Positions 1-64,000 are shown, numbered from the stretch's first letter. The stretch: 64,000 nt of DNA from Raillietiella orientalis (GCA_036172245.1 JAYWIR010000001.1:806001-870000); one strand, 5' to 3'. The notes: generated from the sequence alone by a model not told the origin. A program made the numbers and translations.

Positions 1-2400
1 ATCGTTCCCGCAGGCGGGGCGCTTCCGTCCGGAACTATTAGCAGATCGACCTCCTCTTCCTGGCGCTTCGACGGCCTCCCGGTTCCTTCCCGAGAGTAGC
101 ACTTTGTCAGGAACGCGATTCCGCGAGGACCTCGGCCCACGAAAGCTTCCCCTCCTTCCCTTGGGACGGCGACCTCACTGTCCCGAGGGAACCGGCACAA
201 CACCGATGCCGGTTGACGCGAGAGCAGTCCCGGAGGTTCCGATCGCCCGATGGCCCGCGCTCCGGAGTGCCTTCGGGAACTGGAGAGCCTGAAGAAGGAG
301 AGGAACTGGGAGCGACCCCCGAGCGCGCGCTGTAGGGCAAGGCGTCCTGGCGGAGGGATCGGGAACCTCCGCCCATGGTTTTCTCTTTCCTCGCCGCGAC
401 CGCCGTCCTCGGATGCGGAGCCTTCGGAGGGCGAACCCGGAACCCTCCGCTCCGGGAAGTGACAGACTGACTGGCGCTTGGAAGGACACGCGCTCCATCA
501 TGGCGCTTGGGAATATTCCGGGAAACTCTCAGTGGACACCGGCGACCTTCATCTTCCGCCCCAATGAATTCGGATCGTGTTTTCCGTCCGAGACTCGCGA
601 AGAGGAGCGCCTTCTCAGGAGACACCGCTCCGCAGCAGTACCGGCGCCAGGAAGGATTGCGCCGCTTGCTGCGTCAAACGACCGCGTTGCTGTCGGTCCC
701 TAGCTCGCAGCATCGAAAAATCCATCCCGGCACAGCAGCACTCTGGCGCTTCCCAAAGGCGTGCCTTTTGGTTAGGCGAGGACGAGGGCGCGAGTAGGCG
801 AGTAGGCGAGGCCGGGAAAGAGCAGATGAGGTACGGGTCAACTCACTCGTTCTCTCCCTAGACAGAAGGCACGCTTGGAGCGTGCCGAAGATTCCGGAGA
901 CTCCACTGTCGCGAGAGCAAGAGAAGCGCAGATCCCGAGGAGGAGTGGGAAAGGAAGCACCATGGAACGGTAAGAAGGTCCGAGTGGGAAGCTGTAAAGC
1001 CTCCGCTCCCGCAGCGTCGAGAAGAAGGGGACGCGTCCTCCTGGTAGCACAGGGAAGGAGACTACGAGGAAAGACGAGGAAAGAGTGGGATGCTGTGCCT
1101 AATGGGTTGCCCTCCCATCCGGCACTTCACTGAAAGGAGAGAGGGGAAGAGAAGAGAAAGAGAAAAGGAGGAGGACGACAGAAGGAGGAAGGGAAACAGG
1201 AGGAGGAGAAAGGGACAGAAGAGGAAGAGAGGAGGAAGGGAAGGGAAGGAAAAGGAGGAGGAGGAGGAGAGGAAGGCATGAGTGGAAGAGTAGAGGAAAA
1301 AGGGAGGAGGTGGAAGAGGAAAGAAGGGCTGGAAAGGGAGGAAGAAAGGATGAGGAAGAAGAGAGGAAGTTGCTGAAGAAGAAAAAAAGGAAAAGAGGAA
1401 GGAGGAGGAGAAGGAGCAAAAGAATGAATGGAAGGAGGAAAAAGAGAGGAGGGAGGAAAGGAAGAAGAGGGATCGGCGATGCTGTCTGAAAAGTCGGTGG
1501 ACCTCCTTCGAAGGCGGTAAAAGTAGGCAGGAGGGATCGAGGACACGCGCGAGATGGTGCCAGGTGCCCTGCCCGGGACGCCAGGTGGCAGGACGAAAGC
1601 AGCCAGGGAAACCCAGCACGGCGTCTTGGCGCGCGCTCCCTAAGTGGTGGCAAGAAGCAACGTTTTTCCCTTCCTCTTCTGCGCTCCGTTCGGAAGGACT
1701 CCATACAGACAACTTCATCTTGGGAGCTAAAGAGGGTGCCCCTCACCACGCGGCACCGAGCGCGCGTGCTCACAGCACCGAACCAGATACCGACCAACGC
1801 AGCACCTACGCAGATGTCGACCCTGTCGCGAAATGCACGCGGTCCAGGCAGCCCAGCATTCTGCCCATGAGACCCTCTTCCCCGCGGTGGTGGTCCAGAG
1901 GAGGCTACGAAAATGGCGCCGACGGACGGACATCCCCAGAGAGACCTTCGCTCGGCGCAAGCCTTGGCTTCCCGTCCACTGCATCACGTCGCTCCTGGAA
2001 ACGCGCCCTTCCCCTTCGCATCCCCTTTGCGAGAGAGTCCTTGGCACAGGGCTGCTGCGAAGGGAACGTCTCGGGGCGGGTACATCGCCGCCCGTGAGTG
2101 GCATTTCCTCTTACCCGGAACCCCACTCCCTCCAGAACCATCTGCCGCGTATCCGGCCGCATCCGCGCGTGCCCATCTTCCGTGGACCGCCAACGTGCAC
2201 TTGAAAAGGAGCGCAGGGAAGGAAAAAGGAAAGGTACCACAGTTGCGGAGGAGCATTTTCTGCTACCCCTCCTTGAAGGACTTGAGATGGGCATCCGAAG
2301 AACTGGCGCGCACGCACACTCGCCCACCGGGAGTCGGGCCTCCACTCGCCTGGCAGCTGCGCCCCGGATAGCCACCAGCGGTCCGGGCATTTGGCCCGAT
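1..2400 (+). mobile_element. Decayed DIRS-type (tyrosine recombinase) retrotransposon, copy A: RNase H, methyltransferase-like and YR remnants; 5' part lies outside the window
   Basis: Frameshifted motifs occur in DIRS order. TDA (~201) and SAFGNW (~266) match RNase H TDAS..G.W; NIPGNS (~512) matches HIPG.LN; LSEKSVDLL (~1483) marks the YR start; RPSSPRW and STASRRSWKRAL (~1870-2010) match ATARRVSELHAL; GAHAHSPTGSRAS (~2305) matches catalytic AHSTR. No intact ORF. Confidence 0.65.
1130..1472 (+). repeat. ~340 bp polypurine (GA-rich) low-complexity tract
   Basis: Almost all G/A on the + strand (gaggag, gaagga, ggaaga units). It produces the spurious F/S/L/P-rich and R/E/K-rich ORFs in the track. 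Confidence 0.9.
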
Positions 2401-2439
2401 TGGGGCGGACCGAAAAAGGAAAGGAAAAAAATAATAACG

Positions 2440-4230
2440 AGAAACGGACGCAGAACATCGATCCGCGGGGCCCGTAAGAGGAGCACCTGGGAGGAAGAGT
2501 GGGCGGAGCTCCCAGCCCGGAGATCGATGGAGCACGGCCGGGAAGAGGTGGGGACGGCGGGTAAAGGATGGGCCGGCCGCCACCCTCCGCGCCTTCCGGG
2601 AGATCAGCTGGCGAGCCGAGCTCTGCGCGGGAGCCAGTCTTCGAAGACGTTGACGCCTTCTCGCCCTCGGAGCCGTCGAGGCAAGATGGTGTCTCCTTTT
2701 CTTTTTTTTCCCGGCCCGGCGCGCGGCCCCTGTAGCCAGCGAAGCCCGGAGACCTCCCAGTGCATTAAGGGCAGGAGGAGAGGAGGGGAGGAGGCGCCCG
2801 ACGGCCAGAGTGCTCACGGTCCTAGATCTCCTCCCCCTCCGCAGTCCGTTCCTCTTGGCTCCGTTCCTGCAGACCCAGAGTTCGGCTTCCGTCTTCGGTT
2901 CTGTGTCCAGCTTGGCTCGCAAGCAACGGCCGGCGTACGGGGGGACTCGGGGGCAGCGCTGCATCCGTGCGAGCGCCGGGTCGGAGAGCCGTCTCCATGG
3001 AAGCGGAGGAGGCTGCCCCCCCAGCTGCTCCCACCCCGGCATCCTCATAGGTGGCGTGATGAGGCCTCTCAGATGTTTACTGCATCATCGAGTGGTGCCG
3101 CGGGGGTTCTGCCCAGTCGGGCGGTCCAGGTCTGAGGTCCTTTTCCAGCTGGGGGAGGGGGAGAGGAGGAACGAAAACGCGTGGAAGAGTGAGGTCTTCG
3201 CCCACCCTCCCCCTCAGTTTTTCCGGATCTGGTCCCTGGTCTGCTTGGAGACCGCCTTCCCCGCCGAACCGCACCGCGGGTCGGGAGATCCCCCGTTTCG
3301 GGGGACGCGAGCGAGCGGTTCACCGACCGCCGTCGCCAAGGGAACGTGGCGAGTCGAGCTGAAAAGGCCCTGAAGATGTCGGGTCAGCACTTCGGATCGG
3401 ATCTCGCGCACCCAAGAGGGAGAATGGGGAGAAACCCCCTCGAGCGGGGTTCCCGCCGCGCCCCTGGGGGATCGGCGACGCCGTCCAGGAAGTCTGTGGA
3501 CCTCCCCCGTTTCCCTTCCCGGAAGGCGGTGAAGGTCGGAAGGGGGAAGGGAGGGGATCGTGGACGCGCGAGAGATGGCGCTGGGTGCACCGCCGGGGAC
3601 CCCAGGCGGCAGGGCGAAAGCAGCCGGTCGAAATCCCAGGAGTGCCCGCGGCCGCATCCCGGAAAGCTCCGCCCTCTCCCGATCACAGGTGGAACGAATG
3701 GACTAAACCAACGGTAAGGGACTGCCTGCGCAGCGTCCCCGACTTTCGAGCGAATCTGCTCGTCCGGCTTTCCGGGAAGTGCCCGCAGGGGCTCAGGAGA
3801 GGGTGGGTCCCCGAGACGTTTTCGCCCCCCCTCCCTCCCTCCTTCCGATTTGCGGGCGTCTCTCCGAGAGACGAGGATGCCTCGCGCCGCTTCAGGAAGG
3901 AGACACGAGACGGTCGGTCGCCTGAGGGAAGACGGCGCGCTCCCTCGGGAACCGGTAGGATGGGGAACTACTGCAGGGGGGAGGGGAGAAGCGAGGCGAG
4001 GTGAGAAAAAAATCAGGGAACCGGGAAGCGGACTCCACGCTCCTGTGTGACCGAGGAACGACGGGAGGCCTCCGAGAAAGGAGGATGCCACGGCATCCTT
4101 GGAGACGGCGGGACGGAGGGTTTCCGCCGCCTCCCTGCAGCCTCTGAGCCCGCCTGACGCCCACCACCGGAAGGCCAACAAACGGCCCACGGGGCGCGCT
4201 TCGACTTCCCGAACGCCTCATCCACAAACT
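2440..4230 (+). mobile_element. Decayed DIRS retrotransposon, copy B (RNase H, MT-like, YR)
   Basis: GKGWAG (~2560) matches DASxxGWG; MFTAS (~3073) matches DLFAS; W..EVFAHPPP (~3182-3215) matches W...YAFPP. 3468-3640 is clearly homologous at DNA level to 1469-1615 (gggatcggcga..gtc..aagtc.gtggacctcc ... gagatgg.gc ... ccagg.ggcagg.cgaaagcagcc). Confidence 0.65.
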
Positions 4231-4329
4231 TCATAAATGATAAATAAAATGTGTGCATGCACGTTACATGCATTCATATTCAGATTAATATGAAAATGCA
4301 TTGCAGAATGCATATTTACTAAGAAACAT

Positions 4330-5365
4330 ACATATTATTAATACAACTGATGATATCCACATAGATATTAGAGACTACGAAAAGTAAATACGCACGTTGA
4401 GTGGATTTTTCTTATTTTTTCCCACCCCATTTTTAACATTACTTGTTCATTTTTTATAAGTCGATATTTATATACACGCATTCAATATGGATTCCTTGCA
4501 TATATAAACATGCATAATAAACATATGTTCATTTCTTATGATCCTCCATACACAATACACGAAAGCAGATTATCGACTCCATTCATAATGACAATTAGGA
4601 AAAGCGTATACACACATGCTTGTTGTGCACATCCATATATGTACAATTTCAGATTAATATGGAAATTTATTTTAGCATATTTTTATTAATTATTTATATT
4701 ATTTATTAATATTTATCCACAAGCATATGATTAATGTTAATGTTATTTTAGCGTGCATATTGTTGTCGCTATTATGCTTTATTTATATTTTCTCTTAACA
4801 TATACATATATATACATGAATACACACATCTATAATGAACATATGTCTATTTCTTATGATCCTTCTTAAACACACTAATTCTCTATCAATACATATTATT
4901 AATTATGTTAACAATATGTGCGTCAACAAATTTCAAAAATATGCACGCTAAATAACATTAACATTAATCATATGCATGTGGATAAATATTAATTAAATTG
5001 CAAGTTAAAGTGATTTTCCATATTAATCTGAAATACAAAAAAGGTACATAAATTAATGTGTACAACAAGTATGTACATATGCTTTTCCTAATTATTATTA
5101 CTGATGTAACTAATAATCTATTTTGATGTATTCTTAATATATGTATGGAGGATTATAAAAGATAAATAGATGCCTATTATGTATATTTACATATGCAATG
5201 AACCCACATGAAATACATATAAAAATATAGAATTATAAAAAAATAATGGGAGCTATTAAAAATGGGATGGGAAAAATAAAAAATGTATTCAACATATATA
5301 TTTATTTTTTGTAATCTTTAATCTGCATATTACCACATATTATTAATTATATTAATAATACGTAT
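4330..5365. repeat. AT-rich long imperfect inverted repeat (foldback), centre ~4845
   Basis: 4647-4665 tttcagattaatatggaaa is the exact reverse complement of 5015-5033. 4705-4761 vs 4938-4993 differ by one mismatch and one indel. Further arm matches: 4367-4436/5256-5322, 4536-4552/5139-5156, 4590-4631/5056-5095. Confidence 0.9.
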
Positions 5366-5559
5366 GTTAATACATATTAATAATGTGTATGCTGACAAAT
5401 CTTAACGAAAACGTATGTCAAAATAAATTTGTACCTTAATCTTTATATAAATATGCATACAGTGATCTATATATGAATACATGTGTTAATAGATAGAGTA
5501 AACTTAAATGTCAATCTATCTATCTATAAATGTGTATATCAAACCATACATGAATATAT

Positions 5560-6620
5560 ACAGCGATTCCAACATTTAAAGCGTATTCGTGGAACATTCG
5601 AATTAATTTTGGAAAAAATGGAACGCAATCCAAAATGACCCTACCGGAAGTGCGGAAAGAGTTTTCAATACGGAAGTGTGTAAAAAATTATTCCTCTCTT
5701 GTGTAAAGAGGCTCTATACACTGAAAGGTTGCTGGGGAAAGAACACGGCCTGGTGTGGAGATTAATCGGAATTTCGTGCCTCCTGTGGATGATGAACCAA
5801 ACCGTATAACCACGTTTGCGGTGGTGAGGGATTTTCCGATGTGGTTGGAAGCGAAATTCGTGGATCAGATGATGATGAAACGGATTTGAATGAGGACGGG
5901 TTGGCTCAATCAATGGAAGACGGCAAACCGAATACAGCTGGTGAGGAAAAGTTCCACTGAGGACCCTGATGAGTCCTTCAAAGAGCCCAGCTTAAAGAAA
6001 TTAGTGGAGGGGTTGAATTTGGCACAAAAGTTAGGAGGTCATTTCAATGACCCCTCCAAAGAGCGCTCGGGAGAACTCAAAAGACAAGTGGACAGTTGTG
6101 TTTGGCTCCGCATCATGAACTGGATAAAAAAAAATGGGAGCATCGTGGTGGGCAAGGAAGGTCTTCCTGTCGACGACTTTTCGATAAGAAAAGTTGGCGT
6201 ACTGCTGAAGCGTACAGTGAGAATTGTACAAATGATGTCGAAGAGATTTCAAGTGGTAACGGCACCCGGCCACTCGTACATAAAGAACGTACTCCAAGTT
6301 TTTTCTTTTTTTTCCCCTAAAAACAGTGATGACGATTAAAAGATTCGCTTCTTTAATTTTGCAATGTATGCATTATGTACAATGAAATTTATGTACAATT
6401 CCCAGTTTTTATAATCTCATGCTATGTATTTGTTAGTTACATAGTTCATGTTCTTTTAATTATATGAATTCTTGAACGAATAAAATATGTTCTTGTTTTT
6501 ATAATAAAAAAAAAAACTCCCGAACATAACTACATTTTGTATGAAACCTCATATAACGCGATTTCTATAACGCGTGATATTTCCGGAACCGAACCTCCGC
6601 GTTACACAAGGGTTACCTGT
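5560..6620 (+). mobile_element. pogo/Tigger DNA transposon 3' remnant (decayed DDE transposase C-terminus plus right TIR)
   Basis: Broken translation PTFKAY..ELILEKMERNPKMTLPEV..TLKGCW..GEGFSDV..SLKKLVEGLNLAQKL..NDPSKERS is typical of Tigger/TIGD transposases. The terminal region with repeated ataacgcg ending cgcgttacacaagggttacctg (~6597-6619) resembles a Tigger TIR. Confidence 0.8.
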
Positions 6621-6719
6621 TTATGTAAATTGGTGTGTAAATATATGTAAATGCATATCTATATGTAAATGTATGTATTATTCTGTATGCGAACGCATAT
6701 ATGAATACGTAGAACAAAC

Positions 6720-9700
6720 ACGGAGATTTTCTTTTCATGGTCCGTCTCGGTGGAGCCTTCCACGCTGGCGATTCTGGCGGGCAGCGCAGGGTTGCCGCTG
6801 CGCGTCCTCATCGTGGGGCGCCCTCGCTTTTCGGGCGCTCACCGCGGAGCGAGGGAGGCGCGCGGTCGCGTGCGGAGCGCACGCACGGAGCATCGCCTCA
6901 GGCCTCGCGTTCATCCACCTCGCGCGCGATTTCCTCCCAAAACGTCGTCATGCCGAATCCTCTGCGGACGCTGGCCGCGGGGTTCCCCCTGTCGATCCTC
7001 CCGAACCCGGGTAGAAGTTCATCAAGTCGGAAATCCGGGCGCAGACTTCCGCAAGGCGCTTCGTCCGCCGCGACCCTTCCCCCGTATTGGCTGTCCCCAC
7101 GCGCGAAATCCCCGACCGCTCGCCCGACGAATCCCGTCTTCCGCCGCTGATCCCGTTCCCTTTTGTCTGGCGGGCCGGCCTTTTAAGACGTCGATCAGGC
7201 TGCCGTCCAGCAGCACCACGCAGCCCTGCCCCCACCAGCATCCCTTCTATCCCGCAAGAGCCATCCCTTCCTTCATCGCCATCAGGGTTTCTCCTCCTCG
7301 CTCTTCCTGCCGTATGGACTGCATGCCCTTCTGTGGCTGCCCTTCCTATCGAGAGTGGAATGCCCGCGCCCTCGCGTCTCGAGAGGGCCTCACGGCCCTG
7401 CCCGCGGTCCAGGTGCCTCCTAACGAGGGAGGCATCGAGCTGCGGCGCGGCAGGAAATGCTCGGAGACTCGGAGGCGAACCCGTGCGTCTCCTGGCGTCG
7501 CATCTGAGGAGCGCCGGAGTCTGCCGAGGGGTGCGCGTGGGGTCCGCCCTCCCGGAAGAGGCTGCTCGCGAGGGACGAGGGGAGGAGAGGACACAGGTGT
7601 CGTCAGAGTCGAGGGGAACAAGGACACAGGGAGGAAGCGCATCGAAATTCTTTGACAGCGGCCCGCCCATTAGCTGCCAGAGACTCTACGGGAGTCCAGG
7701 AAAAATGCAAGGAGGAAGCGATGCTAATGAGAGACAGGCAGGCAGGCCCCGAAGGGGGAAAAGGCAACTCCGTCGAAAAACGGAGATAGCCCCTCCCCAG
7801 CGACGCCAGCAGAGGGAAGACCTGCAAGAGCGGACCCTTCGGGCTAGCACCACGTGCTGCTTCAAGCACGCTGCAGGTCTCCGGGGCGCGCAGGGAGAAC
7901 GTTGCGAGGGTGGAGGCGCAGGGCGAACACCGCGGGTGAGCCGGCTGGATGCACAGGTGCTGATTCGGAAGGAAGCAACCGCCAGCCGTCCGCGTATCTT
8001 CTTCAAATGGCAGGCGCATGGGAACACACACTCCGGAGAAGAGAGAGGAAAATTGGCGGGAACCGGGGGAGCAGAAAGTGTTCAGCTCGAGTCCCGTGCG
8101 GTCATCGGGAACGAGAACGAACATGGAACGCCATTATCACGCGGAAAGGCAGGAGTCCCGAAGACCGAGGGCGGGAATGCGAGCCGGAGACCCAAGAAGG
8201 CCCCTTCGTACGCGGCGCGCTCAGTGCTGCCAAGTGCGAGCGGCTTTTCGGCTCGAGAAAACAACAGCGGTGGCTCCTGGAGACGTGTGGAGGCGCCAGA
8301 AGGGTTCTCTGAAAGGGAGGGAAAGCCGACTCCGGAAGGAGAAAAGGCGAGAGTGCGGAGAAGGGAACCGACCGAGGCATGCACCCCCATCAGCACCACC
8401 TCCTTCGTGGAGCTACAGAGTGGCACCTGGGTAGGTGGCTGTAAGAGAACTCCATTCTCCATGGTTGCCGTCCAACACGAAAAATCGAGCAGACAAGAAG
8501 GTCGGCTCTCCCCATCTGCGAGAAGCTACGGTAGCCGAAAAAGTTGGCTGCCATCCGAAGAAAGAAAAAAAAAATTGCAAGTTGGTCCATCGTCATGGAT
8601 AGGGAGCGACTCTGAAGAACAGTTGCTCCATCGCATCTCCACCGGTAAGCAGGGACCTTGAAGAGCAGTTGCCCCATGGGTAAGGAAGAACCCTGAAGAG
8701 CAGTTGTTCCATCGCATTTCCAGGGGTAAGGAGGGATCTCGAAGAGTACTCGTAGGGGCCTTGTGTCCTTTTCCTCCTTTCTCCCACTTTGCCTCTCTGA
8801 TAACCCACAAGTCATTTCAGCACCCAACTCCTGGTTGCTGATTCCCGGATTATCATCTGCAAGAGACGGTGACTTTCAGGAGTCTGGAAGGTGGATCCAT
8901 CGTCTTCCTAATGAAACCCAGGCTGCTGCGGTCTCGCACCTTCTATGGGGAGAGACCACTCGACCACGGTTCTTCCTTGCGTTTTTTCTTTTGTTGTTTT
9001 TTGAAAGTCAAGGATTCCAGTCGAGGATTCCCGCTCCGGCCCCTTTCTGAGACCTCCAGATTCTCTGTCGGGAGATGGAAATCGTCCTGAAGTCACAGAG
9101 TCGCAAAGGCTCTCCTGCGAGCTCAAAGCAGCCGGGAGGAAGCGCCCTCTGCTGACCAGCGCACCTGTCTGGGAAGTCGGCCGACTTCGCTCCCGGGAGC
9201 TCGCGCGACTTTTCGACACCCACGCAAGGCAGGACGTGGGGTCTGAAGAGTTGATGCGGAGTAGGGTCACGCAGGAAAGGGGGGGCTTCTGGAATGTGTT
9301 GCTCCGCGAGCAGCATGGTCTGTTTCCCTCTCAAAGAAGGAAAATGAATTTCCCTTCTCGGGCTCGGGTCCTATGTTATCAGGTATGCGTAAGTTCTGAA
9401 GGGAGGAAATGCAGTCCACCGTTTGCTCAGACAGCGAATTCATCGAGTTCTCATAAACAGTGGCATATATGCATAGTAATACCCTAGCGCCAAAACATCT
9501 GAAACTGTAAAGGTCTCCATCCAGGGAAGCTTCCTGTGGAGTCGCAGGCAGCCCGGCAACATGTCCAGCAGGAACGGAGTCTGGGTGGCGTGGGACACCT
9601 TCCAGCAGGAAGCAAACCCCCCTCGTTAGAAGGAAAAGGAAAACTCCCGCGGGCATACCAAAGAGGGTCCAGGTACCCGCACCATGGCACGCAGGCAGCG
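6720..9700 (-). mobile_element. Decayed DIRS retrotransposon, copy C (RT to YR) on the minus strand
   Basis: Minus-strand remnants in order: GG(L)..PFLLDMLPGC (~9620-9550) matches the RT start GGRL..PWVL.IV..GY; SLGFI (~8925-8910) matches LGF.IN.EKS; ARWMN (~6925) and an AHSTR-like stretch (~6885) mark the YR end. Confidence 0.55.
8578..8747 (+). repeat. Degenerate 35-46 bp tandem repeat (3-4 units)
   Basis: Units begin tgaaga(a/g)cagttg at 8613, 8659 and 8694 and continue ..ccatcgcat.tcca..ggtaag.aggga. Confidence 0.85.
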
Positions 9701-10479
9701 GCCAGCGTGGGATGCGACGGGTCCAGGCGGAAGTCCGCGGAGCAGAGCACCCTCACCTTCGCGGGAGAGCCTCCGGGAAGGGAAGGTGGGTCGAGTGGAC
9801 CGGCGTTGGCTTCCCGTAGCGCGCGCGGTCCCCTCCCTACAGCCGGGGGGATGTTGCAGGAGCGTTCGAGTGCGCACGCGTGAAATCAGCAGGGCGGGGA
9901 AGGGGGGCGTAAACGCGACTCCGCAGGGTCACTCTTGCTCCGCGGCCAGTGGCAATGATTGGTCGGTGCCAGCGGTGCCTCCGGCGGTCTCTTTCCAGGA
10001 TGCAGGCGGGAATGGAGGCTGCGAGGGAGAGAGGAATCCCTCCAATTCCTCCCCACACGTGTGTGCGGCGCGAGTGCCCCAAAGCCTCGGGCGATTTTTT
10101 CTTTTTTCTTTTTCCTTTCCTTTCCTTTTTTTTCCTCCTCTCCGCCCGCCCTTCTCTGCTCTGCATCCGATCCTAGCTTCTCTCGAAGCGGGCCACGTCT
10201 TGCTGGAGCACGTGGATCCTAATAATCTTCGAATTAGGGTCGCATTATTGCACCACAATGCAGCGGCCCACCCCAATCCGCGGGCACAATGCGCGCGAAA
10301 GTATCCTCCCATTGATGCAAAACAGGGAAGCGTAAGGGGAGTCACGCGTGTACAAACACGCTCTTTCGTTTTTTTTTTTTTTTTCTTCTTTTTTTTTTTT
10401 CATTTTTATTTTTCCCACTTCCGCCCTCCTTCCTCCCCCCCGGGAAATTCGAGGCTGAAGAGAACGCGCACGTGAGGTG

Positions 10480-10895
10480 GCGCCTAGCAGCTCGTCCTTC
10501 CGCGCTCACTACAAGCGCCTGCCAAGAGAGGGGGGGGGGAGGGGGGCAAGCGAAGCCAAAGTTTCCTCCTTTGTGGATCCCCGAAACGCCCTCTGGATAC
10601 CCCACGGATGTTTTGGGGGGAAAACCCCGCGACTCGAGAGAGGAGCACCCAGACGTCCAAGCGTTTTCCCGACAAAGGGAGAGAGCCCTGGAGCCGTCCG
10701 CGAGTGAATGGGGACGCTAATCCCCGTCCAGGACGCGCGCGCGGGATCGGTTCTCGGAAAGTGGATACGCATGCTGAATTGGTTGTCCATACTTTGCGGT
10801 CAGATCGATACGATATGCAAGGATGCCTCCGGGGAATCAAGTAAACTGGATGCTGATGCTCACCGATTGCACGAAACAACCCTGAGCTTCATCTA
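10480..10895 (+). mobile_element. PIF1-like helicase fragment (Helitron relic), partial tandem copy
   Basis: 10752-10893 aligns closely with 11581-11724 (ttggttgtcca.actttgc..tcagat.gat ... caaggatgcctccggg.aatcaagta ... gctgatgctcaccgattgcac). AHYKRLP matches GDFYQLP and MLMLT matches GARVMLT. Confidence 0.55.
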
Positions 10896-10904
10896 AAGAA
10901 AGGG

Positions 10905-12320
10905 AGGAGGCATTGTCTTGAAGGTGCAGCGGGGGAGCTGGCTGGAAAACGGGAAAGGTGAACGCAGGAAAATTCTGACGCAGGAATGTGACGTTATGAG
11001 GAAGGTGTGTGTTTCTCCATGAGCGAATTACATACAGGTCTTCAATTAAGGGTTAAATATCCTTTGAGTGAGGAGAAAATGGCAGTTTTCTCTCGTCTTT
11101 GGCTTCGACCTCCCATACTCCCATTCGGAGAACACGGAGACCTTGCGAAGAGCACCTCAGGTGATCCTCTTAAACGTACTGATGCAAACAGCGAGTGCAA
11201 ACGACTGCCGGAAGGGAACTCAGGAAATGGAAGTCACGGCAGGTGATTAACGGTTCACGAAGGAGTAAAGATAAATCAAAACCATTTTCGAACACTCCAT
11301 CCCAGACAATACTAGGGGATTTCAGACTACATTCAAAAATGAATTTATTGCTGAAGAAACATCAATAGCAGCACACAATGGAAAAGTTGGCTGCCATCTG
11401 CTGCAACAGTGGACGAAAGCCCAATGGCTATTTCAAACAGTGTCTGATCAAAAATGGTTTCGAAGTTAAACTGTATAAGGAAAAAGCAGTGTGTCCCCCT
11501 CACGGTTCCCGGAATGGCCCGATCGGATTTGAGAATCATACTTTTGCATTATCCCCTGCTTCCTCAGGTTTATAGGAAGTCTTTTGAAAAACTCTGGACC
11601 CGCATGGTATTGGTTGTCCACACTTTGCTGTCAGATTGATCTGACACGCAAGGATGCCTCCGGGCAATCAAGTAGAGTGGAGGCTGATGCTCACCGATTG
11701 CACAGAACAGCCCTGCACTTTGTCAGCCTCCTGGAAAAAGTGCTCGAGTCACGGTTCAGATACTCCACGATATGTATAAAACTTACTTTGCAGCTTTCGG
11801 GTGTTCGACTTCGGAGAAACTCGAAAGGCTTGTTCGAAAACGTGGATAAGGCTTTCCATTGTTTTGTCAAATTTAATGCGACTCATTTTGTCATACGTGC
11901 CCAATTTTGGTGCCCCGATGAACGCAGATCCTCAAGTGTGAATATTGCCAAATTTCCCCTCCTCCCCCCCCCCAAAACGAACACGCCTGCGGCAGAAAAG
12001 GATCGCCAATTTGGGGTTACCGCAAACCAACGCTCTGTAGCAACGTCTATCGCAAGTGCAATGGCATACGACGGAGAAGTGTAGTGCTTCGCCGTCAATT
12101 GCAAAGGTATTTTCGCAAAAATTACAAAAACTTCTGCGTTGGCAGTCACTGGTAATCCACAAGAACGAACCACGGACTCACGATTCCATGATAAGGAACA
12201 CGATTCACCACGAAAGGAAATTTCATCTACGGTTCTCTCTCCATGAGCCTTCGTAGGAAAGCCGTCAGCTCTGCTGCTGACGCCAACATTGCATTTGCTC
12301 AGAATAATTAGCTGGAACAA
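10905..12320 (+). mobile_element. Decayed Helitron/Helentron PIF1-family helicase
   Basis: SGGAGWKTGK (~10929, Walker A like SGGAGTGKS); KPFSN..ILGDFRL (~11279-11330, like PFGG..GDF.QL); KLNCIRK (like LNRIR.G); WRLMLT (~11677); RQF..QVQWHTTEK (~12004-12080, like RQFPL..HKVQG.T). Many stops and frameshifts. Confidence 0.65.
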
Positions 12321-12993
12321 ATATTCGCCATTTTCCACCTGGGTTGCCTGTGCTTAGGTGCTACAGCACTCGCACAAGGTTATCTCACCCCTCTTGTGTG
12401 ATTTAATATGAGTGCATAACACGTCGACATGTATGCTCAGAATTCCAACGCATTGGGAATTAAGGCGGTTTTCTAGAAGGTCAAATGTCCATTGCCGCGA
12501 ACACGTATTACTGCAGGGCATCCGACTACTTCAGTACACATCAAACTCTTACTGTGGGAAAGGGTTTAGATTCAATGGAAGCAAATTTCTCTTGCAAATT
12601 CCATGGAGAAATCAATTTGTGAGATCACTTGCCTTGAATGTATTTCCACATTAGGTAGAATGATGCACACGCACATTCCATCCCTTTAACCAAATGCGCT
12701 GATGAAAAAACGAGTACACTTAGGCCAGTAAGTAATCGTTTGAAAAGTAAAAACCAATCCAGTGTTCCAGAAAATTGACATCTCCACCTTATTGGACACG
12801 TTTTTTCGTACCTCAAATGAAGTTTTACTGTGCATATCAAATAAACAAAGATCTTCTCAGGATTCATATGCAATAAGCTCTTATATTTTACCCAAAACTT
12901 TTGAACATTAGAATGATGTTTGCATGGTACCCAATGAGACAATACAGTTTGGTCTGCCCTATGTGTGCTGGATGCATGTGGACACAGCAGCAC

Positions 12994-14395
12994 TTAGCGA
13001 GGACACATGGCATGCCTGCCTCCATCCACTGGTAAAGAGACACCAGTTACAAAACCAGACATCTCAGTTGATGCTAGAAATGCAATAGCTTTGGCAACCT
13101 CTTCGGGTTGCCCATGTCTTCCCAGAGCATGAGTCTGCTGACATCTTTCCAGAAACTGAAATCATCATACTTGTTGCTAACACACTGTGCAGGGAATCAC
13201 AATGCACATGCTCACACCTGTTGATAGAGTTCATCAGTAAGACCACCCCTTTTCTGCAATGATGTTTCTATCACACCCGGGCTAAAATACCAGCATCAAT
13301 ACTATGTTATTTCTTTCACCTACTCACTTTACACTATTTACTCTTACTTGTTTGGAAGCAAGCTCTAAAAACAAAAGCAGTGAATGAATATTGGTTACTA
13401 TGGTATTACCTAATGCCACACACCTTGTGAATTGGTCAAGAGCAGCTTTGGACATATTGTAGGCCAAGACACCAGGAAACTAAATGCAACTGACTATGCA
13501 GGGCATGAAATTCTGGTACTCACAGATCGCATTCCATTAACACTTGACACATTTACAATTGATCCTTTGCTCTCAATCAAATAGGGTACAGCCAACATTG
13601 TTAAATGATAAATAGCTCTGAAATCATAGCTTTCTGATGAAATATGCTTCTCACACCATAAAAGCAAAGAAAAAGAAGAGTGAGAGTTTACCCAAAACAG
13701 TAAGAGTGAGAAAGCTGAAACAGTGAAACAACTATTCACATATTTAACAATATTACCTGACTTTTCTTTTTTACTTTTTGGAACCTTATTTATTTATAAA
13801 TATCAGTAAAAAAAAAAAAAAAAAAAAAAAAGGATGGGGGGGGGGACTGGGTAATCTGGAAAAATTTCGGAAGCTCACCTAACATTGATGTCAAATACTT
13901 TATCATATTGCTCCAATGAAGTAGTTTCAATTGTTCCAAATTCCGCTATTCCGGCACAATTGACAAGTACATCAAGTTTACCGAAACGAGTTATCAACTT
14001 GTCTATTAAACTTGCTCTGCATTTCCCATCGACAAGATCTCCGGCTACCAGCAGAGGATGTGAACTTTCGGAACATGATGCCGCCACCTTTTCAAGTTGT
14101 GACAGATTTCTTCCAGTCAAACACACTTTTGCACCACAAGATGCCAAATACACTGCTGTAGCTGCACCGATTCCGGAACTGGCACCTAAAATGTGAACAT
14201 CCACAAAAGGGAGTAATGCAAAACACTTGAAATACATTGTACATCAAAGTATTAATTTTTTTTTTTTTTACCGTATGCGCCTAATATTCACATTCATTCC
14301 ATCATTAACTTTTGAAATGCAGACAGCAAACTGTATTCATATACGTTCATACCTGTTATTAAGGCCACTTTCCCCAAAAGATTTGGGTAAGCCAT
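12994..14395 (-). CDS. Classical short-chain dehydrogenase/reductase (FabG/glucose-1-dehydrogenase-like), 7 exons
   Basis: Exons 14395-14353, 14185-13879, 13617-13524, 13479-13410, 13364-13328, 13281-13218 and 13155-12994 join in frame through GT-AG introns. Motifs TGASSGIG, LVNCAG, IVNVSS, catalytic YNMSK, VRVNSVNPG and ..[12 protein letters not shown]. Confidence 0.95.
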
Positions 14396-15429
14396 CGGTT
14401 CAAACCACAAATGCGGACAAAAACAAATAGCTCTAACGCGATTCCGCTGTTGGCCTCAGGGGTGCACAATGCTTTTCCTTAAAAGTAATTCTGTGTAGCA
14501 TCCTGTATGGCATGGGAAAGGAAGGGACCACGAAGTCTTAACAAAAAGTAATGCATCAAAATTATGAACTACGAGTTTTTCTACTCTTCAGATAGCCATA
14601 TTAGAAGGAAAAAACGCAGCAACAGAACTTAAAGTTTTTTGACTGTGTGCCAAAATATTACGTTACAAAAGTCATCAGAAGACCCCTAGAATGTTGCCGT
14701 GGCTACTTTTAATCAGACAGAAAAAGAGGTATTGGAGAGTGGGTGGTAGAAAATATCGTTGTATTCCAAGGAAAATGTTCCCATTGCCCTAAACCTCACC
14801 ACTATGGAACAATGAGGAACGCCAAACTGGAAAATAATATTGCCTATTTCCACCAACATAGAAAAATGAATTGAATTGAGCTTTATAAATATAAAAGAAA
14901 TCTTATAGTCTTTACAAATCTTTGGAATTGTTTCGAATGTGTGAATGCTGTATAAAGCGAATTAAAATCTGCGCTATCTGCATGAAGCTCATAATTCTTC
15001 ATGCAGCTCGAGCTGCATGAAGCATTATAAACTGCATGCAAAAGACTCGTGAAATTTCTTTCTCAAAAACGAATAACACAAGTACGTAGGAGTGGATTTT
15101 GCTGGACTTAGAAACCGAACTGAATATCTTGCTCGAAAGCTACAGAGCTTTAGGAACAAAATCTGAGTTTAATAAAAATTTCAATGATTTCATCCTCCTG
15201 ATTTCTCATCAGTTCATTTCGGCGCACAAATGAACTGATGAGTCCATTTTGTGATGGACAAATACTTATGTATGAGTGGCTGAGGACTACATGGGAACTT
15301 ATGAAGAATATGAGGATTCACGAAGATTGTTTCTTTTTCTTTTCTCTTCTTTCCTTTTTTTTTTTTTTTTTTTTTTTTACAATTAACTCAAAGCATTTTT
15401 ACTCCAGGATAAAAAAATCCAAATGACAC

Positions 15430-17400
15430 AAATTGATTCTCTTTGGAATCATCGCTGAAAGATTTTTCTTTAATAAAGAGATGTGTGGAAGAAAGTACTT
15501 ATTTGTTTATTTACTTGCTGTTGCTGTTCTTTTCAAAGCACTTGCGAAAGAGTTCTCTCAGGAGATCAGTTTCTTCTCGTATTACTTCAAAGCTGTTTGC
15601 GAGCTAGGCTTTGCTGGACGAAATCCAGCAGAGCCAGCAGAGCCGAAGAACTATAATTAGCGAACGGTCAGAGCAGTCATCTGGAACGCGCGAGGAGAGG
15701 ACACGGCTTCTTCGCCTTCTATTGGAAAGGAGGGAATTGAATACAGATCACAGATCCATGCATTTCTCGTGTGCAGCAACATGGAAACAGCGTTGTGTCC
15801 TTTGAATAGAAAGGCGCTTTTGCTGCGCTGTCGCTGGTCTTTACTAAGTACCGGAGAACCTCTGATTCAAAGCAAGAGATCCGATGGCTTGTGTCCGCTT
15901 TCACTACTTTACCTTTTTCCCAGACCCTGAAGACTTTGTTCCCAGATACTGAAAGGAGAGCTGATTTTACTGGGAATACCAGAAGATACTCATGACCAAT
16001 GATGCGAGCAGCCAGTCTCATGTGGTAATGAGTGTATTCTGTTGGAACTCCGGTGCCGCCGTAGTGCCGTGACTCCATGATCGTTTCTAGCTTCCTTGCA
16101 CTCCACAGGAAGCCTTTTTTTTTTTTTTCACGGAAAGTCTGCGATTCATTAAGACTCTACCCTGTGTGTGTGTGTGTTTTTTTTTTGCTGTGGGAGATTC
16201 AGCGAATGCTCTCAGGGAGGACGGAAGCTATCAAAGGAGCTTTCTGGTTCATAATCGTAATTGATAATGCGACAATAGTCGATAAGGGCTGGAATTCGGC
16301 TTCGAATGTTATCATGCATGTTAACATCATGATGCTAAATAAGGAATGGAAAAGCATCAAGATGCTGCATATGCTGGATGAAAATCGAGATCTTTGTATG
16401 AAGAGGGTTTCGTAATCTCTCCGTGCATCGACAAGTCTCTGGAGAAAGACACGATTTTTTCCCTGACCTGTCCCACAAAGAGCATGTGACTACAAAAGTA
16501 TTGATGCATTTTCTCTCGCTTGAACAATTCGGGAACTGTCTCCCAGATACCTCGCAGATAATGAGTCATTTCTCCTGAAATTCCTCCTTGCTCAGTCATC
16601 TCAATCACCAAAGACGACTACAGCCCACCGTTGGCAAAGAGCCTCTCACTACCAGCCACGGTCTTCTTCCTGGCTATACCAGAACAGCGATGGAAATATC
16701 AAGAACCCAACAGATTTTTCTATGGATCCACTATCTCAATAAGTCCACTGTGCCTTGCCTCCATTAGCACTTCTCAAAGCGACTTCTTCCGAAAGCACCT
16801 CACCCGTCGCCCATGAGATGAATCCAGAGGTTAAAGGTATGATGGACTCGGTGCTAGTTCCTGTTAAGGGCTTTCCCATTCTTCGCCTTTGGAGCTCTTC
16901 GCCAACATTACGATCGGATGGAAGGGAAAGGGGAGGAAGAGCATAGCGGAAACAGCGCACTCTTGGATAAAAGAAAGCGTGGGCCTCCCGGTCCCAATGG
17001 TGTGTCTTCCGCTTGCAAGCTAGACCGGCGGCTGCGATTTGCTAGCGCAAGAGTGCCCTTTGTGATTTAGAAAGTGGTAGATGTTGCACGATCTGCCCCG
17101 CATCCTCCATCCCACCCACTTCCTTGTCTGGATGGTGGAACACGCGTTGATGCTTTCATACCCGGTCAAAGGGGCCTCTTGCCTCCTTGCCAGAAGGTAA
17201 CAAGGCAAAAGAACCTCACGTCGGGACGAGATACCCTAATAAGAGGGCGCAAGACTTTCTTGGGTCCTTCAGAGCAGAGGAAAGGTCGCCCTCTTGGAAG
17301 AATCAAGGCCCCAGCCTACGTTGATCTACAATCCGCCAGCGCAAGAAGGAAATGGCCCAAAGTGTGCCTCTCTGAGGAAACTCAGAGAGGCAGCAAGCTG
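15430..17400 (+). mobile_element. Decayed DIRS retrotransposon, copy D (RT, RNase H, MT-like, YR start)
   Basis: In order: CELGF (~15598), TNDAS (~15995), EAIKGAF..IDNATIV (~16224-16280, like ELxAI..SDNTTAV), DAFSLA (~16503), AHRWQR (~16623, like APxW..QPW). Confidence 0.7.
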
Positions 17401-17624
17401 AAATCCTAGTAGGTTGGATCCTGACATTTGATTTTGTTTTTTTTAAAAAGTTCCTGTATTGTTCGGGGAATTCTCACCAGTCCCAATGCGCACCAATTCT
17501 CCTTGATACTACTCAAATTCTTCATTTGAACAGAAACCTTGCTGTCAGAATGTTTCAGCAGCAATTTTCTTTCATATCTCCTTCGTTTTTCAAAGATGAA
17601 TCGAGTTATGCGTCTTTGGCAAGA

Positions 17625-17947
17625 GCAGTAGCTCCTTGCATTTCGCTCCCTGGTGATTTGGTCTACAACATGTCCAGAGCTGCTCTCGACCAACTCACAA
17701 GGTGTGTGGCATCAGGCAATACCATTGTAACCAATAATCATTTGCTGCTTTTGTTTTTAGAGCTTGATTCCAAACAAGTAAGAGTAAAGAGTGCAAAATG
17801 AGTGGACCAAAGGAAATGGCATAGTTTTGATGCTGGTATTTTAGTCCCGGTGTGATGGAGAAACCATTGCAGAAAAGAACTGGTCTTTCCAATGGACTCT
17901 TTCAACAGGTGTGAGCATGCTCTTGTGACTCCCAGCATAGTGCGTTT
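17625..17947 (+). pseudogene. Inverted partial duplicate of SDR exons 4-6 with their introns
   Basis: Colinear with the reverse complement of ~13180-13495. Acceptor AG->CG, donors GT->GC and GT->AT, catalytic YNMSK->YNMSR. Other exons are absent. Confidence 0.92.
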
Positions 17948-18149
17948 TCACACCCGGGTGCGCCGGGGTGTTTATTTCTCTTAGAGGAGTCAATGAAGCC
18001 AAAGGGCTCACCGATCCCAATTATAACATTAGAACTAACGGAAGGCCAGCGAGGTCCATCACGTCCACGAAGGGGAAGGAGGACGAAACAAAAATAGGAA
18101 AAAAAGAAACAAACTATAAACGAACAATAAAAGTAACAAAAAAAAAAAT

Positions 18150-19600
18150 TTCTTGCTTGAGGACAGGAAGCTAGAAGTTTCGGGGGGAACTTTCATGTGA
18201 GGTTTGGCACCTGCTGGTTTGACCCTCGATAAAAAGGGGTGCCATTCCAGGAGTTACGCCAGACTGTACGAATAGAGCGAAGCAAACTTTGAGAGAGCTC
18301 TGAGGCAAATCAGCAGTCCCAAGTTGGATTTGATCTTCGCGTTGAAGGAGCTAAGAAACCACTGCGGAGAGAATTCGGGAATCTCGGAAGGAATGTTCGA
18401 AACTTCCATGGGAGAACAAGAACACGACTGCTATCAAGGCGAATGAGGAAACCAACAGTTACTCTTGGATGTGTCTCTATTACCAGCACGAACCGACATA
18501 CAATTCCGTTCCTGCTTTTCCTATTAGGTTGAATGGTTAGAATGAGCCTTTGCTCAACGAATTTTAAACAAATTCAGAATGATGAGATCTTCTTCTTAGA
18601 CTATGAGGATGGCAAGCTGGCTTTAAGACCTTCAGTCTTTTGCTAGCAGCTTACTGTAATTTGTCAACGTAATACAGTGAGCTGCCAGCTGCATCAAAAC
18701 TTGGCCGATGGGACATTCGTCAACGCAAATCCCACGGGATAAGTTTTTTTGACGCAGTTATTTTGGAGCTGTTTCAGAAGTGACTCCGGGCCCGCTTCCG
18801 GAAGCACGGTTCAAACCAGCAAGCATTCCGCTAGTGGATCCCATCCCACTCTCCCCAACAGGACCAAGTGGAAGAACTGCTTGCATAGGAGCAACCAAAG
18901 CAACGCGTTGCATCTTGCAAATCAAGATGGTTGGTTTCCCTGCACATCCTCCGTAGCCGAGACTGCGGAGCGCGGACTCTGAAGCCATCAGCAGCCGCGT
19001 CCTCTGTTCGATTCCCACATAGGAGTGTGCACCGGACTTACCGGGTCGATCGATCTGGCTGACCTTACGATCACTCCGGATGCATCTGATGCAATCGAGG
19101 ACGGTGCCCGCCTCGTGGAACCGCCCTGTACCATCGTGTACAAGCAAGCCTCCGTGGCGCAGCTCACCCTCTCCGGAGTGTACACTAAAAATAACTTGCA
19201 TCTCACGGATAACAATGCCATGACAACTGTGGAATGTCCGCCATGGCGGAAAGTGCGGACATCTGAGGCAGCAGTTTTGAAAGACTTTTGCTCGACAGGC
19301 AGGAAGGCACGAAAACGGGTTTCATATGTATGCAGGAATGGTATAAGAGAGGAATGAGGTCATCGTGAGGCATTTTTTTTTTTTCCCATTCCAGATTTCA
19401 AATGGCTGTTCGCGTTGAGGGGAGGTTTATTGAGTTGGGTCGGTTGTTTTCAGCATGTAGCTTTCAGTGCATATAGGTGAAAAGATTCCAGCAATTGAAA
19501 AATGCTTTTAGTAAAGTAAGTCATAAAGAACAGAAGCGTCCTGCAATCCTATGTGTTTTGCCATCTTTACTCACACGATCAGTATAAGCAACAAGACACT
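18150..19600 (+). mobile_element. Decayed Helitron-type PIF1 helicase, third copy
   Basis: LAPAG..KGCHS (~18204, like LAPTG..G.TIHS); GARLV (~19103); VLKDFCSTGRKAR (~19273, like VKFDD..VGKKAR); SVH.VK (~19464, like TVHKVQG); QSYV (~19544, like GQAYV). Confidence 0.55.
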
Positions 19601-20563
19601 TGGCGTTTTTAAGACATGGGAAGTATTTCAAGTTTTCATTTATGTATGTTTTTTGCTTTCATTTAAAGGTCTTGATGAGATAGATTTCATATCAGAGCAA
19701 CTACACACGTTACACGAGGAGAGCATTGACAAGCTTCATAACTGGTCTGAGTCTAAGTGGAATTATAAAAAAAGCCATAACGTAAATAACCAGGGATAAA
19801 ATCCTTGTTCATTATCTCCATAATCATACACAATAACTGTATAGTTCCGAAAACATATGAGGTTAATGAACGTAGATTTAATAGGTAATTGAAGAGAGAG
19901 TCTTGTTATATAGATTAGTTTTTCTTTCTACTCTTAGTCTTTCTTTCCACTTCAACATTCGTCTAATTATTTAAGAGCGGATGTCTTTATGGAATAATTT
20001 TTGTTTTGTATCAAGTTGCGGTTCTTGATCAGAAATTAATTAGTATCTTTATTGCTTATCACGTGATTTCAAGAGAGGAAAAATCGAGCGAATGATTAAA
20101 TATTCATATACTTATTCTGTCTCTTTGGAGAAGAGGCACTTAAAGTGTTTCAGGAAAAAAAAACAAATTTTTTAGTTTAAAACATTGCACACGTTTTTTA
20201 GAAGTAGTAGGCACTTTACAGAGCATGCAATGTAGGATGGAGTATGTGATTGAAGTAGCGCTGCGTGTATTGTCTTTAAAACTTTGTTCTTCCTTGAGGA
20301 CGTTTCACAAAGCAGAAAGCTCTGTTTTGTGCTGAACAAAGTGGAGAACATATTTTTGAATTATGCTGCATTGGTTAGACTTGTGTCACTTCGATAACTG
20401 ATTTGGGAAACACAGAATACTTACAATTCGAATAAGAGGGTGAACGAATATGTGGAAACCATACAAACTTTAAAAATGATATTCTGTAAAGTGCATTAGC
20501 AAGGGCTTATAAGATCAAGAAATTATGAAAATAAGTTGTTAATTTCTACTGGAAATTAAGCTC

Positions 20564-23500
20564 ATGTCAAAGTACTCTGATTCATACTTATTAGACCAGC
20601 TTCATGTCAGAGAAGTAAGATATTTCGTTTTCATTGACTTTGTTTTCATCAAGGATAATTTCTCGATATTTTGTTGTACTGTTTTGTTTTCTTTGTAGAA
20701 TCATATATCATTTATTTAATTCTTGTTTTTTTTTTCTCTCTCTTTTTTTTTTTAATGAAATTTTCACTCCAAAAATGGATTATGGACTTTTGAGGGGGGA
20801 ATGCTATGAATCAGTATTGATAATGAGAGTGTATTTCATCAAGTGATAGTAACTGAATTAATTCTAGCTTTGGGGAGATGTGAATTTCCGTATGGTGACT
20901 CGCACTACAAAATTCTTCAAAAAGCTACCCAGCAGACTCGTGTTTAAGCTAGCAGAGATTGTCCCATTTACTGCATTGGAATTTGGGTATTTCGTTGATT
21001 AAATTGAATTTAAATTTGTGATACTCTTGTAACTCGTAACTCTGTTTTAAATTCTACTTATTGAGTGTTAAAGCAGAATGTTATACCATATTTAGATGTA
21101 AAGATTCAGAACTTGGGGGGAATTACAATAGTAGGCAATAATAGGACCTCAAGAATCTAGCAGCAAAGATCACCTATAAGCATTTTGAAATTTGTCAATC
21201 TAAATCATATTCAATGTTGAACTGTTAGAGTTTTGATAGGAATGCTTCATAAGAGGTAATTGATAAATGTAAGAGGGAGACTTGTCTTGTATATATTTTT
21301 CAGAAAGATACCTCCAGGAAGTTTTGCATGAAATTATCATTTTATGTAGCAAAAATTTTGCACCTAATGTCTACCTTATTTTCTTCTTTTTTTTATAACA
21401 ACAGTCTGGAACTGAAGTGGAATTTTACAGTATGGACAAACAATTGAACCTCAATTTAAAAAATTGAATACAAACCACAGCAAATTTTGTGTTTTTAAGG
21501 TGGTTTGAAAGACCTCGAATTGTTATATGAAAATATTGCTTATTTTTTATGCTAGAATGTTTCAAATGTACCGCAAAGTTTTATGGTACATTTTCCATCA
21601 GTAAATTAAATCCCTTGAAGAATTGTCTTCAGAACCATGTGTGCATTGAGAGTGCAAGTATGGTTTTCAAAACTGGGTTCACAAAAGAGTAGGAACTGAT
21701 TTGTACCATTTTGAATGTGGCACTTTCTTGTTCTGCAGATCAAAAACTAATTTTTCACAGGGGCAGTGTGCATTTACTTTAGTTTTCTCAAGTGTATCAG
21801 AATTTGGTAGTGGTGTTTTGACCAAGAGTTATTGAAGTAGCATGTCTGTTAGGAACTGCAGTTTGCATTCTGTAATCTTAGGAATTTAATTGATTTAGAG
21901 ATTTTTGCAAAGGAACATGTTTTTCATTTCGTGTTAGCAGAGTTTTTTGTTTTGTTTTAGGAATGTGTCACACCTTGCCAGTTATTGAAAACAGAAAAGC
22001 AGACCTGTGAGTTTTTGTAATACCATCGTTTGTTTCATTTCCATGTATTAGCCTGGTTTTAGCATCAGCAGCTTGTTTATAAATTCATTATTAATGTCAT
22101 GTGCATACTGAGTTTTCATTTTTGCTTTAAAAAGAAATTTCTGGGAAATTTGTTATTAAGGTTAGTTCTGTGTTTCTGTTATTATTTGTGCAGATGACAT
22201 CAATATGTGTAAGCCTCCATGCTTAAGAAGCTATTGGTTTTCATTTTTGTATCAAATTAAATCTGAATGTCAATCATGGCCCATTTAGTGATAGTTCTTT
22301 CACATTGAAATTTAATCCAGAAATTGCAAATGCATTCATGTTTGAGATTTTGCCATCCCTTGTTTTTTGTTTAAGTGTGGACAATTTTGTCAATGTAAAT
22401 AAATTGGATTGATATGTGGATAGGGACTCTCCATGTGTCCTTATTTTTGGTGAATTGGAAAACATGTATTGAAGTTCCTTTGGTTATTCTTTACAGGTTT
22501 GAGCAACTTAGGGCTTGTGTTCGGTGGAAAATTTTCAAATTCCTACTTTATCTATTACTATTCTAGTTGTGTGTAAATTTAGTAATTTACACACAACATT
22601 TAGTAATTTAGATAGTGTTTCAGTTATGGGTTTGAGGTCCAACATGTTTTTTTCTGAATCTGTATTAAATCATACCCTTGCCTCATATTAAAAATTATTT
22701 TTATTAAGTTTTGCATCTAATGCCCTCGAGTCAAAGTGCACAGTTATAATCATTCATTGGTTTTAGTCAAAATTAAAAAGATCGCAAGTAATGTATGCAA
22801 AAACTATGTAAAAAAAAAGTATATGCGTTTCATTTTTCCTCGAATTTATAGACCTACAAATCATCACAGTTCTGCCCACATTCTGTTTGCAGGCACATTT
22901 TCCTGGGATTCAGCAGATGTGGCCAGTTCTTAATATCGTATACACAACTGATGGATGAAAGTGATCATCCTTCATTTCTTCCTTTTGTGTGCAAATATCG
23001 ATTGCATTGGTGGCGCTTTGTCCCTTATTGTAAGGCAGAGAAAGTTGCAGAAATTCCTTTATTTGGAGATCAAAAAATAAGCAGTATTTTGTTTCTGAGT
23101 GTGAATTATTGGCCCAGTTGCTTGGAACGAATTTTGGTTTATGGTTACAGGTTAGTCTTTGATCCAAATTTTAGTTGCGGAAATCATTTTTGTTTGGCAG
23201 TGATAAATCAGAAGAGAGTCTCCAAACATGCCATTGTTATTTAACCATTACATCTGTACCCTGTTTAAATGCTTGCACTTCATGCCAGGCCGTTCATGCA
23301 AAGCAGAAGGAAGGTATAAGCTTGTAATCATCATCACAAATAAGTACTTGAAGATTTCGAGATTTCAGAAAACTGTGACCAACTAGTAACTGGTTGTTTG
23401 CAACATGCACTGACTGTCCATACAAGCTATGATGTAGTTCGTCCATTTCCCAAGTTTTATCCGCGTATTTCAATGAAATTAGATGGAATCGTTGTTTTAA

Positions 23501-25393
23501 ATACTGGCAATTTTCTTCATATTTTAACTGTTGATCTTGATTTTTTAAAAGGCCGACTGGATGATCAAGATCAGAATGTAGCACCTAGGTAAACGTCGCA
23601 AAAAAAAAAAAAAGTCTTTAATGTATCTTCCTGTAGGCTTCCCGATTATGTTGAAGATGATTCAAGATTCAGCCATTTCAGTGTACCTCTCAGTTTGAGT
23701 ACATCGATTGAATCAGAGCTAACCATACCATATTCTCCAGGGACAGAAGCCAAGTAAGAATCGTCAGTTCCTTTGCCTGTGCTAATGTCTATTATAGATC
23801 ACCATTTTGCATACAGGATAGAGATATTCTCTCTCCTATATCTTGCAATTCTGAGGAGTGTTTTGTAGATGAAATTGCAAGGCACAATAGCCTGGAAACT
23901 ATGAATCGATCTCTTTTGTGTCTTTCCGTTAAAAGCAAATCATCATCAAGGCAGATAGGGAAATGTACTGCATGCATAGGAATTCATCCTCGATTGTCCC
24001 CATCACATTGTCATAGTTCCTTATCTGTTGCAGCACGTCCATCAAGTTCAATGGCTGATAAGGAATATGAATTTCGAGGAGAAGGGGCAGATGAAACTCC
24101 ACCTGTTCATGAAAAACTTAGTGCTTTTCGTAGGCGACGTCTCGCCGATAAGAAATATGAATTTTCTGATGAAAATTCTGAAAACTGCGTGCCCATATTT
24201 CGTAGTCGCTCTCAAGATATGGATAATTATGTCAGGGATACTGAATTGAGTTCTGATATAGTGTGGAGAAATGCATTAGCGGATGCATGCAGTAATGATG
24301 GTGACAAAGTGTTGCGACCAGTCAATCATTATCATACCAATCGGATAACTTCATTCAAGGAAAAGGATGGCCCCAAAAACTGTCCAATTGGTTTGACAAA
24401 AAGGAAACACGAAAATTTCCCTCCCTCAAATGAAGGATCTCAGTGGGTAGTCGAGTTCTTACGTCAGTATGTTGAAGTAGAAGATGAGCTGTTATCCGTG
24501 ATCACAGATGTTGAAGGTTGGAAATACAGTGTTTTTTTTGTTGTTTTTACATCATTATATTGTTATAGATGAAGATTTCGTATCTGGAACAGGATATCAT
24601 CATGCCTTGCCTCTGGAAGTGCATGGCAGTGCCTATAATCAAATGCAAATGGTTTCAAAAAGTAAAGCAGAGAGACTGGTAACCTTAACGATTATTGTGT
24701 GCACGGGTATCAATTTCATTTCATTTCATTTGCAGATCTGCCCCTCGGTACTAGTCAGGCAGGTTACATTGGATGTGGAACAATTTTGTCATGAAGTAGC
24801 AGAGAGTATTTGCGCTCAGGCTGGAAAGAAGTATTGGTTTTGTGTTGATTTCGATGTTGAGATTATTGATGTGAGATTACATTTCGCATCTTATATTTCG
24901 TGGCATCACATATTATAGATTTGGCCGGATCCTGCTGAAGTGATGTGTGTTGCTGTTATGGTTTTGCAAGCTACAAATCGGGCCAGAAACCAAAAGTTAG
25001 AATCACATGAATTGATTATTTTTTTCCAACGGTTATGTTCTAGGACTTCTGGGAACGGATCACCAAGAAAACAATATCAGACATCCTTTCAATTCGTATG
25101 GAGGATGAATACAGGACATTATCAATTGGTGGATACAGGAGAGCTTGTAGAGACAAATGCTACACATCCCTATGCAGATATATGGCATCCAGCAAAGGAA
25201 CTAAGCAGTGCCTTACGCAAGCAGTGTTGCTGGAGTGCTCTTACGGACACGGATGTTCAAGTAATGACCAACGTTGCAGAGCTCCAAGGTATTTTCACAT
25301 AAAGTTTGTGACACCCTATTAACCATAATTTGCATAGGAATTTCACTGAGAGTGATCATGAATGCTGAGCACCTTGTAGCCGTTGTTATTTAA
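20564..25393 (+). CDS. DCAF15: DDB1- and CUL4-associated factor 15 (CRL4 substrate receptor)
   Basis: Exons 20564-20614 and 20868-20986, then a run from 22893 to the stop at 25391-25393. FKKLPSRLVFKL..GHIFLGFSRCGQFLISYT, YRLHWW, CLQHALTVHTSYDVVRPFPKFYP and QVTLDVEQFCHEVA match DCAF15. Start exon inferred. Confidence 0.9.
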
Positions 25394-25425
25394 ATGAGGG
25401 TGCTTAAAAATACCAATCATTATTC

Positions 25426-26998
25426 TCATGTGTTCTGTAACATCCCTTCCCATGCTGCAAGACACTACAAAGTGGCAATAAAATTTGTTAACTTGAAGGT
25501 CAACTCACCTCTTCATACATGGTCAGCTGACTATCAGCATAGCTCTGCAATGCAAGAATAAAGTCTCTGTCCTTGACAGATCGCCATAGTTCCAGATCTG
25601 CTCTTATACTTGCATTAGCCACTTCAGTTTGATCAGCACTTCTGCTGACTTGCATCAACAAAAAACTTATACGGTCATCCAACTTTTGTAACTTTTCTCT
25701 TCTGTCGTCCGTAGAATTCCTTCCTAACAAGGAATTCCAAGAGTAATTTGGATTGCTGTTAGCCAACTGAAATACAGAAATGGATGACAAGTACTAAGAT
25801 GACATTCCAAACCTGTTCCCTGTCTCTTTTAGCTCTGTTTAGATGTGCAAGAACCCTGTCATGATGTGCTTGAAATGAAGAACATCTTTTAAGAGTATCT
25901 TTCAGAGCATCTGCGTATAGAATGTATTCTCTTATTACAAGCACAAAATTACTAGCTTGTGCCTCTAACATGTTCAGATTGGCCATTTCACAAAGCTTTG
26001 CAGCTTGACCCACAGCTTGCAAAGTAGAGCTTAGCTCTCCCTCTAGATTCTTCCACTGGTTCATGATAAAGTGTACAGCCATCCAGTTTTCTGCATAACC
26101 TGTAGCAGATTATTATTCAAATAGGCTTCAGAATTTCAAGCACCTTTGCATTCTTTGTTATTCCTGTAAATAAGCTTCTCTAAATTTACTAAAGATTCCT
26201 TAAGTTTATCAGCATATGTACTGGTATACTGAAATTCAGGACAAATAGCATGTGCTACTGTCAAACCTTGCAATGAAAGTGACAATTTATCTAAGACTCT
26301 GGAGCTTGTCTGTTTGCTTTCAGCAAATTCCTACAACTGATACATTGCTTGAATCAAAAAAATAATATCACCTCTGTTTCAAATGTGAGAAAATCATGTA
26401 AATTCTTGTCGTAAGTCAATATTGGATGTGACACTACCCGGCGGAGAAAACTATTAAGTAAACGCATCCGCTCTAAGATGAAACCTCGGCCATAGCGATC
26501 CAGTTGTCCTTTTAAGCTATGCTTTTCTGGCAATGGCTGAGGTCAAGGCATAACCTCCAAAAAGTACATGCTATATGCAGCCTACCGGAATAATGTGTAA
26601 TGTGTGATTGTCAACTAGTCGTTCTCTTAACCAAACAAAATCATTGTATCTCCTCAACACGGTATATTGATGTTTAGCATAGTCGTCTCTATTAGACTGA
26701 AGCAGACAAGAAGTCTACTTGGATGTGCTGTACCCACCTGACATTGAATACGATATGTCACATATGTTTCCATGATTGTGACTTGTTTCTCAGGATTGTC
26801 TAACTTCACCCATAAGCCTTCCCTTGGTCTGGTGTTTGTCTTTATGCTACAGTTCACATTATGATGACCAGTTGTTGAAGATGCCTGGTTGGCTGCAATA
26901 TGTGGAGAAAATAATTCCTGATTTGTTTGTAGTATGCCAGCACGAAGCGGATCTTCAATATCTGTCACCTCTTGAACATGTATTTTTATCTGGTCCAT
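25426..26998 (-). CDS. PX-BAR sorting nexin, SNX7/SNX30-like, 6 coding exons
   Basis: VKLDNPEKQVTIMETYVTYRI, VLRRYNDFVWLRERL, IIPPLPEKHSLKGQLDRY, RMRLL..FL.RVVSHP; BAR region REYILYADALK..ADLELW; ends CLAAWEGMLQNT*. Confidence 0.92.
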
Positions 26999-27132
26999 GT
27001 CTGCTGTTGGGTAAGTAGGTCACATCATGCATTTCATGCAAATAACTTGGGACTGGGAGGTTCGTTACACCCCAAGACAACCGACAAAGTCGGAGTCTCC
27101 CTGCCAATCAGTACAGTTGAATCAAATCCACC

Positions 27133-27138
27133 TTTATT
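27133..27138 (-). promoter_or_regulatory. Putative AATAAA polyadenylation signal of USP36
   Basis: AATAAA on the minus strand, 40 nt downstream of the USP36 stop. Confidence 0.5.
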
Positions 27139-27178
27139 CTTTCAGCCTGCTTGATGATTATTTCAAACTTTTCAATTT

Positions 27179-30100
27179 TCATCTAAATTTGCAATGAAAG
27201 GGCTGAAATGAGTTCCACTGCCATCGTCTGTGGTCATTTTGATTTCTGTAATTCTGTACAACTTGAAAAGAACTACTAATAGATTTCCAGCGTGACTGTT
27301 CTTTATGTTTTTTCTTGAATTTTTTAATCTTGATACACATACATAGAAATTTTTAATGAATACAACTTCTTACTTTGCTTTCACTCATTTCATCATCTGA
27401 ATCCTGCTGGTAGTGACGCTTCTTTTTAAAATGCGTTTCCCAGTCCATGATTCGTTCGAGCAAAGGTGATTCTTCTTTTTTCCCTTGCCAAACAGGCACT
27501 ACACCAAAAATTATGAGCTCATGTATCAATACCAGGGAAATGCGCTTACTGTTATTTGTAAGACAACGTCTGTTTCCTTCCAACAATTTTTTAAACATGT
27601 GCATTCCCTTATTACTATCAGCAGGCTTATCCCATTTTAGGTCTGCAACATTCACATTTTTCCTGTGATGATTCCTGATAAGATTAAAAATTATCTTGCA
27701 AACTAAACTTTGTACTTATCATACCGTTTTTTCTTTTTCTTTTTCTTCTTTTTGTGGTGCTGATGATTTACCAGCTGTTTTTCATATATCACTTTGTCTT
27801 GGCCAGACTCCTTGTTTTTCATTACAGTTTCTGCATTTTCCGTTGGCATTGAATGATCAACTGAATCAGTTGAATTGTTATCGAGACAGGAGAATGGTGG
27901 TTTGTTTGTTGACGTACTCTCATTACACTTGATATTGGCAATATTCACTTCATTCTTCTCATCACATTCTTCACCACTATCTTCAGCATAAGGTACAAGT
28001 TTATTTGGCATGCTTCTTCCCTGAGATAGTATGGTAACATTACAAACACGCTGTTTTGGCAATAGAGAATTCAGAGCATTCTGACTGGCTGTCTGTGATT
28101 CACTGAACGCTTCTTTGGATGACACCTCACAACTACTACACAAAATGCAAATATTGCAGTTTTATTATATCTCTTGCTTACCTGACAGAACTCTGTGATG
28201 TATTATTCCATTTACTTTCAAAAGGCGTAGCTGTAAATAACAAGTCAATATGTATTGATCAAAATATGTTTACCTGGCCTTTTGCAGATCTCACTTGTAT
28301 TCTCTGTAGTTGGTAATCGTTCATAAAGAAGTATATATGCAGCTGGCTGTCCGAGAACAGTAGTAATAGGAATTGGATATACCTGGACGTCCCATAATCC
28401 CCAGTACTTGTTATAGATAAATTCATTACCTGGCAATCATCAAACTTATAAAATTGCCCAGTGGAAGTTTCTGCCATAGCAGTATAATGTCCACAGTTGG
28501 GACTTTGTCCAAGATGACTGACTACTCCAATTAATTTGTATTGTAAACTAGCACTCGTCAAATTTGTTAGATATGGTGATAAATCAATGATTCTTTTGAA
28601 GTTGATAGGTCTGCTCACTTTACCCCCAAAACAAGTGAATCTATGTATTATAAAACATAAACATGGCAATTACAACCCTATACAAGATATGTACAGCTTA
28701 CCTCTTCAAACCTATGATCAAAATTGCTGGTGCTTTTTCCAATGAAAATTTTTTGATCGCACGCACCTTAATCTTACAACGAGGACAAAAATATGCATTG
28801 TCACCATCTAATTGCTCTTTCTGGAAATATAGTTTCAAGCAGTCTTCCAGATCGCTAAGACCTGGCCTTATGTCAAGCAAAATATCTTCAAAATGTTCCC
28901 ATGTATTGCTTTGGTGTTGGCAACGTAGACATAATACTATAAACAAAATACTCTAGAATTGTATTATTAAAATATTTACCTTGGGACCTCATGTACCCGC
29001 CAAATATAAAATTCAAGGGTGTAGTCTCTTTGCTACAGGAGTCTAATCTAAAAGAGACTTTATTCCAAAGTGTGCACAGTACTTACTTGCATCCTCCTTT
29101 GCTCTGAACAAAACATCGTTCCATAGACTCGATAAGGTGACGCAAAAATTCGTGTGCATCTTCTTGCCGTCCAGGAATGAAGGTTTTACAAATCCCTAAT
29201 CAAGATTTTTTTTTCAAGATCCAACAGATATGCTTTACATACACTTTAATTGCTTGAAGATGTGAATTGGCCTAAATATTGAACCTGATTTGAGATTACT
29301 ATCTTTCATAGTTTGCTGCATGGCACAAATGATGCACTGTTGAAGAATGGATCCTTGAACACATAAATAAGCAATAAAGAAAAACATACTTTTCATGTCA
29401 TTATTACCCTTGCTCTGGCACAGTTTGGAATGTGTATTCTCATTTAACCAATTAATAAAAGGAGAACAATGAAGCAACACCTGAAAATAATTGAATTCAT
29501 TTTTAATTCGACTGAGCTGTGGATTTTGTACTACAGTATGTTAAATTCATTACATCATTCGATTGAAAGTAAGATAACGAAAAACTGCTTCCACGGACTT
29601 TAAATGCTGAAAACATACATTTCATCTATGTTTCTAATATACTAAAAATACATCTGCGTATGGAATATCAATGAAGCCAATTAGTAAACTGGTTTTGAAA
29701 TTCTAAAGACAATATAAGAAAGAACATTACAAGTGTTTTGCATTGTATGAAGATAAATACTGATTTTTCACTAAATCTCCTTAAAAAATACCCCAATGAA
29801 GTTTAGGAAACACGAGATGTTTTGGAAAAAGAAATTCAAAACCTCTAAGAATCCAGGATAGTACAAAGAAATGCAAGCTGAAATGCTTTGTTCTTTACTA
29901 AAAAAATCAAATAGGCAGATCAATTTCAAGGGATCATCCTTGAAAATATGATGCACACAATATGATACACTACAAAATAGTTATATTTTTTAATGAAGTG
30001 AACGCAAAATACTATAAGAACATACAAAACCCATCAAAAAAAAAAGAAAAACACCAGTGTTGTAAATTTAGAAACAACTGAAAAATCAAGAAGCTCATGA

Positions 30101-32146
30101 ATGCAATTCTGAAGGATCTCTTTCAGACTCAAACACTCTCAGGCAGATGTGGAACACAGATGTTAACTAGAATTGTTCTAAAATGTTTTAAGAAGTTAGT
30201 TCTTATAATACAAAATTTAAATTTAAAATAAGACATCTTCTATAAAAGGCGAATTAAAATAGCACAAAAACTTTTACAAAATAATAATGTAGCCATAGTC
30301 CTTATCTCATGAACCTTCATACTAAAGAGAATGCTGAAATTTTTGTTGCATTAAATGGCCTATAATTTTGTTAGTCCCCTTATGATAAGCTGTTAAAATC
30401 AGTATAATGATTATCTGTTACAAGTTAACTTTTTCCTGTGTTCAAAATGGGAAAACTATCTACTCTAATTGAACCTCAAAGATATGAATTGCATCTAAAA
30501 TAAAGTTCATTACAATATACATTTCCCAATAATTAAAGAAAAGTGACAATACATTACATGACAAAATGAATCCCTAAATTACAAAGCATTTTTGTATGTG
30601 AAATACTCAAATTGAATGCAAAGTTTTCTTTTGATTTGAACTTAAATTTCAATGTGCCAACCAATTAGAAATACGAACTCCTTATGTGGTTTATGGCCTG
30701 TAAGCCATTTAATTCAACAAAAATCTGGTGCGACAAAATGATCAATAAAAAAAAACATCCAGATGTAATAAAGTCTTATGAACATAACCACAACAAAGAA
30801 GTACATGGAACACAGATTATCAATGACAAATATACTTATGATAATTCACAACAAAATGTTCTTATTTCCTTGATACACACTTTCAGAATGAGGCACTTAA
30901 TGAGGAGTCATAATTGCCATACAGTTTTTCTGAACAGAATGCTGAAAAAAAAAAAAAAAATGCATTTCTAGATTGTGCAATTTTTGCAGATGAGGTAAAT
31001 CGGCATCCAAAATGTTGCTTTTCATTTGAAAAATGTCTTTCTTAAACTTTCATTTTGATAATGTTTAGAATCTTCAATCAGCATTGGTTAAAAGAGTATA
31101 CCATTAGATGCAAGAGAAGTTATGAGATAAAAAAATTGAATCAGAATAAAACTCTTGATATCTGAGGCTATTTCCGACTGAAAAGCATGAAAGAAAACAA
31201 TCAAGAAGTGTAGTTCACTATAATAATAATAACAATCAAGAATCATAAGTAGTATACCTCAAATAGATAAAAACTTTCAGTTATTAGACTTTTCTTGAAA
31301 ATTTGAAATCCCTGAAGCATGAAACATCCAAACAGGCAAAACTTTTAATGAAAGAAATGGCATAAAATTATTACTTCAATGTGAGAAAAATTTGGAGCAT
31401 TAATGTTGCTAATATGTTAATATTTAGAGAATCCCACAATGCAGAATTCAAGCTATCACACTGACTTTAGATTCATAATTATGCATGGTAAATTGTAAGT
31501 CAATATTCCTGAGCATGAACCTAATTTTGTAGAAGCAATGCAATTAAAAATGCTTTTTTGAAACCATCTTATGAACCATGTATTGCTTGTTGCAAAGTGT
31601 TTACAAAACGATTAACAAAAAAGTGCAATCTAAGTGATCAGTCTCACCCAATCATCAATGCACAAAACAAATATAATAAATCATAATGCAATAAAACAAA
31701 TGTGCCCATTATGGTTGGTTATAAATTGCAGACCCTCCACTTACTGACATACATGTAACACACACAGTAAGCTATTTTTTTGTGTCTACAAAACCACAGT
31801 TGGCATCAAAAATCTGTTGTGATCAAAAACATGGGCAATGTTACATTAAATCTTATGGATTCTGATTGCTGGTATTCAAAAAATTAAAACAATTTACCAC
31901 AAAAAAGCTGAAAGGTTTAAGAGTAGGATTTACAGTTACTTATCTTAAAACATCATTCAATATACAAAGTATTCAAAATGATCAAATAGATGCCACAAAA
32001 TTTTGGAGGCTTAAATGAAATTTAATCAGTTGCAACAAAAATGTAAATTCATTGACTGAAATTTTTCAATAAACTATGAAGCTATTACTACCCACAGCAT
32101 TTTCTAAATTTCAAGAATTCAGTCCAGAAAGTGTTATCAAGAAAAA

Positions 32147-32184
<38 letters not shown>

Positions 32185-35018
32185 ATACCACAATCAGTGA
32201 AGTATAGAATTTTATATTCTGGAGCTCTTACTATAAAATGCACTTCTTCAATAACTAACTATTTTCCAGAATTAATTAACAAAGCAAATCGAACTGTAGA
32301 TGTAGGATATGTACTAACTAGTCCCAAAAACAAAAACCAGCTTGTAGAAAACCATTTCCTGACATGTGATCACAGTAAGAATATAAAATCAATGTGTCCA
32401 ACTAAAATAATTACTGTAATGAAGACTGCATCTGTCACTCTTAATAAAAGCAATAACAAATACTATAGGAAACCTCAACTGCACTGGAAATATACAAAAC
32501 TGTATATATAGTAGTCTAATTATACTGAGTAATCATAATCACTTTAATGCCACACAGATGTCAAGCTGAATATGAAAGAAAAGAACCCAATTATGATCCA
32601 CATGTAGTTTTTAAAGGTCTGAAAGAATCCAGATAGGCACCAGATTTTTTTGCTCTAAGCAAGACATCTTTTTGTAAACAATGAAAAAGACATACAAAGA
32701 TGACAATTCTACATGAAATCATGATTAATCAATCAAATCAACTGCATTTTTGTCAGTAATTTGATTACTCACAAAAATGCTGTGATAATTCATTTGGATA
32801 GACAAATGTGGATGAATATACAGACAGAGAAATTACATAACGACATTTAAAACAACCAAATGAACAAACACTCAAAGTTACATGGATCGCAAAGCTGTTA
32901 AAGCCTGAATTTCGAATATTTCTATTTATGAAAATTAACAAGTAGAACCCGAATTTTTCAATTTGATGTAATGCCAGACATGGCTCAATTATATTTAATA
33001 TGAGCAAAGGAGTAGAACAATTGGGAAAAAAAAAAATACAACATGCTAAAATTAATATCAATGAAAACATGAAAACCCTCTGTGAACAGCAATTTGTAAA
33101 AATTGGAATAATTCCATCAATGTCCAGTATTTACACAGGTTTTTATGCATGAAATACAAAGAAAAAAAAAAGACTCAAAAGAAAATCATGACTTGGATGC
33201 TTTACATGCAGAATGCAATGTATAGTATTGAGCTATTTTGCAGAAATGAACCATGAAACATTAACCTATGGTTCCTTGACTAATTGAAAACCTGACTTAC
33301 TGTACTGACACTTAAAAGGGGCATAAACAGTCAAGAAAAACATGCAATATGTAGTTTTACAATTTTTTCCATGAATTTAGGAAAACAAAATTTATTGTGT
33401 ACTATACTGGTATAACAACCCAAACCGTTATTAGAAAATTTAGTTCCACTAAGCTATCAATAACTTGAGAAAATGAAAATTTTCCCCAATGTCTTGATTA
33501 CTGCAACTCAAAAATGCAACCTCAACATAATGACAATTAACACGGAAATGATGTAGGAACAGCTGAACACAGTAGTATTTCACCATGACAATTTATATGT
33601 AATTCTGGTTTTGAATGCATTATGCAAATGATTTGCTCAACACACTAGTAACAAACTCCTTCACTAAAAAGAAAATTCAAAGTTTACTCTTCATTTGTTA
33701 TAAATGTTGCATAATAATTAAGCAGATAATGAAACTGCTGCAAAACATAATTAATGAATTCAAAGATAAGTTAATAAACCTCAAAGAGCAATGCCATGCA
33801 ATTATTTCAATTACAATAATCCCTGATGACTTCAATTTTTGCTTCACTTAAAGCATATAACATTCACTTTATGGCTTACAGAAACTAAATTTTTGATATA
33901 TTAAAATCCTGAACAAAATTACTTCCTGTAATTACATCTTGAAAATTGAAACAAGAAATGAAACCAGCCATATTAAATGTGATTAAAACAAGAAAACATC
34001 CATCATAAAGTGGGAATAATTCAAATGAGCCTATTCCCACTTTATTTCACTTCACTTGAAAAAGATACTTTTTTGAAATAATCAAGAGATGCTTTGATTC
34101 ATGCTTACACTTGCTTAAGCACGCAAGTAGCTTGATTCAGAAGTCTAAACCTATATTAAGTAATCTTTCTACTAGCTTTCCATACAAGAGTTACTATGAA
34201 CCAAACAATTTAAAATAATGCAGCAATGATATTCACATAAAATTTAATCATTTCTTATATTTCCTGCATTGCACACTCATGACTAAACCAGTATTTAAAA
34301 ATTAATGTCACATAAAACTTCAGAACACACTTAAATAATAGACTTTACTACAAATACACTTATTAGACGTTTAACAGAATACTATACACTTAATAGATTT
34401 TACTAAAATTATGTAACCATTCTGTGTAACAAGGCTACTGAATACTTCAAGAAACTTCAGTGTCTTTAATGATGAAAAACTTTAAAAATGCTTGCAAAAA
34501 TGAAAATTTATTTTATGAAATTATCCATCTTTCTAAATTGCTCAACTTATGATTTGCAACATGGCTGAGGCACCAAAAATTCTGCAAAAACATATGAAAA
34601 CAGAATTTACCTGGATGCAAGAATTCAAATAACAAGTATTCCCAAAATTTATCATTCCAGCACCCACTGGTGTACTTTTTTTCCAACCAATATGAATATT
34701 CTTGGGGTCATATAATAACACTTTAGGGACAGGCAATGTTTCCTTTTTATTGGTATCAGGCGAATAAGCACTAAGTGGTTTCACAAAATTAACATTTTGA
34801 GTACCTGCACTTAGTACTAAGTATTTCGATTTTAAATTTTGCATAATCTGATTATGTTCTCCTTTTGCTTCTTCATATTCTATTTCACATTTTTGAATTT
34901 GTTTAACAAATGTCGTAAACTCTTCATCAAGAGAGACATTATTGCATTTCATCTTTGATGAAAAACTACTTTTTAAAGCGGATTCGATTGGATGTGAAAT
35001 AATGGTGGAGCTCGGCAT
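27179..35018 (-). CDS. USP36: Ubiquitin carboxyl-terminal hydrolase 36/42-like (scrawny-type)
   Basis: Exon 1 (35018-34611) carries the Cys box [18 protein letters not shown]. After a 5.1 kb intron come [26 protein letters not shown] and the His box [14 protein letters not shown]. The basic C-terminus ends ..[14 protein letters not shown] at 27179. Confidence 0.92.
32150..32183 (+). repeat. Poly(A) mononucleotide run (~34 nt) inside USP36 intron 1
   Basis: Directly visible. Confidence 0.9.
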
Positions 35019-35595
35019 TATGCTTTTATTTTCTTTTTTAAAACAAAGCTAATTCAATTCTCATAGTAATACATCGGTGGTAGACATATTTGTACATCAA
35101 TGTACCTCCTATCATCATTCTTTTTAAATTTTGCCATTATGATCTTTTTCACGTCTGCATACATCCTATTAACTTAAAAAACAACAACAGATTAGGAAGG
35201 AAAACTTTGCAATTTCGAAAACTATTTCATCAAAGCACCACATTTTACCCCCACCATCACTACGCGGGAAAAACAGTGAAGGCAAAATTGCAAACATGTT
35301 ACTCCTTTTCACTAAGCAACACATCCAGTTCCCGGGGTCACAAAGTGTCCAAAGCCCTGAGTTGCAAACACGGCAACACGGGAAAGCCTTTCGAATTTCT
35401 TTTGTTTCCTTCACTTGCTTTTTCCACCACCACCTCGTTCTCCTCGTGCAGGCCGCAACCCAACTTACCGTCCGAGCGTTTTCAATTACTCTACCTAACA
35501 CGTGTTTCTGCAAACATTGATGCAGAGGCGTAATCAAACTGTTGTTTCCCAACGTGTTCTCAGATAACAGACCTTGTTTTTTTTTTTTTTCTATT

Positions 35596-35645
35596 CTCTC
35601 TCTCTCTCTCTCTTTCTGTGTGTTTGTGTGTGTGTGTGTGTGTGT
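35596..35645 (+). repeat. Compound (TC)n-(TG)n microsatellite upstream of USP36
   Basis: tctctctctctctctc...tgtgtgtgtgtgtgtg, directly visible. Confidence 0.85.
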
Positions 35646-37399
35646 TTCGTTGTGTTTTCAAATTTTAGGCTCTCTCGAGGACAGCCGGGTAGGAATAAAA
35701 ATGGAAAGCCGATCCTATGCCTACAGATGTCAGGCATCTTTTTCGGTCAGGACGTAATGAATAAAAGAAACAAAAAAAAATTTCCTCCCTTTTTTTTTCT
35801 TTTTCCTTCTTTTCTTTCTTTTTTTTTTTCTTAAAGCAAATCAAACTGCGAAGGCTATCTGCAAAAACGAAGCTTTTCCATGCAGAGGGCACTCCATGTT
35901 CTCAATGCGACTCGAATCATTTCATCGCAAAAACCAAAAAATAGTATGGTTAATAGTACTAATAATAAATGCTACAACAACCATCCTTCAGGCGATGCGT
36001 TTAAACCGGTATACAAACCTATGAATATCAAAATCATTTTTGTTAGCTTTTCGATAGTAAGCTAAGTTTTAAAATGATCTCAGCCAGTGGCTTTTTCATT
36101 TCCATGGACTTTATTTGTAGAAATTTGCTTTCCAAACAAAAGCCAAGCAACTCCTTTTCTTCCCTCTCTTTCTTAAATCCCTATTCTTTCTCTTGCCTCA
36201 ATTCCTCCAAGCAAAACCCAGACATCGCTTGCAAACTGCACGGAGTAGGAACCAGTGGAAATGCTCCGTCATAGTAATGAGTACCTTAATACTCTTCGGT
36301 TTCCTCCCAGAGCAACAAACCATTTGCTGCTCTGACATCGTTGTGTACGATTATAGTAAACCCTTTGACTGACATGCCTGGCAGATGCATCAGCGACGCT
36401 TTATGTAAAGAATTTGCCGCATTTTAGATGCGACTGAAAACTTGAGAACAAAAGCATCATCCCTTTCTGAGAGGATCTACAGGGTTATGAACCAAGATGT
36501 TTACCTAGGATGTTTGCACACAAAAAGAACGCAGGATTTATTTATCACATAAAAAATGAAATGGAAATTTTTTAATAGTCAGGAACTTCCGCGTCTTTGT
36601 TAAACATGTGGTGAATTATCAAAAAGACAGTGGATGTTTAGCATTTTGCGTATTATAGTTTCTTATATTTTGGTTCATTTTTTTTTTTTTAGATTTTGAT
36701 GATGAAACGCAGAAAAGATGACCAGCAACGAATTTTGATTGCTAGGAAAAGAATCACACTGGATTCAAATCTGAAACACTAGAGAAACCAATTTTCCTTG
36801 TGATGGCAGAGTTCATCAGAAAAATTATTTTCTAACTCATTTTTGAGTAACTGGTCTACTTCTTGTCATGCTCTCCCACAGCTATGTTTAGAGCATCTTC
36901 ATTCCCAAAATAAATGAATAAAGTAAAGTTCCCATTCTCTTCATTAGACAACTGTACAATTTCCAATCCTAATACTTTACAAAAATGATGGACCCTTTGC
37001 CACGAACAAGCCTACTATTAGTCCTCATTTCCATCGCTTTCAAACCATTATCGGAAAAAATACAGTCAATGTTGTTTCATGAAGAAATATGCATATCTCA
37101 TTTGCCTTCTCAATTTATTTATTAACACCCTGAGCAATATCGTTTATAATCTCTGGTACACGATCACTAGTCAACTACCACAGTTGTCGAACCTTATACT
37201 TCACTATATGTATGATCTTGCATTTGCATACGACAAAGATAGATCGTAGAGTCCTCTTTCTGTGAGATAAGGCCCGTATCTGATAGAAACGAGTGTAAAC
37301 TTCTCCTCCTAGACAAGTCATAGTTGGGCGACAAGACTTGTCGACCTCCAGAAATATTCTTTTTCCAGAAGAATATTGCTTGAGGATAAATGGGAAATA

Positions 37400-39560
37400 C
37401 GAGCATCTGTATGAACACCTAAGTGTTTATACAGTCACAAAAACATCTCAAGATTACTGGTAGCACATGGTTTGAAATCCATCTTCAAATTTTGACCTTT
37501 TCGGAAGTACATGAAAGTATGTATCTTATCTACGTTATATGCCCACACTGTTCAATGGTTTCAGCAAACTAGTTGAGTGATCTTTGGAAGATGCGAGCAG
37601 AAAACTTTACAGAACTCTGCATATTGCTAGCTGGAAAATTAGCAGTTTTGAAAAATTCAAAACTTGGCTTCTTTCTTCAATAGCCTTCGCCATTCCATTA
37701 TTTTACTATCCTAATTATTCTTCGTTTCCTAGCACATCATCTCATACGGACCTTGTTGTCCATCCATCCAATCATTAACTATTTTTTTACATCTCAAGAA
37801 AGAATTTCTACCTTAGCATAAAATTTATTCAATTTTTAGGATTAATTAGAACTCTTCATATAAGTTCAGCAGTGCATAAATGGTAAGTGCTGCTCCGGAT
37901 GGAGAATATAGAACAGTGATTTTCACTTTTCTGCTTATTACTTTGTGTGAAGTCGGAATTGCACTTGTTAAACACCTTTAAGATTTTCTAGGTTGATAAA
38001 CTAATTGGAAAAAATAAATAATGTTTAAAGAATATTTTGTTCAGTGCGCCACTGGCAAAGACAAAGATGACCAGATTAAATACAGTTGGCTAGTTCTCAA
38101 AAGACGTCTCTTGCTCTTTATTTGGAAATAAAATTTTAATCAATTCGACTTTTTCCAATTAAGCAAGCAACTCTTTTCAGTTTTTATCAACGAGCTCAAA
38201 ACTGTCCTCAGGAGGCTGTGTTGCAATGGCATTCAAATAGCCTTAGTACAGCTGGTTTTCAAGTACGGTAACCGGTTCTCTGAAGAAGCGTTCCAAATAA
38301 GGAATTTCCATAGAATGGGACGAGAATATTTGCTCAACTGGAATAAAAGTAAAGCACAAAGTATAACTGGTTCTCCAGTTTCATTTACATTGCAGTCAGC
38401 TTTGTACTCTATGAAAGTGAAGAACTAATTTTGCTTTTATTCATGCACCGTATGCATGCGTCACCCCTATGGTAATTCATTCATTTAAGTGTCTTGATTT
38501 ATTTTTTAATCATTAGATATTCTTGTGCACTGGCCAGATAATCATCTTATGAAACAATTCGGTTGTTGATTACCACATGGAGAAAAGAACTTCATTTTAC
38601 ATTTTGTTCTTACCATTACCATGTTATTAATTTTTTTGTCATTCGATCTATTCTTCAGGAAAATATACTATTCCATTTTTCTGTAAATTTTGGAAAGGAT
38701 AAATGATCCCCGAAGATATGACGATGCTTGGTGCCTTTATATAATACTACTCATGAAACGCAAATCTTAATTTACATAAAAAGGCAGCATTTAGAGGTTT
38801 CATTTAAAAATAATGATTCACTTTTATCAGAGTGTTTCTTTTATATACTAAATCATAGCCGAGCACTTTGGGAATCTGCATCCTTCAAAGTGGATGTCTT
38901 TGCACAGAGATGCCTGCATCCTATTAGTAACTTAATAATTTCCAAACAATTTCATAGGCCTTTCGTCACATGAGAATCGAATTAAAAGTTGCTGTGGTTA
39001 TTCAAATTATACTCTACCCTATCTATTTAGGCAATACACTATTGAAGCAGTTTTTGTTCTTGTCAAAAGCTATCTATAAGAAAGCAGTATGCTAATTAAA
39101 ACGAAATGGCATCGTAAAATTTTCCCCTTATTTAATATCAAGCTGCAGCCCAGCAAAATCAAAGACCATTCCAAGTTTCTCAATGCAGTACCTACTCGTA
39201 AGATAGGTATCTTTAAATGCGACTCCTATAGATCAGATATTTATCCTGACTCTTGTGCCAATGAACCATGTCTTGACACATCACAACGAAGTTAGTCAAA
39301 ATGATGGCTACGTTGGATCCTTTGCAGCTGTTTTTTGAAAGCACATGAGGAAACAAGATAATAAACAAACGAAAGCATTGTATTTCTTCAGCACTTTCTA
39401 TCGGATAAGTCGCCACAGTTTTGCAAGCGTAGAAGACCGTAAATTTTCTGCTGCTTAAGATGGAATTAAAAGATAAAGGTGCCTGCCTGAACGGTATTTG
39501 CTTGCACAAAGCCAAAGCAGAAATAAGAAAAACTGGTATCTGCATAATTAAAGTGTCAAT
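37400..39560 (-). mobile_element. Possible very decayed hAT transposase
   Basis: Weak minus-strand motifs in plausible order: YFCF (~39520, TTF-like zinc finger), an HC.AH.LNLVL-like stretch (~38450) and SCTSEK (~37505, like SCSSERSF). Very degraded. Confidence 0.3.
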
Positions 39561-40415
39561 AGAAGCCAGCTAAGTTTACTCAAGGTCGTGTTTTGTACTG
39601 GCTGAGTACGGTAGCCCACTGCTCGAACATTTTAATGCCAACTCACTTTATGAAAAGCACCTGCTGCTAAAAGTGATTTTTACGGTGCACCTTGGCTTGC
39701 TAGTTTTAAGAGCATCTCCACTGATGGGGATTTGCTCTTGGAATGCATGGAACAAGTCTGAGACTAAGAGTCAGTTCGGTTCCCAAGCAAAGTTGCCACC
39801 GATAGCAGCTCTACGCGCAACGGTGTTGAAGATGGAATAGGGATATTTGCAAACAAGAATTAGAATCGTAAGATGGCACCGAAAATCCGACATTGATGAG
39901 CACTCTGCCTATTGAAAACATTGGGAATTGGGGAACACTCCGAACAGTATGCTCGGTGATGAGAGGGCTTTCCCTGCGGAATACCATTACTGTTTCAACG
40001 GGAAACTGGAATCAACGATTCGATCTCTTTCACATGGAACACTAGAGCTGACGTTCCCCCCCCCCTCCCCCATTAGGATCGGAAACAAACCGCTTCCAAG
40101 ATAGCCATAAAAAATGGCAAGGAAGGCATGGACAGCATCGGTTAAAAAGAGTCGAGTCCCCGCGGTGGAAGTCCTCCCGATCCTTCACGGGGCGTTGCTT
40201 AGGGTGACCCTGGACTGTGTGATGCCATCCCAAGGAAAGGAAGAGGTCCGTGCTGCGAAAATTGGGACCCGTCTTTCGATTCCTACAAACAGTGTTTGAG
40301 TTTGAGGCATGGGATGCAGAGCCATAGTCAGCATGCTTTGTGCAATAAGATTGCTCAAATACTTTTGCATGAGCTTGAGAATGTAAAAATCATTTTGGTC
40401 CAGAAATCGTTGTCA

Positions 40416-43400
40416 ATGGATTGTGCTGTACACTGGTTAGCCTACTTGGAGAGTATTTGTTTCAAATGCCATTCCAACTGGATACGATATGTCGATGGGA
40501 ATGGTCAGAAGTCAGTGCAAAGTATTACCGACTTTATTGGAAATTCACTCGTTATTAGGAGCAATCTGCAGAAACTGAATATCAGGGGAGAAATTATTGG
40601 CTGCATCTCATGGCCATCCATAAATACGCCCAGTGTTGTTTTCGGGTAAGTATTGAATTAATGAAAATAAGTTTTTCTGAGTGCAAGCAGCATTCAACTT
40701 TGTGGAGCAGCATTTCTGTTTCTGGATATGAGAGAATCTGATAGTATAACTAAGCACCTTTGTCAAGATGCTGGCATCAAGTATGTCATATTCTTTGAAG
40801 ATTCATGCCCTTTCCTAAATGCCAAAAGAGTTGCAATCATTAAGCTGAGTGGTACTGAATCTTTATACGTGTTCGATATCTCAGCAAGAAGAAGGCAATA
40901 TTCAGTTCCTTTGGCATATGCAGTTTGTACTTCAGGAAGCACAGGAAAGCCCAAACTAGTGCTTGTTCCATATTCTTGTATATTACCAAATGTTAAAGAT
41001 TTTAGGTAAAATGTATGGCTGTTACAGAAAATGATGTATCTTTTATAGACATATTTTTAGCCTTACATACAAAGATGTTATTTTGAATACTTCACCATTT
41101 ACTTTTGATCCAAGCATCCTTGAAATATTTTTGGCATTTTCTACTGGAAGTGCTTTAGTAATTGTGCATCCCTCTTTGCGTTTGAAAGGAGACATCATGA
41201 TTCAAATTTTGCATACTGAAGAAGTTACTTTCTTACAGATAACGCCTAGTCTTCTGCAACTGTGGTCTCATAATTATAATTATGATAGTAGATTGCTTAG
41301 TCCAGAAACTGCTTTGCGTATTGTAGCTATTGGTGGTGAAGCTGTTCCCTCAAAAAAGTGCTTGGACCTTTGGAAAGTTTCCAATAATTATCCAATGATG
41401 TTTAACATGTATGGGATTACAGAAGTATCTTGTTGGGCATCTTGGAGCAAAATATTTAGTGATTGCAAAACATCTTTAGGGAGACCACTTAATGAAACAA
41501 TTTTGGAGGTTAGACACTCTAGTCATGCAAGTTCTTGTAGGCAAGGAGTGCTTTACATAGGTAAATGATGTATTGTTAATTAAATCACAATCCTCAATGC
41601 TTTAGGTAGCTGGAAACGAATTACTTTTATACCTCCTGAACAATGTGAAACTACAAATAAAGTGGTTTTTCGCTGTACTGGTGATTTAGTGAGTGTAAAG
41701 GAAAAAGAATTGGTTTTCCTTTGTCGGACAGATGAAATCATTAAAAGATATGGTGTGAAAGTCAATCCTCTGATCATAGATGATACTATAGCCAAGCACT
41801 TTGGGAATATTCAAAGCACATCCACATGTGTTGGATCAACTCTGGTAACATATATTGACAATTCAACAGAAGAGACACCAGAGTCAATTTGGAATTACCT
41901 GAAAGGGCAGTTGGAAAACTCTCATCTTCCTGACAAGATTTTTTTTATATCTGAAATGCCTTTGACAGTGCATGGTAAGCTTTCAGTTTTCAAACTACTG
42001 CTTAGTAAATTTCTCCAGGAAAAATGAATAAAAGTGCACCATACAAGCAAAGTACAAATTCTCTGCAAAATGCAGAGCTTTTGGAGCAGTTTTACTTAAC
42101 CTGGATAGAAGCTATGCATAAAATACCTGAAGGAACAGATAGATTCCTTGAAGGTGGTGGAACTTCCTTCCAAGCATGGGTCATGTCTGAAAAGCTGTCA
42201 AATCAGTTTGAATTTCTCAATGCAACAAGAGTTTTGGAGAAGCTTTTGGATTGCACTTATTCTTCTATTTGCATGTACTTTCAAGAACAGGCGTATCAAC
42301 AGCAAACTTATGAAACTTTGAAAGAAATACAGCAGACTTCATCTGTGAAACATGAGATATCACTTGAAGGCAGTACTTTGGTTAAATCTGCAGGCAGTGG
42401 TCATAGCATTCAATTATGCATTAGTAAAGGAAGATTGTTGGAAAATGGTCAGCTTATCTGGCTGTATGAAAACAGCCCGCAAGGGACCAAACCACTGTCA
42501 TTTGATTTAATGTGGTCTTATGAAACCCAAAAGTGTGTTGATTCATCCCCATGCATAGTGATAACAAAGTATAAATACTTAATCTCACGGAATTTTTCAC
42601 ATGTACATTTCAGTCATCAGCATTTGGTAATCGCAGCATCGCATTCTGGTGAAGTCATGACTTTTAATTTGGAGACTGGTAGTTGTGAATGGTCCTGCCA
42701 GCTTCAAGAAAGAATTGAAGGCTCTCCCATGTTTTGTCATCACACACTATCGGTTCTTATTGGTAATCCGATCTTTGCTTGAGAAAAACAATTCTGTATT
42801 TAGGTACATATAAGGGCAGGCTGTATTGTCTTGATATAAGAAATGGAAATGTGCGTTGGTATTTTCAGACTGATGGGGAAATTAAAGGTACACCTTGTAT
42901 GCATCCAACACTTTGTACTGTTTATTTTGGTTCTCATGATCAGCACTTGTACTGTCTAAGTTCAAAAGTAAGCTCAGTAATTGTACTTTTGTTTGATTTA
43001 TAATTGCAGGATGGAACTATAGTTTGGAAAGTTCGATTTAGCAAAGCAAGTTTGTTTTCATCACCTGTTGTGTCTCCTGATCTGACATCCATATATTGTG
43101 CTTCTTTGGATGGAATATGCTGTAAAGTCACTACTGACAATGGTCATGTTTCTTGGAAACATCACTTGAACAAGCCTGTTTTTGCCTCTGCATGCACATG
43201 GCCTGCAGGAGTAATATGGTGTTGTGTAGACGGAAATATCAATGCATTCTCACATGATGGACTGAAGGTTTTTTTTTTTTTTTTTTTTACTTTGAGACGA
43301 TCATTATGTGCTTTCTCAAAATTTCAGCTCTGGATTATAAAAACAGGTGGCCCAATTTTTGCCACTCCAGCTCTTTGTTTCAAGGCAAATGTTGCATTAT

Positions 43401-43708
43401 TAGCAGTACCATCATATGATAAATACTTATATCTAGTAGATGTTGATGGTGGCCATGTTTTATGGAAGTCCAATTTACTTTTTCAAGCTTATGGTTCACC
43501 CTCTTTTTTTGGAGATTGCTTAATTATATGTAACACAGAAGGAAAATTGTTTGCTTTAGATTTGCATACTGGACAATCACAATTATGCACTAATCTCCCT
43601 GGAAAGTGTTTTTCTTCATCTGCTGTTTGGAATGGATGGATTGTTCTAGGATGCAGAGATAATAATGTTTATGGCTATAAATTACAGTTCTCAGAACTTC
43701 AGAGTTGA
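40416..43708 (+). CDS. AASDH: Beta-alanine-activating enzyme (NRPS-like: adenylation, carrier protein and PQQ-type beta-propeller)
   Basis: AYAVCTSGSTGKPK, FTFDPS, GGE, YGITEVSCWA, TGDLV and PLTVHGK (adenylation); FLEGGGTS (carrier); KCVDSSP, SHSG, RIEGSP, GSHD and LGCRDNNVY (propeller). Short GT-AG introns. The start could instead be the in-frame ATG at 40314. Confidence 0.93.
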
Positions 43709-45960
43709 GAATCATCTTTTAGTTTATGTGATTTAGAATTATTAAATTTCGGAGCTTTGAAATTCATTGTCAGGGATCTTCAAGTATCAGTATTTCTGGA
43801 AGACTTGAAAAATCAGTTACTCAAAATGGGACAGCTGAGTAAGATAGATATTTAAAACCAGTTTTTAAGTATTTCACTATTGAGATTGCTACTTTATGTG
43901 GCCTGTTCTGTATATAATGTAATTGCATGGTATAAATATGTACATGCACCAATAAATCTCATAATGTGATGTTATGGAAATCCAAAACCACCCTTGTGTT
44001 GCATCAAATTTTTTGTAGAATAGATATACAAATATTTGTAAAAGAAAATCTGAGTAATTACTTCCTGATGATCATAAGTTTTAAAAACTCTTTCAAAGCA
44101 AATCTGGTTTTCAAAGCATAACAAATTAAGAATGTTAGATTTTGCACAGTGTGCTTCATAAAAGAATGAACAAAGATACAAGGTACAAAAGATTCAATGA
44201 CCAAACTTCGTGATACAACGACAATGAATAAGATTAACAATTTCATAAATTTCAGAAGGAACTGATCAAGAGCCATCCAAATTCTAAATTGAAATCCTGT
44301 TGTTTACCCAACATAAGCTTGGATTAGCTGCAGTTCTGACATTTCTGAACATGTAAAAGATAAAAGCAAATACCAGTTTGCAACATGCTATTTAAGAAAA
44401 TAGATATGGTGCAAGTGGAGCATATATTTATTAGGAAACAGGATGTAAAGAATAGTTAAGCAAAGTCTGGGCAGAAAACTTTGAAGTCTGCATCATGCTT
44501 AAGACAGGAAACATTCTTTTCTTTCTTTAGACACTTATTTCATTCTTTCTAAGACTGCAGCAGATGTGTTACATCTTCCAGAGAATGGGGATCATATAAG
44601 TGGACATGAGATGGAAATTTGATGGCAGATTAACATATTGAAGGTTAAGTTGAAATGTTTTTTTCAAATGGATAATCCCCTTGCCATGAAAAGTCCTGTT
44701 TCTTAAAACAGCCTTGTCATTGATCAATGTATGTATAATGCTTCAGCCCTGGGAACAGGAAACTGACATTTCAGTTCAATTTTTTTTTTCAAATTCAGTA
44801 GTCTGAGAAGCTTTACTTAGTAGCACAGATTCATTCGAAACTACTGAATTGGTGTCAACTGGCATTTTTTTGTATCATCCGAAAAAGTTTTAATGCGTAC
44901 TTTGAATTAATGCATTTGAGGTATTTTGACATTTACTTGTGCCGAATGAAAACTTCATGTTTCCTTTTCACTAGTACTTCATGTGCATTTTCTCAAATGT
45001 AATATCTCTAAGGTGAACAGATGCCTCTCAGACCTGCTCTCCAGCCTCATAGTTAAAATTCATGGCGACCCTATAATTCACATCATGAATTGATTTTGTC
45101 CTGAACTCAATATTCTCTCTGCTAAACTTATTCATTGCTTATGAATTTTTGTGCAGCACAGGGTCCGCCGTTGCTCTGATGCATGTAGGATTCACTTCTG
45201 TCTATCCTATACTGATTTGATTCAAATTTCATAATTAACGAGGCTGTACCTTTTCACCCTTAAATTTGAGGCTTGTGATGATGCCAGCTCCACACCAAGC
45301 CTAAGGTTTAAAGTTGAAAACGGAAGAGGAGAAAATTGCATGACTGATACTTTCGTACCATTTGATGCCAGACCGTTTATTCAGCAACACGCAAAATATC
45401 GTACACTGGGGGTTTATTGGGAAAATGCAGAGAGAGGGCAGTGGGAGGGTGAAGGATGATAAAAAGCAAAATAAGAATTATTCAGAGGGGAAAGAAGCGG
45501 AGGAGGCCCCGAATTATCGTGAGCCTGACGCTGCTCAGCACTTTGGAGACATCCGTTCTCGTTTGGTTGCTGCCCGAGGGGCGCATGCGGCCCTTCTATG
45601 TGCACCCCATACCATTCACAACCATGAAGTATTTTTTTAAACTTCGGATAGTCGGGTAATAGTTTTTGTTGGCACCCGTTGGCACCCTCACGGGTTGTCG
45701 TTTGTTTAGTAATTTAGTGCAATAATGTTGTTGCGTACAGTTTCGTTTCTTAGAATTTAAAGTGTTAGTACGCGGAAAGAATAGTCTGCACTTAACTCAC
45801 CACAATTAAAAGAGGATTTGTTCACATCCGTATTCAGATTTTTTTGCACAAAATATGTGAACGTAAAAAAATGTATATTGTTTTAAAGTTTATGGAGTTA
45901 ATTAAAATATATTAATGTATAAATTTTTTTACATGATTATATTATATGACGTACTATATA

Positions 45961-46032
45961 CAGCCCGCGTAATGTTGAAAACTTATGTGTTTGGCTCGAG
46001 AAGGATAAAGGTTGAGTAACACTGGTCTAGCC
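45961..46032 (+). mobile_element. Probable right end of a hAT (Charlie/Buster-like) element or MITE
   Basis: cagcccgcg...aaaggttgagtaacactg is followed by gtctagcc, resembling Charlie TIRs and the NTCTAGAN target preference. No left end found. Confidence 0.5.
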
Positions 46033-47109
46033 CATGTCAAAGCACGGCTCCCCCTAGGTGAGGAAGTGCCAGTGTAATGGCTGCCAGCCTGTACTGTAAA
46101 GTTCAGCGCTAAACGGACCAACGTGATTCCGCAGATGAAACTAAAATTGCGATCACCGTCCCTACTATCCCCATAATGGGGATGCTACTCCCCTAGCAGC
46201 ATGATCGTGCACTGCTCTGGGTGCATGGAGAAAGTTGTGTGGTTCTGTAGCCTAAGTAGTAACATGAAGCATCAAAGGGGGAAAAGTTGTAAAACGGAAT
46301 GCATCCATCTATATATAACTAGACTCTAAATAAAACTCATTAATATAAAATCGTTAATTTGCTATAAAGTCAGAAATTTCGTCAATTAAGCAAAAATTGA
46401 TCTATGTGATTGAGTTTTCAGGAAACTCGATTATAGATCCAGAAATGCAAATACTAGTACTTTTAATTGTTATGACACATCTATTGGAGTGCTATAGGGT
46501 ATTTATGACATTTATTGATGTCGTGCTTAATCAAAGTGCATTCGATTATTACTTATCATCGCTCCATCTAAGGATACGGGAAGAGAATAATGCATTCTAT
46601 GAAGCAGTAGAAAGAGTTCAAGTTACATTACTGGGCACAGAAATATATTTGATCAGATAATATTATCCAAAAGTTGGCTTGAATATGAAATTCTTTTATT
46701 GGAATTGAGTACTGTGGGTGTTATCAGCATTGTGGAAACTATATATGTTTTCCAATCATGAATTTTTTGATTTAATCTATTATTTATATACAAAATCATA
46801 TAGGGCATTTCTAGAGTGTAGTTTAGTTTCTTTTTTGTCTTTCTGAGTTTTATGATCTACATACTGCTATTTATTCATGCATCAATCTTTGAGAAACACT
46901 CGTCAAAACACTAGGAATTCTGGTACGCCTTACTAGATACTTCTGTATACCTTGGGGAAGCGGGGTTTTTGAAAGTTTTGTTGCTGTTTTGATATGTAAA
47001 ACTGAAAATGTGCCCCCCAAAGCGCATCTTATTGAATTTTAATCGGAGAGCCTGCAATGTCGTGAATTGAAAAGTTTCCGTTCTATTACTATGAGTCTAC
47101 TTAACCAAA

Positions 47110-50100
47110 ATGAATTCGTACTTCAAGTCTGATGATGACGGTTCAGCAGAATCTTTTGAAGCAGATTCATCTGATTTGGATGATAGTAAGATGCCTGAGA
47201 AAGTTCAATATAATTCTTCTTTTGTCAGTTATCGACAGGATTACATTATCATTTAAAAAACAACTATCCTTTGCTCATCCTAAAGAAGTTGCAGAGAAAA
47301 GAACTTTCACAGATAAAGAGAGACAATACATTAGTAGTACATCTGATGAGGCGGAAGAATCTCTTATAGAAGAGCGATGCTCGTCAAAATTTCAAACTCC
47401 GATACCTAAGAGTGTCAAGTCTAATGCAAGTATGTAAGTAATTCTTGTTTCACAAACTCCCATTTATCACACATGCCACAGGTCCATCTGTCTGTGTTTT
47501 TGAAACAAATCGACATCGCTTATAATAGTATAATATTGGTTACGATTATTTTGACACAGTAATTTGTTATATCTCAGTAAATGGAAACAAAATTCAATAT
47601 TTTGAGTTCTCATTCTTTAGTTCATCCTGACATTACTGTTTGCCTAATAGCAAATTAATATCTGTTCTCTTAAAATGGCACACTTCAATTAAAAAGTCAA
47701 TAGATATTATTTGGACTCAATTTCCTTAAGGTTCATTTTATTTACTTGGATTGAATTCCGTAAATTTACAATTCAGAATATGACATTCACCAAGGCACAA
47801 ATATGTACACTAAAATATTTTGTAATGCTGTTTTTCAAAAATGAAGTGCGAGTTCCAATGATTGGAATAGAAACAACTAATGATAGAATTTTTGATATTC
47901 ATCACTTCTACAAGAGTTGTATATTGTTAGTGTCAAACATTCACAAATTTGTCATGACTTGATTGAGAATGGACGATTCACACACTGTAATTAAAGAGTT
48001 CGTAGTCAGTAAGGCATGTTAAATGTATTATCAACCTGTAAGTGAACTTTACATATTATAAGTAACTAATTTTGTTATGACACAAAGATGAAATCCAATC
48101 CAAAACAAATGGTTTTAGGATTTTACCTTCTAATGAACTGCATTATAACACAAATTACTGACACATCCTCATATCTGCAATTTTTGGGAATGTTAGGCAT
48201 ATGGAAACTAAATAAACCTTAATACATAAACAAAGAATATCTGAATGCGAAATGTGCAGTTGAATTGCCTGCAAAATTAACTCATAAATTTTTTTTTATT
48301 AAGCAAGAGTCAACTTTAGAATGTTAAGATGCTTATTAATTTATTATATGTTGTAATATGAATCTAATGAAATTTTACACTGTGACAAGATAACAAAAAC
48401 ATTTATAAAAATATCAAGAGTTGAACACACTGCCATCCTTGATGATCTTTTGCAATGCAATTGTTGAAACTGTGAAAAGCATATAGATGGTATAAACTAA
48501 GCCTACAAATGGAGGAATTTCTTGTGTAGAATTTCTTAGTTCTTTATCTGTTAATATATGGCATCCACATTATCTACATTACTGTAAATACATGAAAATC
48601 ACGTGATAAGTTTGAAAGTGATAAGTTTCCCTGCATGTTTAGAATTGAGTGTATCTGCCTCCATGATATATTTTGTCCTTATCCATGACCTGATATTCAG
48701 AAATTGTGTTTAAAAAAACAAAGGTTGGTATTATGAGTTCCCATTATAATTATTATAGGGACTGTATTATTTTTAGTAATATTTATTTATTTTTTTTTAA
48801 TTTAGAAGTTGGAATAAGTAGTGAAGCTTTCCTTGCACAATGCTCTTCAATCAATGAAGCTCGGGAGTTTTTACGCATGCTATCAGGTAGATGCAACTAT
48901 AAATCCCCCCCTGAGTGCTTGCTTATCAGTTGCTTATAGCAACTGGTTATTCAGATAAATGAATGAATGTTTGCTGAAAAATAATGGTGCACAATGAGCC
49001 GTTTGGATATCAAATGCTCAAATATACGGATATAATATAGCATCGTATTTATAATGTTAGTTCATTGTTTGGCAACCAAGGGAATCTATCTCAGTCCCAT
49101 TCATAGATACTGAGTTGTGCATTGTAAGTAAGTTTTGTAGTCAAATGCAAGCAGTTACTTAATAACATTATTGTTATAATTCATGTTTGAAACATTCTAC
49201 CATGTCTGTTGTATTAAATGCTTTTTTAGTAATAGGGTTATTGGGTAAAATATGAATACTACTACCTCAGAATTCAAATATGCTCTCAAATTCTATGTTT
49301 TACAAAATTTTAGATGATGCACCAGTTATTCATTTAAAGAATAAGTCTCCAGCAGCAACTTTTGTTCATCAGTATTCTAGAAAAAAAATTGAGTTAGCTG
49401 AAATTTTATATGCTGTATACAATAAATATGTTTTTAATAATAAGGTAATTTGTTAGAATAAGTAAATTTGCAAAGTACAATTTATCATTATTTATATGCT
49501 ATTTAATCTCATTCAGTCAGTTCAGTTTTATGACTTAGTATTAAAGAGACCAAATATTAAATGACATGATTATTTAAATGAAACCAAAAGTCTTATTTCT
49601 TATTAATTACTGCTATGGAATTAGTTTGAGTATTGCAACAGTCTGGTACATTGCATTCTTTGTACACAATGGTTAAATTATTAAGGAAATATATCAATTT
49701 CATAATAAAATACATCAGAATAGATGAAGCACACTTTTCACTTAGGGAATTTCGAGTACACATCATTTACCTACTGCATTCAAGTCTCCTTGAATGCAAC
49801 AAATTATCAACAGAAAGATGAATGAGTAATATTCTACATATGCCTATAAGAAGTGAATTGAAAAATTAATATACACCTTATAGAGTATAGGCAACTGTTT
49901 GACAAACCTTAGTCTGCTTCTTAGTACTACCCTAGCCATGAAACATGATTAACCATACAAATCACAGATGTGCGGTGGTAAACCGTTACTTTTCATGCAG
50001 TGTTTTTTCATCACTTGATTATGGCAATGACCCCATTTTCGTCTTGTGAATGGCTATTGTAGCTTCTAGTTCAATTGCAGCCAGCCTTCAGTCTTCCATA

Positions 50101-53100
50101 GATTGGATTGTAGATTTTGCATACCTTATCCTTGAAATAAGTTGGTATATTCTTCTTTAAGGTATTTCTCGAGTCAAAACTTTAATTTTGCATGAAAACC
50201 TGATTGATTACTCATATTTGCTTTGCACATTATGCACAAAGAAAAATCGATTTCTGATATTTTGATTGTAAGCATACAGCATATGTATTTTTGACACCAA
50301 CAAACTGGTTCTTTATACATTCAATTTCAGGTATCAGTCAGTTGAAATAAATATTTCTCCTATATGCCAACCCCTTGTGAACTTCATAAGATATCCTAAA
50401 ATTTTTGACATTGTCTATTACTTGTCTGTAAAAAATTTCACGAGCTCACTTTTTCAAGAAATTACTAATTAATGATTTACAGTTTACAAGCATTTGTTAT
50501 TTCAAAGACGAGGTTGTGTTACCATGTAATGAATGGTTTGAGAAATAAGATGTAATTTATTGGCTTGTTTCCAATGTCTTCTTTTGCAATACAGGAATCT
50601 GTTTATGGATCTCATTGTAACTATATCATTTACGAAAAATTACAAAAGTAAATATACATGAGTATAGTTGCAAAAATGATTTTTTAATTTGAATTCGAAC
50701 TCCAGAAAACAGTTGTCGAGCTAACAGATCTATGTAACAATAAGTACACTGATTCTAGAATATGTGCAAATCCCCCAAAGCAATGCTTGCATTCTTTACT
50801 TCTTCCAAAATGGGATTTTTCAGACCAGTGAAATCTCAGTTTGATTTACAAAAAAACTGCAATAGATTTTCTGTACTATTGAAATATTGTTTTCTTGCAA
50901 TGTATGAAAGTTTCCCACAAAATTTGGACTCTTACTTTTAGTTCTCCGATAAGAGAATTTTATTGCTTATCTAAAAGCACTATTTTTTAGTTGCCGCCTG
51001 ATATGGAAATTAAGTGGAACAAAAGACTGACCAAAACAGCAGGATATTGTTTTAATAAAGAAAGTGAATCAAAGGAACGGTTTTCAATCATTCATCTGTC
51101 CACAAAGGTAACTTTTTAGTGAGTGATTAAAGATAGTCTCAAAAAATGCATAAAATGATACTTTTATACTTGGCTCTTAATTTATTCTGATTTCTGATTC
51201 TGCAAACATCCTATCAGTCAGTTGCCTCATAACTAAAACTTATTCACTATTTTTATTTCTATAATAATTTCATTAATCAATTGGTGCCTTCAACATATCT
51301 GGAAAATTGGGCTGGGGATGGGTGGGATCCTCCATTGAGCCATATGTAATCAGGTTTCAAAAACCCCTTCTCATTAACGCTAGGTATTTTTGCCATATAT
51401 TTGCTAACTTGAAATCACAAAAGTAACAGAATACCAAAATATGTTTTCCGATATTTCTAAGGCAAGCATTCAAAATATCATTAAGTAAAGGAAAGAATGG
51501 AGACTCATATCCAATGTATCCAATACTTCGTCTTGTACCTTTTGCTTTTGTCATCTATTTGTACATATTTGAATACATGGGTATATCAGGAATTTGAGTG
51601 TTTATAACTCGTCATTGAAAGTAGACACCTAGAGAAAAGTAATGGCATCAGATACTGTTAGAATTCAAAGAACATTGCACAGGAAAACAATTGTCATATG
51701 ATGCATGCAGAAAAAGAAAATGACGGAATGTTTTCTAGCAGACAATACTGACTGACAAATACTAGATTGAATGCACAACAATTTTTTGGGGGGTCAAGGA
51801 GTCAATATATCTAAGAATACGTAACCCTAAGCGAAAATCAAAACGCACTTTCTTATTCAAAGATGCCTAGATCACTAAAGCTTTATGTTTGCCTTCAAAA
51901 TTGCTGGAGGTGATCACCGTGTGTATAATGGGTATTTTTGGAGAAAACTGCATTGCAATAAGATGTGCTCATTTCTACCAGAGAGAGAATCACCATGGAG
52001 CATTGTGTGTTGTGGACACTGTACTACAGTTTTTCCGGATATGTACGAGAGTGAATGGTCAGTAGGGAGTAGGGTTTAATTTCACTCTGGTTCTGATTCA
52101 TGATAACTGGGATCAACCAACAATTGAAGAAAAATTATCAAATGCGTATTCTGTGATTTTTGTGTATTATCAGCTTGACTGAATCGTACAACACAGATTT
52201 TGAGTTCAAATGTTAGAATATGAAAAATGTTTAATGTAGGTTGTAGATACTGCCATTAGACTCCGCGAGGTCTTAATTCATGAAATTTGCCATGCTGCTG
52301 TTTGGATTATTGAAGGAATAAAAAAAGGTCATGGTGCACAGTGGAAAAAGTGGTTAAGTATATTTTATTTTATTTTATTTTTGTTATCAGGTGGTAAAAT
52401 CGAAAGCTAACAACGCACAGTATGTGCAAAAATTATTTGCATGTGTCAGTTCTGTAGATTTTGAAAAGTGATATTGATATTCTCGATCTGCCGGAATTTT
52501 TTAATCACAATTCAAGCAATTGAGTTTACAGTGAATGCACCGGATTTGGGGAACCATATCATCAGATTGCATGTTGCATGAAAATTCACTGGAAAAAGAG
52601 CTGTTTTATCATTAATGCTATAATTTGTTTTCTGCAATTGAACTGTACAAACATGAGAATGATTCCTAAAAACAGACCACCTTTGAATTATCCCAAAATT
52701 TCACAGTGAATTTGAGAATTTCTTGAAATATTTGTAATTTGCCTTCAGCTAAACAAAAAGGGAGGTCCAAAAAACCTTTCCCTTTTTGGTGATACATACT
52801 GTCCAAAATACTGATACATGCAGAATATGATAAAAGCTCATTTACAGTCGTGTGGACTCATCTATAAATTAGAATTTGTATTTTTTATCTTTCAGGGGAA
52901 GAACTGCAGTGACAGTTTTTCCAGAGTTACCTAATCTTACAAGGTGCCATAAGTACAAAATAACTTACAAATATGTATATCAGTGCAATGGATGCAGCAA
53001 CAAGTAAAATTATTTTATGCATTTTTCCAAAGATGTATTATTTGATCTTAAATAATTGTAATGTAAATGTTAGTCTTTTAGATTGTAAGCTGTAAGCTAA

Positions 53101-53276
53101 GGACTTGCGGCTTCAAGTTTACAAAAATGTTTGATATTTTTATATCTACTTTTAGAATTCATCGGCATTCTAAATCCCTGAACGTTTCAAAAATTGTTTG
53201 CAGTCACTGTGCAGAGCATTTCCAACTTTTACCATGCTCCAAAGTCAAAAACTTCAATTCAGGGCAAAGTATTTAG
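47110..53276 (+). CDS. GCNA: GCNA/ACRC-like SprT metalloprotease, 8 exons
   Basis: Exons 47110-47185, 47229-47429, 48806-48886, 49314-49444, 50991-51107, 52240-52352, 52896-53003 and 53156-53276 join in frame. Acidic N-terminus, YNKYVFNNKLP, WNKRLTKTAGYC, LIHEICHAA (HExxH), HGAQWK, RCH.Y.I.YKYVYQC..C, RHSKS..C..C. Confidence 0.9.
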
Positions 53277-54726
53277 TTTTCTGAATTTTTAACTGAAGAC
53301 AAAATTTTTCATTTACGGACAGAAATTTTGAAGCAATTTTTCGTTAAAAAGGCGCCCTTCCTTCTAATTGTTTTTTTCTTAAGAACAAACATTCATAAAG
53401 ATGGGCTTAAGCAAAGTTACTATTCTAAATATTCATTTCGCATCGGATTCTAAACATTACCTGTTGGCACATTATTATGAGAATACAGCTTCAATAAATG
53501 TATGTAAACTTTGTACCATTATGATAGGAATATCCTATGGTGTGTTACCCCATTCTTTGTAATATTCCATTGCAATGCTTTGTGGGACCGGTCTAAGAGT
53601 TCATGGTGGGTTTAAAAAACGTTCCCATGCACATGATCTGGAATTTAGGGTTCAAAAAATTAACGTTAAAAAATTTCAGCAGTATTTTTAGGGCATTTAC
53701 TAGAAGCATTGGTAGTTTCCATGTAACAGGTGGAAGCCGAAATTTTTATTCCACATAGTAAGTGTACGAATACACAATATTAGGCTTGTGTAAATACATT
53801 TATTTGATTTCATCCACAATTTTGTATTCCATACACTAACGAAAGGGTTTGCATACCTTTACAAATGGAACCCTTATTTCATCAGCAACTCAATTTAGAA
53901 AACAGATTTGCTGCTATAGATTGAGGAGGTCATTTCCAATACAATAGTTTCCCAAATACTTCAATGAAATTTAAACGAAAAAATCCCTCTATAAATTCCA
54001 GTTTCAGAAAGACCAATTCGTTTCCAATAATTCCTGAAGGATAAAAGTGGCAATGGAAGTCGGGCAAACTTCAATAATGTACTACCACTGTTTTGCCATT
54101 CACACACATGCACACACACAAAAGAACTAAGTCAACATAGTGTCATACTGACTGACCTATCAACTATAAACTCCTTCTGATTTACACTTTCTGGGGAAAT
54201 TATTCCCAAATGCAATTCAGTATAGCAACGTAAGCAAGGATGGAAATATCGGAAGCAGGCACAAAACATCAACAATTACCAATTTTTCACTATAAAAACT
54301 GTAATTAATAACAATGCATTATTTTAGAACCATATTTCGTAACTCTTACTGATATGAGGTTTTACATTTATTAATGGAGGTGCCAACTTTCCAAAGTAAA
54401 GTACCTAGGATCCTAATTGCTGACATTTTCTCTTCAATTCTTATTACTTGTTACTGGCATTACTAAGAACCTTAAAATCATTTATTCATTACATATTCCA
54501 CATTAAACGGTAATTTTTAAACCTGCAGTTAATGTTATGTGAATTTTTAAAAAAAACAGTCTATATTTTTAAAAGACCAACTACGAAAACATTAACATTC
54601 AAATAAAAATATGCAAAGATTAGATGAATCTAAGTAGTGAAATGGTTGCTGAGTTAATCCCAAGTTTGGAAAAATCTGGTACTTACTGAAAACTCAAAAA
54701 CTCAAAGGAATATTAAGTGCCGATCT

Positions 54727-60462
<5,736 letters not shown>

Positions 60463-60899
60463 CTCTATAAGTCATTGGTACCTTCCACATATGCATGTAC
60501 CATTCAGCATTAATAGGTCAGTCCAGAATACTATCAAAAACACATGAGACTGAAAAGTATGGCCAAAAATAACTATTTTTTCATTTACATTGCCAAATGA
60601 ATAATCTACTATTTCCCACACAGAGTGGAATAATTGACTTCCATAGAATCTACAATGAACTCTTATTTAAATTTCTGAGTTTTACATTAATATAAATTAT
60701 CTTTGTTCAAATTAAGTACTGAAGCTTAACTTTATTCTAACTCTAAATCTGTTATTGTGAGTGGAATACTGGAAAGGTGCTTCAATATAAAAGAAATTGT
60801 GGATAGTATTCACCTCTTTCGACAACTTATGTATTAATAACTGACGTCAAGGAAGAAAACTGAAGTACTCTAACATGCCATCAAGTTTCCGGACCAAAA

Positions 60900-61600
60900 A
60901 CCAACACATAACTTTAACAGTGAATAAGCTAGCTGTGTTCCAAATGCCTCAAACTATATCAGTTCAATGGTCGTGTTTCCTGCGTTCCTCGTTCCTGCTG
61001 CTAAACAAAAAAAATTTTTTTTTTTTTTTTTCTCTCCATGAACAGCTGTTTACAGAAACAGTTGGTGGGTTCGAAACACAAAAAGCCATCGCAACAAACT
61101 GGGCACTGAACAGGCACTGCAGAAGGGGAAAACACAAACCACATTTGAGAAATGCATCCACCAGACGAGTGGTGTGGATAGTACTGGGTGCCTGTCGTTC
61201 GTGATTACTATATCATGCCAAATACTTGTAAAGGCTGATTTTAAAAATTTGACCCCACAGTGCATGGGAAATGTTCTGCCCTCGTGAAAGGATACGCCAA
61301 AACAGCAAGAGAGATGGGCCCCGATCTCCATGCCGAAAATATGCGAGCAAACAGTACATTTCCTCTATTTATCCTTTCCCGAAAATGGCTTATTCGCTAA
61401 TAAAGTAGTAACTCTTAATGCCTCAATCATCCCCGCAAGCTGAAACCAAATTCGGTCATGGAGAACCCTTGGATTGGGAAATACAGCTGCCATCAAATGG
61501 ATTCGTTACGGTATTAGCCTGCGGCGACGCACACAGTTCGAGGGCATGAAAACTGCTCTGGATTTCCCATCGTAACCCCATCCTTGCTTTGACCAAAGTC
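60900..61600 (-). mobile_element. Decayed DIRS-group RNase H/MT-like fragment
   Basis: Minus strand RAVFHAL-like stretch (~61560, like EL.AV..AL) and VDAFL..FP (~61160). Confidence 0.4.
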
Positions 61601-61779
61601 CCCCCCCGTTATGGATTTTGCTCTTTTATCAACATCCACCACACCCGTCGCTTTCTTTCCGCCTTACATGGGATGCGTAGCAACCATCTTAAATAGACGA
61701 TCACCGACGTTCGTCAAGCCCTGTGCATGCCAATTCACGAATCAACTCTAGGAAAACAGCAGAAAGGGAAGAGGAAGAA

Positions 61780-64000
61780 GAAGAAGAAAATAACCGGAAC
61801 TTCAGGTAGTACCCTCGAGGGAGTTCACATACCCGAGTCCAACGATCCCACACCACGGATGAGGAAAAGGTACTTGCACTCGGAGATCCTCCGCTAACCT
61901 CGCCATACGAAGGACTCGACCATTTTGATCTCGCGAAAATTCTCCATCGTGATTAATCCCACATTAATTAATCAACTCGTCTAATTTTGTGCAAGGGATT
62001 GTATTGGCAGGCGCTTGTAAGATGGGACCTCAGTATTATTTAAGATTCACGAAGACCGTACAGCTAAGCAGATGTATTGCACAAACCCCCGGACTTAAAG
62101 ATTTCTCGCTGGAGATTTCTTATTCCGTTTGCTTTTTTATTTCCCAGTTCGGATACTTGGGTCATCCCTCAACTTTTATTTGGAAGTCAGACAGCCCCTC
62201 TGTTGAGGCAATCTCCGCTTCTTTGATCCTCTTGAATCTCCCTGTTTCAAAGGAGGTTTCAAGATTCACTCAAGGTGAAACCAGGGAGCAGCTGCATGTT
62301 TTATTTTTATTCATACTCGCCATTACTTTGAACTGATACAGCCTCCTGACTTTGTATCCAGACTATTCTCGCTTGGACATGAAGTAGTCTCTAAACAGAC
62401 TGTTTCATGTCCCTACTTTCAACAACAGTTGCCCAACATTCCGACCACCAAAGGCGAGCACTTTCAGCTCTCTGAAGGCGGTGGCTTTGGTTAGGAATAC
62501 ACGTGACGAATTATCCGGCTTGGGGAACCTGCAGCAAGAGGACTGAGTTTTTGCAGCAGCAAGTCCAAATTCATTCTTTACGTCCCTCCTCTCTGCTAAT
62601 AGATGTGTTCAATTGATTTCTTCTTCATGTTTTATTGAATGCTTTGCATATCTTTTTCCACCTTATTATGAACTGCTTTCCGATATATATATATTACCAT
62701 CCCACCTTGCTTTCTGACCTGGCTTCCACTGCATCTTTCCACCTTCGTTCAGCGATTCTTCCAGAGAAGCTTCTTTAGGGTGGATCATTTTTTTGGTTCT
62801 CATCGGATGACATGGATTCGTTCTAAGCTTTCTTTCGAGAAATCCGAGTTCTCGAAATTCCTTTTCGTAGAGATGGGTTCCATGACCAACTTGTAAGGAG
62901 GGAGGCTGGCGGTGCAAGGAGCGCAAACGGATTCTCACTTCAGACACCCAGTTTTTTCGGACCTTTTTGAGTCGAATATCAAATGTCATAGCATTTAATG
63001 TTCACGTGGGCCAATGCTCTGCATTGGATGTGGCTAAAAACAAAAAACAAACCAAAAAAAAAAAAAAAACAGTTCATCGATCTACCGATACTGAGTACCA
63101 AGACTTGAAATTAACCCAGTTCATGGATTGTGATGTCTCCTTTTTACGATCTGTTTGTCGGCTATTCCTGACATCGGCTTAATATGAATGGGTTCGTATC
63201 GTCATGGGACTGGGAAAAACTTTGGAATGCTTGCTGCTCCAGTTTGAACCTTGAGTCATTTACTATGGCCGCTGTATCTTTGTTTAAATCTCTGTTTTAG
63301 AGAAATTAGATTCTCTTACATTCTCCGATGATGTTTTCAATCTTTTCCCTCACGTTTGTATGTATCTTCTTTCATGTTTAAGAGAATAATTCTGACCTGT
63401 TTCCAAATACTTCCAGCTGGAAATGTTTCGGGTTTGGATGTTTTTGTTTTACTTTCGACGTTACCTCCAACGTTTCCTCTTACTGCTGAAATTAAAGCCG
63501 CAATCATTCCCCATGAATGCTTTTTACGTCGGGAAAAAAAAATGTCTCTTTTTTTTTGATACAAAATGCTACATTTTTTCTGATTTCACTTGTAATTACC
63601 GCGAAATGAAAACCCATGATCTCCTTCCATGCTTACATTTTCGGCGGGAGCTTTTTATCGTTCATTGCAAAAAGACCTGATCGGTCTCCACCCAACAACA
63701 GGATGAAACCCAATGCTGTCCAATCAACCAACTAACCAGTTTGAAACTTTCTTTGTTTTAAAACACGTATTTTTTCCTTCTTTTGAAAACGCTCCTTGCT
63801 ACACGTCAACGCAGGTTATTTCCCATTTGTGGAGCCACTGCTATTTGCGATTTAGGTTGGGAATGGTATTCCATTCCCTACCTAAATCACTTCGGCAGCC
63901 TATCAGGTCCAGGTCCAGGACAGCTTTTCTTATCACCTTGGAAATCTACACTGATTCTTCCCGATATCGGATCGGAAAAGAAGTGCCTTTTCAACAAGGT
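61780..64000 (-). mobile_element. Decayed DIRS retrotransposon (MT-like and YR, 3' end); continues beyond the window
   Basis: Minus strand: LSWTW (~63925), IAVAPQ (~63845), LVSWLI (~63738), RVFLTKATAFRELKVL (~62505-62460, like VFLLALATAxRxSEL.AL), EIFKSGGLCNTS (~62105, like EI.KAAGW...STF). Confidence 0.7.

What the first reader, a model, noticed from the sequence alone, without database searches (positions are those of the whole stretch)
4367..5322. Foldback arms diverge in one direction: left arm G/C, right arm A/T
An ungapped 42-nt alignment of 4367-4408 (attagagactacgaaaagtaaatacgcacgttgagtggattt) to the reverse complement of 5281-5322 (attaaagattacaaaaaataaatatatatgttgaatacattt) has 11 differences. 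Ten are transitions with G/C on the left arm and A/T on the right, none go the other way, and one is a G/C transversion. The same trend appears at 4590-4631. The inner arms (4705-4761/4938-4993) are nearly identical, so divergence rises toward the GC-rich domain that ends at ~4230. Both A/G and T/C differences occur, so preserved RNA wobble pairing does not explain it. Inference: this is the edge of a local AT->GC drive, either extreme GC-biased gene conversion or an undescribed targeted mutational process. The alternative is RIP-like C->T decay of the right arm.
Basis: partly seen in the sequence, partly recalled or inferred. Interest (0 to 1): 0.72.

Follow-up and report, generated by a model that had tools for sequence, protein, structure and literature searches.

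The report
Old AT-rich foldback with lopsided arms
A 1.2-kb imperfect hairpin-forming repeat in an animal genome has one arm slightly richer in G and C than the other, most likely because that arm lies beside a very GC-rich block, which is an ordinary regional composition effect and not a new mutational process.

Summary
The literal observation is exact. In the 42-nt pair, 10 of 11 differences are transitions with G/C on the left arm.

That stretch is the extreme of a weaker trend. Over the full arms (4325-4765 / 4934-5368), the left arm holds G/C against A/T 46-50 times and the reverse 18-24 times. This range covers six gap schemes, with p 0.0006-0.003. Outside the discovery stretch the counts are 36-40 vs 18-24, p 0.02-0.06.

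The bias does not change with position. Arm identity does not fall gradually: it is about 75%, then steps to 97% in the inner 64 nt.

The element is a mirrored tandem array of a ~390-nt AT-rich unit that folds as one hairpin (z -14). It is not RIP, not RNA wobble conservation and not coding. CpG decay explains only 9 of 53 differences.

Polarising with internal paralogues leans toward GC gain on the left side, but it depends on the alignment. No outgroup sequence could be obtained.

Three of four repeat pairs in the window have the GC-richer copy in the GC-richer surroundings.

Best reading: the arms are drifting toward different local GC equilibria, probably through GC-biased gene conversion beside the GC block. 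This is a known kind of effect and of modest interest.

The parts
1..4230 (.). GC-rich block (63% GC, CpG observed/expected 0.93) that abuts the foldback. This is context, not part of the repeat.
   Evidence: Composition. No Pfam family in any of the 41 open frames of 80 codons or more that touch it. No homology to the repeat unit even in purine/pyrimidine code.
4240..4324 (+). X: partial outer copy of the ~390-nt unit, paralogous to 4625-4714. It is the copy closest to the GC block.
   Evidence: Direct repeat 4279-4309 / 4648-4678 at 81%. Four-way alignment: X has 32% GC against 25-27% for the other three copies, and its unique changes are 7 W>S, 1 S>W and 2 neutral.
4325..4765 (+). Left arm of the foldback (unit U2 plus the start of unit U3). 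27% GC, 10 CpG.
   Evidence: blastn against the right arm gives E 3e-63. Global alignment. CpG list.
4367..4408 (+). Discovery stretch, left copy. It lies within a cluster at 4344-4404 with 17 left-G/C differences, 2 right-G/C differences and 2 G/C transversions.
4702..4765 (+). Inner left arm, about 97% identical to the inner right arm. Inferred to be a recent arm-to-arm conversion or template-switch tract.
4766..4933 (+). Spacer. It holds M (about 4780-4905), a direct tandem paralogue of left-arm 4465-4597, with an 81% identical block at 4820-4872 / 4502-4554.
   Evidence: alignment score 82 against a shuffle mean of 39.6, z 6.9.
4934..5368 (-). Right arm, the mirror image of the left arm. 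21% GC, 2 CpG.
5281..5322 (-). Discovery stretch, right copy.
5369..5488 (-). Y: the mirror copy of X. It holds a 25-nt tandem repeat that begins in the right arm (5349-5417).
   Evidence: Direct repeats 5328-5406 / 4884-4962 and 5376-5442 / 4963-5029. Inverted pair 4266-4285 / 5465-5484. Tandem Repeats Finder output. Four-way alignment.

Best explanation
The AT-rich island 4231-5560 holds an old inverted duplication of a short tandem array of a ~390-nt unit. The order is X-U2-U3 | spacer | U3'-U2'-X'. As a single strand it can fold into one long hairpin.

The arms have diverged by about 0.25 substitutions per site. The inner 64 nt are the exception: a later arm-to-arm conversion or template switch made them alike again (inferred).

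Since the duplication, each arm has drifted toward the base composition of its own neighbourhood. The left arm lies 100-500 nt from a 63-74% GC block, on a 29-30% GC plateau. The right arm lies in the 18-24% GC interior. The result is a 2:1 excess of G/C on the left arm at sites where the arms differ.

The most likely force is the one that keeps this genome's GC content so uneven: recombination-linked GC-biased gene conversion. It favours fixation of A/T-to-G/C changes and hinders the reverse within a few hundred bases of the GC block. Ordinary AT-biased mutation acts on both arms at the same time.

Shown here: the structure, the asymmetry, its robustness and the absence of a gradient. Inferred: the force and which arm changed.
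For: Structure:
- Arms match at E 3e-63.
- 4325-5368 aligns to its own reverse complement, with mirrored tandem junctions.
- The hairpin has dG -177 kcal/mol, z -14, and 0 of 20 shuffles fold as well.

Asymmetry:
- 53 vs 26 of 79 informative differences, p 0.003; GC 27.4% vs 21.3%.
- 46-50 vs 18-24 under six gap schemes, and 49 vs 20 in ungapped blocks only.
- Transitions (42:20) and transversions (11:6) lean the same way. This fits a fixation bias better than a single deamination process.
- The GC profile shows a 29-30% plateau at 4300-4599 against 18-24% at 4600-5499.

Polarisation leans toward gain on the left:
- Left-arm-specific changes against paralogue M are 9 W>S: 1 S>W in the MAFFT three-way alignment. 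The right arm has 8:8.
- X-specific changes are 7 W>S: 1 S>W. Its mirror copy Y has 7:5.

Generality: in 3 of the 4 repeat pairs found in the window, the GC-richer copy lies in the GC-richer 500-nt flanks. The counts are 49:24, 24:13 and 15:6; the exception is 10:4 the other way.

Literature: GC-biased gene conversion is held to shape insect GC landscapes (PMC10978632, abstract and outline seen). It is also held to produce local runaway GC in gerbils (PMC7403616, abstract start seen in the listing).
Against: - Direction is not established. With pairwise-anchored alignments, the left-arm-specific changes drop to 1-5 W>S against 0-1 S>W. Most differences are then assigned to the right arm (8-13 W>S and 10-12 S>W where the match spans at least 121 columns, 5-7 and 4-6 in the two shorter matches), so the 4555-4600 part depends on the alignment.
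- In the robust core 4465-4554, the left arm has 2 specific changes and the right arm 15 (6 S>W, 7 W>S, 2 neutral; scheme 1,-1,-3,-1). GC-biased conversion alone does not predict this.
- M may not be a clean outgroup. Its 81% block suggests a later exchange with the left arm.
- Parsimony in AT-rich DNA inflates apparent W>S changes (my own estimate, about 1.9:1 under neutrality; inference, not computed by a tool).
- Fisher's test of 9:1 against 8:8 gives p 0.087.
- The bias shows no decay with distance from the block, which a simple conversion-tract model would predict.
- Outside the discovery stretch the evidence is only p 0.02-0.06.
- No recombination, polymorphism or outgroup data could be obtained.
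Confidence: 0.55

Rival explanations
1. GC loss on the right arm only. The ancestral unit had about 27% GC. The right arm (and M) decayed toward the AT-rich equilibrium by ordinary AT-biased mutation, including methyl-CpG deamination. The left arm changed little, because it is constrained, unmethylated next to a CpG-rich block, or was refreshed later.
For: - In the core 4465-4554, paralogue M agrees with the left arm at 15 of the 17 polarisable left/right differences there: 2 left-specific against 15 right-specific changes, of which 13 are W/S-informative.
- In the 37-column block of the four-way alignment, the left arm has 1 unique change and the right arm 4.
- The left arm has 10 CpG and the right arm 2. 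CpG observed/expected is 1.15 against 0.40, with 0.93 in the GC block and 0.54 in the rest of the window.
- If all changes fell on the right arm, per-site rates would be 53/121 S>W and 26/320 W>S, giving an equilibrium GC of about 16%. This is arithmetic on the counts. It is plausible for this AT-rich DNA.
Against: - Where they can be polarised, the right-arm changes are balanced: 8:8 and about 10:9. There is no excess of GC loss.
- Only 9 of 53 left-G/C differences lie in a left-arm CpG. Without CpG sites the bias remains 44:25.
- There is no sign of coding constraint on the left arm. Differences by codon position in the 105-codon open frame are 22/22/27, and the frame itself has P 0.03 by simulation.
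- The few left-side-specific changes are mostly W>S.
Confidence: 0.25
2. Patchwork by ectopic conversion. Clusters such as 4344-4404 and 4555-4634 were copied into the left arm from GC-richer copies of the same repeat family elsewhere in the genome. Alternatively, the two arms descend from different family members.
For: The direction of the differences is patchy: 28 runs against 35.9 expected, P 0.027. The cluster at 4344-4404 has 17 left-G/C against 2 right-G/C differences within 61 nt.
Against: - No other copy of the repeat exists in the 64-kb window.
- None was found in the two collection scans.
- The mirrored tandem junctions argue for one in-place inverted duplication.
- The patchiness is partly due to a run of 5 right-G/C differences at 4668-4684, in an indel-rich stretch that borders the 13-nt tandem repeat at 4678-4713.
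Confidence: 0.08
3. Chance plus selective reading. The first reader picked the most lopsided 42 nt of an old repeat, and the remaining asymmetry is sampling noise.
For: Excluding 4367-4408, the bias is 36-40 vs 18-24, with p only 0.02-0.06. A GC difference of 6 points or more occurs between 19% of adjacent 440-nt windows in 12-63.5 kb. The longest same-direction run is unremarkable given a 2:1 bias (P 0.14).
Against: The whole-arm binomial p is 0.0006-0.003 under all alignments. The same sign is seen in 7 of 8 50-nt bins from 4300 to 4699. The same dependence on surroundings appears in 2 of the 3 other repeat pairs.
Confidence: 0.08
4. A targeted or repeat-induced mutational process: either RIP-like C-to-T decay of one copy, or an undescribed local AT-to-GC mutator.
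For: There are 10 same-direction transitions in 42 nt.
Against: - The window is animal DNA: DCAF15, USP, ACSF4 and SDR exons are present, and the best DCAF15 matches are crustacean. RIP is known only from fungi (established knowledge, recalled).
- By my reading of the sequence, only 2 of the 10 changes in the discovery stretch are in C-before-A context, with 4 in CpG and 4 in CpT.
- Over the arms, the C-before-A share is alike in both directions: 28/53 and 12/26.
- Both strands are hit in alternation.
- Transversions lean the same way.
- The overall bias is only 2:1.
Confidence: 0.04

Closest known systems
Footprints of GC-biased gene conversion: weak-to-strong biased, clustered substitutions near recombination hotspots, as described in human fast-evolving regions and in gerbil 'runaway GC' regions
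   Same: Both show a local excess of G/C at diverged sites. Both transitions and transversions are affected. The differences are clustered. The site lies next to a strongly GC-rich segment. For PMC3157837 and PMC7403616 I saw only the abstract starts in the search listing.
   Different: The direction of change is not polarised here. The bias is modest (2:1). There is no decay with distance. No recombination or polymorphism data exist for this locus. The comparison is between two paralogous arms, not between species.
Repeats and pseudogenes drifting toward the GC content of their surroundings (isochore-context evolution of Alu, L1 and processed pseudogenes; recalled, not looked up)
   Same: Copies of one sequence placed in different GC surroundings acquire different GC content. 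In this window, 3 of 4 repeat pairs follow the rule.
   Different: Here the two contexts are only about 600-1000 nt apart inside one AT-rich island, far below isochore scale.
Large sex-chromosome palindromes kept alike by GC-biased arm-to-arm conversion (PMC8981503 and PMC3723533, abstract starts seen in the listing)
   Same: Both have inverted arms around a spacer. The inner 64 nt here are about 97% alike, which suggests arm-to-arm exchange.
   Different: Those palindromes have arms more than 99% alike, and conversion raises GC in both arms equally. Here the arms are about 75% alike and the GC difference is between the arms.
Template-switch correction of quasipalindromes (PMC8604942 and PMC7954356, abstract starts seen)
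   Same: It would explain the homogenised inner arms next to the spacer.
   Different: The process is described for short-range inverted repeats. Here the spacer is 168 nt, and the event itself is inferred, not shown.
Foldback or long-terminal-inverted-repeat transposons with internally repetitive arms (Drosophila FB and Galileo; recalled)
   Same: Both have long inverted arms built from tandem subrepeats, are AT-rich and form hairpins.
   Different: There is no transposase or any Pfam family in the island or beside it. I saw no target-site duplication when reading the ends (not tested formally). No second copy is present in the window.

Membership tests
GC-biased gene conversion footprint | Excess of weak-to-strong over strong-to-weak substitutions on the affected lineage, polarised by an outgroup | tested here: inconclusive
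   Left arm 9:1 against right arm 8:8 in the MAFFT three-way alignment with paralogue M. With pairwise-anchored alignments the left arm is only 1-5: 0-1. X is 7:1 against Y 7:5. Fisher p is 0.087. M is a doubtful outgroup.
GC-biased gene conversion footprint | Bias affects transitions and transversions alike (a fixation bias, not one mutation type) | tested here: met
   Transitions 42:20 and transversions 11:6, both toward G/C on the left arm. The transversion count alone is not significant.
GC-biased gene conversion footprint | Coincides with high recombination, and W>S derived alleles segregate at higher frequency | not testable with these tools
   No genome is held and no sequencing run was listed.
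GC-biased gene conversion footprint | Effect decays with distance from the hotspot | tested here: not met
   Direction against position: Mann-Whitney p 0.28, or 0.89 without the bins from 4650 on. GC forms a plateau of 29-30% at 4300-4599 and then steps to 23%.
Repeat-induced point mutation (RIP) | Fungal genome | tested here: not met
   The window carries metazoan-type genes: DCAF15_WD40 at E 2.8e-26, plus ACSF4 propeller, UCH and SDR. The best DCAF15 relatives are malacostracan crustaceans at 32-34% identity.
Repeat-induced point mutation (RIP) | C-to-T changes concentrated at C-before-A (recalled definition) | tested here: not met
   The C-before-A share is 28 of 53 for left-G/C differences and 12 of 26 for right-G/C differences, so there is no enrichment.
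Methyl-CpG deamination decay | Differences concentrated at CpG, as CpG to TpG or CpA | tested here: not met
   Only 9 of 53 left-G/C differences lie in a left-arm CpG and 1 of 26 in a right-arm CpG. The bias without CpG sites is 44:25. CpG decay contributes but is not the main cause.
Structured RNA hairpin under selection | Differences keep pairing (G-U wobble or compensatory change) | tested here: not met
   28 transitions keep and 34 break pairing for the plus strand, and the reverse holds for the minus strand. No Rfam family matched in the window.
Foldback / MITE-type transposon | Terminal inverted repeats | tested here: met
   Arms 4325-4765 / 4934-5368, extending to about 4266 / 5484.
Foldback / MITE-type transposon | Several copies in the genome and a target-site duplication | tested here: inconclusive
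   There is no other copy in the 64-kb window. The genome is not available. The palindrome ends are fuzzy, and I saw no duplication by eye (no formal test).
Protein-coding exon in the left arm | Open frame with differences concentrated at third codon positions, or a family match | tested here: not met
   The 105-codon open frame at 4372-4686 has P 0.03 by Markov simulation. Differences by codon position are 22/22/27 (chi-square p 0.70). It has no Pfam family.

The most novel reading that the evidence does not exclude
The GC-rich block 1-4230 is an active, sharply bounded AT-to-GC conversion hotspot whose influence reaches only about 400 nt into neighbouring DNA. The foldback would then act as a built-in two-copy recorder of that drive. 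The copies on the block side (X and the left arm) have gained G/C in clusters, such as 17:2 within 4344-4404, while their mirror copies 600-1100 nt further away stayed at equilibrium. That would be an unusually short-range and strong GC-biased drive for an arthropod-like genome.
Probability: 0.12. Interest if true: 0.6.

Novelty: new member of a known kind. Interest (0 to 1): 0.25.

Why it matters
If the asymmetry is a footprint of GC-biased conversion, inverted or tandem duplicates that straddle GC-block edges could serve as internal controls. They would measure how far and how strongly the bias acts in a genome with extreme GC heterogeneity, without needing an outgroup for the total asymmetry. 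As it stands, this is one modest example of copies drifting toward their local composition. It does not call for a new mechanism.

Tried and rejected
**Outgroup and other copies**
- No whole genome is held for this window.
- For 4000-5800, no sequencing run was listed. This means none was listed, not that none exists.
- A metagenome scan with a 20-nt core shared by both arms gave 1 locus. It matches only 29 nt at 93% on an unrelated 120-kb contig, a chance hit.
- A scan of prokaryote genome contigs with a 23-nt inner-arm stretch gave 0 matches.
- The window itself holds no further copy.

**Taxon**
- Three protein searches were run. The ACSF4 exon gave 1 plant hit at 27%. The DCAF15 exon gave 18 hits, the best being malacostracan at 32-34%. 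The DCAF15 N-terminal exon gave 0 hits.
- The Atlas search gave only prokaryotic propeller clusters.
- The species stays unknown. It is an animal, probably an arthropod.

**Rejected readings**
- A coding exon in the left arm.
- RNA wobble conservation, and no Rfam family.
- RIP.
- The GC block as a transition-converted continuation of the repeat.
- CpG decay as the main cause.
- A distance gradient.

**Polarisation**
Polarising with paralogue M gave different answers under MAFFT and under pairwise anchoring, so I treat it as unresolved. My first script for this overlapped the left arm with M and was discarded.

Full report
**1. The observation**

I aligned 4367-4408 without gaps to the reverse complement of 5281-5322.

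The stretch is part of a much larger inverted repeat. blastn pairs 4325-4765 with 5368-4934 (461 alignment columns, 71.6% identity counting gaps, E 3e-63). It finds no other copy in the 64-kb window apart from two short internal direct repeats. Folded as single-stranded DNA, 4360-5330 forms one long hairpin: -177.4 kcal/mol against -80.8 +/- 6.9 for 20 shuffles, z -14.

**2. The whole arms**

- A global alignment of 4300-4770 to the reverse complement of 4930-5400 has 441 aligned columns, 349 of them identical.
- The left arm has G/C where the right has A/T at 53 sites (42 transitions, 11 transversions).
- The reverse holds at 26 sites (20 transitions, 6 transversions). A further 13 differences do not change G/C content.
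- The binomial p is 0.003. GC is 27.4% on the left and 21.3% on the right.
- Within 4325-4765 the counts are 46-50 vs 18-24 under six scoring schemes, and 49 vs 20 in ungapped blocks only.
- Leaving out the discovery stretch gives 36-40 vs 18-24, p 0.02-0.06.

So the bias is real, but it is 2:1 and not unidirectional. Once a 2:1 bias is given, a run of 12 same-direction differences is unremarkable (P 0.14). The directions are somewhat patchy, with 28 runs against 35.9 expected, P 0.027.

**3. No gradient**

Identity per 50-nt bin is 0.78, 0.70, 0.72, 0.79, 0.78, 0.70 and 0.81 from 4300 to 4649. It then rises to 0.84, 0.98 and 0.94. This is a step, not a rise toward the GC block.

The direction of the differences does not depend on position: Mann-Whitney p 0.28, or 0.89 when the bins from 4650 on are left out.

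GC per 100 nt is 29-30% at 4300-4599 and 18-24% from 4600 to 5499. The drop at the block edge is abrupt, from 74% at 4100-4199 to 35% at 4200-4299.

**4. Anatomy**

Sensitive self-comparison shows that the island is a mirrored tandem array of a unit of about 390 nt. From left to right it contains:
- X (4240-4324), a partial unit paralogous to 4625-4714;
- U2 (4325-4714);
- the start of U3 (4715-4765);
- the rest of U3, called M here, which continues in direct orientation through the 'spacer' (about 4780-4905, paralogous to 4465-4597, with an 81% block at 4820-4872 / 4502-4554);
- the mirror copies: U3 start (4934-4996), U2 (4997-5368) and X, called Y here (5369 to about 5488).

Both tandem junctions are mirrored, so the tandem array existed before the inverted duplication (inference).

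The inner 64 nt (4702-4765 / 4934-4996) are 95-98% alike. I read this as a later arm-to-arm conversion or template-switch event, which is not shown. Such events are described for short inverted repeats (PMC8604942 and PMC7954356; abstract starts only).

**5. What it is not**

*RIP.* The window is animal DNA. It carries exons of DCAF15, a USP-type hydrolase, an ACSF4-like enzyme and an SDR, and the best DCAF15 relatives are malacostracan crustaceans at 32-34% identity. The C-before-A share is the same in both directions, 28 of 53 and 12 of 26. C>T and G>A alternate on one strand.

*RNA wobble conservation.* 28 transitions keep and 34 break pairing, and no Rfam family matches.

*Coding constraint.* The left arm does hold a 105-codon open frame (4372-4686, P 0.03 by simulation). 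However, arm differences fall 22/22/27 over the codon positions, and it has no Pfam match.

*CpG decay as the main cause.* The left arm has 10 CpG and the right arm 2, but only 9 of the 53 left-G/C differences lie in a CpG. The bias without CpG sites is 44:25.

*A GC-converted continuation of the repeat.* In purine/pyrimidine code, 3900-4245 aligns to the unit no better than random sequence (P 0.13-0.69). The control arm pair scores 66 against a null mean of 18. The edge at about 4230 is therefore a junction of unrelated sequences.

**6. Which arm changed?**

No outgroup could be obtained, so I used the internal paralogues.

*Three-way alignment with M (MAFFT).*
- Left-arm-specific changes: 9 W>S, 1 S>W, 1 neutral.
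- Right-arm-specific changes: 8, 8 and 1.
- M-specific changes: 31.

*Pairwise alignments anchored on the left arm.*
- Left arm: 1-5 W>S and 0-1 S>W.
- Right arm: about 10-12 S>W and 8-13 W>S.

The two methods differ in the low-complexity stretch 4555-4600. In the robust core 4465-4554, the left arm has 2 specific changes and the right arm 15 (6 S>W, 7 W>S, 2 neutral). The 81% block suggests that M exchanged sequence with the left arm after the duplication, so M is not a clean outgroup.

*Four-way alignment X, L, R, Y (79 ungapped columns).*
- X, which touches the GC block, has 7 W>S, 1 S>W and 2 neutral unique changes, and 32% GC.
- Its mirror copy Y has 7, 5 and 2, and 25% GC.

Taken together, the left-side lineages look W>S-biased and the right-side lineages balanced. 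However, the numbers are small (Fisher p 0.087 for 9:1 against 8:8). Parsimony in AT-rich DNA also overstates W>S (my estimate, an inference). Direction therefore leans toward GC gain on the left but is not settled.

**7. Is it special to this locus?**

A self-comparison of the whole window found four repeat pairs of 80 nt or more. In three of them the GC-richer copy lies in the GC-richer 500-nt flanks:
- the foldback: 49:24, flanks 41% vs 30% GC;
- 13179-13489 / 17946-17636: 24:13 toward the copy with 46% flanks;
- 1469-1604 / 3468-3625: 15:6 toward the copy with 66% flanks.

One pair goes the other way: 10762-10884 / 11595-11715, 10:4. The foldback thus follows a rule that seems general in this window.

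**8. Explanation**

This is an old in-place inverted duplication whose arms are drifting toward different local GC equilibria. The most likely force is recombination-linked GC-biased gene conversion beside the GC-rich block, acting against the general AT-biased mutation. This force is held to shape insect GC landscapes (PMC10978632, abstract and outline read). It is also held to produce local runaway GC in gerbils (PMC7403616, abstract start only).

The main rival is loss of GC on the right arm with a slowly changing left arm. Ectopic conversion patches, chance, and a new targeted process follow with low weight.

**9. Verdict**

The feature is real and the literal observation is correct. Its strength and shape were overstated. 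The gBGC-type reading is plausible but its direction is unproven, and the RIP-type reading is rejected. I file it as a new example of a known kind of effect, with interest 0.25.

Noticed in passing
window 1-4230 and 6740-10500: Two non-coding-looking blocks of 60-75% GC with abrupt edges lie in an otherwise 30-40% GC window. CpG observed/expected is 0.93 in both, against 0.54 in 12-64 kb. None of the 80 open frames of 80 codons or more searched in and around them (one of which lies in the left arm) has a Pfam family. A 548-codon open frame at 7015-8658 translates to low-complexity R/G/P/S/A-rich sequence. Their nature is unknown.
   Followed up: partly
window 5561-6300: A 45-48% GC stretch lies between the foldback island and a second AT-rich patch. 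It has open frames of 89-149 codons without any Pfam family. By recall it resembles the tail of a decayed DNA-transposon gene, but this was not tested.
   Followed up: no
window 13179-13489 and 17636-17946: An inverted repeat pair of 312 nt at 84% identity lies about 4 kb apart and brackets the short-chain dehydrogenase exons (13497-14243, minus strand). The copy in the GC-richer flank is the GC-richer one (24:13).
   Followed up: partly
window 6540-6620: A CpG-dense short segment sits inside an AT-rich patch (6301-6739, 29% GC), which has CpG observed/expected of 1.72. It may be the end of a mobile element.
   Followed up: no
window 4372-4686: A 105-codon stop-free frame runs along almost the whole left arm. 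It is rare for such AT-rich DNA (P 0.03 by simulation), has no coding signature and no Pfam match. The best frame of the right arm is 62 codons.
   Followed up: yes
window 22852-25300 (+), 28262-28669 (-), 40200-43705 (+), 55316-55642 (-), 59970-60275 (-): Compact animal genes with introns of roughly 100 nt: DCAF15, a ubiquitin carboxyl-terminal hydrolase, an ACSF4/beta-alanine-activating-type enzyme (AMP-binding domain plus propeller), a tyrosine/dual-specificity phosphatase fragment and an ion-transport fragment. The nearest DCAF15 matches are crustacean, at only 32-34% identity.
   Followed up: partly
window 1133-1472: A purine-rich (GGA/GAA-type) degenerate tandem repeat tract lies inside the first GC-rich block. 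The 1001-2000 window has a strong strand skew (GC skew 0.25, AT skew 0.45).
   Followed up: no
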